Below are positions 1 to 64,000 of a stretch of DNA of 64,000 nucleotides, piece after piece. The stretch comes from Candidatus Nealsonbacteria bacterium (GTDB lineage Bacteria; Patescibacteriota; Minisyncoccia; Minisyncoccales; MHMH01). The stretch spans positions 179,317-243,316 of the forward strand of contig JACPGX010000005.1 of assembly GCA_016188865.1 (NCBI GenBank). The letters are read 5' to 3'. Each line of letters starts with the position of its first letter. Within the stretch, counting starts at the first letter, position 1. Both the position numbers and the translations under genes were made by a program. The notes below the pieces were generated by a model. It did no database searches and was not told where the DNA came from. It saw only the letters and a program-made list of their open reading frames with translations.

Positions 1-1
1 C

Positions 2-178
2 TGCGCTGCGGCTTCGATTATTGCTAAAGTAACTAGAGACAGAATAATGATGCGCTATCATAAAAAATACCCCGAGTATAGACTTGACTTGCATAAGGGC
101 TACGGCACAAAATTGCATTATGAGATGTTGAAGTTGTACGGCCCTTGCCAAATCCACAGGAAAAGCTTTAATATATAA
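2..178 (+). CDS. rnhB: Ribonuclease HII, C-terminal fragment (5' part upstream of window)
   Basis: Frame open from window edge to TAA 176-178. Translation [56 protein letters not shown] matches the conserved RNase HII C-terminus (KGYGT, HRxSF). Confidence 0.8.
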
Positions 179-182
179 ACAT

Positions 183-422
183 ATGGGTGGAGTGCCAAAA
201 CAGCGTAAAACTAAATCTCGCCAGGCAAATAGAAGAATGCATCTTTTTATAAAAGGAGCGGCTTTAACTAAGTGTCCAAAATGCGCGAAACCAGTCTTGC
301 CGCACACTGTTTGCCAAAATTGCGGCTATTACAAGGGAACTTTGATAATTGATGTGATGAAAAAATTGACTAAGAAAGAAAGAAAACAAAAAGAAAAGGA
401 GATTAAACCTCATGGCGAGTAG
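183..422 (+). CDS. rpmF: 50S ribosomal protein L32 with basic C-terminal extension
   Basis: [19 protein letters not shown]-terminus and a CPKC...CQNC zinc ribbon are the bL32 signature. Confidence 0.9.
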
Positions 423-888
423 ACATCTTTCAAGATCAATCGTAATGCAATCTTTATATGAATGGGACTTTAACGGCAAGAAGCCCGATTCTTTGGATAA
501 AATTGTGGAAAAGAATATCCAAGAATTTGGTCCCGGCCTGGAAGACCTCACTTTTGTTTGGCAAATAATTAAAGGGGTCATGGAGCATATGCCGCAGATC
601 GATAAAATTATTGAGAAATCTGCTCCGGAGTGGCCTTTGGAACAAATAACTATTGTTGATAGAAATGTTTTAAGAATAGGCCTTTATGAACTTTTATATG
701 CCAACAAAGAAGAGGTTCCTCCAAAGGTGGCCATTAACGAAGCCATTGAATTGGCTAAGACATTCGGCGGAGAGAGCTCTGGAAAATTCATAAATGGCGT
801 TTTAGGTACGGTTTATAAAGAAGTTAATCCCGAAGCCGCGTCAACGCCTGGTGTTGACGGAGAAACACCGGGCGTTAAAGATAAATGA
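412..888 (+). CDS. nusB: Transcription antitermination factor NusB
   Basis: 158 aa. [18 protein letters not shown] N-terminus, NEAIELAK and FINGVLG motifs typical of NusB. Overlaps rpmF by 11 nt. Confidence 0.85.
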
Positions 889-1574
889 AAAATTTCGAAC
901 TTTTAGAAAAAAAATTCAAGATTAAGTTTAAAAATAAGGGATTATTGACTCAAGCTTTCACCCACAGGTCTTATCTGAATGAGAATCCGAAGTTTGCGTA
1001 TTTCCACAATGAGAGATTGGAGTTTCTCGGCGATGCTGTTATAGAGCTTGCCGTAACAGAATATCTTTTTAAAGAATATCCCAAAAAACCAGAAGGAGAG
1101 CTGACGTCGTGGCGCGCGGCCTTAGTTAATGCTAAAATTCTTTCTAGAATCGCCCAAGATTTAGAATTTAATGATTTCCTTTTATTAAGCAGAGGCGAAG
1201 CTAAAGAAACAGGAAAAGCCCGCCAGTTTATTTTAGCCAATACTTTTGAGGCGTTTGTGGGCAGTTTATATCTTGATCAGGGCTATTCAGTTTGTCAGAA
1301 ATTTATTAAAAAGTATGTGATAAGTGAGTTGCCATCGATTATTGAGAGTCAGGTATATAAAGATGCAAAATCGCGTTTTCAGGAAGAAGCCCAGGAAAAA
1401 GTCGGCATTACCCCAACTTACAAAGTTTTAAAAGAGTGGGGGCCCGATCACGCCAGACATTTTACTATCGGTGTTTTTTTGGGACAAGAGCTGGTGGCAG
1501 ACGGAGAAGGTTCTTCCAAGCAAGAAGCAGAAGAAGATGCGGCAAAAAGAGCCCTTGAAATAAAAAAGTGGTAG
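885..1574 (+). CDS. rnc: Ribonuclease III
   Basis: 229 aa. RNase III signature [11 protein letters not shown] plus a C-terminal dsRBD ([18 protein letters not shown]). ATGA overlap with nusB. Confidence 0.95.
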
Positions 1575-1596
1575 GTGTATAATATTCTATATTATT

Positions 1597-2013
1597 ATGT
1601 TGATAATAAGATTTTTTAGAGTAGGCAAAAAAAATCAGCCGTCTTTTAAGATAGTTGTCACGGATAAAAGAAGACCGCCCAGAGCCGGCCGTTTTACGGA
1701 GCAGGTTGGTTTTTATAATCCAGTAACCAAAGAGAGGAATTTAAATAAAGAAAGAATACAATACTGGGTGTCCAAAGGAGCTCAGCCGTCTCTCACGGCT
1801 TATAACCTATTCGTAAAAGAAGGGATTTTACAAGGCAAAAAAATCGCTGTCCATAAAAAGTCAAAAAAGCCGACAGAGGCCCCTGCTTCTGCTGTTTCTG
1901 TCGCAGCCGTCGCTCCTGCAACTCCAGCGGCGACTTCTCCAGCCGAACAACCAGCCGCCGCAGCATCAACCGCTCCAATTACTGAAACTCCAAAAGAAGG
2001 GCCCGTAGCTTAG
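1597..2013 (+). CDS. rpsP: 30S ribosomal protein S16 with Ala/Pro-rich C-terminal tail
   Basis: MLIIRFFRVGKKNQPSFKIVVTD...GFYNP is bS16, followed by a ~55-aa low-complexity A/P/T tail. Stop TAG 2011-2013 lies inside the D-arm of the downstream tRNA-like gene. Confidence 0.9.
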   Translation: MLIIRFFRVGKKNQPSFKIVVTDKRRPPRAGRFTEQVGFYNPVTKERNLNKERIQYWVSKGAQPSLTAYNLFVKEGILQGKKIAVHKKSKKPTEAPASAVSVAAVAPATPAATSPAEQPAAAASTAPITETPKEGPVA

Positions 2014-2033
2014 CTGGTAGAGCGCTTCATTTG

Positions 2034-2168
2034 TTCCGATTCCGACTTCGGTCGGAATCGAGAATCCTCGATAATTTTGGTGGGCCAATAGCTCAGCGGC
2101 AGAGCACCTCATTTGCAATGAGGGGGTCGTGGGTTCGAATCCCGCTTGGTCCACCAAAAATATCGGGA
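2034..2168 (+). other. 135-nt insertion/intron-like segment inside the outer tRNA anticodon loop; carries a complete tRNA-Ala
   Basis: Termini TTCCGAT...ATCGGGA are inverted and extend the anticodon stem (with the native TG/CA this makes a 9-bp helix, 2032-2040 with 2162-2170). Interior has a 10-bp hairpin with a TTCG loop (2037-2060), an alternative ATCGAG/CTCGAT hairpin (2057-2072), and a tRNA whose acceptor helix is extended by GGT/ACC (2079-2081 with 2153-2155). Confidence 0.55.
2082..2156 (+). tRNA. tRNA-Ala (anticodon TGC), CCA encoded
   Basis: GGGCCAA TA GCTC AGCGGCA GAGC A CCTCA TTTGCAA TGAGG GGGTC GTGGG TTCGAAT CCCGC TTGGTCC A CCA. Canonical cloverleaf with G3:U70 and A73 alanine identity elements. 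Confidence 0.9.
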
Positions 2169-2218
2169 CAATGAAGAGGTCAGCGGTCCGAATCCGCTCG
2201 GGTCCATCAGAATTCAGA

Positions 2219-2248
2219 ATACACCGGTTCAACCGGTGTATTTTTTTT
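2219..2248 (+). terminator. Rho-independent terminator after the tRNA locus
   Basis: ATACACCGG TTCAA CCGGTGTAT followed by T8. Confidence 0.85.
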
Positions 2249-2264
2249 GAAAACAATAAACGAT

Positions 2265-2287
2265 TGTTAGACGTCGGACGTCTAACA
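2265..2287. repeat. Perfect 23-nt palindrome TGTTAGACGTC-G-GACGTCTAACA
   Basis: 11-nt arms are exact reverse complements. The same TGTTAGAC...GTCTAACA arms recur at 25540-25564. Confidence 0.8.
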
Positions 2288-2349
2288 GTTCCCGACAAGA
2301 TAAGGGAAAGAAAATCAAAAATTTTAGCTACTCCGAAAATTTTTGGATG

Positions 2350-2370
2350 TTGCACCACCTGGTGGTGCAA
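2350..2370. repeat. Perfect 21-nt palindrome TTGCACCACC-T-GGTGGTGCAA
   Basis: 10-nt arms are exact reverse complements. A third hairpin, TAATGGG(AGTCCGACA)CCCATTA, follows at 2386-2408. Confidence 0.75.
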
Positions 2371-2465
2371 CAGATATCAGCCGCGTAATGGGAGTCCGAC
2401 ACCCATTAATACTTAGCTACCTAAACGAATTTGCCGCCGAAAGTAAAATCTGATATATTTTAATT

Positions 2466-3416
2466 ATGGTTAAAAAAGTAATTGCGAAAAATTTGCCGAA
2501 AGATGTTTTTTTGCATCTTTTGAATATCCTGACTTTTTATTTAAGCATTGTTAGTTTTATTAATCTTTATATCCAATATATAAGCGCTCTTTTTCCGGAC
2601 CAGCTTAGTTTTTATTATGCGGGAACAGCTAATGCCGTCAGAACGTTTACTTCTATACTCATAATAGCTTTCCCCGCATATTTATTGACTTCGTGGCTAT
2701 TAGGAAAAGACCTTAAAGAAAATCCGGCAAAGCGCGAATTCAGATTAAGGAAATGGCTTGTTTATTTTACTCTTTTTATATCGGCAATAACCATTATTGT
2801 CGACCTTATTATTTTCGTTAACCGTTTCTTGGGGGGAGAGCTGACCCCGCCTTTTCTCTCGAAAGTTTTAGTCGTGCTGCTGGTGGGCTTAGCGGTTTTC
2901 GGATACCACATTTGGGACTCTAAAAGAAAGGACGCTGAAAAATCAAGAACTCCCAAAAAACTTTCTTTTGCAGCTTCTTTCATTGTTTTAGCAAGCATTG
3001 CCGCGGGTTTTTTCATAATGGGAACTCCTGCGGAACAAAGAAGAATAAAATTTGACGAGCAAAGGATAAGCCATCTCCAAATATTGCAGAGCCAGATTAT
3101 AAATTACTGGGTCATGAAAGAATCCCTTCCCCAAGAATTGAATGGCTTGGAAGATAGCATTTCCGGGTTTATTGCGCCCAAGGATCCCGAGTCGAATATA
3201 GCGTATGAGTACAATATTATTGGCAATCTTTCATTTGAGCTATGCGCCGCATTTAAAACTTTAAGCAGGGGCAGGGGAGCGGCATACTATAATCCCCGCG
3301 ATTCATTTCAGCAAAATTGGGAGCACGAAGCCGAAAGAACCTGCTTTAAAAGAATAATTGACCCGGAATTGTATAAAAATACTAGCCAGCCCAAAGAAAT
3401 CGTTCCGCTGCGATAA
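2466..3416 (+). CDS. Hypothetical integral membrane protein (several N-terminal TM helices, soluble C-terminal domain)
   Basis: 316-aa ORF with hydrophobic segments (LNILTFYLSIVSFINLYI, ILIIAFPAYLLTSWLL, LFISAITIIVDLIIFV, VLVVLLVGLAVFGY, FIVLASIAAGFFIMG). No family recognised with certainty. Confidence 0.6.
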   Translation: MVKKVIAKNLPKDVFLHLLNILTFYLSIVSFINLYIQYISALFPDQLSFYYAGTANAVRTFTSILIIAFPAYLLTSWLLGKDLKENPAKREFRLRKWLVYFTLFISAITIIVDLIIFVNRFLGGELTPPFLSKVLVVLLVGLAVFGYHIWDSKRKDAEKSRTPKKLSFAASFIVLASIAAGFFIMGTPAEQRRIKFDEQRISHLQILQSQIINYWVMKESLPQELNGLEDSISGFIAPKDPESNIAYEYNIIGNLSFELCAAFKTLSRGRGAAYYNPRDSFQQNWEHEAERTCFKRIIDPELYKNTSQPKEIVPLR

Positions 3417-3474
3417 AGAGGTGCTTGCAGGGTACAGTCTTGTACCCTGTGGATAACTGCCTAATTCTGGGGGC

Positions 3475-3502
3475 TTGACGACATTGTTTGGCGGATTAAA
3501 AT
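3475..3502 (+). promoter_or_regulatory. Sigma70-type promoter for the downstream structured RNA
   Basis: TTGACG (3475-3480), 16-nt spacer, TAAAAT (3497-3502). Confidence 0.5.
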
Positions 3503-3509
3503 AATACTT

Positions 3510-3730
3510 GGGTGCGCACAGCGCAAAGACAGAAGGGAGTGAGTGTCGAGATACGACAGAGATCTCTCATTTCATTTTTCTTCCTTGAGCATATATTCTA
3601 AGATAAGCGAAGGGTTTCCCTAAGCTTGTCAAAGAGTTAGCGATAGGATTAAATCCAAGCTTGGTGGAAAAACGAAGTGGGCTCAAATGCATAAGTATTT
3701 CACGACATTCATTTCCTTCTGTCTTTTGTA
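3510..3730 (+). ncRNA. Structured ncRNA candidate with 6S-RNA-like rod architecture (identity unproven)
   Basis: 24-bp closing helix 3525-3548 with 3703-3726 (21 Watson-Crick pairs, 3 G-U). Second helix 3566-3584 with 3663-3681. The two are separated by a 17/21-nt internal bubble. Apical AAGCTT-containing helix 3622-3628 with 3656-3662. Six non-Watson-Crick positions are G-U on the + strand versus one A-C. Own promoter and terminator; no credible ORF. Confidence 0.55.
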
Positions 3731-3734
3731 TTTT

Positions 3735-3776
3735 GAGGTCCGACCTCCCGACAAATATGACGGGAGATCGGACCTC
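3735..3776. repeat. GAGGTCCGAC-family hairpin (copy A), acting as terminator of the upstream RNA
   Basis: GAGGTCCGACCTCCCG, loop ACAAATATGA, CGGGAGATCGGACCTC, then TTTCGTTTTAGTTTTT. Confidence 0.75.
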
Positions 3777-3793
3777 TTTCGTTTTAGTTTTTG

Positions 3794-3802
3794 TGCTATA
3801 AT
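3794..3802 (+). promoter_or_regulatory. Extended -10 promoter (TGcTATAAT)
   Basis: TG at 3794-3795 and TATAAT at 3797-3802. Confidence 0.5.
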
Positions 3803-3808
3803 AAACTT

Positions 3809-3899
3809 AGCGGGGGAAAAGGCGATGCTCAAAATCCTATCGCCGCCTTATCTCTCGCTTTGCCCGCCGAAGCCTGAAAGGGTGGAGGCGAGCTTTTTT
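3809..3899 (+). ncRNA. Small RNA candidate (~90 nt) ending in a GC-rich terminator
   Basis: Hairpin GGCGAT(3821-3826)/ATCGCC(3839-3844). GC-rich terminal hairpin with GAAA tetraloop (CTCGC 3854-3858 pairs with GCGAG 3888-3892), then T6 at 3894-3899. No known class recognised. Confidence 0.4.
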
Positions 3900-3957
3900 G
3901 TGAATAAAATGTGCATAATTAAGGCAGTTTACTCATATTTTTAATAAAAATAGCAAA

Positions 3958-3985
3958 TTGACCTAACTGCTGGTTTTGCTATTCT
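3958..3985 (+). promoter_or_regulatory. Possible promoter immediately upstream of a long terminator hairpin
   Basis: TTGACC (3958-3963), 16-nt spacer, TATTCT (3980-3985). Confidence 0.35.
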
Positions 3986-3996
3986 AAAGATAGAAG

Positions 3997-4041
3997 AGCA
4001 TCGTAAAGGCGATAGGGGTATCGTCTTTGCGATGCTTTTTT
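3997..4041 (+). terminator. Strong intrinsic terminator/attenuator hairpin
   Basis: Continuous 18-bp helix (3997-4014 with 4019-4036, 2 G-U), GGGG loop, then T6. It contains the first ATG (4032) of the tracked ORF. Confidence 0.8.
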
Positions 4042-4124
4042 ATACCAATATGAAAAAACGTAAAAAAAACCTGCCTGCCGGCAGGCGGGGAAAAATTCAT
4101 TTCGCAGATTTACAGGAAAAAGCG

Positions 4125-4343
4125 ATGAACTGGCTTTGGGTAGTTTTGCTTATTACGGCCATTATGTTTTTGAGGGGGCTTTTAAGCGACATGAATACCC
4201 AGACCAATAGATTGTCTGAAGAACGAAAGAAGTTTCAAGATGAGCTAACCGAAGAAAGAGAAAAGAGCCAAAATCTTTATCTGGAGTTTTACGCTGAATT
4301 AGACAAAAGCATTAAGAAAGCAATTGAAGCTCTCAATAAATGA
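4125..4343 (+). CDS. Small membrane-anchored coiled-coil protein (hypothetical)
   Basis: The tracked ORF starts at 4032 inside the terminator stem. The in-frame ATG at 4125 (MNWLWVVLLITAIMFL, a TM helix) is preceded by AGGAAAAAGCG. ATGA overlap with the next gene. Confidence 0.5.
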   Translation: MNWLWVVLLITAIMFLRGLLSDMNTQTNRLSEERKKFQDELTEEREKSQNLYLEFYAELDKSIKKAIEALNK

Positions 4344-5359
4344 AAAAATATACAATTATCATCGGATTGGCAATTGCCGCAGCTTTGCTTGCAGGCGCTA
4401 TTTTATGGTTGCTGCTCCGAAAGACTAAAGAAATTTCCTACACCGGCCCAATTGAGAAGATATCTTTAGGCGCAGAACTAAATATGCGGACTTCCGCGGT
4501 TTGGATAGCTGAAAACCAGGGTTATTTTAAAGAACAGGGGCTCGATGTGCAAATACAGGGGTTTGCTTCTGGGCGAACTGCCCTGATGGCAATGCTGGAA
4601 GAAGGTAATCTTAATATGGTTACAGTTACCCAAACGCCATTGATGTTCACCAGTTTTAGCAGGAATGATTATGCGATTATAGCCGGAATAACACATTCTT
4701 ACTCCAGCATTAATATTTTAGGCCGCAGAGACCGCGGGATAGAAACACCCGCGGATTTAAAAAATAAAAAGGTGGGGGTTCCCAAAGGCACAACCGCGCA
4801 TTTCTTTTTAGACATATTTTTAACTCAAAATGGTATTCCAAATTCAGATATTGAAGTGGTTGATTTTGCGATAGATAAGTTAGTCCAAGGCCTAATAGAG
4901 GGAAAAGTCGATGCGATTTCCGCTTGGGAGCCGCATATTTTTAACGCTAGAGAAGTCTTGGGCCAAAATGCCACCTTGTTGCCTAATCCCGGTTTGTTGC
5001 GAGAGGATCTTTATTTTGTTGCCAGAAATGATTTTACAAGCAGCCACCCCGATGCCTTAAAAAAGTTTTTGAAAGCAATTGATAAGGCAAACGCATTTAT
5101 AGGGGAAAACAAAGAAACAGCTATAAGCATCGTATCAGAGCGCACAAAATTCGACAGGAGGACGGTTGCTGCTATTTGGGATGCTTATACTCTTCGATTA
5201 TTTTTAGACCAGAATACTTTAATTATTTTAGATGAAGAAGCCAAATGGGCAAGGGCAAAAGGATTAATAGACGGGAAGGTAATTCCTGATTATTTTGATT
5301 ATCTTTACTTAGATGCCCTAGAGGCAGTAAAACCGGAAGCGCTGCAGGTTATTCATTAA
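4340..5359 (+). CDS. NMT1/THI5-like (SsuA/TauA-type) substrate-binding protein, N-terminally anchored
   Basis: 339 aa. N-terminal TM/signal helix, then the pattern IAENQGYFKEQGLDVQIQGFASGRTALMAMLEEGNLNM typical of ABC-type nitrate/sulfonate/bicarbonate binding proteins. Confidence 0.65.
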   Translation: MKKYTIIIGLAIAAALLAGAILWLLLRKTKEISYTGPIEKISLGAELNMRTSAVWIAENQGYFKEQGLDVQIQGFASGRTALMAMLEEGNLNMVTVTQTPLMFTSFSRNDYAIIAGITHSYSSINILGRRDRGIETPADLKNKKVGVPKGTTAHFFLDIFLTQNGIPNSDIEVVDFAIDKLVQGLIEGKVDAISAWEPHIFNAREVLGQNATLLPNPGLLREDLYFVARNDFTSSHPDALKKFLKAIDKANAFIGENKETAISIVSERTKFDRRTVAAIWDAYTLRLFLDQNTLIILDEEAKWARAKGLIDGKVIPDYFDYLYLDALEAVKPEALQVIH

Positions 5360-5363
5360 ACCT

Positions 5364-6647
5364 ATGAAAATAAAAATACAGAAAATTATATTTTTTTTGA
5401 ATATTTTTATTATTTCCTCCATATTTATCGCAGGAACACTTTTGGTATCAGAAGCTTTTATGTTGGGTCAAGCTTATGGAAGATATAACGCAATTAGTGA
5501 ATTGCGCAGCCTATTGGTTAAAGATCGTTTTTTGATCAATGAATTTATATTCAATCCTACGCGGCGAAGTTTGAATCAGCACGAAATTATCCAGTCGCAT
5601 ATTTTAGCCAGCATAAACCAGCAGCTTGTTTCAAACACAAATTCAAAAACGCAAGAAAAATTTAGGATGATCAGCGCAAAAACTATAGAAATTCAAAAAT
5701 ACCTTGATATATTGCAGTCGCAGTTTAGTAATGGAACTGCACCAAACATTATTTCTGAAAAAAATCGCCAAATAGCGCAATTTATTACTCTGCGCATGAA
5801 CGAGCGGGATGGCTTTATCGAAGAATTAAACTCGTCTGCTCTTACCAGAGTAAGATCAATTGTCGCCAATCACCAAGGAATCGAGTTGGCTGTGTTTGCA
5901 ATTTTATTGGGCTTAGTTTTATTTTTTAATGTCATAGAGTTTTATTTTAATGAACGATTAGAAGATATCGATAAGGCAAAGAGCGAGTTTATTTCACTGG
6001 CTTCCCACCAGTTGCGGTCTCCGATCGTTGCCATACAATGGACGCTCGAGGATTTTTTTAAAAAAGTGAAGATCACCCAAGAAGAAAAAAAATATTTTAA
6101 TAATGTTTTCCGCGCTGCCAAGCATTTGGACGAGTTGACAAAATTACTTCTTTCAATTTCGCGCATTGAATCCGGGGCATTTAAAATATCCACGGAATCT
6201 TTTGATTTGGTAGAATTCATCGAAGGTTACATAGATGGAATGCAATCGGTTTGCAAAAAGAAAATAATAACTCTCGATTTTACAAATCATCCAGAATCAT
6301 TAGAATTCAAAACAGATAAAAATGCCTTTGAGAATATTTTGCGAAGTTTGGCGAGCAATGCTTTAGATTATACCAAGCCCGGAGGAGAGGTTGCAATACA
6401 GCTGGAAAAGAAAGATAATTCCATAATTTTAACGGTTAAAGATAACGGTATTGGCATTCCCAAGGAAGAGCAGAGCCGCATTTTTAAAAAATTTGCCAGA
6501 GCGTCAAATGCAGTTAATTTTAGACCTGCCGGCACCGGCTTAGGCTTGTATATCGTTAGAGAAATGGTGAAATTACTCAATGGGAAAATTTGGTTCGAGT
6601 CAGAAGAAAATAGGGGTTCTGTATTTTATGTTGAACTTCCCGCATAG
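5364..6647 (+). CDS. Sensor histidine kinase
   Basis: H-box FISLASHQLRSPI. HATPase_c motifs NALDYT, DNGIGIP and GTGLGLYIVREMV. Two TM segments. Confidence 0.9.
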   Translation: MKIKIQKIIFFLNIFIISSIFIAGTLLVSEAFMLGQAYGRYNAISELRSLLVKDRFLINEFIFNPTRRSLNQHEIIQSHILASINQQLVSNTNSKTQEKFRMISAKTIEIQKYLDILQSQFSNGTAPNIISEKNRQIAQFITLRMNERDGFIEELNSSALTRVRSIVANHQGIELAVFAILLGLVLFFNVIEFYFNERLEDIDKAKSEFISLASHQLRSPIVAIQWTLEDFFKKVKITQEEKKYFNNVFRAAKHLDELTKLLLSISRIESGAFKISTESFDLVEFIEGYIDGMQSVCKKKIITLDFTNHPESLEFKTDKNAFENILRSLASNALDYTKPGGEVAIQLEKKDNSIILTVKDNGIGIPKEEQSRIFKKFARASNAVNFRPAGTGLGLYIVREMVKLLNGKIWFESEENRGSVFYVELPA

Positions 6648-6665
6648 CTTTGCTACAATAGGGGA

Positions 6666-7892
6666 ATGGCGCACTCTATTAGAAAATTTCTCTTAGTCAT
6701 TTTTTTTGTTTTAATTCTTTCTCTTGTTTTTGGAATAGGATTTTATTTTGGCAAAAGTCAAATTCCTGTTACAGCTCCCGATGGCATACTCAATGAAGAT
6801 TTTGGCAAACCAGAAAGGCTTGACTTTTCGTTATTTTGGGAAGCGTGGCGCAAGCTTGAAGAAAAATATGTTGATTCTTCAGAGATTGATTATAAAAAAA
6901 TGCTCTATGGGGCCATATCCGGGCTGACTGCTTCATTAAAAGACGATTACACTTTATTTTTTCCACCGGCAGAAACAAAAATTTTCAAAGAAGATGTTTC
7001 CGGAGAGTTTCAGGGCGTAGGCATGGAAATAGGCATAAAGGATAGAGTATTAACAATTATTGCTCCGCTAGAAGGGACGCCGGCAGAAAGAGCTGGTTTG
7101 AAACCCGGAGATAAAATTATAAAAATCGACGGCAAAAATACTACCGGCATGTCTACCGAAGAAGCTGTAAAATTAATTCGAGGGCCCAAAGGCAAGGAAG
7201 TTAATTTAACGATTTTGAGAGACGGCTGGGATGAAGTAAAGGATTTTAAAATTATTAGGGATGTTATTGAAGTGCCTTCATTAAAATTGGAAATTAAAGA
7301 TGGACCCGAAATCGGATACCCCATTGCTTATATCAAACTGTATCAATTTTCCGAAGCGGCCCGTTATGCATTTAACAAAGCTAGTTTGGAGATTTTAAGG
7401 AGTCCCTCTCAAAAAATAATTTTAGATTTAAGAAATAATCCCGGAGGCTATTTAGAAGTGGCGCAAGATATTGCCGGTTGGTTTTTAAAAGAAGGCCAAA
7501 TTGTTACTATTGAAGATTTCGGAGGCAAAGAGCCGAATGAGGAATATAAGGCGGGGGGGCCGGCTGATTTATTTTCTTATCCTGTTGTGGTTTTAATAAA
7601 TAAAGGGTCGGCTTCTGCTTCAGAAATTTTAGCCGGCGCTTTGCGCGATAATCGCGGCATAAAATTAATTGGAGAAAAATCATTCGGCAAGGGTTCTGTC
7701 CAGGAATTATTAGAATTAAAAGAGGGTTCTCTGAAGGTAACTGTTGCCAGATGGCTGACCCCGAATGGTTCGGCAATTAATGGCGAAGGTTTGATTCCCG
7801 ATATTGAGGTAAAAATGACAGACGAAGATTTTGAAAAAAAGCTGGATCCGCAGCTGGATAAAGCCATTGAAGTAATAAAAGAGATAAGATAA
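6666..7892 (+). CDS. ctpA: Carboxy-terminal processing peptidase (S41 family) with PDZ domain
   Basis: 408 aa. PDZ region (GLKPGDKIIKIDG) and S41 motifs GSASASEILAGAL and GEKSFGKGSVQ. Confidence 0.85.
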   Translation: MAHSIRKFLLVIFFVLILSLVFGIGFYFGKSQIPVTAPDGILNEDFGKPERLDFSLFWEAWRKLEEKYVDSSEIDYKKMLYGAISGLTASLKDDYTLFFPPAETKIFKEDVSGEFQGVGMEIGIKDRVLTIIAPLEGTPAERAGLKPGDKIIKIDGKNTTGMSTEEAVKLIRGPKGKEVNLTILRDGWDEVKDFKIIRDVIEVPSLKLEIKDGPEIGYPIAYIKLYQFSEAARYAFNKASLEILRSPSQKIILDLRNNPGGYLEVAQDIAGWFLKEGQIVTIEDFGGKEPNEEYKAGGPADLFSYPVVVLINKGSASASEILAGALRDNRGIKLIGEKSFGKGSVQELLELKEGSLKVTVARWLTPNGSAINGEGLIPDIEVKMTDEDFEKKLDPQLDKAIEVIKEIR

Positions 7893-7902
7893 AATACAGC
7901 AT

Positions 7903-8349
7903 ATGAAGGTAATTTTGCTCAAAGATGTAGATAAAATCGGGAAAAAATATGAAGTTAAAAATGTCTCCGACGGCCACGCCAGAAATCTTTTGATTCCCAA
8001 GGGCTTGGTAAAACCTGCCACCGACGAGGCTTTGGAATGGCTGGAAATACAAAAAGAAATTTTAAGGAAAAAAGCGGAGGATGATTTGAAAAAAACCGAA
8101 GGAGATGTTTCGGCTATTGACGGCATGGAAGTGGTGATTTTAGTCAAGGTTGGAGATGAGGGCCAATTGTTTGAATCAATAAATTCTCAAAAAATTTCTG
8201 AAAGATTGAAAGAATTGGGTTTTGATATTAAGAAAACTCAAATTACCCTGGAAAATCCGATTAAAGAGATTGGCGAATTCCCGGTAAAACTTCATTTCGA
8301 ACATAATTTAGAAGCCGAAATAAAAGTTATAGTAACTGAAGAGAAATAA
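7903..8349 (+). CDS. rplI: 50S ribosomal protein L9
   Basis: MKVILLKDVDKIGKKYEVKNVSDGHARNLLIPKGL is the bL9 N-terminal signature. Confidence 0.95.
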   Translation: MKVILLKDVDKIGKKYEVKNVSDGHARNLLIPKGLVKPATDEALEWLEIQKEILRKKAEDDLKKTEGDVSAIDGMEVVILVKVGDEGQLFESINSQKISERLKELGFDIKKTQITLENPIKEIGEFPVKLHFEHNLEAEIKVIVTEEK

Positions 8350-9995
8350 TGCCAAAATATATTTTCGTAGCTGGCGGAGTAATGTCGGGCATTGGCAAGG
8401 GCGTGGCTACAGCATCTATTGCTAAAATTCTGCAGAGCAAAGGCTTTAAGGTTACGGCCGTTAAAATCGACCCCTATGTCAATGTTGATGCCGGCACTAT
8501 GAACCCCATAGAGCATGGAGAAGTTTTCGTAACTTCAGATGGAACAGAATGCGACCAAGACGTGGGCAATTATGAAAGATTTATCAATCAGGATTTAACA
8601 ACTAATAATTATATCACAACAGGCCGTGTTTATCAGGCAGTAATAAACCGCGAAAGAAATTTGGAATACTGCGGAAAATGCGTTGAAGTTGTTCCTCATA
8701 TTCCGGAAGAAGTCATTTCAAGAATAAAAAAGGCGGCGAGGCTAGCCCGAGCCGATTTTGTTTTGACTGAAATCGGCGGGACAGTCGGGGAGTATCAGAA
8801 CTCCCTTTTTTTGGAAGCCGCCAGAATGATGAGATTGAATAATCCCAAGGATGTTCTTTTTGTTTTAATAAGTTATTTACCGGTGCCAAGCATTATCGGA
8901 GAAATGAAATCAAAACCCACGCAGCAGGCAGTCAGGTGGCTGAATATGGCAGGCATTCAGCCTGATATTATTATTGCCAGATCGGTTATAGCAATTGACG
9001 GCCCCAGAAAGAAAAAAATATCAATTTTTTGCAATGTTTCTGAAAAGGATGTTATTGCCGCGCCGGATGTAAAATCAATTTATGAAGTTCCCCTTAATTT
9101 TGAAAAAGACAGGCTGGGAGATAGAATTTTAAAAAAGTTTGGCTTGAGGCCGAAAAAAGGAGCCGACTTTAAAGATTGGCATAGGCTGGTAAAAATTTTT
9201 AAGACAGTTAAGAAACCCGTCAAGATTGGCATAGTCGGCAAATATTTTGAAACAGGCAATTTTGTTTTGACCGACTCCTACATTTCCGTTATTGAAGCTG
9301 TAAAGCATGCTGCTTGGTTTTACAAAAGAAAGCCGGAAATCCACTGGCTTTCCTCGGAACAATTCGAGAACGTTTCTCGCCGGAGCGAGAAGCGTTCTCG
9401 CGCAATTAATGAGTTGAAAAATTACGACGGCATTATTGTGCCCGGAGGTTTTGGCAGCAGGGGAGTTGAGGGCAAAATTAAAGCAATCGAATTTTGCCGA
9501 AAGAAAAAGATTCCTTATCTGGGACTATGCTTCGGCTTGCAGTTAGCCGTAATTGAATTTGCCAGAAATGTTTGTAAAATGAAAGGTGCCCATACGACAG
9601 AAATTGCCAAAAATTCAAAATACCCCGTTATAGATGTAATGTCCGAGCAAAAAGTTTTGCTGTCTGAAAAGAAATATGGAGGGACTATGCGTCTGGGAGA
9701 TTATAAATGCCGAATAATGCCCCATACTATTGCCGTTAAAGCTTATGGCGTTACCTCTACTCTTGAGCGCCACCGCCATCGCTACGAGGTAAATAATGAA
9801 TTTAGAGATAAGCTTGAAAAAAAAGGGTTAATTGTGTCAGGTCTTAACCCAGAAAGAAATTTAGTGGAAATTATTGAACTTAAAAACCATCCATTTTTTG
9901 CAGCCTGCCAATTTCATCCCGAATTTAAATCGAGGCCTCTTAGCCCCCACCCCTTATTTAGAGAATTTATTAAAGCAGCTGCTAAACGACGTTAA
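8349..9995 (+). CDS. pyrG: CTP synthase
   Basis: [18 protein letters not shown], the GATase motif LGLCFGLQ, and HPEF. Confidence 0.95.
9365..9400. repeat. Intragenic palindromic element, copy 1 (inside pyrG)
   Basis: CGAGAACGTTTCTCG-CCGGAG-CGAGAAGCGTTCTCG. Encodes [12 protein letters not shown] in the linker before the GATase domain. Confidence 0.8.
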
Positions 9996-10257
9996 CAATT
10001 TTAATCAATCTTTGGGAGTTATCAAAACGTCTTTTGCGTTTTACGGTAAATTTGATTACGCCTTCTTTCATGGCGTAAAGAGTATCGTCGCTTCCGCGCT
10101 TGACGTTTTTGCCGGGAAATAATTTTGTGCCGCGCTGTCTAACGATAATTATTCCGGGTTTTGCCTTCTGGCCTTCAGATAATTTAATTCCCAAATATTT
10201 TGGCTGGGAGTCTCTTCCCAATCTTTTCGTTGAACTTGCGCTTTTAGTTTTTGCCAT
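9982..10257 (-). CDS. rpmA: 50S ribosomal protein L27
   Basis: [39 protein letters not shown] is the bL27 signature. 3' end overlaps pyrG by 14 nt (convergent). Confidence 0.95.
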
Positions 10258-10265
10258 ATGCCATT

Positions 10266-10388
10266 ATGTTAGCAAATATCAAAAACTTTATCAAGTCTCG
10301 TCAAGTCGATATTATACTGGTTATCGGAGTTATTTTAATTTCCCTGCTTTCTTTCGCCATGGGATATATTGCCGGTAAGCTGATTTGA
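10266..10388 (+). CDS. Possible 40-aa single-TM micropeptide
   Basis: ATG 10266 to TGA 10386-10388. MLANIKNFIKSRQVDIILVIGVILISLLSFAMGYIAGKLI. Below the ORF-track cutoff and no clear RBS. Confidence 0.3.
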   Translation: MLANIKNFIKSRQVDIILVIGVILISLLSFAMGYIAGKLI

Positions 10389-10413
10389 CAAATTTGAAAT
10401 TTTGATATATAAT
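10385..10413 (+). promoter_or_regulatory. Consensus sigma70-type promoter
   Basis: TTGACA (10385-10390), 17-nt spacer, TATAAT (10408-10413), upstream of the RNase J-like gene. Confidence 0.7.
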
Positions 10414-10477
10414 TACATAGATTATATAAAAGTTGTTCTTAATATAGGAAATAGGGAAATACGAAAGGAGGTTTTTG

Positions 10478-11815
10478 ATGACTGTAAAAATTACTCCGCT
10501 TGGCGGAGTAGGAGGCGTAGGAAAGAATTCTTTCTTATTTGAAACAGGGAAAACCGGAATCTTAGTTGATTGCGGATTGGATCCGGCGGTTTTTGCGAAA
10601 GGAGATAATTCCATTATTCCTCCGGAAAGACTTGATATTCTTGACGATGCCATGAGGCGCGGAGTGGATATTTATTCTTTGCTAACCCACTATCATTTTG
10701 ACCACATCGGAGCTATAGCAGAACTTTTTGCCCGCGGAATCAAAAATGAACGCATAATAATGTCCTCATGGACATCGAGCTTCTTATATTTGAGGCAAGA
10801 TAGCCTCGGGATTCAATTGGGTGACAACCCACCATGGAAGATTATAAATGAACGGAATCGTTCTCGTGAATCTACATTATCGCTTGGCGATTTCAGGGTT
10901 ACTCCGATTCCGTTGAATCACTCCGCTTACGGAGCTTTCGCTCCATTAATGATCGGCGGAGGCAGAAAGATTCTTCATTTGACTGATTTTAAGTTCTGGG
11001 GATTTCTTAGAACTGTGCGAGATAACGGAATTATGAGAGACGGCAGAGATTGGTTTGAAGATATCTTAAGGAAGGTAAGGGGCAAGAACCCCGTTGACTG
11101 TCTTTTGCTTGATGCTCTCAATTCAGATTTGGCTGGATTTACGCCTCCCGAAGAAGAGGTGGTGAAGAGTCTGGAGGGGATTATTCGGGAAGCGCCGGGC
11201 AGAGTTTTTATATCATGCATTTCCTCAAACCTTCAGAGGATTGAGGAAATCATCAAAATGCTCACGCGGCTTGGCAAAACTTATGCTATGGTGGGCAGCA
11301 GTATGAGGGGTAGTTTTTCCATGCTGAAACGCCGCCTTAATAAAGCCGGCGCCGGTTTCCCGGTACGTGATTACAATGAAGCAGATGTCATTTTTATCAC
11401 AGGTTCGCAAGGCGAAGAAAATGCCGCTATCCAGAAGATGCTGGATGGCGGAGAGGAGAGACTTCCCGAGTTTTTAAGCGATGACTGGTTTGTCTCATCA
11501 AGCCGGGTTATACCGGGCAATGAAGAGCAGGTTAGACGGTCGATTATTGGAATTTCTCGCAGAGTAGCTAAGGTGATTATTCATTTTGGTGAAATAGCGA
11601 AAATCGGCTTGCCCGTTGGCGTGGCAGAGGAGCGCTTTACTCATGTTTCAGGCCATGACCAGCTTGGCGGACTGGGCAAGGTGCTGGAGATTCTTGAACC
11701 AAGACTGGTTGTTCCGATTCATGCCCCCTGGGACAGAGTGGCGATGTTTGAGAAGGCATTCGGGTCGTCGTATAATATCCGGCGGCTCCAAGTAGGCGAA
11801 ACGCTCGAAATTTGA
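10478..11815 (+). CDS. Metallo-beta-lactamase fold hydrolase, RNase J-like
   Basis: HxHxDH motif (THYHFDHIGA). AAAGGAGG Shine-Dalgarno sequence 6 nt upstream of ATG 10478 (the track start 10475 is TTG). Confidence 0.65.
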   Translation: MTVKITPLGGVGGVGKNSFLFETGKTGILVDCGLDPAVFAKGDNSIIPPERLDILDDAMRRGVDIYSLLTHYHFDHIGAIAELFARGIKNERIIMSSWTSSFLYLRQDSLGIQLGDNPPWKIINERNRSRESTLSLGDFRVTPIPLNHSAYGAFAPLMIGGGRKILHLTDFKFWGFLRTVRDNGIMRDGRDWFEDILRKVRGKNPVDCLLLDALNSDLAGFTPPEEEVVKSLEGIIREAPGRVFISCISSNLQRIEEIIKMLTRLGKTYAMVGSSMRGSFSMLKRRLNKAGAGFPVRDYNEADVIFITGSQGEENAAIQKMLDGGEERLPEFLSDDWFVSSSRVIPGNEEQVRRSIIGISRRVAKVIIHFGEIAKIGLPVGVAEERFTHVSGHDQLGGLGKVLEILEPRLVVPIHAPWDRVAMFEKAFGSSYNIRRLQVGETLEI

Positions 11816-11820
11816 ATAAT

Positions 11821-11853
11821 AACGCCGAAGCTTTAGCTTCGGCGTTTTCTGTT
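11821..11853 (+). terminator. Rho-independent terminator
   Basis: AACGCCGAAGC TTTA GCTTCGGCGTT followed by a T-rich tract. Confidence 0.8.
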
Positions 11854-11868
11854 ATATAATAAATATCA

Positions 11869-12837
11869 ATGAGAATAGCTATCATCGGAGCCGGCATTAA
11901 TGGACTTTATTTAGCTTGGAAACTTTCAGAAAAAGGCCACGATGTAACAGTTTTTGAAAAGAGAAATGCAATAGGCAAAGAAGCGTGTTCCGGGCTTTTT
12001 TCTGAAAGAATTTTGGATTTTATTCCTCAAGCTAGAACTTTGGTTGAAAATGAGATAAATTTTGCTTTGATTCATTTTCCCAAGAAAACTATTCGAGTTA
12101 ATTTTGTCCGGAAATTTTTTGTGATGAGCCACGCGGAGTTGGACAGGCTGGTCGCCCAATATACTCTGAGAACCGTTCTCGAGTCTAAAAATGTCTCGAG
12201 AACGGTTCTCGAGACACTAGAGAAAGAGTTTGACAAGATTATCGGCTGCGATGGGGCGCAGTCTGAAGTTAGAAAATATTTAGGATTGCCCGAACCGAAT
12301 TATCGTTTGGGCATTCTAGGGTTTGTTGCTTGCCCTGAGCGAGCGAAGCGAGTCGAATGGGTTGAGACTTGGCCGGTGAAAAATGGTTTTATTTGGAAGA
12401 TTCCCCGAAGAAACGAGCTGGAATACGGAATAATTGCCAATTTAAATGAGGCAAGAAAATTTTTTGATGATTTTTGTCTAAAAAAAAATCTCCAGCTTCA
12501 GAATATAAAATCAGCCTTAATACCGCAAGGGTTTTTAATTCCAAGAAATAATAAAGTCACCCTTTGCGGCGATGCCGCCGGGCTTACTAAGCCTTGGTCT
12601 GGTGGGGGAGTGGTTTGGGGACTGACGGCAGCTGATTTCCTCTTGAAAAATTTCCCGGATTTGCTAAAGTATCGTCAGACAGTGGGGAGATTTTTTCTGC
12701 CCCAGATCGTTCTTTCAAAAATAATTTTAAAGTTCGTCTATTTTCTGGGATTTAATTTCCCATGGGTTTTGTCTAAAAGAATGAAAATGGAGGGGGATTT
12801 TCTGCGATGGAAAAAACTGTTCAGCATCTTGGGATAA
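11869..12837 (+). CDS. FAD-dependent oxidoreductase (geranylgeranyl-reductase-like)
   Basis: N-terminal Rossmann motif MRIAIIGAGINGLYLAWKLSEKGHDVTVFEKR and GDAAG near the C-terminal third. Confidence 0.7.
   Translation: MRIAIIGAGINGLYLAWKLSEKGHDVTVFEKRNAIGKEACSGLFSERILDFIPQARTLVENEINFALIHFPKKTIRVNFVRKFFVMSHAELDRLVAQYTLRTVLESKNVSRTVLETLEKEFDKIIGCDGAQSEVRKYLGLPEPNYRLGILGFVACPERAKRVEWVETWPVKNGFIWKIPRRNELEYGIIANLNEARKFFDDFCLKKNLQLQNIKSALIPQGFLIPRNNKVTLCGDAAGLTKPWSGGGVVWGLTAADFLLKNFPDLLKYRQTVGRFFLPQIVLSKIILKFVYFLGFNFPWVLSKRMKMEGDFLRWKKLFSILG
12168..12213. repeat. Intragenic palindromic element, copy 2 (inside the FAD oxidoreductase gene)
   Basis: GAGAACCGTTCTCGAG (12168-12183), 11-nt spacer, CTCGAGAACGGTTCTC (12195-12210): exact 16-nt inverted repeat. 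Encodes LRTVLESKNVSRTVLE. Confidence 0.85.
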
Positions 12838-13502
12838 TCATGGACGGCAACCGAAGATGGGCTAAAGGTAGGGAACTGCCAAGTTTTGAGGGTCACAAGA
12901 AAGGTGCCAAAAAAGTTAAAGAAGTTGCTAGGTGGTGTGCCAACCGTGGAGTCAAAGTATTAACTTTATACGCTTTTTCTGCTGAAAACTGGGATCGCTC
13001 CGAGGGAGAAGTAAGTTTTTTGATGAAGCTATTCGATTCATATTTAGCTAAAGAAGCTGGGGAGCTGCATAAAGAGGGAGTTAAACTGCGAGTCATTGGC
13101 CAGAAAGAAAGATTGCCCATCCATATGCAGAAAAAAATAAAAGAAGCTGAAGATTTAACTAGGGATAACGACGGCTTGATTTTGATTACGGCCATTTCTT
13201 ACAGCGGAAGGGATGAAATCGTTCAAGCTGCAAACCAGGCTCTAAAACTTTGCCTAAGAGAGGGCCTTCCCGAGATTATCACCGAGGACTTGTTGAGCCG
13301 CTGCTTATATACTGCCGGTTTGCCAGACCCAGATTTAATCATTAGGACTTCTGGCGAAATGAGAACATCCGGTTTTCTAATGTGGCAAGCAACGTATTCC
13401 GAACTTTATTTTGCCGATAAATACTGGCCGGATTTTTCAGAGGAAGATTTAGACGAAGCTTTAGCCGAATATAGCAGACGCCAACGGAGATTCGGCAAAT
13501 AA
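12807..13502 (+). CDS. uppS: Undecaprenyl diphosphate synthase (isoprenyl transferase)
   Basis: GIIMDGNRRWA and RTSGEMRTSGFLMWQ motifs. Overlaps the upstream gene by 31 nt. Confidence 0.95.
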   Translation: MEKTVQHLGIIMDGNRRWAKGRELPSFEGHKKGAKKVKEVARWCANRGVKVLTLYAFSAENWDRSEGEVSFLMKLFDSYLAKEAGELHKEGVKLRVIGQKERLPIHMQKKIKEAEDLTRDNDGLILITAISYSGRDEIVQAANQALKLCLREGLPEIITEDLLSRCLYTAGLPDPDLIIRTSGEMRTSGFLMWQATYSELYFADKYWPDFSEEDLDEALAEYSRRQRRFGK

Positions 13503-13527
13503 CCCTTCGGCGGGCTCAGGGTAAACA

Positions 13528-13562
13528 AAAGCAGCAATCAATCGATTGCTGCTTTATTTTTT
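13528..13562 (+). terminator. Rho-independent terminator after uppS
   Basis: AAAGCAGCAATC AATC GATTGCTGCTTT followed by a T-rich run. Confidence 0.8.
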
Positions 13563-13590
13563 ATTTTTAATATGATATATAAAAAATAGT

Positions 13591-13920
13591 ATGCTGAAAA
13601 ATTTGCTTGTTATTATTGGCTTATCTATTTTTATATTCATTACTGTTTTTGGCGTTGGCAGCATGAGTTATTGTATTTTTGACAGCAATGCTGCTTTTTG
13701 CCACATGAATATTTTGGAACATATCGCTTTATGGCAGGGTATATTTATAGCTTTAGTGGTTTTGTTGCCAATTATATTTTTCTTTGTTGCCACCGTTGTT
13801 TTTTCTTCAGTAAAAGACAATTTTTTAAAGATTTGCCTTAAAGAACATCTTAGCGTTTTCTTTTTTAATTCCATAAAACAAGCTTTATCTCAAGGGATTA
13901 TCAACCCGAAAATTCACTAA
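13591..13920 (+). CDS. Hypothetical membrane protein
   Basis: 109 aa with two or three hydrophobic helices. Confidence 0.5.
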   Translation: MLKNLLVIIGLSIFIFITVFGVGSMSYCIFDSNAAFCHMNILEHIALWQGIFIALVVLLPIIFFFVATVVFSSVKDNFLKICLKEHLSVFFFNSIKQALSQGIINPKIH

Positions 13921-13999
13921 TGTAACCGGTACGACCCGTTACATGAGGAGGATTGACGGGTATTTTTGTTTTGAATTAAAATTAAGTTAATACAAAATA

Positions 14000-14482
14000 A
14001 TGAAAACCATTCTAATCGTTATCGTAATTATCTTGTTTGCGGGAGGAATAATCTGGCTCGTGGCATTCCAGAAAAATATTTTATCTCAAGCCAATCTTAC
14101 TCAAGCTTTAGCCGTGGTGGAATTCGATAAGACAGTTCAAGACTTGGGCAATATGAAAGTATCGGAAGAGCGTACTGCTGAATTTGAGATTCGCAACGCT
14201 GGTTCGCAGCCACTTGTCATGTCTGGCCTACAGACTTCCTGCATGTGCACATTCGGCCAAATAATTATCGGAGAAAACAAAAGTCCGATTTTCGGCATGG
14301 CTATGCACGGCAATCCGAAGTGGCAGGGGAGCTTGGAGCCGGGGCAAACTGCCGTTGCTAAAGTAATCTATCGTCCTTATTTAATGCCGGTGCAGGGGCC
14401 GGTTGAGCGAATTTTCACTTTTGAAACGAATGATCCACTTAATCAGAAAGTTAATCTTGTAATTAAGGCATTTGTTGAATAA
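14000..14482 (+). CDS. DUF1573-like secreted/anchored protein
   Basis: N-terminal anchor, then the pattern FEIRNAGSQPLVMSGLQTSCMCT characteristic of DUF1573. Confidence 0.6.
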   Translation: MKTILIVIVIILFAGGIIWLVAFQKNILSQANLTQALAVVEFDKTVQDLGNMKVSEERTAEFEIRNAGSQPLVMSGLQTSCMCTFGQIIIGENKSPIFGMAMHGNPKWQGSLEPGQTAVAKVIYRPYLMPVQGPVERIFTFETNDPLNQKVNLVIKAFVE

Positions 14483-14484
14483 TT

Positions 14485-15321
14485 ATGGGAACAGAACAAG
14501 TTCTTTTTGGCGCCTCGGTAATTGTGGCATTCTTGAGCGGCATAGTTGCCCTCTTCGCTCCCTGCTGTATTACTTTTTTGCTGCCAGCTTACATCGGACA
14601 GATTCTCCGCGCTAGAGTAAAAATTCTTTTGGGAACAGTTATTTTTGGACTTGGGATAGCTACCATAATGCTCCCCATTGCTTTAGGTTTTCGGACTCTT
14701 GTCAATATATTTTCAGAATTCCACACCGCAACTTACGTTGTCGGCGGCTTGATGATGATATTTTTCGGAGTTTGGACATTGCTCGGCAAAAAAATGAATC
14801 TTCCATTGAACCATTCATCTAGGTTATCTGGCAAAATTGACAAGGGATCGCTTTACACTCTAGGGATTTTCAGCGGAATTACCAGCGCTTGCTGCGCGCC
14901 TGTTTTAGCCGGCGCTTTAATGCTGGCTGGATTTTCGGCAACGCTTTTAAAAACGATTGCTGTGGGATTTTCCTATGTTGCCGGCATGGTTTTTCCTCTT
15001 TTTGTCGGAGCTCTTCTTTGGGAATCAAATCCGTTAATGCCCGTGCGCTCATTTTTGGCAAAATCTATCAAACCGGACATACAATTGGGAAATTTAATAT
15101 CGGGAATTGCTTTTACGGCTTTCGGTTTGCTGCTGGCAATATTAGCTTTAACGGGAAAAATTGCTATGCCCGAAGGCGGCAGCCGCACAGGCGCAGCGAT
15201 AGGCAGCATTGTTATAAAAATTGGAGGATTTCTGAAAAATTATGGTTTTGTTGAGTACGCATTTCTTGCAATACTTATTGTTGTTGCTATTCTTCTTGTC
15301 AGAAAATTAAAACGGAGTTAA
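14485..15321 (+). CDS. CcdA/DsbD-like polytopic membrane protein (thiol-disulfide transfer family)
   Basis: 278 aa, about 6-8 TM segments, paired cysteines in TM segments (LFAPCCITFLLPAY, ITSACCAPVLAG). Confidence 0.5.
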   Translation: MGTEQVLFGASVIVAFLSGIVALFAPCCITFLLPAYIGQILRARVKILLGTVIFGLGIATIMLPIALGFRTLVNIFSEFHTATYVVGGLMMIFFGVWTLLGKKMNLPLNHSSRLSGKIDKGSLYTLGIFSGITSACCAPVLAGALMLAGFSATLLKTIAVGFSYVAGMVFPLFVGALLWESNPLMPVRSFLAKSIKPDIQLGNLISGIAFTAFGLLLAILALTGKIAMPEGGSRTGAAIGSIVIKIGGFLKNYGFVEYAFLAILIVVAILLVRKLKRS

Positions 15322-15330
15322 AATTGAAAT

Positions 15331-16743
15331 ATGGAAAAATTGTTATTCGTGTTCAAAAAAGTATTTAGCGATGCCGTTTATACAGCCATTGCCTTGAGCG
15401 TTGCCATTAATGCGCTTTTGATTCAGTATTTTATTTTTCTAAAGAGTACCACTTTGGCCGTATTTTTGCAGTCGAATATTGTTACATATAATATTCTTTC
15501 CATCAGTTCGGCTATATTGATTAGTATTTTAATCGGAGCGGCTGTCAGTTTTTTAGTCTATCATCTTAAATTAAGGCAGGCCTCTAAGGCAGGCGCAGGA
15601 AGGAGCATTCTTGGAGGAATATTCGGCGCAATGTCTACAGGATGTCCGGTTTGTGGAACTTGGGTTTTGTCTATCTTGGGAATCGGCGGCGGATTAGCAG
15701 CATTTCCCTTTCAGGGTCTGGAGTTAAAAGGCTTGGGTTTGTTTTTTGTAGGATGGTCTGTGTATTCAAGCGCTAGCGCTATTTACAATTATGAAAAGGC
15801 ACTTTGCGGCTGTTCTGCCGTGAAAGCATGGCGTAAAAATTTGCCTTTTTTTGCCGGCATGTTTGCTATTTTTCTGGTTTTAAGCTTGCCGATTTTTGCG
15901 GTAAAATATAATTTTAGATTTTTTTTCCAGCCGGAAAAAGAACATTTTCACGCCAGCGTCGGCAGTTCTCTTACCGACGCCTTGCTCCCGGAGAAAGGAT
16001 ATACGGTTAATGCTGTTTATGGCAATATCGGGCCCGAAATGATTAAGGCCGGAGTAATTGATTTGGAAAAATTTAAATCAGTTTATGAAAATTCTGGCTA
16101 TCCTTTAACCGAGGAACAGCTTAATATTTTAACCAAAGGTTCTAATGAAAAAATAACAATTAACCAAGAGAACTCTTATTTTCTGCTTAATTTCTTCTGG
16201 GCTTTCGGATTGATAAATAAAAATCCCATTTTGGATGAGGGGCCATTAATGAAATACGACGGATTGACCGGCGCAGGAAGATTCGCTTCTACCGGCGGTT
16301 GGACTTTGGCTAAATCGGGAGCAATGGATTATTATTCTAAAGAAGCTGTTTTGGCCTTAAGCCAAGAGCAGCAAAAAGAATTGGAAGATTTTGCCAATAA
16401 TTCCTATCGGCCCTGCTGCAATAATTCCGTTGCTTTTTCCGATTGCAATCATGGCATGGCTCTTCTGGGCCTGGGGCAGGTTATGGCCTCACAGGGTGCT
16501 ACTGCCCAAGAGATGTTTGAAGCTGGAAAATATTTCAATTCTTTTTGGTTTCCCCAGCAATACTTTGAACTGGCAGCATATTTTAAGGCAAATGAAGGTA
16601 AGGATTGGCAAAAAGTCGATGCTAGGACTATTATGAGTAAAGATTATTCTTCAGCTTCGGGCTGGTCGCGCGTTCACAGCTGGCTGCAGTCAAACGGCCT
16701 TTTGGAGCAGGCTCCGTCTAGCGGCGGCGGCTGCGGAGTATGA
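15331..16743 (+). CDS. Hypothetical Cys-rich membrane protein (CPVC motif) with large extracytoplasmic domain
   Basis: 470 aa. TM region with STGCPVCG. C-terminal domain with RPCCNNSVAFSDCNHG. Ends in SSGGGCGV. Confidence 0.6.
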   Translation: MEKLLFVFKKVFSDAVYTAIALSVAINALLIQYFIFLKSTTLAVFLQSNIVTYNILSISSAILISILIGAAVSFLVYHLKLRQASKAGAGRSILGGIFGAMSTGCPVCGTWVLSILGIGGGLAAFPFQGLELKGLGLFFVGWSVYSSASAIYNYEKALCGCSAVKAWRKNLPFFAGMFAIFLVLSLPIFAVKYNFRFFFQPEKEHFHASVGSSLTDALLPEKGYTVNAVYGNIGPEMIKAGVIDLEKFKSVYENSGYPLTEEQLNILTKGSNEKITINQENSYFLLNFFWAFGLINKNPILDEGPLMKYDGLTGAGRFASTGGWTLAKSGAMDYYSKEAVLALSQEQQKELEDFANNSYRPCCNNSVAFSDCNHGMALLGLGQVMASQGATAQEMFEAGKYFNSFWFPQQYFELAAYFKANEGKDWQKVDARTIMSKDYSSASGWSRVHSWLQSNGLLEQAPSSGGGCGV

Positions 16744-16766
16744 AAATAAACGGCGGCCGAATGTCT

Positions 16767-16807
16767 GGAGGTCCGACCCCGCACAACTTTTGCGGGGTCG
16801 GATCTCC
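16767..16807. repeat. GAGGTCCGAC-family hairpin (copy B)
   Basis: GGAGGTCCGACCCCGCA, loop CAACTTT, TGCGGGGTCGGATCTCC: 17 bp with one G-U. Confidence 0.75.
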
Positions 16808-16816
16808 ACAAATATC

Positions 16817-17233
16817 ATGAGTAAAATTACTACAATTTTAATTATCATTATCGGAGTCTTGATTGCTGGCTGGTTTTTGGTTTCCAGGCTTTCTCTCTCC
16901 GATTCATCGAAAATCGTGGCAAGATCCGGCCTCCACTGGCACGCTACTTTAAACATTAAAGCAGCAGGTGAACCCGTGATCATTCCGGGCGGCATTGGCC
17001 TTGAAGGGCTTACCCATAATCCAATGCACACGCACGACATTGATAATGTTATCCATATGGAATATAATGGTTTAGTCAAGGAAAACGACTTGAAGTTAGG
17101 GAAATTCTTTGAAATTTGGGGCAGGAAATTTGAGGAGGATAGGAAAATGCTGGTTAACGGCAAAGAAAATTTAGAATTCGAAAATTACATAATGCGCGAT
17201 AGCGACAAGATTGAAATAATTTATGGCAAATGA
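16817..17233 (+). CDS. Hypothetical His-rich anchored protein
   Basis: The tracked ORF starts (TTG 16790) inside the hairpin. ATG 16817 gives MSKITTILIIIIGVLIAGWFLV (TM helix), then HWHATLNI...HNPMHTHDIDNVIHMEY. Confidence 0.55.
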   Translation: MSKITTILIIIIGVLIAGWFLVSRLSLSDSSKIVARSGLHWHATLNIKAAGEPVIIPGGIGLEGLTHNPMHTHDIDNVIHMEYNGLVKENDLKLGKFFEIWGRKFEEDRKMLVNGKENLEFENYIMRDSDKIEIIYGK

Positions 17234-18419
17234 ATCATGGCTTAGAGATATTCAAATAAGGACAAAAGGCGTGCCTGTTTCTGGAGGCAGATCCAATAAA
17301 CTAGGCAAAATCACTTTTGATGATTTGGTTTTTGTGCCGGCTCAATTATCAAAAAGACCGGTGGATTATTTTAAAGAGAAAATCAGTTCGAGAACACTTC
17401 TCGGACGATTGAGCAAAAAACCGATTGAAATCGAAACGCCCATAGTAATCGGCGCCATGTCTTTTGGCGCCTTATCGCGGGAATCAAAAATCGCTTTAGC
17501 TAAGGCCTCAACTTTAGCGGGCAGCATAGAAAATACCGGAGAAGGCGGCATGCTGCCCGAAGAAAGAGAATTTTCAAAAAAACTGATTATCCAATACTCA
17601 ACTGGCAGATTCGGCATTTCAGAAGAAGTTTTAAAAAAAGCAGACGCCATAGAAATTAAAATCGGTCAAGGAGCAAAGCCCGGCCAAGGCGGCTTGCTAA
17701 AAAAAGAGAAAGTGACCGAAGAGATCGCCCGGATTAGAAAAGTTCCTATGGGCGAAGATGTTCATTCGCCGGCTTACCATCCCGATATTAAAGATATTGA
17801 TGATTTAAAAAAGAGAATTGATTGGTTGAGGGAATTAACCGGTGGAGTGCCTATTATTTTAAAATTGGGGGCAGGAGATGTTGAAAACGATATTAAACTG
17901 GCTATCAAAGCCAATCCGGACATTATCGCTGTTGACGGAATGGAAGGCGGAACCGGGGCTGCTCCGGAAATAATGCTCAATGAAGTGGGCATTCCTGCGG
18001 TGGCTGCCTTAGTCAGAGCAAGGCGAGTTTTAGATGAATTAAAAGCTCCACAAGAGTTTTGGATAGGCGGCGGTTTTAATCACGGCGGAGATTTTGCAAA
18101 AGCTTTGGCCTTAGGAGCTGATGCGGCTTTTATTTCCTTTTCTTTATTGGTGGCGATGGGCTGCAATTACTGCAAACTATGCTATTTAGGCAAATGTCCG
18201 AAAGGTTTGACTACGCAAGATCCGATACTTAGAGAAAAATTAAACATCGAAGAAGCATCTCAAAATGCTGCCAATTACATAAAAAACTGCACTGAAGAAA
18301 TCAAAATGGCTGCCGGCGCCTGCGGAAAAAGCGATATCCATGATTTATCCAAAGAAGACTTAAGGGCGATGACTTTGGAGATGGCAAGAACGACCGGAGC
18401 TAAGTTAATCTCAGATTAA
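17223..18419 (+). CDS. Glutamate synthase (GltB FMN-domain)-related protein
   Basis: KIGQGAKPGQGGLL signature of the GltS FMN-binding domain; C-terminal Cys cluster. Confidence 0.8.
   Translation: MANESWLRDIQIRTKGVPVSGGRSNKLGKITFDDLVFVPAQLSKRPVDYFKEKISSRTLLGRLSKKPIEIETPIVIGAMSFGALSRESKIALAKASTLAGSIENTGEGGMLPEEREFSKKLIIQYSTGRFGISEEVLKKADAIEIKIGQGAKPGQGGLLKKEKVTEEIARIRKVPMGEDVHSPAYHPDIKDIDDLKKRIDWLRELTGGVPIILKLGAGDVENDIKLAIKANPDIIAVDGMEGGTGAAPEIMLNEVGIPAVAALVRARRVLDELKAPQEFWIGGGFNHGGDFAKALALGADAAFISFSLLVAMGCNYCKLCYLGKCPKGLTTQDPILREKLNIEEASQNAANYIKNCTEEIKMAAGACGKSDIHDLSKEDLRAMTLEMARTTGAKLISD
17389..17403. repeat. Possible single-unit or relic copy of the intragenic palindrome
   Basis: CGAGAA-CAC-TTCTCG inside the GltS-related gene (encodes SRTLLG). 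Only one unit, so it could be chance. Confidence 0.3.
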
Positions 18420-18457
18420 TAAAAAAATTCTAAAATATTTTTGTATTTTTGGGCGAG

Positions 18458-20917
18458 ATGAGAAAGGAAGTATTTAAAATTTACAGGATGCACTGCGCTT
18501 CCTGCGCTCGCATTATAGAACGAGCGGTCTCTAATTTGGGCGGAGTAAAGTCGGCTCAAGTTAACTTTGGGGCAGAAACTTTGCTGGTGGAATATAATGA
18601 GGAAGAAATTAATCCTCAAAGTATGGCTAAAGCCGTAAAAGAAGTGGGGTATGAGCTTTTAGTTCCCGAAAAATCATCCATGGCTAAAACTGGGACGGCC
18701 AAAGACAAAGAATTTTTAGCTTTTAGAGTTTTGGGTATGGATTCCCCCCATTGCGCTATGGTAGTTGAAAAGGCCATTAAGACTCTGCCCGGCATAGAAA
18801 AAGCGGAATTGGATTTTAACAATACGAGAGCTAAAATTATTTTTGACCCGGGAAAAGTTACTGAAGATCAAATAAAAAATGTTATTGATAATTCAGGATA
18901 CGAGGCAATCAGGGAAACTTCCGAGGCTCAAAATGTTTTGGAGAAAGAAAAGCAGGAGCGTGAGAAACAGCTTTTCGGTATAAAGAAAAAATTAATTGTC
19001 GGAATATTTTTTTCCGCAGTCATATTTTTGGGCAGTTTTCCCGAATGGTTTCCCTTTGCGCCGAAAATTTTAAACAGCCATTTGGTTTTATTTTTATTAA
19101 CAACGCCCGTTCAATTTTGGGTTGGAGCTAAGTTTTATCGCGGCTTAGTGGTGCTTTTTAAATATAAGACAGCTGATATGAATACTTTGATCGCCATTGG
19201 CACTTTGGCGGCGTATATTTATAGCTCAATAGCAACATTTTTTCCTGAGTTTTTTGCGAAGGGATCTTTGTTTATGCCGCAGGTTTATTTTGACACATCG
19301 GCAATCATTATTACTTTGATTTTACTCGGCAAATATTTTGAAATAATAGCCAGGGGCAGGGCTTCCGAAGCTATTAAGAAATTAATGAAACTGGGAGCTA
19401 AAACAGCCAGAGTTATTGAGAATGGCAAAGAAAAAGAAATTGAAGTTGGAAAAGTGCAAGTCGGGGATGTTATTTTGGTAAGGCCGGGTGAAAAAATTCC
19501 GGTTGACGGAGAAGTTTTAGATGGCAGATCTTCGGTTGACGAATCTCTGGTAACCGGAGAATCAATGCCCGTAACCAAAGAAGCTGGCTCTAGGGTGATC
19601 GGTTCTACAATCAATCTTTCGGGAGCTATAAAATTTAAGGCTACCAAGGTCGGCGAGGAAACTTTGCTGGCCCAAATAATTAAAATGGTTGAGCAGGCTC
19701 AAGCGTCTAAGGCCCCGATTCAGAGATTAGCTGATTTAATATCCGGCTACTTTGTCCCCGTTGTTATTATAATCGCTATTTTAACTTTTATTGTTTGGCT
19801 AATTTTTGGACCTACACCTGCTTTTGTTTTTGCTTTAGTTAATTTTGTATCGGTTTTGATTATCGCTTGTCCTTGCGCCCTGGGATTGGCTACGCCTTTG
19901 GCAATTATGGTGGGCACGGGCAGCGCGGCTCAAAAGGGAATTTTGATTAAAGACGCCGAGGCCTTGGAAATTGCCCATAAGGTTAAAGTAATTATCTTGG
20001 ATAAAACCGGCACCCTAACCAAGGGCAAGCCTAAATTAACCGATACTTTAGTTTATAACGGAGATAAGAATAAAATTTTACAAATAGCCGCTTCGCTTGA
20101 GCAGTATTCCGAGCACCATTTGGCAAAACCAATTATCGAAGAAGCCCGAAAAGAAAATTTACAATTACTTGAAGTAAAAAATTTTCAAGCAATGCCGGGC
20201 AAAGGAGTGACAGCTAATTTAGGAGCCATAGGCAATAGGGGATTAATGCGAGATTTAGGCGTATCTTTGGCAGATATTGAGCAAGATATAGTAAGACTGG
20301 AAGAGGAAGCCAAAACAGCAGTTATTCTGGCTGTCGATAAAAAACCGTTGGGAATTTTAGCAATTGCCGATACTCTTAAAGAAGAGGCCGAAGAAGTGGT
20401 AAGTCGGCTTAGGAAAAGCGGTTTAGATGTTTGGATGATTACGGGCGACAATGAAAAAGTCGCTAAAGCTATCGGCAGGCAAGTCGGCATAGAAAATATT
20501 ATGGCTCAGGTTTTGCCTCAAGATAAAGCTGAAAAAGTTAGGGAGCTTCAAAAAACAGGAAAACTCGTGGCGATGGCTGGCGACGGTATCAATGATGCGC
20601 CAGCTTTGGCCCAAGCTGAATTAGGCATTGCCATGGGAGAAGGCACCGATATTGCCATGGAATCTGCTGAAATTACTTTAATGAGAGGAGACTTAACTTT
20701 AATTCCCGAAATCATTTCTCTTTCCAGAAAAACTTTAAAAATAATCAAACAAAATTTATTCTGGGCATTTTTCTATAACGTAGCTTTTATTCCAGTAGCG
20801 GCCGGAGCTTTGTATCCCTTCTTCGGCGTTCTTCTCAATCCGATCTTTGCCGCCGCCGCTATGGCGTTTTCGTCGTTATCGGTAGTACTTAATTCTTTAC
20901 GATTAAAACGAGCATAA
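18458..20917 (+). CDS. copA: Copper-translocating P-type ATPase
   Basis: HMA domain with CASC, the TM motif CPC, DKTGTLT, and GDGINDAP. Track start 18449 is TTG; first ATG is at 18458. Confidence 0.9.
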
Positions 20918-20952
20918 AATTGTGTAATTATTTGTCTGTGGATAAGTCGCTG

Positions 20953-20982
20953 TTGACACCCGACCATTCGGTCGGTTATTAT
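20953..20982 (+). promoter_or_regulatory. Promoter of the lexA-methyltransferase gene with a palindrome in the spacer
   Basis: TTGACA (20953-20958), TATTAT (20977-20982, 18-nt spacer), and TATAAT at 20985-20990 abutting ATG 20991. Inverted repeat CCGACC-ATTC-GGTCGG at 20960-20975. Confidence 0.5.
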
Positions 20983-20990
20983 TTTATAAT

Positions 20991-22484
20991 ATGCAAAAAG
21001 AAACAGTGACAAAAAGACAAAAACAAGTTTTGAAAATCATTTATAATAGTTTGGTTAATGCTGGTTTTCCGCCTTCTTTCAGCGAACTTAAAAAAAAATT
21101 AAAAATTTCCTCTAACCAATCGCTTTTAGATATTTTTTCAATTTTAGAGAGAAAAAATTTAATAAAAAGGGAAGAGGGCTCTGCTCGTGGTATCAAAATT
21201 TTAAAAGCCGGGTATGAGGCCATTTCAGCTCCGCCCTTAGCGCCAATGGTGGGCATCACTTCAGCTGGCAGCTTTACCGAAGCCATAGAAGAAATTGACG
21301 CTTGGCAGCCATTATCAAAAGACGTTGAAACTATTGCCGAGGATGTGATGATCGTACGTGTTATTGGAGACTCCATGATTAATGCAGATATTAAAGATGG
21401 AGATTTTATTTTATTTAAAAAAACAAATGATTTTTCTTCTGGAGATATAGTTTTAGCTCAAACACCAGACGGGACAACCGTAAAAAGATTTATTTCCCAA
21501 GATAAGCCGCCTTATGCTTTTTTGAAACCGGAGAATCAGAAGTATTCCAACATTCCATTTACTGAAGATATGCGATTAATCGCCAAAATGGTTAGGAAGA
21601 ATAATATGGCTCAGGAAGCAAGCAAGAAAGATACCAAGGCGTTAGAGCCGTATTACGATAAGCCTAAATTTAAGCTTTATCAGGCGGATTGCTTAGATAT
21701 CCTTGTAAATATTCCCGAGAATTCGGTTGATATGGTTTTTGCCGATCCACCCTATCTTTTATCTAACGGAGGTTTTTCCGTCCACGCAGGGCGGCGAGTG
21801 AGCGTCAACAAAGGCGAATGGGATAAAAGTAATGGATTAAAAAAAGATTTTATATTTCACCTTGATTGGATAAGGGCCGCAAAACGCGTTTTAAAACCAG
21901 GCGGTACAATTTGGATTAGCGGTACCTATCACTCGATATATCAATGCGGTTTTGCGCTTCAGGCCGCTGGATTCCATATCCTTAATGACATTTCATGGTT
22001 CAAACCGAACGCTTCGCCTAATTTAAGTTGTCGCTTCTTTACCGCCAGCCATGAAACTTTAATATGGGCCAGAAAAGACAAAAAAGCAAAACATACTTTC
22101 AATTATGATTTGATGAAAAATGGTAATTGGCCAGAGGATTTTATAAAAAAACCTAATTTACAAATGCGTTCGGTATGGGCTATGGGATCGGAAAATCCAG
22201 AGATGGGCGCGATTTGGACTATGGGAACACCAAAAACAATAGAAAAAAGATTCGGTAAGCATCCGACTCAAAAACCGGAGGATTTGCTAAAACGTATAGT
22301 GCTTGCTAGTACGAATAAAGGCGACTTGGTCGTAGATCCTTTCACGGGGAGCTCGACTACTGGTATCGCCGCCTATCTTTTGGGCCGGAATTTTATCGGC
22401 ATTGATACAGACAAAAATTACCTAGATTTATCGATAAAAAGATTTGAGGAGTTGTATAAAAATATTAAAAGTAAATTATTATAA
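20991..22484 (+). CDS. In-frame fusion: full LexA-like repressor (wHTH + S24 peptidase) with a beta-class N6A/N4C DNA methyltransferase
   Basis: Residues ~1-205 align to LexA: KRQKQVLKIIY...SARGIKIL, cleavage-site-like VGITSAGSF, catalytic GDSM Ser and TVKRF Lys. Residues ~206-497 carry DPPY (motif IV) followed later by VVDPFTGSSTTG (motif I). No stop between the two parts; internal Met at the junction (NNMAQEASK). Confidence 0.8.
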   Translation: MQKETVTKRQKQVLKIIYNSLVNAGFPPSFSELKKKLKISSNQSLLDIFSILERKNLIKREEGSARGIKILKAGYEAISAPPLAPMVGITSAGSFTEAIEEIDAWQPLSKDVETIAEDVMIVRVIGDSMINADIKDGDFILFKKTNDFSSGDIVLAQTPDGTTVKRFISQDKPPYAFLKPENQKYSNIPFTEDMRLIAKMVRKNNMAQEASKKDTKALEPYYDKPKFKLYQADCLDILVNIPENSVDMVFADPPYLLSNGGFSVHAGRRVSVNKGEWDKSNGLKKDFIFHLDWIRAAKRVLKPGGTIWISGTYHSIYQCGFALQAAGFHILNDISWFKPNASPNLSCRFFTASHETLIWARKDKKAKHTFNYDLMKNGNWPEDFIKKPNLQMRSVWAMGSENPEMGAIWTMGTPKTIEKRFGKHPTQKPEDLLKRIVLASTNKGDLVVDPFTGSSTTGIAAYLLGRNFIGIDTDKNYLDLSIKRFEELYKNIKSKLL

Positions 22485-22489
22485 AATAT

Positions 22490-23020
22490 ATGAAAAAGGG
22501 AGGAATCGGTGGAGCTAATACAAAAACAGGATTATATTTTGAGGGTAAGGTAGATTTTTTGTCTTTCATTAAAAAACAGAAGAATTATACTGTTAAGGGA
22601 AATGAAATATTTTATAACAAAGAAAGCGTTGCCCTCTCATTCAAAAAGAATAGTCTATACGAGTATTTGACAAAGAGGGGGATAAATTATAAGAAGTTTA
22701 TTTCGAAAAAGTTATTACCCGACGATGCGGTTTTCGTTATTATAAATAACACTTTTTTTATTATCGAAATAAAATTTCAGAGAGTGGCGGGTTCAACCGA
22801 CGAAAAATTGCAAACTTGCGATTTTAAAATTAAACAATACAGAAAACTCCTATCGGAATTAAATGTGGAAGTGAAATTCATTTACATCCTTAGTTATTGG
22901 TTTAAAAAACTGGAATATAAAGACGTGCTTGATTACATCATTTCCGTAGAGGGTTGTTCATATTACTTTAATTATTTACCTTTGAAAAAACTTGGTCTGC
23001 CGGTACCGGAAAATAATTAA
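22490..23020 (+). CDS. Putative type II restriction endonuclease (PD-(D/E)xK)
   Basis: 176 aa, 5 nt downstream of the methyltransferase. Motif PDDAVFVIINNTFFIIEIKFQ fits D...ExK. Confidence 0.55.
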   Translation: MKKGGIGGANTKTGLYFEGKVDFLSFIKKQKNYTVKGNEIFYNKESVALSFKKNSLYEYLTKRGINYKKFISKKLLPDDAVFVIINNTFFIIEIKFQRVAGSTDEKLQTCDFKIKQYRKLLSELNVEVKFIYILSYWFKKLEYKDVLDYIISVEGCSYYFNYLPLKKLGLPVPENN

Positions 23021-23031
23021 TAAAATAAATT

Positions 23032-23199
23032 ATGGAAACAACAAACAAAAAGGAGTGTCCAAAATGTAAAAATGATAATATTCGCGATACGGGGGTCAGA
23101 ATGGGTGCCGCAGTTGCCGTATTGCCTGGCAGGGAGACGCCAGAACCCGCACAGCCTCTTTATGAATGTGAGGATTGCAGGGGGAGCAATTTTTTATGA
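23032..23199 (+). CDS. 55-aa zinc-ribbon protein (hypothetical)
   Basis: ATG 23032 to TGA 23197-23199. METTNKKECPKCKND...YECEDCRGSNFL has CxxC...CxxC. Below the ORF-track cutoff. Confidence 0.45.
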   Translation: METTNKKECPKCKNDNIRDTGVRMGAAVAVLPGRETPEPAQPLYECEDCRGSNFL

Positions 23200-23244
23200 A
23201 TAAGGGAAAAAATAAAATTTAGGCTATGGTTAAGAAACAAACCT

Positions 23245-23904
23245 ATGTACAAGCTAAGCCCGTCGGATTTTGCTTTTCTCTACGAGGAATGCAAACTCTG
23301 TTATTGCCTGAAAATTAAACATGGAATTTATCAGCCGAGTATGCCGATGCCCGGAGTTTTTTCGGCTATAAATACCAGACTGCAGGGAAGTTTAATCGGT
23401 AAAAATTTAAAAGTTTTGTCTGAAAACTTGCCGGAAGGCGAAGTTATAAGCCAGGAAGGCTGGGTTGAATCCATACCGGTTCCGGAGACTTCCCTTTATA
23501 TCAAAGGAAAATACGACCTTTTGGCAAAAAATCATGACGGCACTAGCACTTTAGTAGATTTAAAAATCAGCCAGGCGGCGGAAGATAAAATAGAAAAATA
23601 CAAAACCCAGCTTGCGGCATATAAATTTGCGTTAGAAAATCCAATAGCTGGGGAGCCGATAAAGATCGCCAGACTTGGCCTTTTGCTTTTTTATCCGGAC
23701 ACGGTTTCCTTTGAAGGCGGAGTGGCTAAATTTAATTTTCCTCCAAAATGGCTGGAAGTTCCTATTAATGAGAGCAATTTTTTAAGCTTTATAAAAGACA
23801 TTGATAAACTTTTATCCGGTCCTATGCCGGAAGAAGGTAAAACTTGCAAATGGTGCCAATATCGGCATGTCGGGGAAAATCTCGTCCACGATCAAAAGAA
23901 ATAA
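23245..23904 (+). CDS. PD-(D/E)xK nuclease, Cas4/RecB-like with Cys cluster
   Basis: N-terminal CKLCYC, core GKYDLL...LVDLKISQ...YKTQLAAY, C-terminal CKWCQY. Confidence 0.65.
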   Translation: MYKLSPSDFAFLYEECKLCYCLKIKHGIYQPSMPMPGVFSAINTRLQGSLIGKNLKVLSENLPEGEVISQEGWVESIPVPETSLYIKGKYDLLAKNHDGTSTLVDLKISQAAEDKIEKYKTQLAAYKFALENPIAGEPIKIARLGLLLFYPDTVSFEGGVAKFNFPPKWLEVPINESNFLSFIKDIDKLLSGPMPEEGKTCKWCQYRHVGENLVHDQKK

Positions 23905-23922
23905 ATTTTAATCATTAAATTT

Positions 23923-24762
23923 ATGAAAAAACAAGCGAGAAACAAGGCGATAGCGATCTTTGGTGGCAAGCAAATTCGCCGTCATTGGGACGAGAAAAAT
24001 GAGCTTTGGTATTTTTCGGTGGTAGATGTGGTTGGGGCGTTGAGTGCGAGCGATGATCCTAGAAATTATTGGAAGGTGCTGAAAAATCGTTTGAAGCAAG
24101 AGGGGAGCGAGGTGGTTACAAAATGTAACCAACTGAAAATGCCGGCTTCCGACGGCAAATACTATCTTACTGATGTTGCCGATACTGAAATCATACTTCG
24201 GCTTATACAATCAATTCCTTCGCCTAATGCCGAGCCATTTAAGCTTTGGCTGGCGCGAGTAGGATATGAAAGAATAGAAGAAACCGAAGATCCAGAAAAA
24301 GCTATTCGGCGGGCACTAGCTACCTATTTAAAGAAAGGTTATTCTAAGGAATGGGTTAATTTGCGCCTCAAAAGTATTGAAATCAGAAAGGATTTAACCA
24401 ATGAATGGCAGGAAAGAGGCGTTAAGACAAATGATGAATTTGCCATTTTGACGGATGACATTTCTTTTGCATGGGCCGGCTTAAAGACTAAGGATTATAA
24501 AAAGCATAAAGATTTAAAAAAAGAAAATCTGAGGGATAATATGACAAATTTGGAATTGGTTTTAAATATGTTGGCGGAAACGGCGACAACGGAAATTTCC
24601 AAAAAACGCGAACCAAAAACATTTCCGCAAAATCGAAAAGTGGCTCGTGAAGGCGGCGGTATAGCCGGTAACGCCCGAAAACAAATTGAAGCAAAGACGG
24701 GCAAGCCGGTGGTAAGCGGGTTAAACTTCAAAAAAATTCAGGAGCAGAAAAAATTAAAATGA
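23923..24762 (+). CDS. Bro-N domain / DinD-like DNA-damage-inducible protein
   Basis: N-terminus IRRHWDEKNELWYFSVVDVVGAL...RNYWKVLKNRL (Bro-N-like). C-terminal half resembles E. coli DinD (from memory). Confidence 0.55.
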   Translation: MKKQARNKAIAIFGGKQIRRHWDEKNELWYFSVVDVVGALSASDDPRNYWKVLKNRLKQEGSEVVTKCNQLKMPASDGKYYLTDVADTEIILRLIQSIPSPNAEPFKLWLARVGYERIEETEDPEKAIRRALATYLKKGYSKEWVNLRLKSIEIRKDLTNEWQERGVKTNDEFAILTDDISFAWAGLKTKDYKKHKDLKKENLRDNMTNLELVLNMLAETATTEISKKREPKTFPQNRKVAREGGGIAGNARKQIEAKTGKPVVSGLNFKKIQEQKKLK

Positions 24763-24763
24763 T

Positions 24764-25051
24764 ATGGAGAACATAGAAGCGGTAAAAAATAAATTACAGA
24801 AATTAATAAATCAATATAATCTTGATGGCACCACAATAATTGATAGGGTGGAAGATTTAGTTTGGAATGAGGAAGGCGATAAAGCTTTTAGTAATTTTAT
24901 CCAAGAAGCCTTTAAGAATTTTGAAGATGTAAAAGATATAGAGGAGTTGAATAGAATTATGCAAGTTTTTAACGATGCGTGGAATTATTTACCGCACAAA
25001 TGTTTAAATGGAAAATCCCCAGCGGAATTTTTAAGAGATAGTAAAAAATAA
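24764..25051 (+). CDS. Hypothetical protein
   Basis: 95-aa ORF starting 2 nt after the upstream stop. No family recognised. Confidence 0.5.
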   Translation: MENIEAVKNKLQKLINQYNLDGTTIIDRVEDLVWNEEGDKAFSNFIQEAFKNFEDVKDIEELNRIMQVFNDAWNYLPHKCLNGKSPAEFLRDSKK

Positions 25052-25066
25052 TTAAAATATAAATTT

Positions 25067-25525
25067 ATGGATAAAAAAGAACTGTTAAATTTTTTATTAA
25101 AAGCTAGGACTAAGACTTATGCTGGAGACGGCGGCAGTGTTACTCCGGCCCTGAAAGGATCAAAGCAATTGGAATATAAGGAGGAGAATTGGTTATATAG
25201 AGATGTCTATTATTTCGGGAAAGGTATTTTCACCGGATTGGAGGCAATCTATTATCAAGATAAGCCGGTTTGGTCCATGTCTTATTACGGAAACTTCAAG
25301 AAGATGACCGAAGAAGAGATAGACAAAATTTTACGCAAAGCGCTTAGGGAAAACAGCAAAACTGCAAGAACTTGGAAGCTAGTTAAATGGCAGAAAGACG
25401 GCTACGAGTATGTCTGCCGGTCCGATTTCGGTAAGTCGGTAGATGACTTCGGCGGATCCGAGAAGGTATCTAAAAGCGGGAAAGATGTTTATTCTTTCTT
25501 TTACGCCGCCGGTCTTATCGTATAA
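25067..25525 (+). CDS. DUF5680-like protein
   Basis: KARTKTYAGDGG...WLYRDVYYFG...KPVWSMSYYG pattern recalled from DUF5680. Confidence 0.45.
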   Translation: MDKKELLNFLLKARTKTYAGDGGSVTPALKGSKQLEYKEENWLYRDVYYFGKGIFTGLEAIYYQDKPVWSMSYYGNFKKMTEEEIDKILRKALRENSKTARTWKLVKWQKDGYEYVCRSDFGKSVDDFGGSEKVSKSGKDVYSFFYAAGLIV

Positions 25526-25539
25526 AGTCATCATGACGC

Positions 25540-25564
25540 ATGTTAGACATTCAATGTCTAACAT
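25540..25564. repeat. Perfect 25-nt palindrome ATGTTAGACATT-C-AATGTCTAACAT upstream of recQ
   Basis: 12-nt exact arms, sharing TGTTAGAC/GTCTAACA with the palindrome at 2265-2287. Confidence 0.8.
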
Positions 25565-25617
25565 AATTTTTCACTGGAGTCCGGGAGGACTAAAATCAGG
25601 CTATAAATAAGATAAAC

Positions 25618-26871
25618 ATGATACGTAATTTACTCAAACGCTATTACAAATTCAATGCATTTTGGCCGGGGCAGGAAGAAATTATTCAAAGCATCTTAGA
25701 TGGCCGCGATACTTTGGCCGTTATGCCCACGGGCGGCGGTAAATCGCTCTGCTATCAGCTGCCTGCCTTGGTTTTGGAAGGAATAACGCTGGTGATCTCG
25801 CCCTTAATTGCGCTTATGAAAGACCAGGTGGATGTGCTTAAAAAACGGGGAGTGGCCGCCGCGTTTATCAATTCATCGCTTACGGAAAAAGAGGTGAAAA
25901 AGAGAACCAATGAGGCGTTAAAGGGAAAAATAAAAGTTCTGTATATTGCCCCGGAGCGCTTAAACAGCGCTTTTAGTTCGGTTTTACGGGAAATTCCCAT
26001 AAGTTTAGCGGCCATTGATGAAGCGCATTGCGTCTCAACCTGGGGCCACGATTTTCGTCCGGATTACCGCGTCATTAAAGAATGCATTGATTCTTTGCCA
26101 AAACGTCCCATTGTGGCTGGTTTTACCGCCACTGCCACGCCCGAAGTGAGACAAGATATCGTGGAGCGTTTAGGACTCAAAAAGCCGCAGATTTTTGTCA
26201 GGGGATTTGATCGGCCTAATTTGCGTTTTTTTACTTCGGGATGGCTGGATGAATTTACGCGCGACTCGGAAGTTTTGCGTCTGGCAAAGTCCTTGCCGAA
26301 ACCGGGCATTGTGTATGTGGGCAAGCGCGATAAAGCGGAAGAACTCGCCGCTTATCTAACGGAAAGCGGAGTTTCTTCAATCTCATACCACGCCGGACTG
26401 AAAGCGGGGGATAGGACGGATATCCAAGAGGCATTTATGGGGGGCAAAGTATCGGTGATTGTCGCCACGGTCGCCTTTGGCATGGGGATAGACAAGGCCG
26501 ATGTGCGTTTTGTCATACACGCGGGCATGCCCGGAACTCTGGAAAGATATTATCAGGAAGCCGGACGCGCGGGCCGCGACTCTAAACCGGCCACCTGCGT
26601 TTTACTGCATAGCGGCCAAGACAGCGCGCTTCAGAACTATTTTATTAACAAGAGTTATGAGGATTCAATAGAGCGCGGTAAGCCGGAAGATGAGGCCGCG
26701 GCAGTACGCGATTTGAAATACCAAAAGCTTAAACAAATGGAAAAATATGTTATGGCAAATTCCTGCAAAAGAAGGATAATCCTGGATTATTTTGGGGATG
26801 AAAAGACGCGCAAAGAAGAAAATTGTCACGGTTGCGATTACTGTCTTGGTTTACAGGGTATGGTACAATAA
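25618..26871 (+). CDS. recQ: RecQ-family DNA helicase (short form: helicase core + Zn-binding, no HRDC)
   Basis: FWPGQEEIIQSILDGRDTLAVMPTGGGKSLCYQLPA, DEAHC, and C-terminal CxxxxC...CHGCDYC. Confidence 0.9.
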   Translation: MIRNLLKRYYKFNAFWPGQEEIIQSILDGRDTLAVMPTGGGKSLCYQLPALVLEGITLVISPLIALMKDQVDVLKKRGVAAAFINSSLTEKEVKKRTNEALKGKIKVLYIAPERLNSAFSSVLREIPISLAAIDEAHCVSTWGHDFRPDYRVIKECIDSLPKRPIVAGFTATATPEVRQDIVERLGLKKPQIFVRGFDRPNLRFFTSGWLDEFTRDSEVLRLAKSLPKPGIVYVGKRDKAEELAAYLTESGVSSISYHAGLKAGDRTDIQEAFMGGKVSVIVATVAFGMGIDKADVRFVIHAGMPGTLERYYQEAGRAGRDSKPATCVLLHSGQDSALQNYFINKSYEDSIERGKPEDEAAAVRDLKYQKLKQMEKYVMANSCKRRIILDYFGDEKTRKEENCHGCDYCLGLQGMVQ

Positions 26872-26890
26872 AAAATAAGAGCTATAGCAA

Positions 26891-27241
26891 ATGAGGTGGT
26901 TTTTAAGGTCAAAAATTCATAAGGCAACGGTTACCGACCAAAACTTAAATTATGTCGGGAGCATAGGCATAGATAAGGCGCTTATAAAAAAAGCCGGTTT
27001 TTTACCTGGAGAAAAAGTTTTGGTGGTTGATAATACCAATGGGGCGAGATTAGAAACTTATGTTATTGAAGAAAAAGAAAATTCGGGGAAAATAGCCGTC
27101 TACGGAGCCGCCTGTCATTTAATTAAAAAAGGTAATATAATTATTATTATGGGATTCGAATTAGGCCAGAAACCCATTGAGCCCAAAATTGTATTTGTCG
27201 ATAAAAATAACAGTCCTTTAAAAAAGCCACCCAAAAAATAA
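26891..27241 (+). CDS. panD: Aspartate 1-decarboxylase
   Basis: LRSKIHKATVTDQNLNYVGSIGID (the YVGS processing-site region) and NGARLETYVI. Confidence 0.9.
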   Translation: MRWFLRSKIHKATVTDQNLNYVGSIGIDKALIKKAGFLPGEKVLVVDNTNGARLETYVIEEKENSGKIAVYGAACHLIKKGNIIIIMGFELGQKPIEPKIVFVDKNNSPLKKPPKK

Positions 27242-27252
27242 GGAGGCGGCAA

Positions 27253-27690
27253 ATGTCAGAAGAAAAAGAAAAGAAAAACATTTTCAAAGAGTTTATTGAG
27301 CAGCTTGACCAGATAGATGATTTAGCTAAGGATCGCGACGTCCAAAATGTTGACGAGGCCCTAACTAAGTGGATTCAAACGAATTATCCCAAAGGATTTG
27401 AATTTGATTATAACAGGAGAGATTTGATGATTAAAATGATCAAAAAATCTGCTGAAATAAGTGATTTGATAATGAAGTCTAAACTCCGGACCTACCTTGA
27501 TGCCATTATTGCAATGAGGTGGCAGCAAATTGCTGATGAAGAAACAGAGAGAGCTAAAAGGGCGGGCAGGACGCTAAATCAATATAATGTTCTTATGAAG
27601 TTTGCAAGAGAAATTTTCGTTTTAGGTTATTGCTTAAGAAGTCTGGAGAAAGAAATAGAAAAAGACCAGCAGGATAAAGACAAAAAATAA
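27253..27690 (+). CDS. Hypothetical protein
   Basis: 145-aa ORF with GGAGG upstream. Charged/coiled-coil composition. Confidence 0.5.
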   Translation: MSEEKEKKNIFKEFIEQLDQIDDLAKDRDVQNVDEALTKWIQTNYPKGFEFDYNRRDLMIKMIKKSAEISDLIMKSKLRTYLDAIIAMRWQQIADEETERAKRAGRTLNQYNVLMKFAREIFVLGYCLRSLEKEIEKDQQDKDKK

Positions 27691-27751
27691 TAAAAAATGC
27701 CGAACAGAGATGCTTGGCATTTTCGTTTGGTTTAGAGTATAATATTTTTAT

Positions 27752-28435
27752 ATGGAAATTTTACCAGCTATCACAACGATTTTTGACTGGCAGAGCAAAG
27801 TTGAGGAAATAAAAAAAATAGGCCTGGAAGAAGTGGCCCTTTTTCCAACTTGTCTCAACCCCCGGGAAAGGGGAAAACTTTACGATTTACTGAAGGGAAC
27901 TAAAATTAAAAAAATTCCTTTCGTTCACTTAAGGTCCGATATGGCAAAAGACGAAATTTATTATTTGATTAAAAATTACCATACCCGAGTTTTTAATATG
28001 CACACTAAAAGGGAATATCCCTATCCTCCGGACTGTCAAGAATATAGGGATATGATTTACATCGAGAATACTTATGACCCTTTTGACGAAAAGGAAATTC
28101 AGGAGTTTGCCGGGATATGCTTAGATTTCGCTCATCTTGCAAACAGTAAAATATTTAAGTCTGATATGTACTCGCACAATATCAAGCTAATAGAAAAATA
28201 TGGATGTGGCTGTAATCATGTTGCCCCAGCTAAAAATTATTCCATTTTTGAAAAAGAAGTAAAACTTTCCGAGGGTCAGCATGCACATATTTTAGATAAT
28301 TTGTCGGAATTGGATTACTTAAAGGAATTTCCTAAAAAGTATTTTGGAAAATTTGTCGCTCTTGAGCTGGAAAACAGCATTAAAGAGCAGCTGGAAGCAA
28401 AAAATTATATAAGTGGTATAATAAAAATAGCATGA
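27752..28435 (+). CDS. Hypothetical protein
   Basis: 227-aa ORF. No family recognised. Confidence 0.5.
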   Translation: MEILPAITTIFDWQSKVEEIKKIGLEEVALFPTCLNPRERGKLYDLLKGTKIKKIPFVHLRSDMAKDEIYYLIKNYHTRVFNMHTKREYPYPPDCQEYRDMIYIENTYDPFDEKEIQEFAGICLDFAHLANSKIFKSDMYSHNIKLIEKYGCGCNHVAPAKNYSIFEKEVKLSEGQHAHILDNLSELDYLKEFPKKYFGKFVALELENSIKEQLEAKNYISGIIKIA

Positions 28436-28836
28436 CTTATCAAGCATTACTTTTTACCTTAGCTGCCATAGGAATTTCAGAAACCGTATATTTGCTTCGC
28501 AAGAGACTGGCTAAAGAAAAACCAGTTTGCTTTATTGGCGGAGAATGCCACAAAGTTTTAGAGAGCAAATATAATAGATTATTCGTTGTTCCCAACGAAG
28601 CTGCCGGCTTGGCTTTATATATTATTATAGCTTTTGTCGCTGCGTTTTCGCTTCTTGAAATAGAACCTGTTTTATGGTGGAACCAGTTATTAAAAATGCT
28701 GGTTTTTGCAGGGGCTGTTATTTCCTTCGGCCTCATTTTTCTCCAATGGCGGGTGATTAAAGCCTGGTGTTTTTGGTGTCTATTGTCAGCTACTACAATT
28801 TTTTTAATGGCAATTATTGCATTAGCATTAAAATAA
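28432..28836 (+). CDS. Vitamin K epoxide reductase (VKOR) family membrane protein
   Basis: 4 TM segments, loop cysteines (KPVCFIGGEC) and the CxxC motif in TM4 (CFWC). Confidence 0.7.
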   Translation: MTYQALLFTLAAIGISETVYLLRKRLAKEKPVCFIGGECHKVLESKYNRLFVVPNEAAGLALYIIIAFVAAFSLLEIEPVLWWNQLLKMLVFAGAVISFGLIFLQWRVIKAWCFWCLLSATTIFLMAIIALALK

Positions 28837-28840
28837 ATAC

Positions 28841-29212
28841 ATGAAAACAGCATCTTTTCACATTCTTAGAGTAGGCATGGCCGTTACTTTTTTGTGGATA
28901 GGCATTTTGATTTTAAAAGAGCCGGAGGCATGGGGAGATTTTATTCAGCCATGGGCGGCAGATATCCTGCCCGTTTCTTTAAAAACTGCTATGCTAGGGA
29001 GTGCTATTTTAGATATTTCAGTCGGATTCCTGCTTTTAATAGGCTATTTTACCTGGCAAGCCTCTTTATTGGCTAGTTTTCACCTTATTACCGTCCTAGC
29101 GGTGGCCGGGATTAATGCCATAACCATAAGAGATCTTGGACTTTTAGCTGCAAGCTTAGCTCTTTTAGTCAGTTCTTTCCCCATTAAAGGTCGTTTTAAT
29201 ATTAATAATTAA
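28841..29212 (+). CDS. Small polytopic membrane protein (DoxX-like?)
   Basis: 123 aa, 4 hydrophobic helices. Confidence 0.45.
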   Translation: MKTASFHILRVGMAVTFLWIGILILKEPEAWGDFIQPWAADILPVSLKTAMLGSAILDISVGFLLLIGYFTWQASLLASFHLITVLAVAGINAITIRDLGLLAASLALLVSSFPIKGRFNINN

Positions 29213-29223
29213 TTTTTAAATTT

Positions 29224-29589
29224 ATGATTTTTCCTCAATTAATTCAATATAGCGATTTTGGTATTTTCCTTTTGCGTTTAGCAGTTGGTTTGATATTTTT
29301 GATCCATGGAACTCAAAAATTAGCAATGTGGAAGATGAAACCGTCTCCAGAAATGCCTTCCAAAATGATAAATATAATGAGGGCGCTTTCTGTAGTCGAA
29401 CCAGTAAGCAGTTTGGTTTTAATTTCAGGCATTTTTACCCAACTGGCAGCTGGAGCCTTGGCCTTGGTCATGGTGGGGGCGATTTACTTCAAGGCAGTGG
29501 TTTGGAAAAAGAAATTTAGCGAACCGGGTGGCTGGGAATTTGACTTTATTTTGCTGGCAGCCAATTTAGCTATCATATTAAACGGCTAG
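29224..29589 (+). CDS. DoxX family membrane protein
   Basis: FLLRLAVGLIFLIHGTQKL is a typical DoxX N-terminus. Confidence 0.6.
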   Translation: MIFPQLIQYSDFGIFLLRLAVGLIFLIHGTQKLAMWKMKPSPEMPSKMINIMRALSVVEPVSSLVLISGIFTQLAAGALALVMVGAIYFKAVVWKKKFSEPGGWEFDFILLAANLAIILNG

Positions 29590-29604
29590 GAATTGATAAA
29601 TTAC

Positions 29605-30201
29605 ATGAAAAACTACGGTGAAATTAAAAATTTGCCTTTTAAAGAATTAAAAGGTATTTCTCAAAAGACGATTGATATTCACTGGGGCAAGCTTTATCAG
29701 GGATATGTTAAGAAATGGCAGGAAATCATGGAGAAATTGGAGAAAATTGACCTAACCCAAGCCAATGCCACTTACTCCGAAGCAAGAGAATTGAAAGTAG
29801 AACAAACATTCGCCGCTAATGCCGTGCTTTTGCACGAAGCTTATTTTGACATATTGGGGGGAGATGGGAAACCCGGAACGGAAAAAATTATTGAAACTAT
29901 TGCCAGAGATTACGATTCTTTTGACAATTGGCTGACTCATTTTAAGGCTTTGGGAATGGCCTCTCGCGGCTGGGTAGTTTTAGCTTATGATTTTAACGAT
30001 GGAAAATTAAGAAATTACATAGCCGATGCCCATAATCTTTACGGCATTTGGGGAGCGGCCCCTATTGTTGTTTTAGATATGTACGAGCATGCTTATTTTA
30101 TAGACTTTGGCTCTGATAAAAAAGCTTACATCGAGGCCTACTTTCAAAATCTCAACTGGCAGAAAATAGGGGATAAGTATAATAAAATTGTAGGTAAATA
30201 A
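29605..30201 (+). CDS. Fe/Mn superoxide dismutase
   Basis: HWGKLYQGYV and DMYEHAYFIDFG motifs. Track start 29593 is TTG; first ATG is at 29605. Confidence 0.85.
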   Translation: MKNYGEIKNLPFKELKGISQKTIDIHWGKLYQGYVKKWQEIMEKLEKIDLTQANATYSEARELKVEQTFAANAVLLHEAYFDILGGDGKPGTEKIIETIARDYDSFDNWLTHFKALGMASRGWVVLAYDFNDGKLRNYIADAHNLYGIWGAAPIVVLDMYEHAYFIDFGSDKKAYIEAYFQNLNWQKIGDKYNKIVGK

Positions 30202-30355
30202 AATGAAAGGCGGTAAAAAATCATCTCAAAAAGTAATCTTTATAAAAAAAGATTTTCAATTGCCCAAAACGACAGTTAAATTTCGTTCGAGCAATGCAGC
30301 CCCGCGCTTAGAGCACCGCAGGGTAGGGGAATAGGCTATTAATATTGTGCGACAT

Positions 30356-31312
30356 TTAGTCTTTGAGATTTTTACCGCTATGATACTGGCGGTGAACATC
30401 TCTTAGGTGTTTGTTGGTTACGTGAGTATAAATTTGGGTGCTGGTGATGCTACGGTGCCCCAAGAATTCTTGAATAGTTCTTAAATCAACTCCTTGTTCC
30501 AATAAATCGGTTGCCATGCTGTGTCTAAGTGTGTGGGGAGTGGTAAAAATGGGTATTCCGGACAGAATATCATATTTTTTAAGCAATCTTTCTATTGATC
30601 TGGGAGTCAAACGTCTGTCAGATCCTTTTTGGGTTTTATAGTTTATAAACAAGGGTTTTTCTTTATCTTGGCGGGCGATTAAGTATTTTTTTATCCATAA
30701 AAGAGCTCTTTCGGAAAAATAAACCGTTCGGGGATAACTGCCTTTGCCGATTATGCCCAGCTCCAAGTCTTTTTTATCTTTTATATTAGCAAACTGTTCC
30801 TTATTAAGGTTGGTTAATTCAGCTATTCTCAAGCCGGTAGAAAAAAGAGATTCCAAAATGGCCCTGTCGCGCAAGCCATCGGGCTTTCTGGTATCGGGAG
30901 CCAATAAGAGCTTCTCGATCTGTTCTATAGTAAGGAATTTAACAGTTTTTTGGGCTCTGGCATCCTTTGGGAGGGCTATTTTCTCCGGAGGCAGTGAAAC
31001 TATGTCTTTAGCTATAAAATAGCCCAAAATGGCCCTTAAAGCGATAAGATAGTAGCTTTGAGTACTCTTCTTTAAGGGAAGGCCTTTCTTGGCCTGGGAA
31101 CGGGATAAGTGCAGCCTGTAAGCCCAAACATCCTCGGAAGATAGCTCATGCGGCTTAAGGCTGGTTTTTTGAGTGGATTTTAACCAATATACTAATTTAT
31201 CGAGATATCTTTTGTAGTTCTCTTGTGTTTTATCCGACAAGCCTTTTTCCACTTCGCAGTAATCCAAAAAGTCGGGGATATGATTTATTATTGATTTTTC
31301 CGAATGACTCAT
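30356..31312 (-). CDS. xerC: Tyrosine recombinase, XerC/XerD family
   Basis: C-terminal HTLRHSMATDLLEQGVDLRTIQEFLGHRSITSTQIYTHV (R..HxxR..Y catalytic pattern) and an N-terminal SAM-like domain. Confidence 0.85.
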   Translation of the reverse strand: MSHSEKSIINHIPDFLDYCEVEKGLSDKTQENYKRYLDKLVYWLKSTQKTSLKPHELSSEDVWAYRLHLSRSQAKKGLPLKKSTQSYYLIALRAILGYFIAKDIVSLPPEKIALPKDARAQKTVKFLTIEQIEKLLLAPDTRKPDGLRDRAILESLFSTGLRIAELTNLNKEQFANIKDKKDLELGIIGKGSYPRTVYFSERALLWIKKYLIARQDKEKPLFINYKTQKGSDRRLTPRSIERLLKKYDILSGIPIFTTPHTLRHSMATDLLEQGVDLRTIQEFLGHRSITSTQIYTHVTNKHLRDVHRQYHSGKNLKD

Positions 31313-31447
31313 AAATTTTACTAATATTAGGGGAGTAAGTAAGCCCCTTCCACAGTGTCTCTTTATCGCTATTATGCGACGCTACTTATATTCATAATAA
31401 CAGGCCCGAAAGGGCCGTCAAGTACCTCCCCTATGATAATGAGGGGG

Positions 31448-31843
31448 CTATTTTAATAAATCCTTAAACCTTTGCCAAAGGTCATCTTGCATCTCTTTGC
31501 TTTCTTCCTGAAACTGCCGTTCAAGAGCCGGCCGTCTTTTTCCAATTTCTTTATTAAGCCACGGCTCAACTATTGGCCCCAAAGTGCCGTTCCAGAGGCC
31601 TAAAAACCAAGCCCACATATTTCTCCAAAAAGGCATAGCTTCGCCTTCCCAAACCCTTTTTGCGGCCTCTGGCAGCTTCTGAAGTATCCCTAGCGCGAGC
31701 GAGCCTGCCTCCCCTACAGTCTGTGGTACTTCTACTCCCAATTCTTCATGAATTTCCCCCCCATGAGCCAACCCAAAACTCGGCAGAGCCAGACTAATGG
31801 CTATCAGAATATTAACTATTATTTTATATCTCGAGTTTTGCAT
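31448..31843 (-). CDS. Hypothetical secreted protein
   Basis: 131 aa with signal-peptide-like N-terminus IIVNILIAISLALPSFGLAHG. Confidence 0.5.
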   Translation of the reverse strand: MQNSRYKIIVNILIAISLALPSFGLAHGGEIHEELGVEVPQTVGEAGSLALGILQKLPEAAKRVWEGEAMPFWRNMWAWFLGLWNGTLGPIVEPWLNKEIGKRRPALERQFQEESKEMQDDLWQRFKDLLK

Positions 31844-33215
31844 TTTGAATTCTTTTTAGAGTCCTTTTTTTACCAAGCGCCTCTGCTACCTCAAAGGGTC
31901 CAGCCGAGGCTTTCTTGCCCGTAAGAGCTACTCTTAGGGGCCATAACAAAGTGCCCCTATCTTCCATTCTCTCTGCTTCAGGCATTAAAATTTTCTCTAA
32001 ATTTTCTTTTTTCCATTCCTTTTCAGAAATGTCGCACAATATTTTGTTAAGATTATCTAAAACTTTTTTCATTTCCCCATCGGTCATATCTTTCCACTTT
32101 AAAAGTTCTTTATCGTATTCTAACACATCTTTAAATAAAAAGTCAGTCAATTCGGCAATTTCAGAAAGTTTTTTTAGACGATCTTGATATAAGGAGACGG
32201 CTTTTTCAAGGTCTTCCTTATCGGCTTTGGGTAAATATAGTCGACAAAGCTCAGCTAATTCTTCAATGGATTTTTGCCGGATATAAACTCCGTTTAAATA
32301 ATTCAGCCGCTGAATGTTAAATATCGCTCCCCCTTTCTGAACTTTATCCAAAGAAAAATCTTCTATTAATTCTTCCATTGAATAAATTTCTTTTTCTCCT
32401 CCGGGATTCCAGCCCAAAAATGCCATAAAATTAATTATCGCCTCCGGTAAATAGCCTTCTTTTCTGTATTCGGTAACAGAAGTTGCTCCATGGCGTTTGC
32501 TTAATTTACTGCGGTCTGGTCCCAAGATTAAAGGCAAGTGGCCGAATTGCGGCTGGGGAAAATTCAAAGCTTCTTCCAGAAGTATTTGTTTTGGAGTATT
32601 GGAAAGATGATCTTCCCCTCTGATTACATGAGAAATTTCCATTTCAAAGTCATCAATCACTACGGCAAAATTATAAAGGGGCGTGGTTATGTCCTTAGCG
32701 ATTGAGAAGTCCCCTATTAAAGAAGAGTCAAACTCGACTTTACCCCTGATTAGGTCTTTAAATGCGACTTTTTTTATGGGCGATTTGAATCTAATAATCG
32801 ATTTTTTGCCTTCGGCCAGATTTTTTTTGATTTCCTCATCAGAAAGGTCGCGGCATTTGCCGCTGTAAATTTGGGGCACTCCCCCGTCTATTTGCTTTTG
32901 CGGGCAAAAACAGCGATAGGCCTCCCCTTCATTTAAAAGTTTTTCCAAATATTTAGCGTAAGTTTCAATTCTTTCCGATTGTCTGTAAAATTCATCCCAT
33001 TCAATGCCCAGCCATTTTAGATTATCTATAATATCTTTTTCAAATTTTTTATCAGACCTTTCCAAATCGGTATCTTCAATTCTTAAGATAAATTTTCCCT
33101 TATTTTTTTTGGCAAACAAATAATTAAAAAGCGCGGACCTGGCAGTTCCGATATGCAAATACCCCGTGGGCGACGGCGCTATCCTGACTCTGATTTGTTT
33201 TAATTCTTTCGTCAT
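31824..33215 (-). CDS. gltX: Glutamate--tRNA ligase
   Basis: RVRIAPSPTGYLHIGTARSALFNYL (HIGH region) and KLSKRHG (KMSKS). Confidence 0.95.
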   Translation of the reverse strand: MTKELKQIRVRIAPSPTGYLHIGTARSALFNYLFAKKNKGKFILRIEDTDLERSDKKFEKDIIDNLKWLGIEWDEFYRQSERIETYAKYLEKLLNEGEAYRCFCPQKQIDGGVPQIYSGKCRDLSDEEIKKNLAEGKKSIIRFKSPIKKVAFKDLIRGKVEFDSSLIGDFSIAKDITTPLYNFAVVIDDFEMEISHVIRGEDHLSNTPKQILLEEALNFPQPQFGHLPLILGPDRSKLSKRHGATSVTEYRKEGYLPEAIINFMAFLGWNPGGEKEIYSMEELIEDFSLDKVQKGGAIFNIQRLNYLNGVYIRQKSIEELAELCRLYLPKADKEDLEKAVSLYQDRLKKLSEIAELTDFLFKDVLEYDKELLKWKDMTDGEMKKVLDNLNKILCDISEKEWKKENLEKILMPEAERMEDRGTLLWPLRVALTGKKASAGPFEVAEALGKKRTLKRIQNAKLEI

Positions 33216-34342
33216 AATTTTTTGAAATAGTTCATTATGTATTCGGCGATTAAACGGCTTGACTCGGGTTTGGCGAATGATTTGGCGGCATTGGACATTT
33301 TTTCCAGCTCGCCCGGAATGGCGAACAAGTACTTTATTTTTTCTAAAAGAAAATGGGGCGTTAAGTTCGCTTCCTCAATAACAACAGTAGCTCCCCTTGC
33401 GATGCCGGCGTAAACATAAGCATTTTTGGCTTGATGATCTTGAGCGGCATTGGCCAGGGGAATTAAAATGCTTGGTTTGCCTAAAGCCGCAATTTCAAAA
33501 ATAGCCCCAGAGCCTGCTCTACTTAAGACGAGCTCAGCTGCGGCATAGGCTTCCCTTAATTCTATTTCTTTCAAAAAGCCGATTGGATGATAATATTTTT
33601 CCAGCTCCTTACTGATAACAACCTTAGATTCTTTTTGAACCTGCTCAAAGTTTTTCTCGCCCGTTTGATGAATTATTTCAAACTCAGATAAAATTTGAGG
33701 TAAAATTTCAAGGAGCGTATCGTTAATAATTTGAGCTCCCTGGGAGCCGCCCATTATCAATATAACAGGTTTTCCGCTCATTAAATTAAAAATTTTTTGG
33801 GTATTTTCCTTAGAACCGCGTAATAATTCTATTCTTACGGGATTCCCAAGGGAGACCATTTTTTTCTCAGAAAAATACTCTGTTTGGGATATCGGAAAAG
33901 AAACTAAAATTTTTGAGACTAATTTACTTAAAAATCGATTTGTTAAACCGGGCGCGACATCAGCTTCGTGGAGAACTATGGGAATTTGTAAAAACCAGCC
34001 GGAGAGAACCGGAGCCAAAGATCCAAAACCGCCTTTACTGAAAATGAAATCCGGGGCGAGGAAAAAAATATAGAAAAAAGACTGCAAAAAACCGAAGGGA
34101 ATTTTGAAAGCATCAAAAAGATTTTGCAAAATGCCCGAAATGGTAAAATATCTTCTTATTTTGCCCGCTAAAACGGTTTTTATTTTTATATCTTCCTGAG
34201 AAAGCAAAATTGAGGCAAAATCATCTTTAGGGCCGATATAATAAAACTGCCAATCCAAACCAAGCCGTCTTAGTTCTCTGGCTACGGCAATAATCGGAAA
34301 AATATGTCCGGCGCTGCCGCCGCCGATAAAAAGTATTTTCAT
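33212..34342 (-). CDS. murG: UDP-GlcNAc:undecaprenyl-PP-MurNAc-pentapeptide GlcNAc transferase
   Basis: KILFIGGGSAGHIFPIIAVAREL N-terminus, in dcw context. Confidence 0.9.
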   Translation of the reverse strand: MKILFIGGGSAGHIFPIIAVARELRRLGLDWQFYYIGPKDDFASILLSQEDIKIKTVLAGKIRRYFTISGILQNLFDAFKIPFGFLQSFFYIFFLAPDFIFSKGGFGSLAPVLSGWFLQIPIVLHEADVAPGLTNRFLSKLVSKILVSFPISQTEYFSEKKMVSLGNPVRIELLRGSKENTQKIFNLMSGKPVILIMGGSQGAQIINDTLLEILPQILSEFEIIHQTGEKNFEQVQKESKVVISKELEKYYHPIGFLKEIELREAYAAAELVLSRAGSGAIFEIAALGKPSILIPLANAAQDHQAKNAYVYAGIARGATVVIEEANLTPHFLLEKIKYLFAIPGELEKMSNAAKSFAKPESSRLIAEYIMNYFKKL

Positions 34343-34348
34343 TTTAAT

Positions 34349-35452
34349 TTAAGTATAATTTCTGGATATATTTAATAATATGCCCACTCCGATTAATTCA
34401 GCTATTATAGCAGACCCGCCGTAACTTATAAATGGCATAGGTATGCCGGTAAGCGGCGTAATGGCTAGCATGGCGCCGATATTGACGAATGCCTGAATTA
34501 TTATCCAGCAGGTAATTCCGAAAGAGGCTAATTTGCAAAAGCCAATTGTTTCTTTAGCAATTTTCATGCCTCGATAAGTAAAAATTAAAAAAAGCAAAAT
34601 AAGGACAAGAGCGCCCATGAACCCAGTTTCTTCAGAAAAAACAGCAAAAATTGAATCTGCCATAGGTTCCGGTAAAAATCCCAATTTTTGAATGCTCATT
34701 CCCAATCCTCTGCCCCAAAAACCGCCCGAACCTACGGCGATTAAGGCTTGTTTTATTTGGTAACTCATTCCCATGGGATCTGTGTCGGGGCGAAGAAAAA
34801 CTAAAATTCTTTCAAATCTGTATGGCGCGATTTTAATTAAAACAGCTAGAACAGCTAAAGCGCCGGAAAATATCATTAAATTATATTTCCATGGGCTACC
34901 CGAGAGAAAATATATTAAAATTCCGCAAGCTGCGATAATTCCTAAAGTGCTGACATTCGGTTGTAAAATTAAAAGCAAAGCGACTAGCCCCAAAATTACC
35001 AGAAAGGCTGTTAAAATCTTAGAGTAATTCTTTTTATTTTTTTGGGCCGTTTGCGGGAGCCAAGCGGCTAAATAAAGAATAAAGGTTAATTTTAAGAATT
35101 CCGATGGCTGCAAAGAAGTGAATCCCAAGTTCAGCCAACGACTGGCTCCCCCAAGCGTTATGCCGATTTTAGGAAAGAAAACTAATGCCGTCAAAAATAA
35201 GCTTATTAATAAAAAAAATGGGGCTCGTTTTTCCCAAAAAGCCAAAGGAACTTTATAGGCTATGAATCCCAATAGAATACCCGGCGCTAGCCCGACTAAG
35301 AGGTGTCTAATCAGATAAAAGTAGGGGGAGCCGAATTTTTGTTGAGAAATGGCAGTAGAAACGCTTGCAAGGACAATGATGCCCAGCAAAAGTAAAATCG
35401 TTGTTATTAGCGCCAAAATATAATCTGGGCGGCCATTCTTTGTTCCCCTCAT
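34349..35452 (-). CDS. ftsW: SEDS-family peptidoglycan polymerase FtsW
   Basis: Polytopic 367 aa with LQPSEF, GLGMS and PFISYGGSA motifs. Lies between murD and murG. Confidence 0.85.
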   Translation of the reverse strand: MRGTKNGRPDYILALITTILLLLGIIVLASVSTAISQQKFGSPYFYLIRHLLVGLAPGILLGFIAYKVPLAFWEKRAPFFLLISLFLTALVFFPKIGITLGGASRWLNLGFTSLQPSEFLKLTFILYLAAWLPQTAQKNKKNYSKILTAFLVILGLVALLLILQPNVSTLGIIAACGILIYFLSGSPWKYNLMIFSGALAVLAVLIKIAPYRFERILVFLRPDTDPMGMSYQIKQALIAVGSGGFWGRGLGMSIQKLGFLPEPMADSIFAVFSEETGFMGALVLILLFLIFTYRGMKIAKETIGFCKLASFGITCWIIIQAFVNIGAMLAITPLTGIPMPFISYGGSAIIAELIGVGILLNISRNYT

Positions 35453-35461
35453 ACTGCTATT

Positions 35462-36658
35462 TTACATCGCACCGTACTTTTTCACAAATTTCTTAAATAG
35501 ATCACCTCTTTCAGCATAATCTTTAAAAATTCCGAAACTTGGCGAAGCCGGTGAAAGCAGGCATATTTTTCCTTTCCCGGTATATTTATAAGCCGACTTA
35601 ATCGCTTCTTTCATATTATCCGTAAAAACATACGAGAACCGTTCTCGTATGTTTTGCGGTACGGTTTGCCAGATGCGCTGGCCGGTGGTTGGGAATAAAA
35701 TTAAATTTTTGACTTTGCTTTTTGCGATTCTTTCAGCCAATTTTTTAAAGTTTAATCCTCTGTCATAACCGCCCAAAATAAGTGTTTCGACTTTATCTCC
35801 CAAAAAATCTAAGGCCTCAATAGCAGTTTCTGGCACCGTTGAAAGAGAGTCATTATAAAATTCGATTCCTTTGAATTTACCCGTATATTCCAATCTGTGC
35901 GGCAGGGTTTTTAGTCTTTTTGGCATTGGCAACTTAAATATTTTGGCTACAGCCTCTGCGGCAGCCTTGTTCAGTTCATAATACTTGCCAGTGATTGGAA
36001 TTTTTTTAGCTTTTGATTTTTCGGCAATCTTCCTGACTAAAAGATCTTCGCTGTTATAGATTAAATAATCTTTTTTAGTTTGGTATTTAGTAATATTGGC
36101 TTTAGCTCCGACATATTCCTCAAAGCTCTTATAATAATCCAAATGTTCGGGATAAATATTTAAAAGTACTGCAATATGCGGCGATTTTTTCAAGTTATAA
36201 AGCTGGTGGGACGATAGTTCATAAACAAAAATATCATCCTTTTTAGCTTTTAGTAAAGAAGTTAATGCGGGTTTTCCGATATTGCCCACCAAATGAGCTT
36301 TCAATCCCCCGCTCTTGAGAGTTTGATAAATCCAATAAGAAGTCGTGCTTTTTCCCTTAGTGCCAGTGATTCCTATAATTTTTCCCGGACAATTTTCAAA
36401 AAAAATCTTCGTCTGCGTCGTAATCTTCCATAGGTGAAACCTATGGATTTTTTTGAATGAGATGCCGGGAGACTTAATGATAATATCGTAATCTTTAAGC
36501 TTCTTGAGATAGTGCTTATCAAATTTTTGGTCGGCAATATCTATTTTCTTTTTAGGGAATATTTTTTTAAAAAATCTTAAAGTATCCTGTCCTTCCCTGC
36601 CGAATCCAAGAATTGCTATTTTCTTATTTTTATATTTTTTAAAACTATTGACAAACAT
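35462..36658 (-). CDS. murD: UDP-N-acetylmuramoylalanine--D-glutamate ligase (MurD-type)
   Basis: True start taken at ATG 36658 (MFVNSFKKYKNKKIAILGFGREG). GITGTKGKSTT P-loop. The 103 extra N-terminal codons in the tracked ORF run through a stop-poor G+C-rich island. Confidence 0.85.
   Translation of the reverse strand: MFVNSFKKYKNKKIAILGFGREGQDTLRFFKKIFPKKKIDIADQKFDKHYLKKLKDYDIIIKSPGISFKKIHRFHLWKITTQTKIFFENCPGKIIGITGTKGKSTTSYWIYQTLKSGGLKAHLVGNIGKPALTSLLKAKKDDIFVYELSSHQLYNLKKSPHIAVLLNIYPEHLDYYKSFEEYVGAKANITKYQTKKDYLIYNSEDLLVRKIAEKSKAKKIPITGKYYELNKAAAEAVAKIFKLPMPKRLKTLPHRLEYTGKFKGIEFYNDSLSTVPETAIEALDFLGDKVETLILGGYDRGLNFKKLAERIAKSKVKNLILFPTTGQRIWQTVPQNIRERFSYVFTDNMKEAIKSAYKYTGKGKICLLSPASPSFGIFKDYAERGDLFKKFVKKYGAM
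35625..35655. repeat. Intragenic palindromic element, copy 3 (single unit, inside murD)
   Basis: AAAACATACGAGAAC-C-GTTCTCGTATGTTTT with exact 15-nt arms. Encodes QNIRERFSYVF. Confidence 0.8.
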
Positions 36659-36676
36659 AATATTATATGTTATGAT
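36648..36676 (+). promoter_or_regulatory. Near-consensus promoter driving the G+C-rich orphan gene
   Basis: TTGACA (36648-36653), 17-nt spacer, TATGAT (36671-36676). Overlaps the murD start codon region on the other strand. Confidence 0.65.
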
Positions 36677-36733
36677 GTATTTGTCGAACTGGGGCCATCT
36701 GCTTCGGCAAATATTTCTAAAGGAGGTATTAAA

Positions 36734-37090
36734 ATGGCCATCGAAAAAGGAACATTGGTAATGGTGGAGGGGGCGGTGGTTCATATTACAACTATGAACC
36801 GAGAGGGTCGCCTCTATGAGCGCGACAAGCGTGTTCCTCCGGGGCGGCCCATCTTCGGTACCGTAGAAGGAACCTACGAGGTTCAGAAAGCGGTATTCGG
36901 GGAGAACGAAGAAATCGTCAAACCGGCCAAGTTCGTTGCTTTCGTTCAGTGGGACGGACCCAAGCATCGGACATCCATCCTTCCGTTAGAGAAACTCCAG
37001 CCGGCAATCAACGACGTTCTCAACCCCGCGCCGCTCGTGGAGGCGCCGAAAAAATCACCCCGCCGGCGAAAAACCACGAAAAAGCAGTAA
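36734..37090 (+). CDS. G+C-rich orphan protein (118 aa, basic C-terminal tail), antisense insertion in the dcw cluster
   Basis: AAGGAGG Shine-Dalgarno sequence 7 nt upstream of the ATG. Hand counts: 36781-36840 is 31/60 G+C and 36841-36900 is 35/60, versus 17/60 for 36541-36600 in murD. Ends KKSPRRRKTTKKQ. Confidence 0.65.
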   Translation: MAIEKGTLVMVEGAVVHITTMNREGRLYERDKRVPPGRPIFGTVEGTYEVQKAVFGENEEIVKPAKFVAFVQWDGPKHRTSILPLEKLQPAINDVLNPAPLVEAPKKSPRRRKTTKKQ

Positions 37091-37101
37091 ATCTGCGATC
37101 C

Positions 37102-37130
37102 AAGGCTCTGACCATTATGGTCAGAGCCTT
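37102..37130. terminator. Bidirectional hairpin terminator
   Basis: AAGGCTCTGACC ATTAT GGTCAGAGCCTT (12 bp, perfect). Contains the stop codon of the convergent minus-strand gene. Confidence 0.7.
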
Positions 37131-38383
37131 ACCTGTTTTAAAAGATACGGTATTTTGCCTAATTTTCTTGCTTCTTCAAAAGATAGCAAAGCCGCTTCTC
37201 TGCTTTCTTGGTAAGTACCCACACACTCAAAGGGCTTGTGTATTCCCTCCCCTATCAAAGATTTCATAAGAGGTAATAATTTTTTATCTTGCAATAAATC
37301 TTTTCCGAAAATTTTTAGCAAATCTTTATTTCTTAACAAGGGATACAAGCTTATATACACAAAAAGGCATTTAGGGCATTTGCCGCACCAGCGCTCTCCT
37401 ATTTTAGAACCAAGATTGCAGCTGGAGAATACGGAAAAATATTTTGGATATTTAGCAAACATTTTAGAAATTTCCAATTCGCCGTATTTTCTTAAATAAC
37501 TGAAATAATTGATATTTTTTGCCAGATATTTTTTGCAGTAATATTTAAACATTTTTTCAAATTCTGAACTTTTGGCCCATTGATGGTTTATAATCCTTCC
37601 GAGATATTTAACGTTTCCCTCATTGGCGCTTTTTTCATTTGAAAAAGCGATATTTTTATAGCCGAATAATACAGCGCAGAAAACAGACAAAAATGACAGA
37701 AGCGCGGTAAACGGCGTATGGCCGTTTAGCAAAGCACCCTCTTTATTTAATTCCAATAGTTTCGGATCAATTTTTCTCTCAACGATAATGGGATTTTTTA
37801 TTCCAGCTACCCTTAAAACATCTTTCGCGGCCTTCGTGGGATTAACCGTAAAGGCATTTATTTTTTTTCTGGCCCTTCTTAGTTTCTCTAGTGTAACAAT
37901 AGAATCTCTCCCTCCTCCCATCGGCACCAAATGTTTATTTTTTAGCTTAATGTCGGTACGCCTTAATTCAACCATGGGATAATTAAGGCGATTAGAGGCA
38001 ATGGTCAAAAAATTTGATTTACGCCAGTTTATTTTATTTTCGTAGAAAAACTGTCCCATGCCCTTAATTATTAAATTTTTCCACCAGCTAATTTGTTCTT
38101 TATTCAAATAGCCAGCTTCAATAATAATTTTCGGCGAACAAGTTGCTTTCCAGTAACTAAGCATTTCTATCAATCCCACATGAAATATTAAATTATCGAG
38201 AACGTTTCTCGTAGGGACGAGATGCGTTCTCGATAATTTTTTAATGATAATTTGCGGCCGAAAACTGATACCGGGCGGTATCTCGAAAAAGAAGGAGATT
38301 TTTAAATCTCCACCCTTTATTTCGTAGCCGTAATTTCTATATATAAACCTAGGATATTTTTTTCTTAAAATTTTTGATTTCAT
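37121..38383 (-). CDS. PP-loop-like ATPase family protein; candidate MurL-type UDP-MurNAc-L-Ala-L-Glu epimerase (hypothesis)
   Basis: Start taken at ATG 38383 (ATGA overlap with the mraY stop). VPMGGGRDS resembles the SGGxDS PP-loop. C-terminal CGKCPKC. Position between mraY and murD. Confidence 0.4.
   Translation of the reverse strand: MKSKILRKKYPRFIYRNYGYEIKGGDLKISFFFEIPPGISFRPQIIIKKLSRTHLVPTRNVLDNLIFHVGLIEMLSYWKATCSPKIIIEAGYLNKEQISWWKNLIIKGMGQFFYENKINWRKSNFLTIASNRLNYPMVELRRTDIKLKNKHLVPMGGGRDSIVTLEKLRRARKKINAFTVNPTKAAKDVLRVAGIKNPIIVERKIDPKLLELNKEGALLNGHTPFTALLSFLSVFCAVLFGYKNIAFSNEKSANEGNVKYLGRIINHQWAKSSEFEKMFKYYCKKYLAKNINYFSYLRKYGELEISKMFAKYPKYFSVFSSCNLGSKIGERWCGKCPKCLFVYISLYPLLRNKDLLKIFGKDLLQDKKLLPLMKSLIGEGIHKPFECVGTYQESREAALLSFEEARKLGKIPYLLKQVRL
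38190..38239. repeat. Intragenic palindromic element, copy 4
   Basis: AAATTAT-CGAGAACGTTTCTCG-TAGGGA-CGAGATGCGTTCTCG-ATAATTT. Encodes KLSRTHLVPTRNVLDNL on the minus strand. Confidence 0.85.
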
Positions 38384-39450
38384 CCCAGTAATCTTATGGC
38401 TATTCCCATAATAGCTGCAATAACCCCGATAATCCAAAATCTCATGGTTACTTTATAATGCGGCCAACCCTTGGCTTCAAAGTGGTGGTGGATCGGCGAA
38501 GCTAAAAAAACTTTTTTATGGCGGAATTTTTTGGAAAGCAACTGCAAAATAACCGAGCCAGATTCTATGACTAATAAAAATCCGATAATTGGCAATACTA
38601 AAACAGAATCCGTCAGGAAAGACACTACCGTTAAGGTTGCCGTCAGGCCCATAATGCCGGTTTCTCCCATATAGAAACGGGCGGGAGGTATGTTATACCA
38701 CAAGAAAGCTAAAATAGCGCCTAATATTGCTGCGCAAAAAGCCGCTAAATTCACTTGTCCTAAAAATAAAGAAATTACCGCAAATGCCCCAAAAATTGAA
38801 GCAAAAACGCCCCCCGCTAATCCGTCTAGTCCGTCTATCACCCCTCCGGAATAAGTCGCCATAGTCACTAAAATAAATAAGGGAATATATAAATATCCTA
38901 TTTCCATGTCTCCGATGCCCGGGATATGCAGGGTGGATGTTTCTAATTTTGCAAAAAACCACCAAGCCCCAATAAGCCCGATTAGGGCCATAATTATTAA
39001 TCTTTTTTTAAGCCCCAATCCCCCGCCGATGTACTTACCCTTGCCCCTTACCTGAAGGATATCATCAATTAACCCCAAAAAAGCTGCGGAAATTAAAGCA
39101 AAAAATGGCAGCCAGGTTTGCGATCTTGAAAGGAAGTTCAATTTTTGAAGCCACCACACGTCGGTTGTTTTTGCCAGAATGAAAAGCGGAACGGCTAAAA
39201 TCGAAGGGACCAGCCAAATTAAAAGTCCTCCGAATCTGGGAACTTGAGTTTCTCCTGTTGAATGGAATTTCTGAAAATACCAAAGTGTCTTGCCATCTAT
39301 CGCCTTTTGCCTGACTTCTTTGCGCCAGAGTTTATATTTGTATAAATAACGAGTCAATAAGGGCGTTAAACTAAAAGCAATCAAGAAACTGAAAGTTCCT
39401 ATGGCAAAAATTTTTATAGCGTCAATGGCTGCATTGGGAAGATAGAACAT
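38380..39450 (-). CDS. mraY: Phospho-N-acetylmuramoyl-pentapeptide transferase
   Basis: Polytopic 356 aa with DDxxxxxG and SPIHHHFE motifs, in dcw context. Confidence 0.9.
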   Translation of the reverse strand: MFYLPNAAIDAIKIFAIGTFSFLIAFSLTPLLTRYLYKYKLWRKEVRQKAIDGKTLWYFQKFHSTGETQVPRFGGLLIWLVPSILAVPLFILAKTTDVWWLQKLNFLSRSQTWLPFFALISAAFLGLIDDILQVRGKGKYIGGGLGLKKRLIIMALIGLIGAWWFFAKLETSTLHIPGIGDMEIGYLYIPLFILVTMATYSGGVIDGLDGLAGGVFASIFGAFAVISLFLGQVNLAAFCAAILGAILAFLWYNIPPARFYMGETGIMGLTATLTVVSFLTDSVLVLPIIGFLLVIESGSVILQLLSKKFRHKKVFLASPIHHHFEAKGWPHYKVTMRFWIIGVIAAIMGIAIRLLG

Positions 39451-39456
39451 AATTTT

Positions 39457-40416
39457 TTACCACGAATAAGCTATATCTAGCCAATTTGCCAGTTTTTTCA
39501 TTTCTGAAAATCTATTATTAGTTCCCAAAATAACATTAATGATATATCCTCTTCCCCTGGGAGCTTCTAAAACTAAAATAAAACATCCTTGAGCTTTTTC
39601 AGTGTATCCCGTTTTTCCTCCGGCTATTCTTGGCAATTCTCCGAGAAGTTCATTGGTGTTCACTAATTCTGGTCCATAGCTGTTGAATTTTGGGGTATTG
39701 AGAATTTCCCACAGCAATTTGTCGTCGAAAGTTGATGCAACTAATTTAGCTAAATCTAATGCCGTAGAATAATTAAATGGCTTGGCAGCATCTTCCGGAT
39801 CGAGTCCGGTTGGATTAAAAAAATGCGTGTTTTGCAGTTTAAAATTACCGGCTTTTTCATTCATCATCCGCAAAAAATCTTTTTCTGTCATGCCTTCATA
39901 ATTATTAGCCAGGGCATAAGCCGCATCATTGCTCGACTCTATTAAAAGTGGATAAAGCAGATATTTTACCGTATGAACCTCGCCCAAAGATAGTTTTCCG
40001 AGATTTTCTTCCTGATTTATAGCTTCTTTCGAAATTTTAATTTCTTTTAGAAGGTCATAATTATCTAAAACAACTTTTGCCGTCATCAATTTAGTAAGGC
40101 TGGCTATGGGGAGCAAAGTATTCTTATCTTTTTCAAAAAGAATCCGTTTTTCGCCGCGATTATTTATCAGCAAAGAAATAGCCGATTTTGCCGCGATTTC
40201 TATGTTAGGAATATCTTCATCGCGCAAAGGTTTTAAGCTCATCATTTGCTGCTGAAAAGCTAATTGGTTCGCCTCGGCAGCCAGCAAACGAGGGTCATTA
40301 GCTAACTCCAGTCCATAAAAAAAAGTTTTGGAGTCCTCACTTAAAACGTTGGCTCCCCACCAAAAAAAAATGCTCAACAGAAGCGGAATTAAAAAATATT
40401 TTAAATTTCTGCTCAT
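39457..40416 (-). CDS. D-alanyl-D-alanine carboxypeptidase (S11, PBP5-like)
   Basis: SxxK (ASLTKLM), SxN (SSND) and KTG (KTGYT) motifs, with an N-terminal anchor. Confidence 0.8.
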   Translation of the reverse strand: MSRNLKYFLIPLLLSIFFWWGANVLSEDSKTFFYGLELANDPRLLAAEANQLAFQQQMMSLKPLRDEDIPNIEIAAKSAISLLINNRGEKRILFEKDKNTLLPIASLTKLMTAKVVLDNYDLLKEIKISKEAINQEENLGKLSLGEVHTVKYLLYPLLIESSNDAAYALANNYEGMTEKDFLRMMNEKAGNFKLQNTHFFNPTGLDPEDAAKPFNYSTALDLAKLVASTFDDKLLWEILNTPKFNSYGPELVNTNELLGELPRIAGGKTGYTEKAQGCFILVLEAPRGRGYIINVILGTNNRFSEMKKLANWLDIAYSW

Positions 40417-41726
40417 GGCGTTAATCGTTTCACCCCCCTGTAGATATAAGTCACTTCTCTGACATTATTAATATTGAAAATTTTCATCAGCATGCGGCTG
40501 GGGCCTAAGCCGAATCCGCCGTGTGGCGGACAAGCGTATTTAAAAAAATTAAGATAATGCTTAAGAGTTTCCGGTTTTAATCCCTTCTCTTTTACTTGCT
40601 TAAGCAGAATTTCATATCTATGTTCTCTTTGAGCGCCGGTGGTGATTTCAAGACCCGACCACAAAAGATCAAAACTTTTTGTCAAACCAGAATTATTTTC
40701 TAAGCGCATATGGTAAAAGGGACGAACTCCTTTCGGGTATTCCGTGACAAAAACAAACTCATGTCCTTTTTCCTTTAGAATCCACTCGCTTAATTTTCTT
40801 TCTTCCTCCGGAGTTAAATCGCCATCTTGTTCGCTTTTCACTTTTAATTCGGATAAGATTTTTTTAGCCTCAAGCATGGTAATTTGCGGAAAAGGAATCC
40901 GGGGAACGATTAATTTTCTTCCATAGTTTTTTTCAATTTCCTCCCCATATCTTTCTTCAACTTTAGCCAGAGCGAAAACTAAAGCTTCTTCTTCTGCGCG
41001 GATAATATCTTGATGGGAAGCAATGAACGAAATTTCGATGTCATAACCTGTAAATTCAGTATCATGCCTTGATGTAAAAGAAGGATTCGCCCTGAAAACC
41101 GGCCCCACTTCAAAAACTTTCTCAAAACCTGAAGCCATGGCCATTTGTTTATAAAATTGGGGGGATTGGGCAAGGTAAGCTTTTCCTTTAAAATATTTAA
41201 CTTCAAACAATTCCGCTCCGGATTCGCTTGGAGCCGACATTAGTTTCGGAGAGTGTATTTCGATATAGCCATGATTCAGCCAGTATTCTCTAAAGCCTTG
41301 CTCCATCAGAGTCCAAACCTTAAAAATCAATTGCTTTTGCGGTTTTCTTAAATCAAGCCATCGCCAGTTCATTCTTTTTTCAAGAGTGGATTCCCCTTCC
41401 TCTTTTTCAAGAACGTGAATAGGCGGTGTTTTAGCTTTAGATAAAATTTCTAAATTTTGCGCTTCAATTTCAATTCTCCCGGTTTCCAGGTTTGGATTAA
41501 CCATCTTTTCCGGCCTTTCTTTGACCAGACCCTCTAAAGAAATTACCCACTCCGGCTTGATGTCTTGAGCCAGCTCCGGCTTCATAACGATTTGTACTAT
41601 GCCTGAAATGTCTCTTAAGTCAATAAAAACAATGCTTCCGTGGTCGCGTCTTGTGTTAACCCAGCCCGAAAGTTTGACTTTTTCATTCAAATGTTCAGTT
41701 GTTTCTTTGATTAAGATTCTTTCCAT
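40413..41726 (-). CDS. aspS: Aspartate--tRNA ligase, archaeal/type-2 form
   Basis: Class IIb OB fold (VKLSGWVNTRRDHGSIVFIDLRD), motif 2 FRAN..TSRH.TEF, motif 3 PPHGGFGLG, C-terminal RLTP. Confidence 0.7.
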   Translation of the reverse strand: MERILIKETTEHLNEKVKLSGWVNTRRDHGSIVFIDLRDISGIVQIVMKPELAQDIKPEWVISLEGLVKERPEKMVNPNLETGRIEIEAQNLEILSKAKTPPIHVLEKEEGESTLEKRMNWRWLDLRKPQKQLIFKVWTLMEQGFREYWLNHGYIEIHSPKLMSAPSESGAELFEVKYFKGKAYLAQSPQFYKQMAMASGFEKVFEVGPVFRANPSFTSRHDTEFTGYDIEISFIASHQDIIRAEEEALVFALAKVEERYGEEIEKNYGRKLIVPRIPFPQITMLEAKKILSELKVKSEQDGDLTPEEERKLSEWILKEKGHEFVFVTEYPKGVRPFYHMRLENNSGLTKSFDLLWSGLEITTGAQREHRYEILLKQVKEKGLKPETLKHYLNFFKYACPPHGGFGLGPSRMLMKIFNINNVREVTYIYRGVKRLTP

Positions 41727-41754
41727 ATTAAGACCATAATAACAAATTCCATAA

Positions 41755-43350
41755 TTATCTCAATGGCAGTTCTATGTAAAAAGTTGAGCCCTTGTCCTTA
41801 CCTTCGCTTTCTGCCCAGATTTTGCCATTTTGCATTTCCACGAATCTTTTTGCCACATAAAGTCCCAAGCCCGTTCCTCCAGTCCAGATTTTTGTTCCGG
41901 TTTTCCCCCTCGCAAAACTTTTAAAAATACCGGAAATTTCTTCCGAATCCATGCCAACTCCAGTATCCTTTATTTTTAATCTAAGAATTCCATTAAAAAC
42001 TTCGTGGTTTATTTCTATTCCCCCCATTTCCGTGTATTTGATGGCATTATCGATAATGTTGAATATAGCTTCTCTGATTTTATCTTTATCGGTATAAATT
42101 TTTGGCAAAGGAATTTTTGGCCTATCCCATTTCAAATAAAGATTTTTCTTTTTAATCTCAATCTCCAATTCTTTTATAATATCATAAATAATATCCTCAA
42201 TTTGGAGGATTTCGTAATTCAATTCTATTTTTCCAGACTCAATGCGGGAAATATTCAAAAGATCGTTAATCAATTCTATCAATCGTTCATTGGAGTTATA
42301 AACTCTGCTTAGAATTTCTTTCATTTTATCATTTAATTTACCGTAAATTTCCTCAAGAACCAAAGAAACGTAGCCCTTAACAGCGGTAAGGGGCGTTCTT
42401 AATTGATGCGAAGCTATAGAAAGAAATTCTGTTTTTGCCTTGCTAAGCCTGTCTATTTCCAGGTTGGTTTTTCTTAAATTTTCCGCTAAATTTTCTATTT
42501 TTTCCCTGCTGGCTATTTCTTTCAAAACAGCCTTCAGAAGCAAAATGGACAAAATGCCCATTATGATAAGAATGACCGCATTAAAAATAATGTCTCCCAT
42601 ATCGGGAGAGAAGAGTGTTCTGACTAATAAGAAAAACAAAATGCCAGCCGTGAATAATTCTGCAGCAATAATCTTAATGTCAAAAAGATGATGTTTAACA
42701 ATGGCATAAGCCGAAAGGATAATAAAAGGAAGCGTAAAAATCGGCCCGAATCTTACAAGCCCGGTTTTATGGAATATAACCACTGCTAAAAACTGTGAAC
42801 TGATGAGCAGCAAAAACATAATGATAAAACCAGTAAAAATGTACCGCCACTGAACCTTTTCAATATCCCTGGATTTACGGTAATTTTTAAAAATAAAATA
42901 AGCCGAAAGGCCCCAAAAAAGGAAAATAGTGAAAGCGAATAAGGGCATTAAAGGGCCCGGCACCGGTAGGATTTCTCCATTTTTTTCTTCCAATTCCGGG
43001 TATAAAAATTGAGAAAGAGCCGATAGGGCAGTTAAAGCGGTGATGAGAGCCAATAAAAATAGTTTCCATTTTGGCATTGAAATTTTATTCTGCGGAAAAA
43101 CCGCGACGAATAAAAAGAATATAAATTGCAGTAAAACAGCAAAAAACATAACCATCCTGATCCAGAGGAGATCTCCTAAAAAGACGGGGTGCACTGAAAA
43201 ATAATTAGCCGATGCCCAAAAAATAATCGTTAAGCATAAAACGCCAAAAACCTTATTGCTTAAATTATCGCGATTTTTGGCATAAACCATCCATCCTAAA
43301 ACAGAACTTGCGATAATGGGAGTTAAAATTATAAAAAAGTCAGCGTTCAT
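41755..43350 (-). CDS. Polytopic sensor histidine kinase
   Basis: About 7 N-terminal TM helices. H-box FLSIASHQLRTPL. GTGLGLYVAKRFV. Confidence 0.9.
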   Translation of the reverse strand: MNADFFIILTPIIASSVLGWMVYAKNRDNLSNKVFGVLCLTIIFWASANYFSVHPVFLGDLLWIRMVMFFAVLLQFIFFLFVAVFPQNKISMPKWKLFLLALITALTALSALSQFLYPELEEKNGEILPVPGPLMPLFAFTIFLFWGLSAYFIFKNYRKSRDIEKVQWRYIFTGFIIMFLLLISSQFLAVVIFHKTGLVRFGPIFTLPFIILSAYAIVKHHLFDIKIIAAELFTAGILFFLLVRTLFSPDMGDIIFNAVILIIMGILSILLLKAVLKEIASREKIENLAENLRKTNLEIDRLSKAKTEFLSIASHQLRTPLTAVKGYVSLVLEEIYGKLNDKMKEILSRVYNSNERLIELINDLLNISRIESGKIELNYEILQIEDIIYDIIKELEIEIKKKNLYLKWDRPKIPLPKIYTDKDKIREAIFNIIDNAIKYTEMGGIEINHEVFNGILRLKIKDTGVGMDSEEISGIFKSFARGKTGTKIWTGGTGLGLYVAKRFVEMQNGKIWAESEGKDKGSTFYIELPLR

Positions 43351-44372
43351 TGTTGTTTGAATGCCTTGTCAATATTTAAAAAGTATCTTCCCGAAGCAAT
43401 TTTTTGCCGGTTAGCTATCGCCCTTATTAAATAAACTACGGCTGACCCTGCTATAAGAGCCGTAGGAGCAATTTGCGGAACAGCAGCTATTTTTTTTCCT
43501 ATATCTGAAATTGTTTTTTTCATTCTTGCATTTAGATTTTCCATACCCACTATTTTATTAGCTAATTGAACCCATTTGGGGAAAGGCGGATTTTTTAATT
43601 CTTCTTCCTTCATATTGCCAAAAAAGCCGTGAAGAATTGGCCTATTTTTTTCCAAATCGAATCTTTCCACGTCTAAAATAACGTTGTTTCCCACATTAGT
43701 AACCATAATTAATGGAATCCCCCGTTTTCTGGCGATTTTTCTGCTTAGGAATTTGAGATAGAGATTGTCTATTTCATCAATGAGCAAATCTAGCCCAGAA
43801 ATAAATTTTTCTATATTTTTTTCTGTGACATATTCTGCCCAGCAGTCTAATTCTATAAAAGGGTCCATTTCGTAAATCTTTTTTGCCATAAATTCAGCCT
43901 TGTTTTCGCCAAGGGCGCTTAGGGGAGCCAGCATTCTATTTAGATTGGAAATTTCTATTGTGTCTGCGTCGGCAATCCTTAAAAATTCTGAACCGCCGGA
44001 AGCTATTAATGGCCAAACAATATTTGAACCTATAGAAAGGCCCATAATGCCGAGTTTAAATTTGCGATAGTTATTTTGTTCTTCTTTTGTGATAATATTT
44101 TTATTTCTGGCAGTTTTTATCTCAAAGAAAATGTTTTTTTCCGGGCAATGCACGGCCTTATTGATCCACGGGTAATATATCCAAACCGACTTAATGGCAT
44201 TTTTTTTTTGGATGAATTCAAGCAAGGGTTTTTTTGCTTCCGGCATTTGCTTTTTATACCTGGGATTTCTGATAAAAAACAATTCTTCAAGACAGCCATT
44301 AAATGCTTCAATGATTTCAACGCCTTTTGGAATGGCATTTTTTTTGTAATAAATAATTGGTTTTTGAGTCAT
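43347..44372 (-). CDS. ThiF/E1-like adenylyltransferase family protein (Rv1355c-type N-terminal region)
   Basis: WIYYPWINKAVHCPEKNIFFEIKTARNKNIITKEEQ followed by KLGIMGLSIGSNIV (Rossmann-like). Overlaps the HK gene by 4 nt. Confidence 0.5.
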   Translation of the reverse strand: MTQKPIIYYKKNAIPKGVEIIEAFNGCLEELFFIRNPRYKKQMPEAKKPLLEFIQKKNAIKSVWIYYPWINKAVHCPEKNIFFEIKTARNKNIITKEEQNNYRKFKLGIMGLSIGSNIVWPLIASGGSEFLRIADADTIEISNLNRMLAPLSALGENKAEFMAKKIYEMDPFIELDCWAEYVTEKNIEKFISGLDLLIDEIDNLYLKFLSRKIARKRGIPLIMVTNVGNNVILDVERFDLEKNRPILHGFFGNMKEEELKNPPFPKWVQLANKIVGMENLNARMKKTISDIGKKIAAVPQIAPTALIAGSAVVYLIRAIANRQKIASGRYFLNIDKAFKQQ

Positions 44373-44388
44373 TTATCTAATTCTATCA

Positions 44389-45891
44389 CTAATTAATTTT
44401 CCATCTATGCTTTATGGCGTTTGGGTCAAAATATCGCCTATAGTTGTTGGGCTGTAGAATAATAATTGGTTTTGCTTTTTCTTGGATTGATTGGTAAAGC
44501 CGGTTGTATTCCAAGTTATATTTTTTAAGCGCGCCAATTATTTTCTTTTGAATATCGTCCTTCAGGGAAAGGAGACCCTTAACATTCTTTCTCATTTCAA
44601 TATGAATCGCTAAATACTGATCTTGATTATTTTTATATTTTCTCTCTAAAACAAATTTACCGGTAATAAATTTTAATAAAGCATTATTGCCCGATAAAAC
44701 CGCCTTTATATGTTCGGGGTAAATCTTTACTCCGTAAAGGGAGGTGGTTTGCCCGCTTTTGCCCAATACCCGCAGAAAGGGCAGTTTCCAATCTGATTTA
44801 GATGGCGCTTGAGCCATTTTTTCATAACTGTAAACATTGCCTCTATCACCGATGTTATACCTAATCAAAGGAATGCCGCCGTAAGCTGAAAAAACCAGCT
44901 CTTCGCCAGCTTCTTCATAATATTTCAGTAAAGGATTGTATTGAACTAAAGTATAATCTAACAGGCGGTCGTCTTTGCGCCTGATTTTTATGCTTAGAGG
45001 AGTTTCGTGGCCTAAAATGCCGGCATCTGCAGAGCCATAAATATTGCAGGAAGTTTTTAAGGCATCTTTGGCCCCAACTTTTTTCAAAATAAAATCACGC
45101 CAAGATTCGCTAAAACTTTCTGTGGCGAATAAAAACTTAATTTTTATTTTTTCCCAATCGATTCCTTCGTCTCTCCCCCTTTCTATAATATCTTTAATAA
45201 ATGGCGGATATCCGGCAATGATTGTTTGGGAAAATTTAGGGCTCATTTCCCCGACAATCCTTAAGGTTTCATCTATATTTATGCCCGGAGCAATACAGGT
45301 TACAGGATATGATTTTTGGGCCGTTCTCAAGACAGAGTTTAAAGTGATGACGCCTGCAATATAAATTCCCATTGAAAAGGTGATAATAAATAAGGTGCTA
45401 CGCTCATCTGCCTCAAAAATGTCTTTTAACATAAGCTCATGCAGAATGCTGGTTTCCAATTCCAAATTATTGCCTCTTGGCCAAAAAAAAGGCTTTCCCG
45501 AAGAGCCGGAGCTTACAGATAAAAGCGTATTTTTTTCCAGAACTCCATCCCAGCATAACTCCTGCAAGGGGTAAAATTTCAAATAATTTTCTTTATTAGT
45601 CTGCGGAACTTTGCTAAAATCGCCGATATTTTTTATTTTATCCGTATTTATTTTGTTTTTCTTGAGAAAATCTTTATAAGCTGGCACCTTGGTTGAAGCT
45701 GCCTTAAACAAACTAAGGGCCATTTCCTCGCCCTTTTTTTGCCAAAAATCAGGATTTTTTGAAACCAAAATTTTAGAACAATAATCAGCGTCAAAAATAT
45801 CAAAATCGCTGATATTGCCCCTTAATTTAACCCCGCTTTTGTAGAAAAATTTAAAATAAGGATTCAGCATGATATTTTCATATAATAACAA
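44389..45891 (-). CDS. Adenylate-forming enzyme, phenylacetate-CoA ligase / F390 synthetase-like
   Basis: VSSGSSGKPFFWPR resembles the (T/S)SG(T/S)xGKP AMP-binding motif of PaaK/CapK-like enzymes. Confidence 0.5.
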   Translation of the reverse strand: MLLYENIMLNPYFKFFYKSGVKLRGNISDFDIFDADYCSKILVSKNPDFWQKKGEEMALSLFKAASTKVPAYKDFLKKNKINTDKIKNIGDFSKVPQTNKENYLKFYPLQELCWDGVLEKNTLLSVSSGSSGKPFFWPRGNNLELETSILHELMLKDIFEADERSTLFIITFSMGIYIAGVITLNSVLRTAQKSYPVTCIAPGINIDETLRIVGEMSPKFSQTIIAGYPPFIKDIIERGRDEGIDWEKIKIKFLFATESFSESWRDFILKKVGAKDALKTSCNIYGSADAGILGHETPLSIKIRRKDDRLLDYTLVQYNPLLKYYEEAGEELVFSAYGGIPLIRYNIGDRGNVYSYEKMAQAPSKSDWKLPFLRVLGKSGQTTSLYGVKIYPEHIKAVLSGNNALLKFITGKFVLERKYKNNQDQYLAIHIEMRKNVKGLLSLKDDIQKKIIGALKKYNLEYNRLYQSIQEKAKPIIILQPNNYRRYFDPNAIKHRWKIN

Positions 45892-45925
45892 AATAAAATG
45901 AAAAATGCACTGGCTGGCAGCGCAT

Positions 45926-46876
45926 TTAACTTATAATAAAATCTTCTATTTTTCTTCTAGGGCTGTGAGGAGCTTCTTTTTCGGCGTAACCCAAGCCAAA
46001 GAGCATTTGCGGTAAAAAACCTTTAAGGTTAAGGGCATTCTTCAGTTTCTCCCTAGCTTCCTGATTTTCTATTGCAGCTACGCGAATCGCGCTGTCTATG
46101 CCTCTTGATTGAGCAGCCAGCAAAATCATTTCAAGGAGCTCCCCTGTTTTTAGCCAGCTTGCGGGATTATTTTCTTTAGAGCTGATAATGCCTACTGCCG
46201 GGAAATTCATAATTCTCTTTTTCTCTTTTTTCGCTTCCACTTTCGACACATTAACATGCCTTAGAATGAAGGGAGCGATAAAAGAAACCAGCAAAGATAT
46301 TCCGTGGCCATTCCCGGGCATGCCATCTTTTTTCATGGTTAAGTTGGTTCTAAGCCAAGAAGCAAGCTCTCGGCGAAAATTACGATTTGACATGGCCTGT
46401 CCCATCGCCTGGCTTGAAATTTCGGCAATCTTTGATTTTAATTCCTGGCCGGTAATAAAATTTATTCTTAAGCTTTTCTCGCAATTAAGGTTTTCCAACT
46501 CCTTAAGGTTTGGCTCGGGTATTAACATGTCTTTATATCTATTCCTGTTAGAGCGCCTTTCTGCAATTGCTTTAAAATATTTTTCTGATTTTTCTTTTTC
46601 GCCTCGGAAATTCATTATAGCCGCTAAACCGGTAGGTTCTGAAAGATAATTAAAATCATAAGCTAAGCCAAGGTAGTCAGCGGCAATCTTCAGGTTTGTT
46701 ATAAGACACCCTAAGCTTACAAATAACATTCTACCGTCTTTATCGCCTTCCTTCAGTTTTCTCTTGAAATCAGCGTAAATTTCTAAATTATTTTCTCCAA
46801 TTTTAAAAGCCCATGGCTGGGAATTATGGCTTGAGGGGGCAAGAACACCATAATGAAGTAGTGATTTTATTTCCAT
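45926..46876 (-). CDS. Two-domain nitroreductase family protein (Acg-like)
   Basis: SSHNSQPW motif. Start taken at the internal ATG 46876 (MEIKSLLHYG) abutting the yjbQ-like stop; the tracked start 46954 would overlap by 79 nt. Confidence 0.6.
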   Translation of the reverse strand: MEIKSLLHYGVLAPSSHNSQPWAFKIGENNLEIYADFKRKLKEGDKDGRMLFVSLGCLITNLKIAADYLGLAYDFNYLSEPTGLAAIMNFRGEKEKSEKYFKAIAERRSNRNRYKDMLIPEPNLKELENLNCEKSLRINFITGQELKSKIAEISSQAMGQAMSNRNFRRELASWLRTNLTMKKDGMPGNGHGISLLVSFIAPFILRHVNVSKVEAKKEKKRIMNFPAVGIISSKENNPASWLKTGELLEMILLAAQSRGIDSAIRVAAIENQEAREKLKNALNLKGFLPQMLFGLGYAEKEAPHSPRRKIEDFIIS

Positions 46877-47322
46877 TATTCTTCTCCTATTATCTGAATT
46901 TGCACCTGCCTTTGCCTGGGTTTGTCTAATTCTACCAAAAAAATTCTTTGCCACTGTCCCATTTGTAATTTTCCATCCATTATATTCAAAGTTAAATTTG
47001 ATGGAAAGTGCAGGGCCAGGCAGTGAGAATGGCCATTTTTACATTCGTCTTGGCAGATATTTACAGTCCTTATAGTAAAATCGTTATGCCTATAGGGTAA
47101 GTCTTTGGGTGACAATTGAGCTAAATGATTTTTAAAATCATCCAATAAAAGCGGTTCGTTTTCATTCAAAACCAAGGGAGCGGTAGTATGCATAGTTTGA
47201 ATATTTAAAAAACCGTTTTGTATGCCGGTTTCTGCGAGAAATGCCTCAACTGCCTTAGTGAGATCGATAAATTCAAACTCTTCTTTGGTATTTAATTGAA
47301 TGACTTTATTAAGTATTTTCAT
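46876..47322 (-). CDS. YjbQ/UPF0047 family protein
   Basis: TTAPLVLNENEP...DF..HL...NGHSHC...LNIMDGKLQMGQWQRIFLVELD matches the YjbQ family pattern. Confidence 0.7.
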   Translation of the reverse strand: MKILNKVIQLNTKEEFEFIDLTKAVEAFLAETGIQNGFLNIQTMHTTAPLVLNENEPLLLDDFKNHLAQLSPKDLPYRHNDFTIRTVNICQDECKNGHSHCLALHFPSNLTLNIMDGKLQMGQWQRIFLVELDKPRQRQVQIQIIGEE

Positions 47323-47378
47323 TTTTTAGCACTAATTTCAATATTACGCATGATACTTTGATAGTCAAGGGCAAAACC

Positions 47379-47403
47379 AAAAGCCCCCTTAGGGGGCTTT
47401 TTT
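47379..47403. terminator. Bidirectional terminator hairpin
   Basis: AAAAGCCCCC TTA GGGGGCTTTTTT. Confidence 0.8.
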
Positions 47404-47472
47404 CCTTCTGCCGAGAATGTAAGCTAGTACTCCGACCGCGGATATGATTAAAATTAAATAAAAAAGCGTCAT
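47389..47472 (-). CDS. Possible 27-aa hydrophobic micropeptide downstream of murC
   Basis: ATG 47472 lies 2 nt after the murC stop. MTLFYLILIISAVGVLAYILGRRKKAP. The stop lies in the terminator loop. Confidence 0.35.
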   Translation of the reverse strand: MTLFYLILIISAVGVLAYILGRRKKAP

Positions 47473-47474
47473 AT

Positions 47475-48728
47475 TTATATTTTCATTTTTTCTAATTCAT
47501 CGGTCAATAGGTAGATATCCCCAGCCCCCATAATGATAATAATTTGGCCGCTTTGCATGTTAGCCTGCAAGTAATTAATGATTTTATCTTTCGGCAAATA
47601 AATAACCTTCTTTTTATTTATCGCTTGAACTAATTTTTGAGAATTTATTTGTTTTTTGGTTGCAGTTTCTTCTCTGCCTGCAACATCATATATGTCGGTA
47701 ATTATAATTCTGTTAACTGGAGCAGTTTTAAATGCCTTTACAAAATCATCGAACAAATAATAAGTTCTCTGATATTGATGGGGCTGATAGACGCACCAGA
47801 TTTCTTTTTTAGGCCATTTTTCTCTAGCCGCTTTCAGGGCAGCCATTACTTTTTGGGGATTATGCCCGTAATCGGAAACTAAAATAAATGGTTTTGTTTT
47901 AATAATTTCAAATCTTCGCCACGCGCCTTTGTATTTAGACAGCGCTTTAAGAGAAATTTTATCAGTAATTTTCAGAGCCCTAGCAGCCGTCAAAGCCAAA
48001 GAAGCATCATAAACATTGTGTCCACCGGGAACTTTTAGTATTTTTTTTAATTTTAAATTATCATTTTGATTTTTGATATTTGAATTTTGAATTAAGATGC
48101 CACCTTTTGGCAGGTGGCCAATAAATTTTTTAAATGATTTTTTAACGTTTTTAAGATTTTTATAATAATCTAAATGATCGGCTTCGATATTTGTTACAAT
48201 AATCATCTCCGGCCAATAGTTTAAAAATGATCCAAAATGCTCATCTGCTTCAATAACGAGAACGTTTCTCCCGCGGAGAAGCGTTCTCGCGACATTACGT
48301 TTAGGTTCGCCGCCCGCCCTAAAATTACCATTACCAAACTCTTTAAGTTTGGTGCCAATTATTACAGTCGGATCAAAACCAGCCTTAATCAGAATTAGAG
48401 AGAGCATGGCAGTTGTCGTGCTTTTGCCGTGTGTTCCGCAAACAGCTATTGTAAAATGCTGTTTGGTTAGCTCCCCCAGCGCCTCCGGATAGCTCATCGT
48501 GTGCACCCCGCGGGGGTGCACAGTTACTGCGGGACTATAAATGGTTAAATTAGCGTCTTTCTTCGCTACATTCTTGCCGATAGTGATTTTGGCCCCTCTC
48601 TTTTTAAGGAGATTGGTAATTTCTGAAAAAACCAAATCAGAGCCGCTGACTTTGTGGCCTTTTGCAAGATAATATTGGGCTAAAGCTGAAACTCCTATCC
48701 CGCCTATGCCGAGAAAGTGAACCTTCAT
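47475..48728 (-). CDS. murC: UDP-N-acetylmuramate--L-alanine ligase
   Basis: KVHFLGIGGIGVSALAQYYLAKGHKVSGSD, GTHGKSTTT, and NIEADHLDYY. Confidence 0.95.
   Translation of the reverse strand: MKVHFLGIGGIGVSALAQYYLAKGHKVSGSDLVFSEITNLLKKRGAKITIGKNVAKKDANLTIYSPAVTVHPRGVHTMSYPEALGELTKQHFTIAVCGTHGKSTTTAMLSLILIKAGFDPTVIIGTKLKEFGNGNFRAGGEPKRNVARTLLRGRNVLVIEADEHFGSFLNYWPEMIIVTNIEADHLDYYKNLKNVKKSFKKFIGHLPKGGILIQNSNIKNQNDNLKLKKILKVPGGHNVYDASLALTAARALKITDKISLKALSKYKGAWRRFEIIKTKPFILVSDYGHNPQKVMAALKAAREKWPKKEIWCVYQPHQYQRTYYLFDDFVKAFKTAPVNRIIITDIYDVAGREETATKKQINSQKLVQAINKKKVIYLPKDKIINYLQANMQSGQIIIIMGAGDIYLLTDELEKMKI
48257..48289. repeat. Intragenic palindromic element, copy 5 (inside murC)
   Basis: CGAGAACGTTTCTC-CCGCGG-AGAAGCGTTCTCG. 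Encodes ARTLLRGRNVLV just before the conserved IEADE. Confidence 0.85.
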
Positions 48729-49219
48729 TTCAATAAAAATGATTCTAAAATAGTATATTGAGGACCGCCGCGTTTCAATTCGCTTTCCATTAATTCTATG
48801 GAATTTACATCAAAACTTAAATTAATCTCCTCATTTACCTCCGGTCTTTCTTCTGGTTCAATCTGCTTCCAGGCCCAAGTTTTAATTCTAGCCAAGGTAA
48901 TGTGAGGAATAAAATTAAATTCCTCATTTTTTCTGCCAACAGCCCAAATCATTCTTGGGGGCATTTTATCCGGCGGGCCGTAGCATATTTTATTGAGATT
49001 GATAGTGAAAGATTCATGTTTTAAGGCTAGCTCTTTTGTGTTTTGGAGGATCGTTAAAATTTCATCGTCAGTAATATAACCCAAAAATTCCAAAGTAATA
49101 TGAAGATTTTCAGGCCTTGTCCAACGGCAGGGCAATTCAGGCCATTTTAATTGGTAGCCAGCAAGCTCTTTTCTTATATCTTCCGGTAAATTTATTGCAA
49201 TAAAAATCCTATGCCTCAT
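48725..49219 (-). CDS. thpR: RNA 2',3'-cyclic phosphodiesterase (2H family, LigT/ThpR)
   Basis: Two HxTx motifs (LHITLEFLG and PHITLARI). Confidence 0.8.
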   Translation of the reverse strand: MRHRIFIAINLPEDIRKELAGYQLKWPELPCRWTRPENLHITLEFLGYITDDEILTILQNTKELALKHESFTINLNKICYGPPDKMPPRMIWAVGRKNEEFNFIPHITLARIKTWAWKQIEPEERPEVNEEINLSFDVNSIELMESELKRGGPQYTILESFLLK

Positions 49220-49301
49220 ATAAAAATACTATAGCACACGAAAAAGCATTTAAAGAGAGAGCTTAAGACTCTCTCTTTTTTTGTTTGTTGGAAAGAAGAT
49301 T

Positions 49302-49913
49302 TTAAATTTCCCCTATTTCAGCCTTTCTGATGCCGCATAAGAATAATTTTATTAAGAAAAAAATATCCGGAAGATAAGAGTCATTCAAGCCCAGGAACCT
49401 GCTCATTTCACATACCTGATCCGGCCACAAAGCATGGAATAATCTCATTTCTCCTTTTATCCCATCAATTTCTGCCTGACTGGCAGAAAAATATTTCCTT
49501 TCTTCGGTAATTTCTGCAGAAATCAGAAAAGGAAATTGCGAGTCATTGGATAAAAAGATTGGATAGAGAGCCACAAGGGCAAGATTTATAAATTTTGGGA
49601 GTTGGTCTATTTCCCATTTGGCTTGAGCCGCCATGGGAGATGAATTGCTCTCCTCCATTTTCAAGGCCAAGTAAGTATGCATTTTTCTGGCAGTATCGCA
49701 GATTCTTAAAAACTCTCCGTAAAAAGCCGGGGAATCAGATTCGAAAGATTGTCTGAAAAAAATAATATACTGGCAATGCCCCCAGCACTCTTTGGGGATA
49801 TTTTCCCTGCTGCTAAAAATACAAAGATGTGTTTGGTCGCAGCTTCTTTCGCCCGCTAGTTCTGCTAGTATTATATTTTTTCCTTTTTCCAGATCACCGC
49901 TCGAAATAACCAT
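49302..49913 (-). CDS. Hypothetical protein
   Basis: 203-aa ORF. No family recognised. Confidence 0.45.
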   Translation of the reverse strand: MVISSGDLEKGKNIILAELAGERSCDQTHLCIFSSRENIPKECWGHCQYIIFFRQSFESDSPAFYGEFLRICDTARKMHTYLALKMEESNSSPMAAQAKWEIDQLPKFINLALVALYPIFLSNDSQFPFLISAEITEERKYFSASQAEIDGIKGEMRLFHALWPDQVCEMSRFLGLNDSYLPDIFFLIKLFLCGIRKAEIGEI

Positions 49914-50038
49914 TCTTCCGCCGCCTCATATTTTGTTTTTATATGTATTGTATATGTACTGAAAATAATTATATTACTTTAAATAAAATTTGTCAAATCG
50001 ATTTAATCTGGAGTATACTATAAGTAGTTAAAAAAATT

Positions 50039-50473
50039 ATGGATAAAAGGCAAAAAATAAAAGAAACGGAAATTCAGGAAATCGTTAATCATTATTTTTA
50101 CGGCAAGGGATTAACTTTAGGGCAGATAAAAGAGGATGCCAGGAAAAAAAGGATAATTTACTCCAGATTCACCAGGCCGGCAAAACAGCTGCTAGAGCTA
50201 GCCGGTTCTGTCAAAAAAGCTAAAGAAGCTATAGACAAGGTGGCAGAATGGGCGAAATCACGGAATTTAGATTACGCCATTGAAACAGTTTTCAAAAAAT
50301 GGCTGGAATTGGACAGATTAAAGCCCAAAGAAGTGGTAAAGAAGCCTTATTATCAAGGCAATCCAATGGTTTGGTCGGAAACCAAAAGGAAGTGGTATGT
50401 AGTTGATGAAGCCGGCCAGTGGCTTGAGTTCGACGCTAAGGAATCAGAAATCGAATGGAAAATAATAAAATAA
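50039..50473 (+). CDS. Hypothetical protein
   Basis: 144-aa ORF with a possible promoter TTGTCA...TATACT upstream. Confidence 0.5.
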   Translation: MDKRQKIKETEIQEIVNHYFYGKGLTLGQIKEDARKKRIIYSRFTRPAKQLLELAGSVKKAKEAIDKVAEWAKSRNLDYAIETVFKKWLELDRLKPKEVVKKPYYQGNPMVWSETKRKWYVVDEAGQWLEFDAKESEIEWKIIK

Positions 50474-51330
50474 AAATAGTCTTTATAGGCACGCCGGAGT
50501 TTGGGGCAGTTATTTTGGAAAAATTATGCCAGGCGAATATGGCGCCTATTTTAGTTATTACAGAAATCGACAAACCCGTCGGCAGAAAGCAGATTATTAC
50601 TTCTTCGCCGGTAAAAATTATGGCCGAAAGCTATAAAATTCCAGTATTGCAGCCGGAGAAAATTATAAATTCGGCATTAGAAATTAAAAATTTCAGTCCG
50701 AAACTCATCGTGGTTGCTTCTTATGGGCAGATTTTGCCCAAAGAAATATTAGATATTCCTAAATATGGAAGCTTGAATGTCCACCCATCTTTATTGCCTA
50801 AATATCGCGGCCCTTCGCCTATTCAGTCCGCCATTTTAAAGGGTGAAATCAAAACAGGCGTAACTATTATGTTAGTGGACGAGCAAATGGATCATGGCCC
50901 GATTTTGGCTCAAAAACAAACAACTATCGGGCTTAATGAAACAGCAAAACAGCTTCATGACAGACTGGCTATTTTGGGAGCGGAAGTTTTAATAGATACG
51001 ATTCCAGACTGGCTGGCAGGTAGGATAAAAGCGCGTTTACAGGATGGGAAAAAAGCTACTTACACTAAAATTTTAATCAGAGAGGCCGGATTAATTGATT
51101 GGCAGAAATCTCCGCAAGAAATAGAACGCCAAATTCGCGCTTTTAATCCCTGGCCGGGAACTTACGCTATGCACAAAGGAAAAAGAATTAAAATTTTGCA
51201 AGCAAGATTGGAAAATGGTAAACTGATAATCGAAAGGGTTCAACCCGAAGGCAAAAAACCGATGAACCTTAAGGAATTTCTTCGGGGTAACCCAGATTCA
51301 CCATTAAAACATTATGTTAACACACACTGA
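50455..51330 (+). CDS. fmt: Methionyl-tRNA formyltransferase
   Basis: KIVFIGTPEFG, SLNVHPSLLPKYRGPSPIQ. Confidence 0.9.
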   Translation: MENNKIKIVFIGTPEFGAVILEKLCQANMAPILVITEIDKPVGRKQIITSSPVKIMAESYKIPVLQPEKIINSALEIKNFSPKLIVVASYGQILPKEILDIPKYGSLNVHPSLLPKYRGPSPIQSAILKGEIKTGVTIMLVDEQMDHGPILAQKQTTIGLNETAKQLHDRLAILGAEVLIDTIPDWLAGRIKARLQDGKKATYTKILIREAGLIDWQKSPQEIERQIRAFNPWPGTYAMHKGKRIKILQARLENGKLIIERVQPEGKKPMNLKEFLRGNPDSPLKHYVNTH

Positions 51331-51877
51331 TTTAAAAAAGGGAGTAAGAATTATTTTAGACGGCCAGCCATGTGAGATTTTGGAAGCCAACTCCATGAAA
51401 AAAGCCCAGCGCCGGCCGGTTGTCCAGTCAAAAATAAAAAATTTGATTACCGGCAATGTATTGGAAAGAAATTTTCAGCAAGGCGAGGTTTTTGAAGAAG
51501 CCGAGCTTTTAAAATTAAAAGCGAAATTTCTTTATTCCCACAGAGAACATTATTTTTTTTGCGAAGAAGAAAATCCCTCAAAAAGGTTTGATTTAGTTTT
51601 GGAGCAAATTGGCGAGCAGGCAAAATTTTTAAGGCCGAATCTGCCGGTTGAAGCGTTGATTTTTGAGGAAAAAATCATTAGTATCATTTTACCGATTAAA
51701 ATTGAGATGAAGGTTACCGAAGCTCCTCCGGGAGTACAAGGCGATAGGGCTCAAGGCGGCACTAAGGCTGTAACGGTAGAAAGCGGAGCTATCGTAAACG
51801 TTCCCCTATTTGTTGAAGAAGGCGATATAATAGAAATCAATACTGATACCGGCGAATACGTCAAACGAGTAGAATAA
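51314..51877 (+). CDS. efp: Elongation factor P
   Basis: DLKKGVRIILDGQPCEILE, and KAQRRPVVQSKIKNLITG in the KOW region. Confidence 0.9.
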   Translation: MLTHTDLKKGVRIILDGQPCEILEANSMKKAQRRPVVQSKIKNLITGNVLERNFQQGEVFEEAELLKLKAKFLYSHREHYFFCEEENPSKRFDLVLEQIGEQAKFLRPNLPVEALIFEEKIISIILPIKIEMKVTEAPPGVQGDRAQGGTKAVTVESGAIVNVPLFVEEGDIIEINTDTGEYVKRVE

Positions 51878-51882
51878 CAAAG

Positions 51883-51915
51883 AAGCTCTCTCTTGAAAAG
51901 GAGGGAGCTTTTTGT
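51883..51915 (+). terminator. Rho-independent terminator after efp
   Basis: AAGCTCTCTC TTGAAAAG GAGGGAGCTT followed by TTTG. Confidence 0.7.
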
Positions 51916-51932
51916 TGTGGTATAATAAAATC

Positions 51933-52871
51933 ATGCAGGCGTTTGAGTTTCATTTTAACCCGAGAAGAGGAGACAACGTAGTCTTTGATAGTTTTGTTTT
52001 TGATAATTTATGCATGGCAGGAGAATTAATCCATGCCATGCCGCAAAATAAAAATTTCATAGAAACTCTTTCAAATATCATAAAGGATGGTTTTTACGCT
52101 AAAATAGATTTTGCCGAATCGCTAAGGGGAGCTAATAATTTTTTAGATAAAGAGACAAAATCGGGCAATGTCGGCTGGCTGGGAAATTTAAATTTCGCCG
52201 CAATTAACGTGCAAAATTCTGTTCTGAATTTTACTAAAGTTGGAAATATAAAAATTTTATTGCTAAGAGAGGGCGAGGTTCTTGATATCAGCCAAAACCT
52301 GGAACTTCAAGATACGGAGCCCTATCCCATGAAAGTATTCAGCAATACGGCTTCAGGAAAATTATCTTCAGAAGACAAAATTCTTATTTTAACTAAAGAT
52401 ATTTTTTCTATTATCTCTAAAAATGAAGTTTTTTTAAATCAATTAGGCCAAGCAGTCAACGATAAGGCGGTAAGGAAAATTTTTCAATCGCAAAAAAGCG
52501 CTATTTCTGAAATTTCCGGAATGTGTCTGCTGATTACTGATGTTAACGCCGTTTCTATGGCGCCTGCAATCAAAATACCTGCAATCAAAATACCTAAAAA
52601 ATTTATTTTAATCGGCGGGTTGATTCTGATTCTGATAATATCTTTTTTCTTATTTTCCGGAGAAAAAACAGAACAAGAGCAAAAATCGCTGCAATACCAA
52701 AAAGAATTAGATGAAGCTCGCTCTAAAATAATGATGGCGGAAAATTTCATTATTCTTAGAAAAAACGAAAAAGCCCAAGCTTCATATCAAGAAGCCTGGG
52801 ACATTCTCCAGCCAATTCAGACAAAAGAAGCTATGTCTCTTAAAGAATCGATAGAAAAATATATAAAATAA
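51933..52871 (+). CDS. Hypothetical protein with C-terminal TM helix and coiled coil
   Basis: Start moved to ATG 51933 because TGgTATAAT (51918-51926) lies inside the tracked N-terminus. Contains the tandem PAIKIPAIKIP. Confidence 0.5.
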   Translation: MQAFEFHFNPRRGDNVVFDSFVFDNLCMAGELIHAMPQNKNFIETLSNIIKDGFYAKIDFAESLRGANNFLDKETKSGNVGWLGNLNFAAINVQNSVLNFTKVGNIKILLLREGEVLDISQNLELQDTEPYPMKVFSNTASGKLSSEDKILILTKDIFSIISKNEVFLNQLGQAVNDKAVRKIFQSQKSAISEISGMCLLITDVNAVSMAPAIKIPAIKIPKKFILIGGLILILIISFFLFSGEKTEQEQKSLQYQKELDEARSKIMMAENFIILRKNEKAQASYQEAWDILQPIQTKEAMSLKESIEKYIK

Positions 52872-52886
52872 ACAGCTTGAAATTAA

Positions 52887-52928
52887 GAGGTCCGACCTCC
52901 TCTCAAATTTGAGTGGAGGTCGGACCTC
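52887..52928. repeat. GAGGTCCGAC-family hairpin (copy C) between convergent genes
   Basis: GAGGTCCGACCTCCTCTCAAA / TTTGAGTGGAGGTCGGACCTC, a 42-nt near-perfect palindrome, then AAAATAT. Confidence 0.8.
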
Positions 52929-52952
52929 AAAATATCGTATTCGGTTAGTCGG

Positions 52953-53348
52953 TTATTTCAACTCTACTGTCGCGCCGGCTGCTTCAAATTTCTTCTTCAT
53001 TTCTTCCGCTTCTTCTTTCTTGGCATTCTCTTTTACCATTTGGGGAGCAGAAGCCGCGGCATCAACCAAATCTTTGGCTTCTTTGAGGCCCTTGCCGGTA
53101 ACATCTCTGACGACCTTAATCACCTCAATTTTTTTCTCGCCAACAGCCTTTAATTCCACATTAAAGGATGTTTTTTCTTCCTTGACCGCCGAAGCTTCAG
53201 CGGAAGAGGTCGCTGGAGCAGCCCCCACTGCTACGGGCGCCTGAACTTTTATTCCATATTTCTCTTCCAGCACCTTCATGGCGCTGTTTAGTTCCATGAC
53301 TGACGCATTGGCGATTTCTTCGGCTAATTTTTCTGGATCAATTGCCAT
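52953..53348 (-). CDS. rplL: 50S ribosomal protein L7/L12
   Basis: Start at ATG 53348 (MAIDPEKLAEEIANASVMELN). Ala-rich hinge. C-terminal KVVRDVTGKGLKEAKDLVD. Confidence 0.95.
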   Translation of the reverse strand: MAIDPEKLAEEIANASVMELNSAMKVLEEKYGIKVQAPVAVGAAPATSSAEASAVKEEKTSFNVELKAVGEKKIEVIKVVRDVTGKGLKEAKDLVDAAASAPQMVKENAKKEEAEEMKKKFEAAGATVELK

Positions 53349-53355
53349 AGTATTT

Positions 53356-53853
53356 TTAATGATTAATATTAATAATTGATATTGACCTTTGCAAAATGTT
53401 GAATATGCTGAAAATCGGAACCTTCGGAGCAAAAAGAAGTTTTGCCACTAACTCTTCCCTCGTAGGCATTTTAGCCAGTTCGATTGACTTTTCGCTGTCA
53501 TAGAATTCTTTGCCAATCAATCCGCCCAAAATTTTTAATTTATCGTTTCCTTTAGAAAAATCGTAAAGAAGTTTAAATGGCGAAACTTCATCTTTGTAAC
53601 CAAAGCCTAAAGCTAATTCACCTTTTAATTGTTTAGCATCTAATGCGATATTCTTTTCTTTTAAGGCGAGTGAAATCAATGTTTTTTTGGCTACTTTCAA
53701 TTCGCCATTTTCCTCTTTTATCTTTTTCCTTAAATTAGATAAATCTTTAACTTTTATTCCAGTGAAATCAGTAAAAACAATTGATTTTTGCTTATCAATT
53801 TTTTCTTTTAATTCCTCAAGCGCTTTTTGTTTTTCTTCTTTAGTTAACGGCAT
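53356..53853 (-). CDS. rplJ: 50S ribosomal protein L10
   Basis: MPLTKEEKQKALEELKEKIDKQKSIVFTDFTGIKVKDLSNLRKK, immediately upstream of rplL. Confidence 0.9.
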   Translation of the reverse strand: MPLTKEEKQKALEELKEKIDKQKSIVFTDFTGIKVKDLSNLRKKIKEENGELKVAKKTLISLALKEKNIALDAKQLKGELALGFGYKDEVSPFKLLYDFSKGNDKLKILGGLIGKEFYDSEKSIELAKMPTREELVAKLLFAPKVPIFSIFNILQRSISIININH

Positions 53854-54000
53854 GTTTTTATAAAAAAATCTGTGGTTATCCCACAGACCAAGAGAACGTA
53901 CAGACTCCCGATGTCTGTATGTTTTTCCTCGGTGGGTCTTAGATTGATGCCCACTGTCTGCGGATGTTTTAATGTTATCAAGCGCTTATATTTGTGTCAA
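53854..54000 (-). promoter_or_regulatory. rplJ promoter plus ~110-nt L10-leader-like 5' UTR with terminator/attenuator
   Basis: On the minus strand: TTGACA (54000-53995), 17-nt spacer, TAACAT (53977-53972). The structured leader ends in the hairpin TCTGTGG GATAA CCACAGA plus T7 (53887-53862), 8 nt before the ATG. Confidence 0.6.
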
Positions 54001-54031
54001 TACCTCCTCAATAAATTAAAAGCCGGAAGGT

Positions 54032-54565
54032 TTAACTTTCCGGCTTTGTTCCGCGAGGGGTTACTACAATTATTAACCTTACAATAAATGCATTCTTATC
54101 TTTCGGATAGTCGCCGGGATAATCAAACCAAACCTTTAAGAACATTTCTAGGGGCATTTTCTTTATTTTTAAAAAACTGGGATCCCTAAAAATGATATTC
54201 TTTTTATCCATGCCGATGACAACTCCGTAGTGGCCATCATCTTCCCAGAACCAATCGACAATCACCGGAATTTTTTGATCCAGGTAATTACGCAGGTCAT
54301 CTAGGGAGCAGTCTTCCTTCATAAAAGCAGCGAGTCCAAAATACTCCGCTGCTTTCACTAGGCCCTTAGCCGATGCGCCTTCTTTTGTTGTGGCGCCGGC
54401 TATTCTGGCAATCTCTTTTTCAGAAACTGAAACCCCATAGTAATCTAATACTATTTTAAGGGAAGCTGGTCCGCAGTAGTACTTTATTTCGCGGCGGTAT
54501 GGTTTTAATTTTAACAGGTTATTGTTGCTCATATCTTCTTCAATTCTATCAAAATCGGAAGCCAT
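54032..54565 (-). CDS. C39-like (papain-fold) cysteine peptidase domain protein
   Basis: KYYCGPASLKIVLDYYG (catalytic Cys context) and DDGHYGVVIG (His). Terminator hairpin AAAGCCGGAA...TTCCGGCTTT spans the stop codon (54019-54048). Confidence 0.6.
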   Translation of the reverse strand: MASDFDRIEEDMSNNNLLKLKPYRREIKYYCGPASLKIVLDYYGVSVSEKEIARIAGATTKEGASAKGLVKAAEYFGLAAFMKEDCSLDDLRNYLDQKIPVIVDWFWEDDGHYGVVIGMDKKNIIFRDPSFLKIKKMPLEMFLKVWFDYPGDYPKDKNAFIVRLIIVVTPRGTKPES

Positions 54566-54605
54566 ATGCCACCCCCGAACTCAATTTTTAAGGTTCTATT
54601 TCATC

Positions 54606-55445
54606 TTACTTAAGATATTTTGCTTTGGCAATATTATGTTCGTCTAGGGTTTTTGTGAATATAGTTTCTCCACTAGGCTTCGAAAGATAATACCAATAAG
54701 AACTATCTTTAGGATAAAGAGCGGCCAGAATACTCTCCAGCCCCGGGTTGGAAATTGGCTTTTCGGGGAGACCATAATGTTCGTAGGTCCACATGGCAGC
54801 ATCCACCTGCAGAGGCATGCCGACTTTCAGTCTCTTCCAAAGAACGCCCGAGACTAATGCTTTTTCTTCTTTGGTTTTTACCTCTTTTTCTAAAATAGAA
54901 GCCGCAATGACTATTTCCGGGGTTATTTTAAGGTCAGCTGTTTTTTTATCAAAATTATCTGTCATCATTTTAATTATTTCTGCTTCGTTTGCTCCGTAAT
55001 TAATCTCGTAAGTATCCGGGAATAAATAACCTTCGTACTCTCTAAATAGGTCGAGAACCGTTCTCGACTCAATTGAGTCGAGAACGGTTCTCGACAGTGT
55101 TTGAACAATTTGTTCGGAGGTGAAACCCTCGGGGATTGTGATTTTAGCTTTTGCAATATCTCCGGAAGATAATTTTCCAGCTATCTGCGGAATGTTCATA
55201 GATGGGGAAAGAAAGTAGCCGCCTGCCTGAAGCTTGTGAGCTGTACCCGAAATTAAAACATAAAAATTAAAAAAAGGCCCCCACCAAACTAACCCATCTT
55301 TTTGTAAGTTTGACGCTATTTCTTTAGATCCCTCCCCTTTCTCTGCGCGAAAAACAACTTGTTTTTCCAAACCAAAATTACGAGGCAAAAATATGCCTCC
55401 GGCTAAAACAGCTATTAGAATTAGTATAATAAAATATTTTTTCAT
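54606..55445 (-). CDS. mltG: Endolytic murein transglycosylase MltG (YceG-like)
   Basis: N-terminal anchor, EGYLFPDTYE, and ASILEKE. Confidence 0.85.
   Translation of the reverse strand: MKKYFIILILIAVLAGGIFLPRNFGLEKQVVFRAEKGEGSKEIASNLQKDGLVWWGPFFNFYVLISGTAHKLQAGGYFLSPSMNIPQIAGKLSSGDIAKAKITIPEGFTSEQIVQTLSRTVLDSIESRTVLDLFREYEGYLFPDTYEINYGANEAEIIKMMTDNFDKKTADLKITPEIVIAASILEKEVKTKEEKALVSGVLWKRLKVGMPLQVDAAMWTYEHYGLPEKPISNPGLESILAALYPKDSSYWYYLSKPSGETIFTKTLDEHNIAKAKYLK
55050..55095. repeat. Intragenic palindromic element, copy 6 (inside mltG): perfect 46-nt palindrome
   Basis: GTCGAGAACCGTTCTCGAC-TCAATTGA-GTCGAGAACGGTTCTCGAC. Encodes SRTVLDSIESRTVLD on the minus strand. Confidence 0.9.
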
Positions 55446-56050
55446 TTTTCCACTAATGGCACGAAGGCGAAGCCGGGATATTCTGTTTCTTTAAATTCAG
55501 TTTTGCTTCTTTTCACTAATAACCAAATTGAGGAGCGAATCGACGTGACAATTCTTCCCCCGATTTTTAACTGTTTTTTCCAATCTTTGGGTATTTCGTT
55601 TTGGACGGCGGCAGAGGATAAAATTTTATCAAAAGGAGCCTCTTTTTCGTAACCCTTGGAACCATCGCCTAAGATAAAATGCACCTGTCCCCTATTATAT
55701 TTTTCCGCATTTTTTTCTCCGAATTCCTTTAATTCAGGCACCAGCTCAATAGCAATTACCTTTCCCCTTTGTCCGACAATTTCGCCCAGCAAAGCCGAAG
55801 TCCAGCCCGAACCGAAACCTACATCTAAAACCTTATCTCCAACTTGCGGCTGCAATTGTTCCAGCATAAAAGCAACGGTTAATGGCTGGGAGATCGTCTG
55901 ACCATAACCAATCGGTAAAGCCTCGTCTAATTCCGCTAAATTTTTCATGCCCTCGGGAATAAAATCTGCTCTTTTTACCATTTTAAAAGCCTCAACGATT
56001 CCAGGAGTTTTTAGCCAACCATCTTTGATTAAATTTTCTATTAAATCCAT
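55442..56050 (-). CDS. pcm: Protein-L-isoaspartate O-methyltransferase
   Basis: QTISQPLTVAFMLEQL and VLDVGFGSGW (SAM motif I). Confidence 0.85.
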   Translation of the reverse strand: MDLIENLIKDGWLKTPGIVEAFKMVKRADFIPEGMKNLAELDEALPIGYGQTISQPLTVAFMLEQLQPQVGDKVLDVGFGSGWTSALLGEIVGQRGKVIAIELVPELKEFGEKNAEKYNRGQVHFILGDGSKGYEKEAPFDKILSSAAVQNEIPKDWKKQLKIGGRIVTSIRSSIWLLVKRSKTEFKETEYPGFAFVPLVEK

Positions 56051-56102
56051 ATCTTTATTATCATAAAAAACAAAAGGGTTGGCAACATCGCCAACCCTAA
56101 AA

Positions 56103-57500
56103 TTACATTTTAAGGGGTTTTAAAAAATTTTCCAAATAATCATCCAGAAATTTGTCGATGTCCTTATGGTAAAAACTCTCCATATTGCTCATTTCGAACC
56201 TTATCTCGGCTTTGCCTGCAGGCCTTTCTTGTCTGGCGATTACCGTATAGCCATCTTTTTCTTTATTAAATTGAATATCAAGCAGGATATTATCGCCTAT
56301 TACAAGCTCGCCAGTTAGAATTTTTTCGGCAATTGGCACCCTAACGTATTTATCAATAACATTGCGAAGAGCTCTTGCCCCGAATACCGGAGAAACTCCT
56401 TCTTCAATAAGGAAATCTTTAAAGCCTTGAGTGTAAGATATGGACAATAAGTTATTGCCTTCTTTATCGATAAAAAAATCCATAAAATCCTGGAGCTGCA
56501 AATCAAGAATTTTCTGGTAATCCCGGTAACTCAAGACATTAAAAACAATTATGCCTTGTTTTCCGATTCTGCCAAGAAGTTCCGGCTTAAAATACCTCTT
56601 CTTTTTATCCAAAATTTCTTCTAAAACTCTGCGGTAAATTTTCTGATTTAAATTTCTGACAGCCGTATCTTTTTCCTCTTTATCTGGCACAGAAAATCCT
56701 ATCTTTTTTTCATCAAGATGCTCTGCTAAAATTTGTTCTGTCCCAACGTTAGTAGTCAGAATAATAATTGAGGCGCGGAAATCTATAACTCTGCCATTGA
56801 GAAGAGTTAATCCCCCTTCATCAAGAATGCTTAAAAGCTGCGACTGGATGTTCATATCAGCTTTTTCAATTTCATCAAATAAGACAACCGAACGGAAAGG
56901 GCCATACTTATTTTCCAGATCATCTTCGTATTGATTTCTATAATTTTCTAGTTGATATCTTAGTATATTAATCAATTCCCTGATATGGTCCTGATTAGCA
57001 GTGTGCTCCTTTAAGCGTTCCTGGGCTTTTTTGATTATTTCTTTAATTTTTTTGTCTAATCTTTCGAGCCCTCTTTTTTGCTTGTCATATTCGCCAACTT
57101 GCTCTAAGCCAACCCTTTCACCATATCCGACATAACCGGGCGGAGAGCCAGTCAAAGAAGCTACGGTGTGCTCCAAAGATAAAGATCCGCAGTCAATTGT
57201 TACCAAGGGAGACAAACCTTCTTCGTTTGGTTCGCCTATTAAAGCATAAGCCAATTCTTGCGCAAAGTAAGTTTTGCCGCTTCCCGAAGGGCCGGCAAAT
57301 AAGAAAACGCCAATCGGCCTATTCGGGTCATTAAGCCCTGCATAAAAAGTGGTGATTCCCCGCATCAGGCGCCTTATGGGAAGGGGCTGGCCGATAACTC
57401 TCGCTTCTAGTTTTTCCCTAACATCCCTCAAAGATAAAGGCAGATCAGAATCGGGGGGAAGAGCGATCATGTATTGGGAATAGTCAATTTCTGGAGTCAT
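56103..57500 (-). CDS. Single-ring Clp/Hsp100-type AAA+ ATPase (ClpB NBD2-like) with inserted coiled coil
   Basis: VIGQ...AGLNDPNRPIGVFLFAGPSGSGKTYFAQELA (Walker A), VVLFDEIEKA (Walker B), GARALRNVI (sensor 2). A ~65-aa charged insertion lies between Walker A and B. Confidence 0.75.
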   Translation of the reverse strand: MTPEIDYSQYMIALPPDSDLPLSLRDVREKLEARVIGQPLPIRRLMRGITTFYAGLNDPNRPIGVFLFAGPSGSGKTYFAQELAYALIGEPNEEGLSPLVTIDCGSLSLEHTVASLTGSPPGYVGYGERVGLEQVGEYDKQKRGLERLDKKIKEIIKKAQERLKEHTANQDHIRELINILRYQLENYRNQYEDDLENKYGPFRSVVLFDEIEKADMNIQSQLLSILDEGGLTLLNGRVIDFRASIIILTTNVGTEQILAEHLDEKKIGFSVPDKEEKDTAVRNLNQKIYRRVLEEILDKKKRYFKPELLGRIGKQGIIVFNVLSYRDYQKILDLQLQDFMDFFIDKEGNNLLSISYTQGFKDFLIEEGVSPVFGARALRNVIDKYVRVPIAEKILTGELVIGDNILLDIQFNKEKDGYTVIARQERPAGKAEIRFEMSNMESFYHKDIDKFLDDYLENFLKPLKM

Positions 57501-57544
57501 TGCATACCTCCTTTTTAATTTTCAATGAGCCATCTTTACACAAT

Positions 57545-57574
57545 AACAAAAAGAGGACTTTTCTCAAGTCCTCT
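57545..57574 (-). terminator. Intrinsic terminator between the HNH-like gene and the AAA+ gene
   Basis: Minus strand: AGAGGACTT GAGAA AAGTCCTCT then TTTTGTTATTG. The loop contains the upstream stop codon. Confidence 0.6.
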
Positions 57575-57974
57575 CTATTTTTATCATTTTTACTCCGTGA
57601 AAAGTCCAATCTTTTTCAATTATTTTTATAATCTCATCTGAAGGAAGAGCTGATTTGCCAAACAGCATTTTCCAAGCCCTCAGCCTTCTCGGAACATTTG
57701 TTATCTTATCTTGAAATTTTTCGTGATCAATAATCCACTCTTTAACTGTTTCTATCGCCTCTTCGGGAATTTTATTTTGAAAAACATCGTGCCAGGCAGT
57801 ATGCAAATCGGGATTCTTTTTTATTTTAAAGCGGCTGGTTGGGTAAACATGGTGCCAATTGGTGTGTCTTTTGAATGCTTCAGAACGATGCTTTGGTTTC
57901 TGATTTTTCTTCCGGCCGTCAGTTTTATTACCCATTAGCAGCCGCACCGCCTTTTTTATTTCCGCGCGGTTCAA
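57564..57974 (-). CDS. Small HNH-like (beta-beta-alpha-Me) protein
   Basis: NWHHVYPTSRFKIKKNPDLHTAWHDVF fits the HH..P.S...N...H..(W)H..F pattern of minimal HNH nucleases. Overlaps the upstream gene (alternative start 57935 gives an 8-nt overlap). Confidence 0.5.
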   Translation of the reverse strand: MNRAEIKKAVRLLMGNKTDGRKKNQKPKHRSEAFKRHTNWHHVYPTSRFKIKKNPDLHTAWHDVFQNKIPEEAIETVKEWIIDHEKFQDKITNVPRRLRAWKMLFGKSALPSDEIIKIIEKDWTFHGVKMIKIERT

Positions 57975-60204
57975 AAGGATAATATTTCAGAATCACCCTG
58001 GTAATGTTGTTATGGTCGTCGGCAAATACTTCACTTACCCAGAAGCCCACCCAAGGAATAAGGCCCTTGGCCGCCAGATATTGGGTCTGGTCTTCCAAAC
58101 AAGGAACAAACAGGCAAACCATGCCTTTGTGCTGCATAAAAACAGCGATGTGCAAGTGGCCGATTTTCAGAACTTGAGCCGGGAAATTTTCATCCACCGT
58201 GGGTATCAGCTTTTCCACGCCTATCTGACCGCGATAAGTCAGGCCTATCGGAATACCGCCAGAAGGATGATAAAGCAGATTTCCAATACCGTTTATTTCC
58301 CTGATTCCCCGGAGCCAAATCTCATCTTCGCCGATATAGTCTATTTTATTCAGTCCTTTGAGAGTAACGAGTTCAGCAAATGTTTTGGTAAAATTATGTC
58401 CCCCTAATTCCAGATATTCCAAATCATGAGAAGAACCCGAAATCATTTTGGTAATAATTTTTGATTTAGGCCAAACGGATAAGGCAAGGTCTCTCTGCCT
58501 GTCAATGCCGGCTGCATCTAATTCTCCCTTAATAAGCTGTTTATGGTTGATGCCCGGGCCGTCAACTATGTCGCCGCAGAAATGAACCTCGTCAACTTTT
58601 TCTTCTTCAGCCGTTCTGTAAACTTCCGGAAGTAAATCCCAGCGCGATTTTTTATTGCCGATATGGACATCGCTGCAATCCGCAGTTTTTTGATGTTTAA
58701 CATACATTTTATCCATGGATACGGGCTTGAATTCCATCTTCATCGACTTCTCTAGTTTGTATCTTTTTTCAGCATCGCTAAAAATAATGGAATAGCCTTC
58801 TTTTTTCAATCCCTCAATCAATTCTTCGACATATGGCTTGTCTTTATGCAAGATCCGACAAAAGTCGCCCTTAGTTTTATTATCTTCCCTCAACAGCTCA
58901 AGGACCTTTAGCTGTTCTTTCGATAAGCTCTGCTTCATTTCCGGCTCTTCAAGGTAGTCTTCTCGTTTTTGGTAAGCCGTCAGATCTCTGGCATCATAAA
59001 TAACGTCTTTAAGATTTCCTTCTTTATCTAATTTAAAGGTTAATATCCAGCAGCCCAGAACCGGAGACCCGCCCCTTCTCCTTCTTCCTCTTTGAGTTGG
59101 AGTCATTCCATAAAGCGAAGGGATGTTAATCCGGCCAATATCGCGTTTTCTATTGCTGGAAAACGGGAAATACGGGGGAATCGCGACGGAAGAATGAGTG
59201 CCGCCGATTAAAACGAATTTTGGCGGATAATTGTTTGCCAAAACTCTCTCGGTCAATTCCTGGTAATTTTCGGTGACTATCTGCAGGGGAAGACTTTTGG
59301 TATAACCGGTATCGGCTTCCAAATGAACTACGGCGACTCTGGTATTCTTTCCTACCAAAAAAATCGCTTCTTTATCCCCGCGATAATACAAATCCGATCT
59401 TTCTTGAGCGATGGCATAACCCATATTCTGACCTTTGTCGGTTTTAAACGTCAAATCGTTAGGGCCGGTGATGAAATGGGTTTTAAAAGGAACATTGGGC
59501 CAGCGAGAAACGATATAGTCTTTCTGCTCTTCAAAAGTTCTTAAAAAATATTCGCCCAGTCTTTTGGGGGTAGGCTTTCCGGCAGAAATGTTGCCAGCCA
59601 CAATGGCAATATAAACTTCTTCTTTCTTGCCGATTTCATAGGCTGTGGCCAATAAATCTCCCTGCTGAGTTCTTAAACCAAGGCAGGGATCGGAAATGAC
59701 CAGAATTTTCACCTCGTTTTTAGTAATGGGAGCTAATCTGTAAATCTGGCCGGGAATAGGTTCTTTCCTTAAAAAAACTTGCCTTTCGCCATTAGCTTCC
59801 GCCGCTACCTCGACATCGTATCCCTTGGCACGCAGCTTATCAACTAAAGGAAAGACATCTTCATGGGCTATCCCAAAAATAGTGGAAATTTCTTTTAGGG
59901 TTTTAGGCGCTTTTTGAAGGCTCTTAATGAGTTCTGTTTCCTTATCGGAGAGTTCCGCTAAATCCGGCACTGATTCTGAATTAGTTTTTGCTGTTTTTTT
60001 AGGATTATTACCGTTTCCATTTTTGAAATGCGCTGTCCAATCTTTATGGCGTTCAACTTGATTAAAAACGCTTGGCCAAGATCGGCCGGGAAATTCTTCT
60101 CCAAGCCTCAATTTTAATTCCCTTAGAGAATTTACTTTACCGCAGAGCTCGCGCAATTTTGTTAATTCTTCCGGCATCCAATGTCTTTTCATTCTCGCCT
60201 CCAT
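57928..60204 (-). CDS. 758-aa protein: Myb/SANT-like N-terminus followed by two (wHTH + calcineurin-like metallophosphoesterase) modules
   Basis: Second module keeps the MPE motifs SDVHIGN, CGDIVDG, SGSSHD and IGHLH. First module is degenerate (SDPCLG, AGNISAG, GPND, GGTHS). Each is preceded by a winged-helix-like segment. Confidence 0.6.
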   Translation of the reverse strand: MEARMKRHWMPEELTKLRELCGKVNSLRELKLRLGEEFPGRSWPSVFNQVERHKDWTAHFKNGNGNNPKKTAKTNSESVPDLAELSDKETELIKSLQKAPKTLKEISTIFGIAHEDVFPLVDKLRAKGYDVEVAAEANGERQVFLRKEPIPGQIYRLAPITKNEVKILVISDPCLGLRTQQGDLLATAYEIGKKEEVYIAIVAGNISAGKPTPKRLGEYFLRTFEEQKDYIVSRWPNVPFKTHFITGPNDLTFKTDKGQNMGYAIAQERSDLYYRGDKEAIFLVGKNTRVAVVHLEADTGYTKSLPLQIVTENYQELTERVLANNYPPKFVLIGGTHSSVAIPPYFPFSSNRKRDIGRINIPSLYGMTPTQRGRRRRGGSPVLGCWILTFKLDKEGNLKDVIYDARDLTAYQKREDYLEEPEMKQSLSKEQLKVLELLREDNKTKGDFCRILHKDKPYVEELIEGLKKEGYSIIFSDAEKRYKLEKSMKMEFKPVSMDKMYVKHQKTADCSDVHIGNKKSRWDLLPEVYRTAEEEKVDEVHFCGDIVDGPGINHKQLIKGELDAAGIDRQRDLALSVWPKSKIITKMISGSSHDLEYLELGGHNFTKTFAELVTLKGLNKIDYIGEDEIWLRGIREINGIGNLLYHPSGGIPIGLTYRGQIGVEKLIPTVDENFPAQVLKIGHLHIAVFMQHKGMVCLFVPCLEDQTQYLAAKGLIPWVGFWVSEVFADDHNNITRVILKYYPFEPRGNKKGGAAANG

Positions 60205-60256
60205 ATTTAAATTTCAATGTGCCTCTTATTCAAATTAACTTAATGGAAAAGCGGTG

Positions 60257-61600
60257 TCAATTGCGACACCGCTTTAAAATAGCTTGAGCGGCAACAATGC
60301 CCGAAATGGAAGCGTGCATAATGCCTCTGGTAATACCTGCTCCGTCTCCGACGGCAAACAAACCTTCTATTTTTGTTTCTAAATCTTGAGACGATTCTAC
60401 TCTATTGGAATAAAATTTCGCCTCGGGAGCATAAAGCAGAGTGTGATCCGACGAAATTCCCGGAACCATGTTATTCAGTCTTTCCAGCATTTCCAAAATG
60501 CTCCTCATCGGCCTGTACGGAATAAAATGTCCAATATCTCCCGGAAACGCTGTTTTTAACGTAGGTACGATAAAATCTTTTATCTCTTCTATTCTTTCGG
60601 GGTAAGACCTTCTCTCTTGTGGAGCCGTAAGATCACCCAATCTTTGGACTAAAACCTTTCCTTCCACAGCCAAATAATTGCCTAGCATGGAAAGATTCCT
60701 GGCAAATTCAAACGGTTTATCAAAGCCTTGTTTCAAAACTGTGCTTACCAGAATAGCAAAATTTGTGTTATTGGTTTTCCTGGATGAATCTTTTTCAAAG
60801 CTATGTCCGTTCACCAGCGTTAAACCACTTTCTGTTTCAGTAATAACTTGCCCCTTTGGGCAAACACAAAAAGTTCTAACTTTATCTCCAGTACATTTGG
60901 TTTTATAAATGACGAACTTGGGGTCGTAAAGATAATCGGTAACTGGCTTGAAGACGTATTCCGGGACTTCTACCCTTACTCCAAAATCATAAGTATCGGC
61001 CTTGATGGTGTTCAAGCCAAGATTCTTAGCTAGTTCGACCCACCAGCCAGTCCTGTCTCTTCCTGTCGCTACAATAACGTAATCCGACTCAAACTCCTTG
61101 GGATCTTTCCCGCCGGTTTTAACTAGGAATACTTTATCTTTCTTTTCGACTGACTCCACCGGAGTATTAAGATATATTTTAACTCCTCGTTTTTCCAGTT
61201 CTTCTTTAATATTTTTTACTATTTCCGGAGCATTATCAGAACCGAAATGGCGGGTTTTTGTCGGAATAAGGTGCATATCGAAGGAAGCGGCTGTTTCAAC
61301 AAGCTTTTTGATTTTTCTATAATTTTTTTCGTAAATTTTTTGTTCCCCGCCAAAACGCGTAAAAGTCCTGTCAACCACACCCATCAATTGATGAAATCTA
61401 TCTTGACCGATGATTCCGGGCATTTCTCCGCCAACTTCTCCCGATAAGACTAATTTGCCATCGGAGTTTGTTCCAGCGCCGCCGCAACGCGACTTCTTTT
61501 CAAATATGCAAACTTCAATTCCCGAATCTCGGGATAATTCCAAAGCCCCAAATAATCCGGCCGGCCCCGAGCCGACGATTATCACTCTTTTTTTCATCAT
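60257..61600 (-). CDS. FAD-dependent dehydrogenase (COG2509-like)
   Basis: KKRVIIVGSGPAGLFGALELS Rossmann motif and C-terminal GDGAGITRG. Confidence 0.7.
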   Translation of the reverse strand: MMKKRVIIVGSGPAGLFGALELSRDSGIEVCIFEKKSRCGGAGTNSDGKLVLSGEVGGEMPGIIGQDRFHQLMGVVDRTFTRFGGEQKIYEKNYRKIKKLVETAASFDMHLIPTKTRHFGSDNAPEIVKNIKEELEKRGVKIYLNTPVESVEKKDKVFLVKTGGKDPKEFESDYVIVATGRDRTGWWVELAKNLGLNTIKADTYDFGVRVEVPEYVFKPVTDYLYDPKFVIYKTKCTGDKVRTFCVCPKGQVITETESGLTLVNGHSFEKDSSRKTNNTNFAILVSTVLKQGFDKPFEFARNLSMLGNYLAVEGKVLVQRLGDLTAPQERRSYPERIEEIKDFIVPTLKTAFPGDIGHFIPYRPMRSILEMLERLNNMVPGISSDHTLLYAPEAKFYSNRVESSQDLETKIEGLFAVGDGAGITRGIMHASISGIVAAQAILKRCRN

Positions 61601-61602
61601 TT

Positions 61603-62052
61603 TTAAAGAACCTCCTTGTCCCTTATCAAAATGCCGTCTAAATGGTCAATTTCATGCTGTAAAATTCTGGCATATAGGCCTTCCGCTTTAGTTTTGATTT
61701 TTTTTCCGTTTATGTCAAGCCCCTTCAACTCTACTTTCTTTACTCGCTTAACTTTTAACCAAACTCCCGGTAAAGAAAGGCATCCTTCTTCCATGATTTC
61801 AGTTTCTCTGCTTTTCTTTTTTAGTTGCGGATTAATAAAAACACGCGGCCCTTCAGCCGTTTGAGCCACGAACATTCTCTTTGAAACGCCAACTTGAGGA
61901 GCCGCTATACCCACGCCTTCCGGCTCTGTCTTTAGCATCGTTTCCATCATATCTTCAGACAATTTCTTTATTTCTGGAGTTATTTCCTTAATTTTTTCCG
62001 CTTTTTTCATTAAAACAGGCTCCGGATATTTTTTGATTTCTAGTATAGCCAT
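61603..62052 (-). CDS. def: Peptide deformylase
   Basis: GIAAPQVG, EGCLSLPG and HEIDHLDG motifs. Confidence 0.95.
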   Translation of the reverse strand: MAILEIKKYPEPVLMKKAEKIKEITPEIKKLSEDMMETMLKTEPEGVGIAAPQVGVSKRMFVAQTAEGPRVFINPQLKKKSRETEIMEEGCLSLPGVWLKVKRVKKVELKGLDINGKKIKTKAEGLYARILQHEIDHLDGILIRDKEVL

Positions 62053-62095
62053 ATCTTCGTTATTCTACCGTATTTTTGCAAAAAATCAAATAAAA

Positions 62096-62137
62096 GAGGT
62101 CCGATCTTCACTCAAATTTGAGAGGAGATCGGACCTC
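62096..62137. repeat. GAGGTCCGAC-family hairpin (copy D), terminator for the minus-strand upstream gene
   Basis: GAGGTCCGATCTTCACTCAAA / TTTGAGAGGAGATCGGACCTC then AAAATAT. On the minus strand it is followed by TTTTATTT. Confidence 0.8.
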
Positions 62138-62144
62138 AAAATAT

Positions 62145-62609
62145 TTAATCGTATTCTTCAATATACGGATCTTTAAGAATACCCGCTTTTCGTTCTGCTC
62201 CTAGAGCAATTTGATGAGCCTCTCCATATGGCATGCCTTTTTCCATCAGCTTAAACTCAGTTATTTCATGAATAACCGAACTTTCGAAATTCTTCTCTGA
62301 TATTCTGCGATCTTCCCTTACATTTTTACACGCGCAGCCATTGAAATGTTGAGCGCCAATCCAAATATGATTCATGGGTATTAAAAGATGAACAAAACCG
62401 TGGCCAGCATGCTCAAAATCTGCTATAAGATTATTTCTGATAAATTCCGTGTCAACTCTGTAAATTTCAAAGCCGTCTTGCTCTCTGATAAATGCAAGCA
62501 CCTTCCGTATTTCCAGGAATTTAGCTAAAGATGCAAGAAAATGCCCATCTTTATTTTTTGCCTTTTGCTGAATTTGCAATTCCCATATCGCCCATTCTTT
62601 CATTCTCAT
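62145..62609 (-). CDS. Hypothetical protein
   Basis: 154-aa ORF. His-rich segments (HAGHGFVHLL, VIHEITEF). No family recognised. Confidence 0.5.
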   Translation of the reverse strand: MRMKEWAIWELQIQQKAKNKDGHFLASLAKFLEIRKVLAFIREQDGFEIYRVDTEFIRNNLIADFEHAGHGFVHLLIPMNHIWIGAQHFNGCACKNVREDRRISEKNFESSVIHEITEFKLMEKGMPYGEAHQIALGAERKAGILKDPYIEEYD

Positions 62610-62610
62610 T

Positions 62611-63990
62611 TTACCTTAACTCCTCCACTTCTTTTTTAACGTACTTTTTGATTTTTCCCAAAACTTCTTTCATTTTACCGATAAAAACCAAAGATTCCTC
62701 CTGCATAGTCGGATCAATGTCTTTTGTGATAGGATTAATAAACTTTTCAAGGCTTCTTAAGTTTTCCTCTAATTTTATTAAATTATTTTCTAGAAGATTA
62801 TGCATTTTTTCAACATCACGAGCTATTATAATGGCATAAGATTCTCTTTTTTTCTTCAGTCCAAAATAATACCAGCCGTAAAAACCGGCTCCGGCAAAAA
62901 TCATCAAAATAATGATTATGAAAATTTCGAAGTAGCCGAAATCAACCGGCCCTATGGATAAAATAGTCCTTGGCCTGATTTTAAATTCCTCTGGCGCAGA
63001 AGGAAAACTTAAAGCGCCCCTCTCATCGCGGCTGGTAGCTGTAATCGTATAATCGCCTATTAATAAAGGTTCTTTCAGGGATAAGCCCCATTTGCCCGAA
63101 GTGTCTGTTTGGGCTGTTTGTTTTAAAACTTCCGCGGCTTTTGTATAAACCCTTAGGTCAACAAATGCACTGGGAAGAGCAGCGCCCGAAATAAACACTG
63201 CTTCATCCCGCGAAACTCTTTTGGTGACAAATTCAATAATCGGCGTAGGCAGAGCCAATATTTCAAATTCTAAATCATCCTCTACGCTGTTGCCGGCTAA
63301 ATCGAAAAAGCGAACCTTAAGTAATTTTTTGCCCGGCGGCTGAAGAGGAAGAATTAAGGATGTTTTTTTTGTTTCTATCGGTTCTTGATTGTCAACGTAA
63401 ATTAAGGCGCGAGACACTCCGGAAAGACTGTCAAATGTTTCAAAAAATATTTTCGGCGCAGGATTATCGTTTACTTCTTCGTCAACGCCCGCTTCGAAGG
63501 CCAAGGGAGGAGTAGTATCAATTGATATTTTATAATGAGTTTCGGGACCCCAGCCGATATTATTTTTAAACTGAACGTGAATATACCATACCCCTTCTGA
63601 AAGCTGGCCAAAAGATTTGCCGGTGAATAAATCAGTTTCGACATTTTCAGGCGATGTGCTCGGGATATGGTCAATGGCCGTGGCTATTTTTATAACATCG
63701 TCGGGAACATCCCAAAAAGTAACCACTTCGCCTAAATGGTTGTACCATCTTGATTCATCGGGGTACAAAGGAACGCGCAATTTCGGCTGGCTTGGCAAAC
63801 CAGCAGCTGGAACTGCTTCCCTCTCAATCGGTTGAGGCTGTTCAATTTGCGGCTGCTCCGCTGAAGGAGCTGCGGCTTCGGGAGCTTTTGGAGTAATAGC
63901 TTCTGGGCTTACCGCAATATTTGTTCCCTGAATCATAGAGAGCACGTTTGTTCCCCTGCCGTCATTAGCGGTAATTACCGCGTCATTCAT
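62611..63990 (-). CDS. Hypothetical surface protein with C-terminal TM anchor; possibly 5'-truncated by the window edge
   Basis: 459-aa ORF with a Pro/Ala/Gln-rich linker, beta-rich repeats, a TM helix (FEIFIIIILMIFAGAGFYGWYYF) and a coiled-coil tail. The frame stays open upstream of ATG 63990 to the window end. Confidence 0.6.
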   Translation of the reverse strand: MNDAVITANDGRGTNVLSMIQGTNIAVSPEAITPKAPEAAAPSAEQPQIEQPQPIEREAVPAAGLPSQPKLRVPLYPDESRWYNHLGEVVTFWDVPDDVIKIATAIDHIPSTSPENVETDLFTGKSFGQLSEGVWYIHVQFKNNIGWGPETHYKISIDTTPPLAFEAGVDEEVNDNPAPKIFFETFDSLSGVSRALIYVDNQEPIETKKTSLILPLQPPGKKLLKVRFFDLAGNSVEDDLEFEILALPTPIIEFVTKRVSRDEAVFISGAALPSAFVDLRVYTKAAEVLKQTAQTDTSGKWGLSLKEPLLIGDYTITATSRDERGALSFPSAPEEFKIRPRTILSIGPVDFGYFEIFIIIILMIFAGAGFYGWYYFGLKKKRESYAIIIARDVEKMHNLLENNLIKLEENLRSLEKFINPITKDIDPTMQEESLVFIGKMKEVLGKIKKYVKKEVEELR

Positions 63991-64000
63991 CGAAATTTCA

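Follow-up and report, generated by a model that had tools for sequence, protein, structure and literature searches.

Translated hairpin repeats in housekeeping genes of a Candidatus Nealsonbacteria bacterium form a lineage-restricted, plausibly REP/REPIN-like family

The window, which is the whole 64-kb stretch of DNA analysed here, belongs to a tiny-genome groundwater bacterium of the Candidatus Nealsonbacteria and harbours a short repeat within seven intact genes (Table 1). The conserved unit is a 15-nt palindrome, CGAGAA-N3-TTCTCG, which often takes the form CGAGAAC-N-GTTCTCG. Twelve units are found at the seven loci as five inverted doublets and two singles, where the chance expectation is approximately zero and the resulting density is 0.19 units per kb. 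This count allows zero or one mismatch to CGAGAA-N3-TTCTCG, and a tolerance of two mismatches adds nothing more. The heptamer CGAGAAC occurs 17 times in the window versus 3.9 expected, a number that was reached by 0 of 100 shuffles, and the arrangement CGAGAAC-N0-6-GTTCTCG occurs four times versus 0.00 expected. The earlier note had listed six copies inside intact ORFs; all six are located where it had placed them.

Table 1. Repeat copies in the window, with host genes, element composition and encoded residues
Copy	Position	Element type	Host gene (strand)	Composition	Encoded residues
pyrG	9365..9400	type-1 doublet	8349-9995 (+)	CGAGAACGTTTCTCG-CCGGAG-CGAGAAGCGTTCTCG	12 aa
FAD-oxidoreductase (geranylgeranyl-reductase-family protein)	12167..12216	type-2 doublet	11869-12837 (+)	(T)GAGAACCGTTCTCGAG-TCTAAAAATGT-CTCGAGAACGGTTCTCGAG(ACA)	LRTVLESKNVSRTVLET
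gltB-like	17389..17403	single unit	glutamate-synthase-domain gene, 17223-18419 (+)	CGAGAACACTTCTCG	SRTLLG
murD	35625..35655	single unit	35462-36967 (-)	AAAACATA-CGAGAACCGTTCTCG-TATGTTTT	QNIRERFSYVF
murL	38190..38239	type-1 doublet	MurL-like epimerase, 37121-38437 (-)	AAATTAT-CGAGAACGTTTCTCG-TAGGGA-CGAGATGCGTTCTCG-ATAATTT	KLSRTHLVPTRNVLDNL
murC	48257..48289	type-1 doublet	47475-48728 (-)	CGAGAACGTTTCTCC-CGC-GGAGAAGCGTTCTCG	ARTLLRGRNVL
mltG	55050..55095	type-2 doublet	54606-55445 (-)	GTCGAGAACCGTTCTCGAC-TCAATTGA-GTCGAGAACGGTTCTCGAC	LSRTVLDSIESRTVLD

A doublet is composed of two mutually inverted units connected by a short spacer, the architecture that had been described for most copies, and gives rise to a hairpin of 33-50 nt; including the extended single unit the elements measure 31-50 nt, and the bare unit 15 nt. 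Every doublet folds as one long hairpin with z-scores between -5.6 and -10.3, and the single gltB-like unit forms a weak one (z = -2.7). The core unit forms the tip or the middle part of a longer stem, the outer part of which differs from copy to copy. Palindromy extends beyond the conserved core into copy-specific bases: the mean is 2.0 additional pairs, where 0.33 would be expected, and two or more are present in 17 of 37 copies. The stem extension amounts to 8 bp in murD, where the 15-nt exact arms reported earlier are present, and to 7 bp in murL, while the mltG copy is, as also reported, a perfect 46-nt palindrome consisting of a sequence X followed by its exact reverse complement. Spacers are often palindromic themselves and the centres of the paired units are complementary. 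Type-1 doublets share one constant T:G / C:A mismatch, which in the 16-bp hairpin of pyrG appears as a T:G pair on the plus strand. In the window all three type-1 doublets share the plus strand but fall to either side of the GC-skew switch near 30 kb, and no rule relating orientation to transcription or replication was found; the relative L127 holds both orientations 3.5 kb apart.

The core contains no stop codon in any frame and is translated in all three phases, yielding RTVL (as in SRTVL), ENxSR (as in ENVSR) and RERFS, both of which points the earlier note had made. The element-derived peptides include ARTLLRGRNVL and SRTVLDSIESRTVLD. Two further sites had been suggested as possible relics. 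The first is the gltB-like copy, which is in fact a perfect unit overlaying native-length sequence, and the second (10849-10870) contains a single heptamer only and its orthologue is just 40% identical, so that a relic is not supported there. An assembly artefact is ruled out since the pyrG copy is 100% identical in six independent Logan assemblies, one of which also covers and reproduces the FAD-oxidoreductase copy. A known RNA family is likewise ruled out, as Rfam detects one tRNA only in the window. The repeats sit in genes because 94% of the window is coding, which makes seven loci out of seven in genes the expected result and removes the notion of a preference for insertion inside genes. 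Nor is a general excess of palindromes in genes supported, with three loci versus 1.2 +/- 1.1 expected once this family is set aside.

The comparison with orthologues, which the earlier note had proposed together with the claim of extra residues in PyrG and MurC, revealed both the extra residues and presence/absence variation in the two genes. The murC copy adds 13 aa relative to the clade consensus FRAG-KSK-YLVIEADE and is modelled by AF2 as a short helix between two strands. Its orthologous sites are filled, empty or partial. The element occupies the same codon in the relatives L137, L139 and L140, with 33, 31 and 30 of 33 nucleotides identical, respectively, and is decaying in L140, the MurC of which contains an additional unit at another site. 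In L136 the right arm is duplicated, L138 has an empty site, and the carriers do not form a single clade in a rough NJ tree that has no support values. The pyrG copy adds 7 aa (21 nt) relative to the clade consensus Y-EKNPR, or approximately 8 relative to Thermus thermophilus, and its second unit overlies the native Y/F-EKRSR (native Y-E-K-R-S-R). Here the orthologues carry a doublet, a single unit or no unit: L127 has a flipped version with 34 of 36 nucleotides identical after reverse complementation, L128 and L129 have a single unit on native-length sequence with no indel, and L141, at 82% amino acid identity, is without a unit. No direct repeats flank any of the seven window loci or the filled and empty murC sites, which rules out a clean transposon-like insertion with target duplication.

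In murL, the gltB-like gene, the FAD-oxidoreductase gene and murD, the copy takes the place of a variable loop, and protein length changes by -1 to +5 aa. Compared with 47 homologues, murL has gained no net length. One of its arms, GTTCTCGATAATTT, together with its apparent flank, coincides with the codons of a VLDNL motif that many homologues have at that position as VLDN(L/F), and the other arm is the reverse complement, which replaces variable residues; an orthologue was sought next door in L140, where the neighbouring ORF proved unrelated. The murL copy of the window and the FAD-oxidoreductase copy of L127 have both their spacer, TAG(A/G)(T/G)A, and their flank, ATAATTT, in common. The L127 copy is a type-1 doublet in the same variable loop that holds the type-2 doublet of the window, which is approximately 1 aa longer than in L128 and L141, where the loop contains an unrelated palindrome, ATGAAACGGGGTC-G-GACCCCGTTTCAT. 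The gltB-like unit involves zero length change relative to its L127 orthologue (SRTLLG versus AKTIIG), and the murD copy adds about 3-5 aa to a variable segment of the C-terminal domain when compared with solved MurD structures. The mltG copy adds about 6 aa relative to the clade consensus; the orthologues in L046 and L045 (64-65% amino acid identity) have, at the same codon, a unit that is exact or matches at 14/15, and unit-type peptides are present at this site in P0002, P0004 and P0035. Five of the seven copies change the length of their host protein by only about -1 to +5 aa, and conversion or an origin in situ therefore fits better than insertion.

At the nucleotide level no 33-nt segment of murC scores higher than its hairpin, which is the best-conserved part of the gene when lineages are compared in which four-fold sites are only 0.37-0.43 identical and synonymous sites are saturated. 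The mltG unit is, in turn, the sole 15/15 segment in the comparison with L046. These comparisons show that the nucleotides of the palindrome are held nearly constant after arrival while the synonymous sites of the host gene saturate. Constancy over such a span implies that the palindrome is still being read by some factor, via selection or via repeated conversion from other copies, and a purely selfish repeat would not be predicted to keep its individual orthologous copies conserved.

The family is restricted to certain lineages of the Candidate Phyla Radiation (CPR), with units in several Nealsonbacteria, one Portnoybacteria MAG and other CPR MAGs. A genome scan returned 44 matches versus approximately 0.03 expected, all from CPR except for 12 loci of Bacteroidales, Prevotella and Tannerella. 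The 32 CPR matches are inverted doublets with complementary centres, and the Bacteroidales matches are direct tandem arrays, a different thing, and were rejected as family members. More distant CPR DNA contained 0 units in 684 kb; a metagenome scan for MltG relatives yielded distant loci only (<=54% identity) and was used as a negative control. A phage origin is unsupported, with 0 doublets in 2.9 million viral contigs. Across several CPR groups the core is conserved and its surroundings vary. The same 33-36-nt sequence recurs in unrelated genes, and eight type-1 copies from four genes and five genomes have the same asymmetric arms and the same internal mismatch. In other genomes copies are also intergenic, and the Nealsonbacteria genome VGKE01 contains at least 22 near-identical copies, many at contig ends, with the doublet lying inside a larger amplified repeat. 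Literature searches found no description of such a repeat family for CPR, in agreement with the earlier note.

The reading favoured here, with middling confidence, is that the hairpin repeats are a REP/REPIN-like family confined to certain lineages. Unrelated genes contain dispersed copies, entire sub-types are found again at other loci, and orthologous sites are found filled, empty, with a single unit, flipped, partly deleted or duplicated. New copies might be born through single-stranded hairpin intermediates and may be seeded at native sequences resembling half-sites, such as GTTCTCG in murL and CTACGAGAA in pyrG; such seeding predicts that the native VLDN codons would read GTTCTCGATAAT in genomes that are free of the element. 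Copying itself could proceed by templated strand-switch or conversion, which would overwrite a stretch of variable loop and extend the stem with local sequence, or by a trans-acting enzyme of the HUH/Y1 (RAYT-like) kind that recognises the hairpin. Because 94% of the genome is coding, the survivors would be those copies that are in-frame, stop-free and in tolerant surface loops, and such a filter would account for the odd SRTVL, ENVSR and RERFS peptides in housekeeping enzymes. Neither a Y1/HUH protein nor any other transposase was found among the approximately 70 ORFs of the 64-kb window, no transposase adjoins the copies in L001, L019 and L044, and a search of these three for a REPtron gave an S1-domain protein in L019 and nothing relevant in L001 and L044.

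REP and REPIN repeats have palindromic units of about 20-40 bp and are mobilised by RAYT Y1 transposases, the single-copy gene of which the repeats flank, and the palindromic element RPE-1 of Rickettsia measures 100-150 bp. REP dimers that encode 20-30 aa are known inside genes in other phyla, REPs insert into palindromic targets, and RPE-4 and RPE-6 are CGTC-tagged REPs (PMC3733652). Long persistence of REP/REPIN within a lineage is described in a further report (10.1101/2022.05.22.493013). The CPR family is reminiscent of REP/REPIN in its short palindromic units, dispersed copies, inverted dimers that fold into one hairpin, sub-families per genome and long persistence. It differs in that it has no unpaired GTAG or CGTC tag and its 15-nt core is fully symmetric, in that the outer stem varies, all window copies are intragenic and several overwrite native sequence, and in that no RAYT was seen within 64 kb. 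Inspection for a constant GTAG/CGTC tag found none; several copies have CTA...TAG flanks which pair with one another, lie 3' of the stem and are opposite in polarity to REP tags. The earlier note had proposed selfish insertions similar to RPE, and part of this stands: the family is real, dispersed and lineage-specific, and like RPE it is palindromic, lies in-frame in housekeeping genes in several phases (all three here) and, in murC and pyrG, adds residues in tolerant surface regions, with presence/absence at both. What does not stand is insertion as the general rule, given the small length changes in murL, gltB-like, FAD-oxidoreductase and murD and the arms on native codons in murL and pyrG, nor do the copies decay as selfish relics do. 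The CPR elements are REP-sized (31-50 nt), untagged and mostly near length-neutral with conserved orthologous copies, and are set apart from RPE by size and description, with no relationship in sequence expected. MITEs such as Correia and Nezha are also small, non-autonomous, dispersed and able to land in genes, but they are several-fold larger, and the CPR repeats have no distinct terminal inverted repeats or target-site duplication, with no related autonomous IS seen. Double-hairpin elements are known from Allomyces. Coding palindromes are present in the mitochondrial genes of Nematomorpha (PMC6649704). These organelle elements resemble the CPR family in having inverted repeats in coding sequence, both arms translated and a two-hairpin architecture; they are, however, much longer (up to 284 bp) or belong to another genetic system, with no common 15-nt core and no sign of relatedness.

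Several alternatives to a REP/REPIN-like family are conceivable. CPR bacteria depend on DNA uptake, and one model is offered by uptake signals (the DUS of Neisseria and the USS of Pasteurellaceae), which are found as inverted pairs, sit where coding sequence is permissive and reach a density of roughly 1 per kb. A conserved CPR protein could read CGAGAAC-N-GTTCTCG as duplex or hairpin, with a purpose in chromosome organisation, in replication or repair, or in the uptake or recombination of DNA. Non-coding DNA being so scarce, the signal would have been placed in tolerant loops of essential proteins and kept there at the nucleotide level while synonymous sites saturated; this is regarded as unlikely. 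It is a similarly doubtful proposition that the motif is not mobile at all and serves as a signal across the genome, maintained by the host or through molecular drive. It would be read by a dimeric protein, as an uptake signal akin to DUS/USS or as a motif like the cyanobacterial HIP1 that is tied to a DNA-modifying or DNA-binding protein, and would have accrued mainly by substitution and recombination at tolerant positions, the doublets being secondary inverted duplications. Like DUS/USS and HIP1, the unit is a short lineage-specific coding motif that is used in all frames, at permissive positions, and is conserved at orthologous sites with no need for an indel, as in the mltG, gltB-like and single pyrG units; it also shares the inverted pairs of DUS/USS. 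Such a signal is supported by the single units on native-length sequence (gltB-like, and pyrG of L128/L129), by the absence of a net length change in murL, by exact nucleotide conservation at orthologous codons despite synonymous saturation and by a lineage-specific core that is kept across several CPR groups amid variable surroundings. However, the density is about five times lower than that of DUS/USS, doublets predominate (five of seven loci), murC and pyrG have gained 13 and 7 aa in true insertions, and whole 33-36-nt elements with a common mismatch recur at unrelated loci. A simple binding motif would not be expected to have stem extensions that differ between copies, as seen in 17 of 37, and the VGKE01 doublet lies within a larger amplified repeat. 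The repeats were also considered as the binding site of a LexA-methylase fusion encoded in the window (20991-22484) and rejected as such, since the operator-like palindrome of that gene, CCGACC-ATTC-GGTCGG, which separates the -35 box from the -10 box, is unrelated to the unit.

A purely mutational by-product, in which fold-back or template-switch errors act on quasi-palindromes in place with neither transfer between loci nor function, is considered quite improbable. Stem extensions and spacers that are copy-specific and look local would be accounted for, as would the murL arm on the VLDNL codons with its reverse complement at unchanged length, the transition from single unit to doublet in pyrG, the exact X and reverse-complement X of mltG, and the variants with duplicated or deleted arms. 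The same 15-nt core at every locus would be left unexplained, as would the eight type-1 copies with the same mismatch, the lineage restriction and the conservation over saturated divergence, and other intragenic perfect palindromes are in no clear excess (3 versus 1.2 +/- 1.1). Fold-back or template switching is probably a contributing step, in stem growth and doublet formation, and not the whole story. It is very unlikely that the repeats act as mRNA hairpins, be it as RNase III processing sites, as stabilisers or as sites of translational pausing, and thereby adjust how enzymes of cell-wall and nucleotide synthesis are expressed or folded. In favour of such a role, strong hairpins are predicted, their nucleotides are conserved and an RNase III gene is present at 885-1574; four of the seven loci are in peptidoglycan genes, an excess which arises because the dcw cluster lies in the window. 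Against a role in mRNA, the wobble or mismatch strand is sense in pyrG of the window and the FAD-oxidoreductase gene of L127 and antisense in murC, murL and pyrG of L127, the pyrG copy is flipped between orthologues, the close relatives L138 and L141 have no hairpin in the same genes, and other genomes have intergenic copies.

CPR/Patescibacteria genomes are regarded as streamlined and repeat-poor, and the window comes from a Nealsonbacteria genome in which hairpin repeats are translated as part of essential enzymes for cell-wall and nucleotide synthesis. No other DNA of the gene is conserved as well as the repeat, yet the protein is least conserved where the repeat lies. The series of states, from no unit through a single unit on native codons and a doublet to flipping, arm loss and arm duplication, can show how short palindromes are born and spread where there is no intergenic space. 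In practical terms the repeats break assemblies, as in VGKE01, and introduce spurious 'low-complexity' insertions into the protein families of CPR, and they could serve as lineage markers.

The palindromic elements of the window are built on a 15-nucleotide unit, CGAGAA-N3-TTCTCG, which emerges from a side-by-side comparison of the copies and consists of 6-bp arms around a 3-nucleotide centre (CGT, GCG, CCG, CGG or CAC). All six copies named in an earlier note are found where it placed them, and a search allowing up to two mismatches yields 12 units at seven window loci, every one with 0-1 mismatch, and no unit elsewhere in the window. The core sequences are enriched: CGAGAAC occurs 17 times in the window against 3.9 expected, a number reached in 0 shuffles, and the paired form CGAGAAC-N0-6-GTTCTCG four times against 0.00 expected. 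That all seven loci lie in genes, whose identities come from Pfam, NCBIfam and PDB searches, is a chance outcome because 94% of the window is coding; an Rfam search gave no match at the element sites. In type 1 doublets (pyrG, murL and murC) CGAGAACGTTTCTC is always paired with GAGAAGCGTTCTCG, so that one mismatch remains, T:G in one strand and C:A in its complement, and the type 2 centres CCG/CGG (FAD oxidoreductase and mltG) are perfectly complementary. All doublets fold into a single long hairpin (z = -5.6 to -10.3). As had been claimed, the copies are read in all three coding phases, and stop codons are absent from every frame of the core. The pyrG copy is 100% identical in six assemblies built independently from other runs, one of which also spans the FAD-oxidoreductase copy, which rules out that the palindromes are assembly artefacts.

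Coordinates of palindromic elements and neighbouring features (window positions unless an L-number, a DNA locus from another genome, is given)
Feature	Gene or setting	Coordinates	Remark
Inverted doublet	pyrG	9365-9400	type 1
Inverted doublet	FAD oxidoreductase	12167-12216	type 2
Inverted doublet	murL-like	38190-38239	type 1
Inverted doublet	murC	48257-48289	type 1
Inverted doublet	mltG	55050-55095	
Single unit	gltB-like	17389-17403	
Single unit	murD	35625-35655	
Perfect palindrome	murC, second loop	48500-48522	TGTGCACCCC-GCG-GGGGTGCACA
Perfect hairpins	intergenic, after tRNA-Ala	2218-2242, 2265-2287, 2316-2345, 2348-2372	two of second family
Hairpin	before RecQ-like gene	25540-25564	second family
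Unrelated palindrome	FAD oxidoreductase	L128 7241-7267; L141 4506-4532	ATGAAACGGGGTC-G-GACCCCGTTTCAT
Extra palindrome	mltG	L045 7739-7767	immediately after unit
Perfect doublets	murC	L137 259-310 (52 nt), possibly 715-764 (50 nt)	second family
Single copy		L139 2649-2671	second family
MurL-like gene	between murD and mraY	37121-38437 (-)	
LexA-methyltransferase ORF		20991-22484 (+)	497 aa
Small ORF	after LexA-methyltransferase ORF	22490-23020	
PD-(D/E)XK nuclease	after LexA-methyltransferase ORF	23245-23904	
Bro-N	after LexA-methyltransferase ORF	23923-24762	
DUF5680	after LexA-methyltransferase ORF	25067-25525	
Orientation and GC-skew switch		about 30000-31400	cumulative skew maximum
XerD/XerC-like tyrosine recombinase		30356-31312	
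DprA/Smf-like ORF	CPR MAG	L044 1626-2498	by eye

The MurC clade consensus reads FRAG-KSK-YLVIEADE and the window FRAG-GEPKRNVARTLLRGRNV-LVIEADE, a gain of 13 residues which an AF2 model (mean pLDDT 91) shows between two strands, folded into a short helix (local pLDDT 83). The 33-nucleotide hairpin lies at the identical codon in L137, L139, L136, where the right arm is in tandem duplication, and L140, where it has three substitutions; the homologous protein P0244 retains the right arm alone and L138 is an empty site. PyrG (consensus Y-EKNPR-LLKELK) is seven residues longer in the window and L127, the second unit falling on native Y/F-E-K-R-S-R, and the L127 doublet is flipped, as it matches the reverse complement of the window at 34/36 positions versus 30/36 directly. 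L128 and L129 have one unit (CTACGAGAACCGTTCTCGTAG and a one-mismatch variant) on pyrG sequence of native length and L141 has none. MltG of the window exceeds its consensus by about six residues, L046 and L045 carry a unit at the same codon, and peptides of the unit type (e.g. TRTVL, TRSVL, TRTLL) are found there in several more orthologues. The remaining elements are nearly length-neutral: about +1 residue in the FAD oxidoreductase, 0 in the gltB-like gene, +3-5 in murD compared with solved structures and about 0 in murL compared with 47 homologues. In murL one arm with its 'flank' (GTTCTCGATAATTT) encodes VLDNL, a motif found there as VLDN(L/F) in many homologues, and the second arm, the reverse complement of the first, takes the place of variable residues. 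In-frame insertion, as proposed in the earlier note, describes murC, pyrG and mltG (about 6-13 residues gained) better than the other four loci, and the presence/absence polymorphism that the note suggested looking for is seen in murC, with the empty L138, and in pyrG, with L141. The elements therefore both insert and overwrite, and they tend to occupy places where the native sequence is already half-site-like. The murL-like host gene scores E = 8e-85 against the model for MurL (UDP-MurNAc-L-Ala-L-Glu epimerase), which is short of the equivalog cut-off; over 1,200 relatives are found at E <= 1e-30, and many of these are fused in proteins of 800-1,000 aa.

The palindromes are conserved at the nucleotide level among relatives whose overall identity to the window is about 0.66-0.77 and whose four-fold degenerate sites are saturated (0.37-0.43 identical). 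The murC hairpin is identical at 33/33 positions in L137, 31/33 in L139 and 30/33 in L140; every 33/33 stretch of the alignment with L137 overlaps the element, and the mltG unit is the sole 15/15 stretch shared with L046. Selection on amino acids is no explanation because 11 third positions of the murC element are identical where about 0.54 per site is expected (P ~1e-3 for a single pair, a rough estimate of our own). The inserted codons directly upstream have diverged (RNV, TNT, TNV, RNF), which suggests a single old insertion in which the palindrome alone is constrained. In a crude NJ tree, which has no support values, the murC carriers do not group, so the element may instead have been gained or lost repeatedly, or have recombined. 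Outside the core the flanks continue to pair through copy-specific bases, with 2.0 extra pairs on average (0.33 expected) and two or more in 17/37 copies, and the spacers are likewise often palindromic. These extensions fit either selection on the stem or a palindrome-perfecting mutational process such as fold-back or template-switch copying.

The same loops also receive other palindromes. The FAD-oxidoreductase loop holds three different ones among four relatives, a type 2 doublet in the window, a type 1 doublet in L127 and an unrelated palindrome in L128 and L141. The palindrome of L128 and L141 is of a third type, with the core GGG(A/G)TC-N-GA(C/T)CCC encoding G-S-D-P, which also sits in the mltG loop of L045; in both loops it takes the exact sites of the window elements. 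A second MurC loop (residues ~69-76) is similarly variable: the window has a palindrome encoding VHPRGVH, L140 a CGAGAAC unit and L137 a doublet of the TGTTAGAC...GTCTAACA unit, and other palindromes or repeat-like peptides occur there in relatives. Three further copies of this second family, with TGTT...AACA ends (e.g. TGTTAGACGT-C-GGACGTCTAACA), lie between genes of the window. Several families of hairpin repeats are thus present side by side and share tolerant loops. At two loop positions of MurC, homologues from other CPR lineages (P0265, P0329, P0297, P0304, P0314, P0322, P0338, P0354 and P0357 in the protein alignment) have short inserts of unrelated sequence, among them DPSTSSGQG, DGSTNSPQG, NPNPKYKILNTK and KKLLRVVPRLVPPGSA; these may represent further intragenic repeat families.

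The PyrG and MurC proteins of the window are identical to MBI2450642.1 and MBI2450684.1 of a Candidatus Nealsonbacteria MAG. A scan for the doublet pattern in one genome per species returned 44 loci, against about 0.03 expected by our own estimate. At least 22 near-identical copies, many at contig ends, belong to the Nealsonbacteria MAG VGKE01, where the doublet (loci L002-L036) lies in the middle of a longer repeat whose flanks are conserved from about -40 to +180; a second hairpin after it, starting CGTCATTGCGAGGAGTGAAGCGACGAAGCAATC, looks like a CGTC-tagged REP (PMC3733652). Doublets also occur in a Portnoybacteria MAG, a Paceibacterota MAG and several MAGs labelled Saccharibacteria, and the CPR copies are partly intragenic and partly intergenic. 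Matches in Bacteroidales, Prevotella and Tannerella MAGs (L004, L013, L014, L016, L028, L033, L039, L040, L042, L043) share the half-sites but were rejected as family members, being direct tandem arrays with a period of ~21-22 nucleotides (e.g. CGAGAAGTTTTCTCGGAACTC) rather than inverted doublets. In closer relatives, whose DNA was retrieved one gene at a time, 1-4 units are present per 2-18 kb, and the close relative L141 has none in 7 kb. A control of 684 kb surrounding MltG genes in CPR bacteria that are more distant (<=54% identity) has 0 units, and no doublets were found in 2.9 million viral contigs.

The window also encodes a protein with LexA DNA-binding, S24 self-cleaving peptidase and CcrM-like N6/N4 DNA methyltransferase domains, preceded by a sigma-70-like promoter whose -35 and -10 boxes enclose the palindrome CCGACC-ATTC-GGTCGG; this gene and its neighbours could form a damage-inducible modification or defence islet. 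The skew switch near 30 kb may be the replication terminus, and no dif-like site is visible by eye in 30190-30365.

REP/REPIN-type repeats are the best anatomical match for the family. Like them, it has a short palindromic unit that pairs up into inverted dimers, falls into sub-families, is dispersed and persistent, has been amplified in one of the genomes and uses palindromic targets. REP dimers inside genes have been described from Opitutus and from Rickettsia, whose RPE-4 and RPE-6 are REPs with a CGTC tag (PMC3733652). Unlike these, the copies inspected lack an unpaired GTAG or CGTC tag, and neither the RAYT transposase of REPs nor any other transposase is found in the 64-kb window or next to the copies in L001, L019 and L044. 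For these reasons the family is regarded as REPIN-like in its apparent working and is not filed as a member. Copying would include a conversion-like or template-switch step, because several copies are near length-neutral and native half-sites are involved, and some factor would still read the palindrome, because its nucleotides are constant.

A signal kept by the host or by drive, comparable to DUS/USS or HIP1, would account for the conservation and for single units of the substitution type, but it does not fit doublets, insertions and stem extensions. A putative DprA/Smf-like ORF (DNA-processing, competence) lies ~1.1 kb from two copies in L044, which is relevant to uptake signals though probably a coincidence. 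Stem growth could follow from a purely local mutational origin, which however leaves the shared core without account, and a function in the mRNA is contradicted by flipped and antisense orientations and by empty alleles. In agreement with the earlier note, the literature searched describes no such family in CPR, Patescibacteria or Nealsonbacteria, and no paper in it gives the sequence. Intragenic palindromic repeats as such are known; what is unusual in this REPIN-like family is that its symmetric 15-nucleotide core has a variable stem, that copies can overwrite native sequence and that orthologous copies are strongly conserved.
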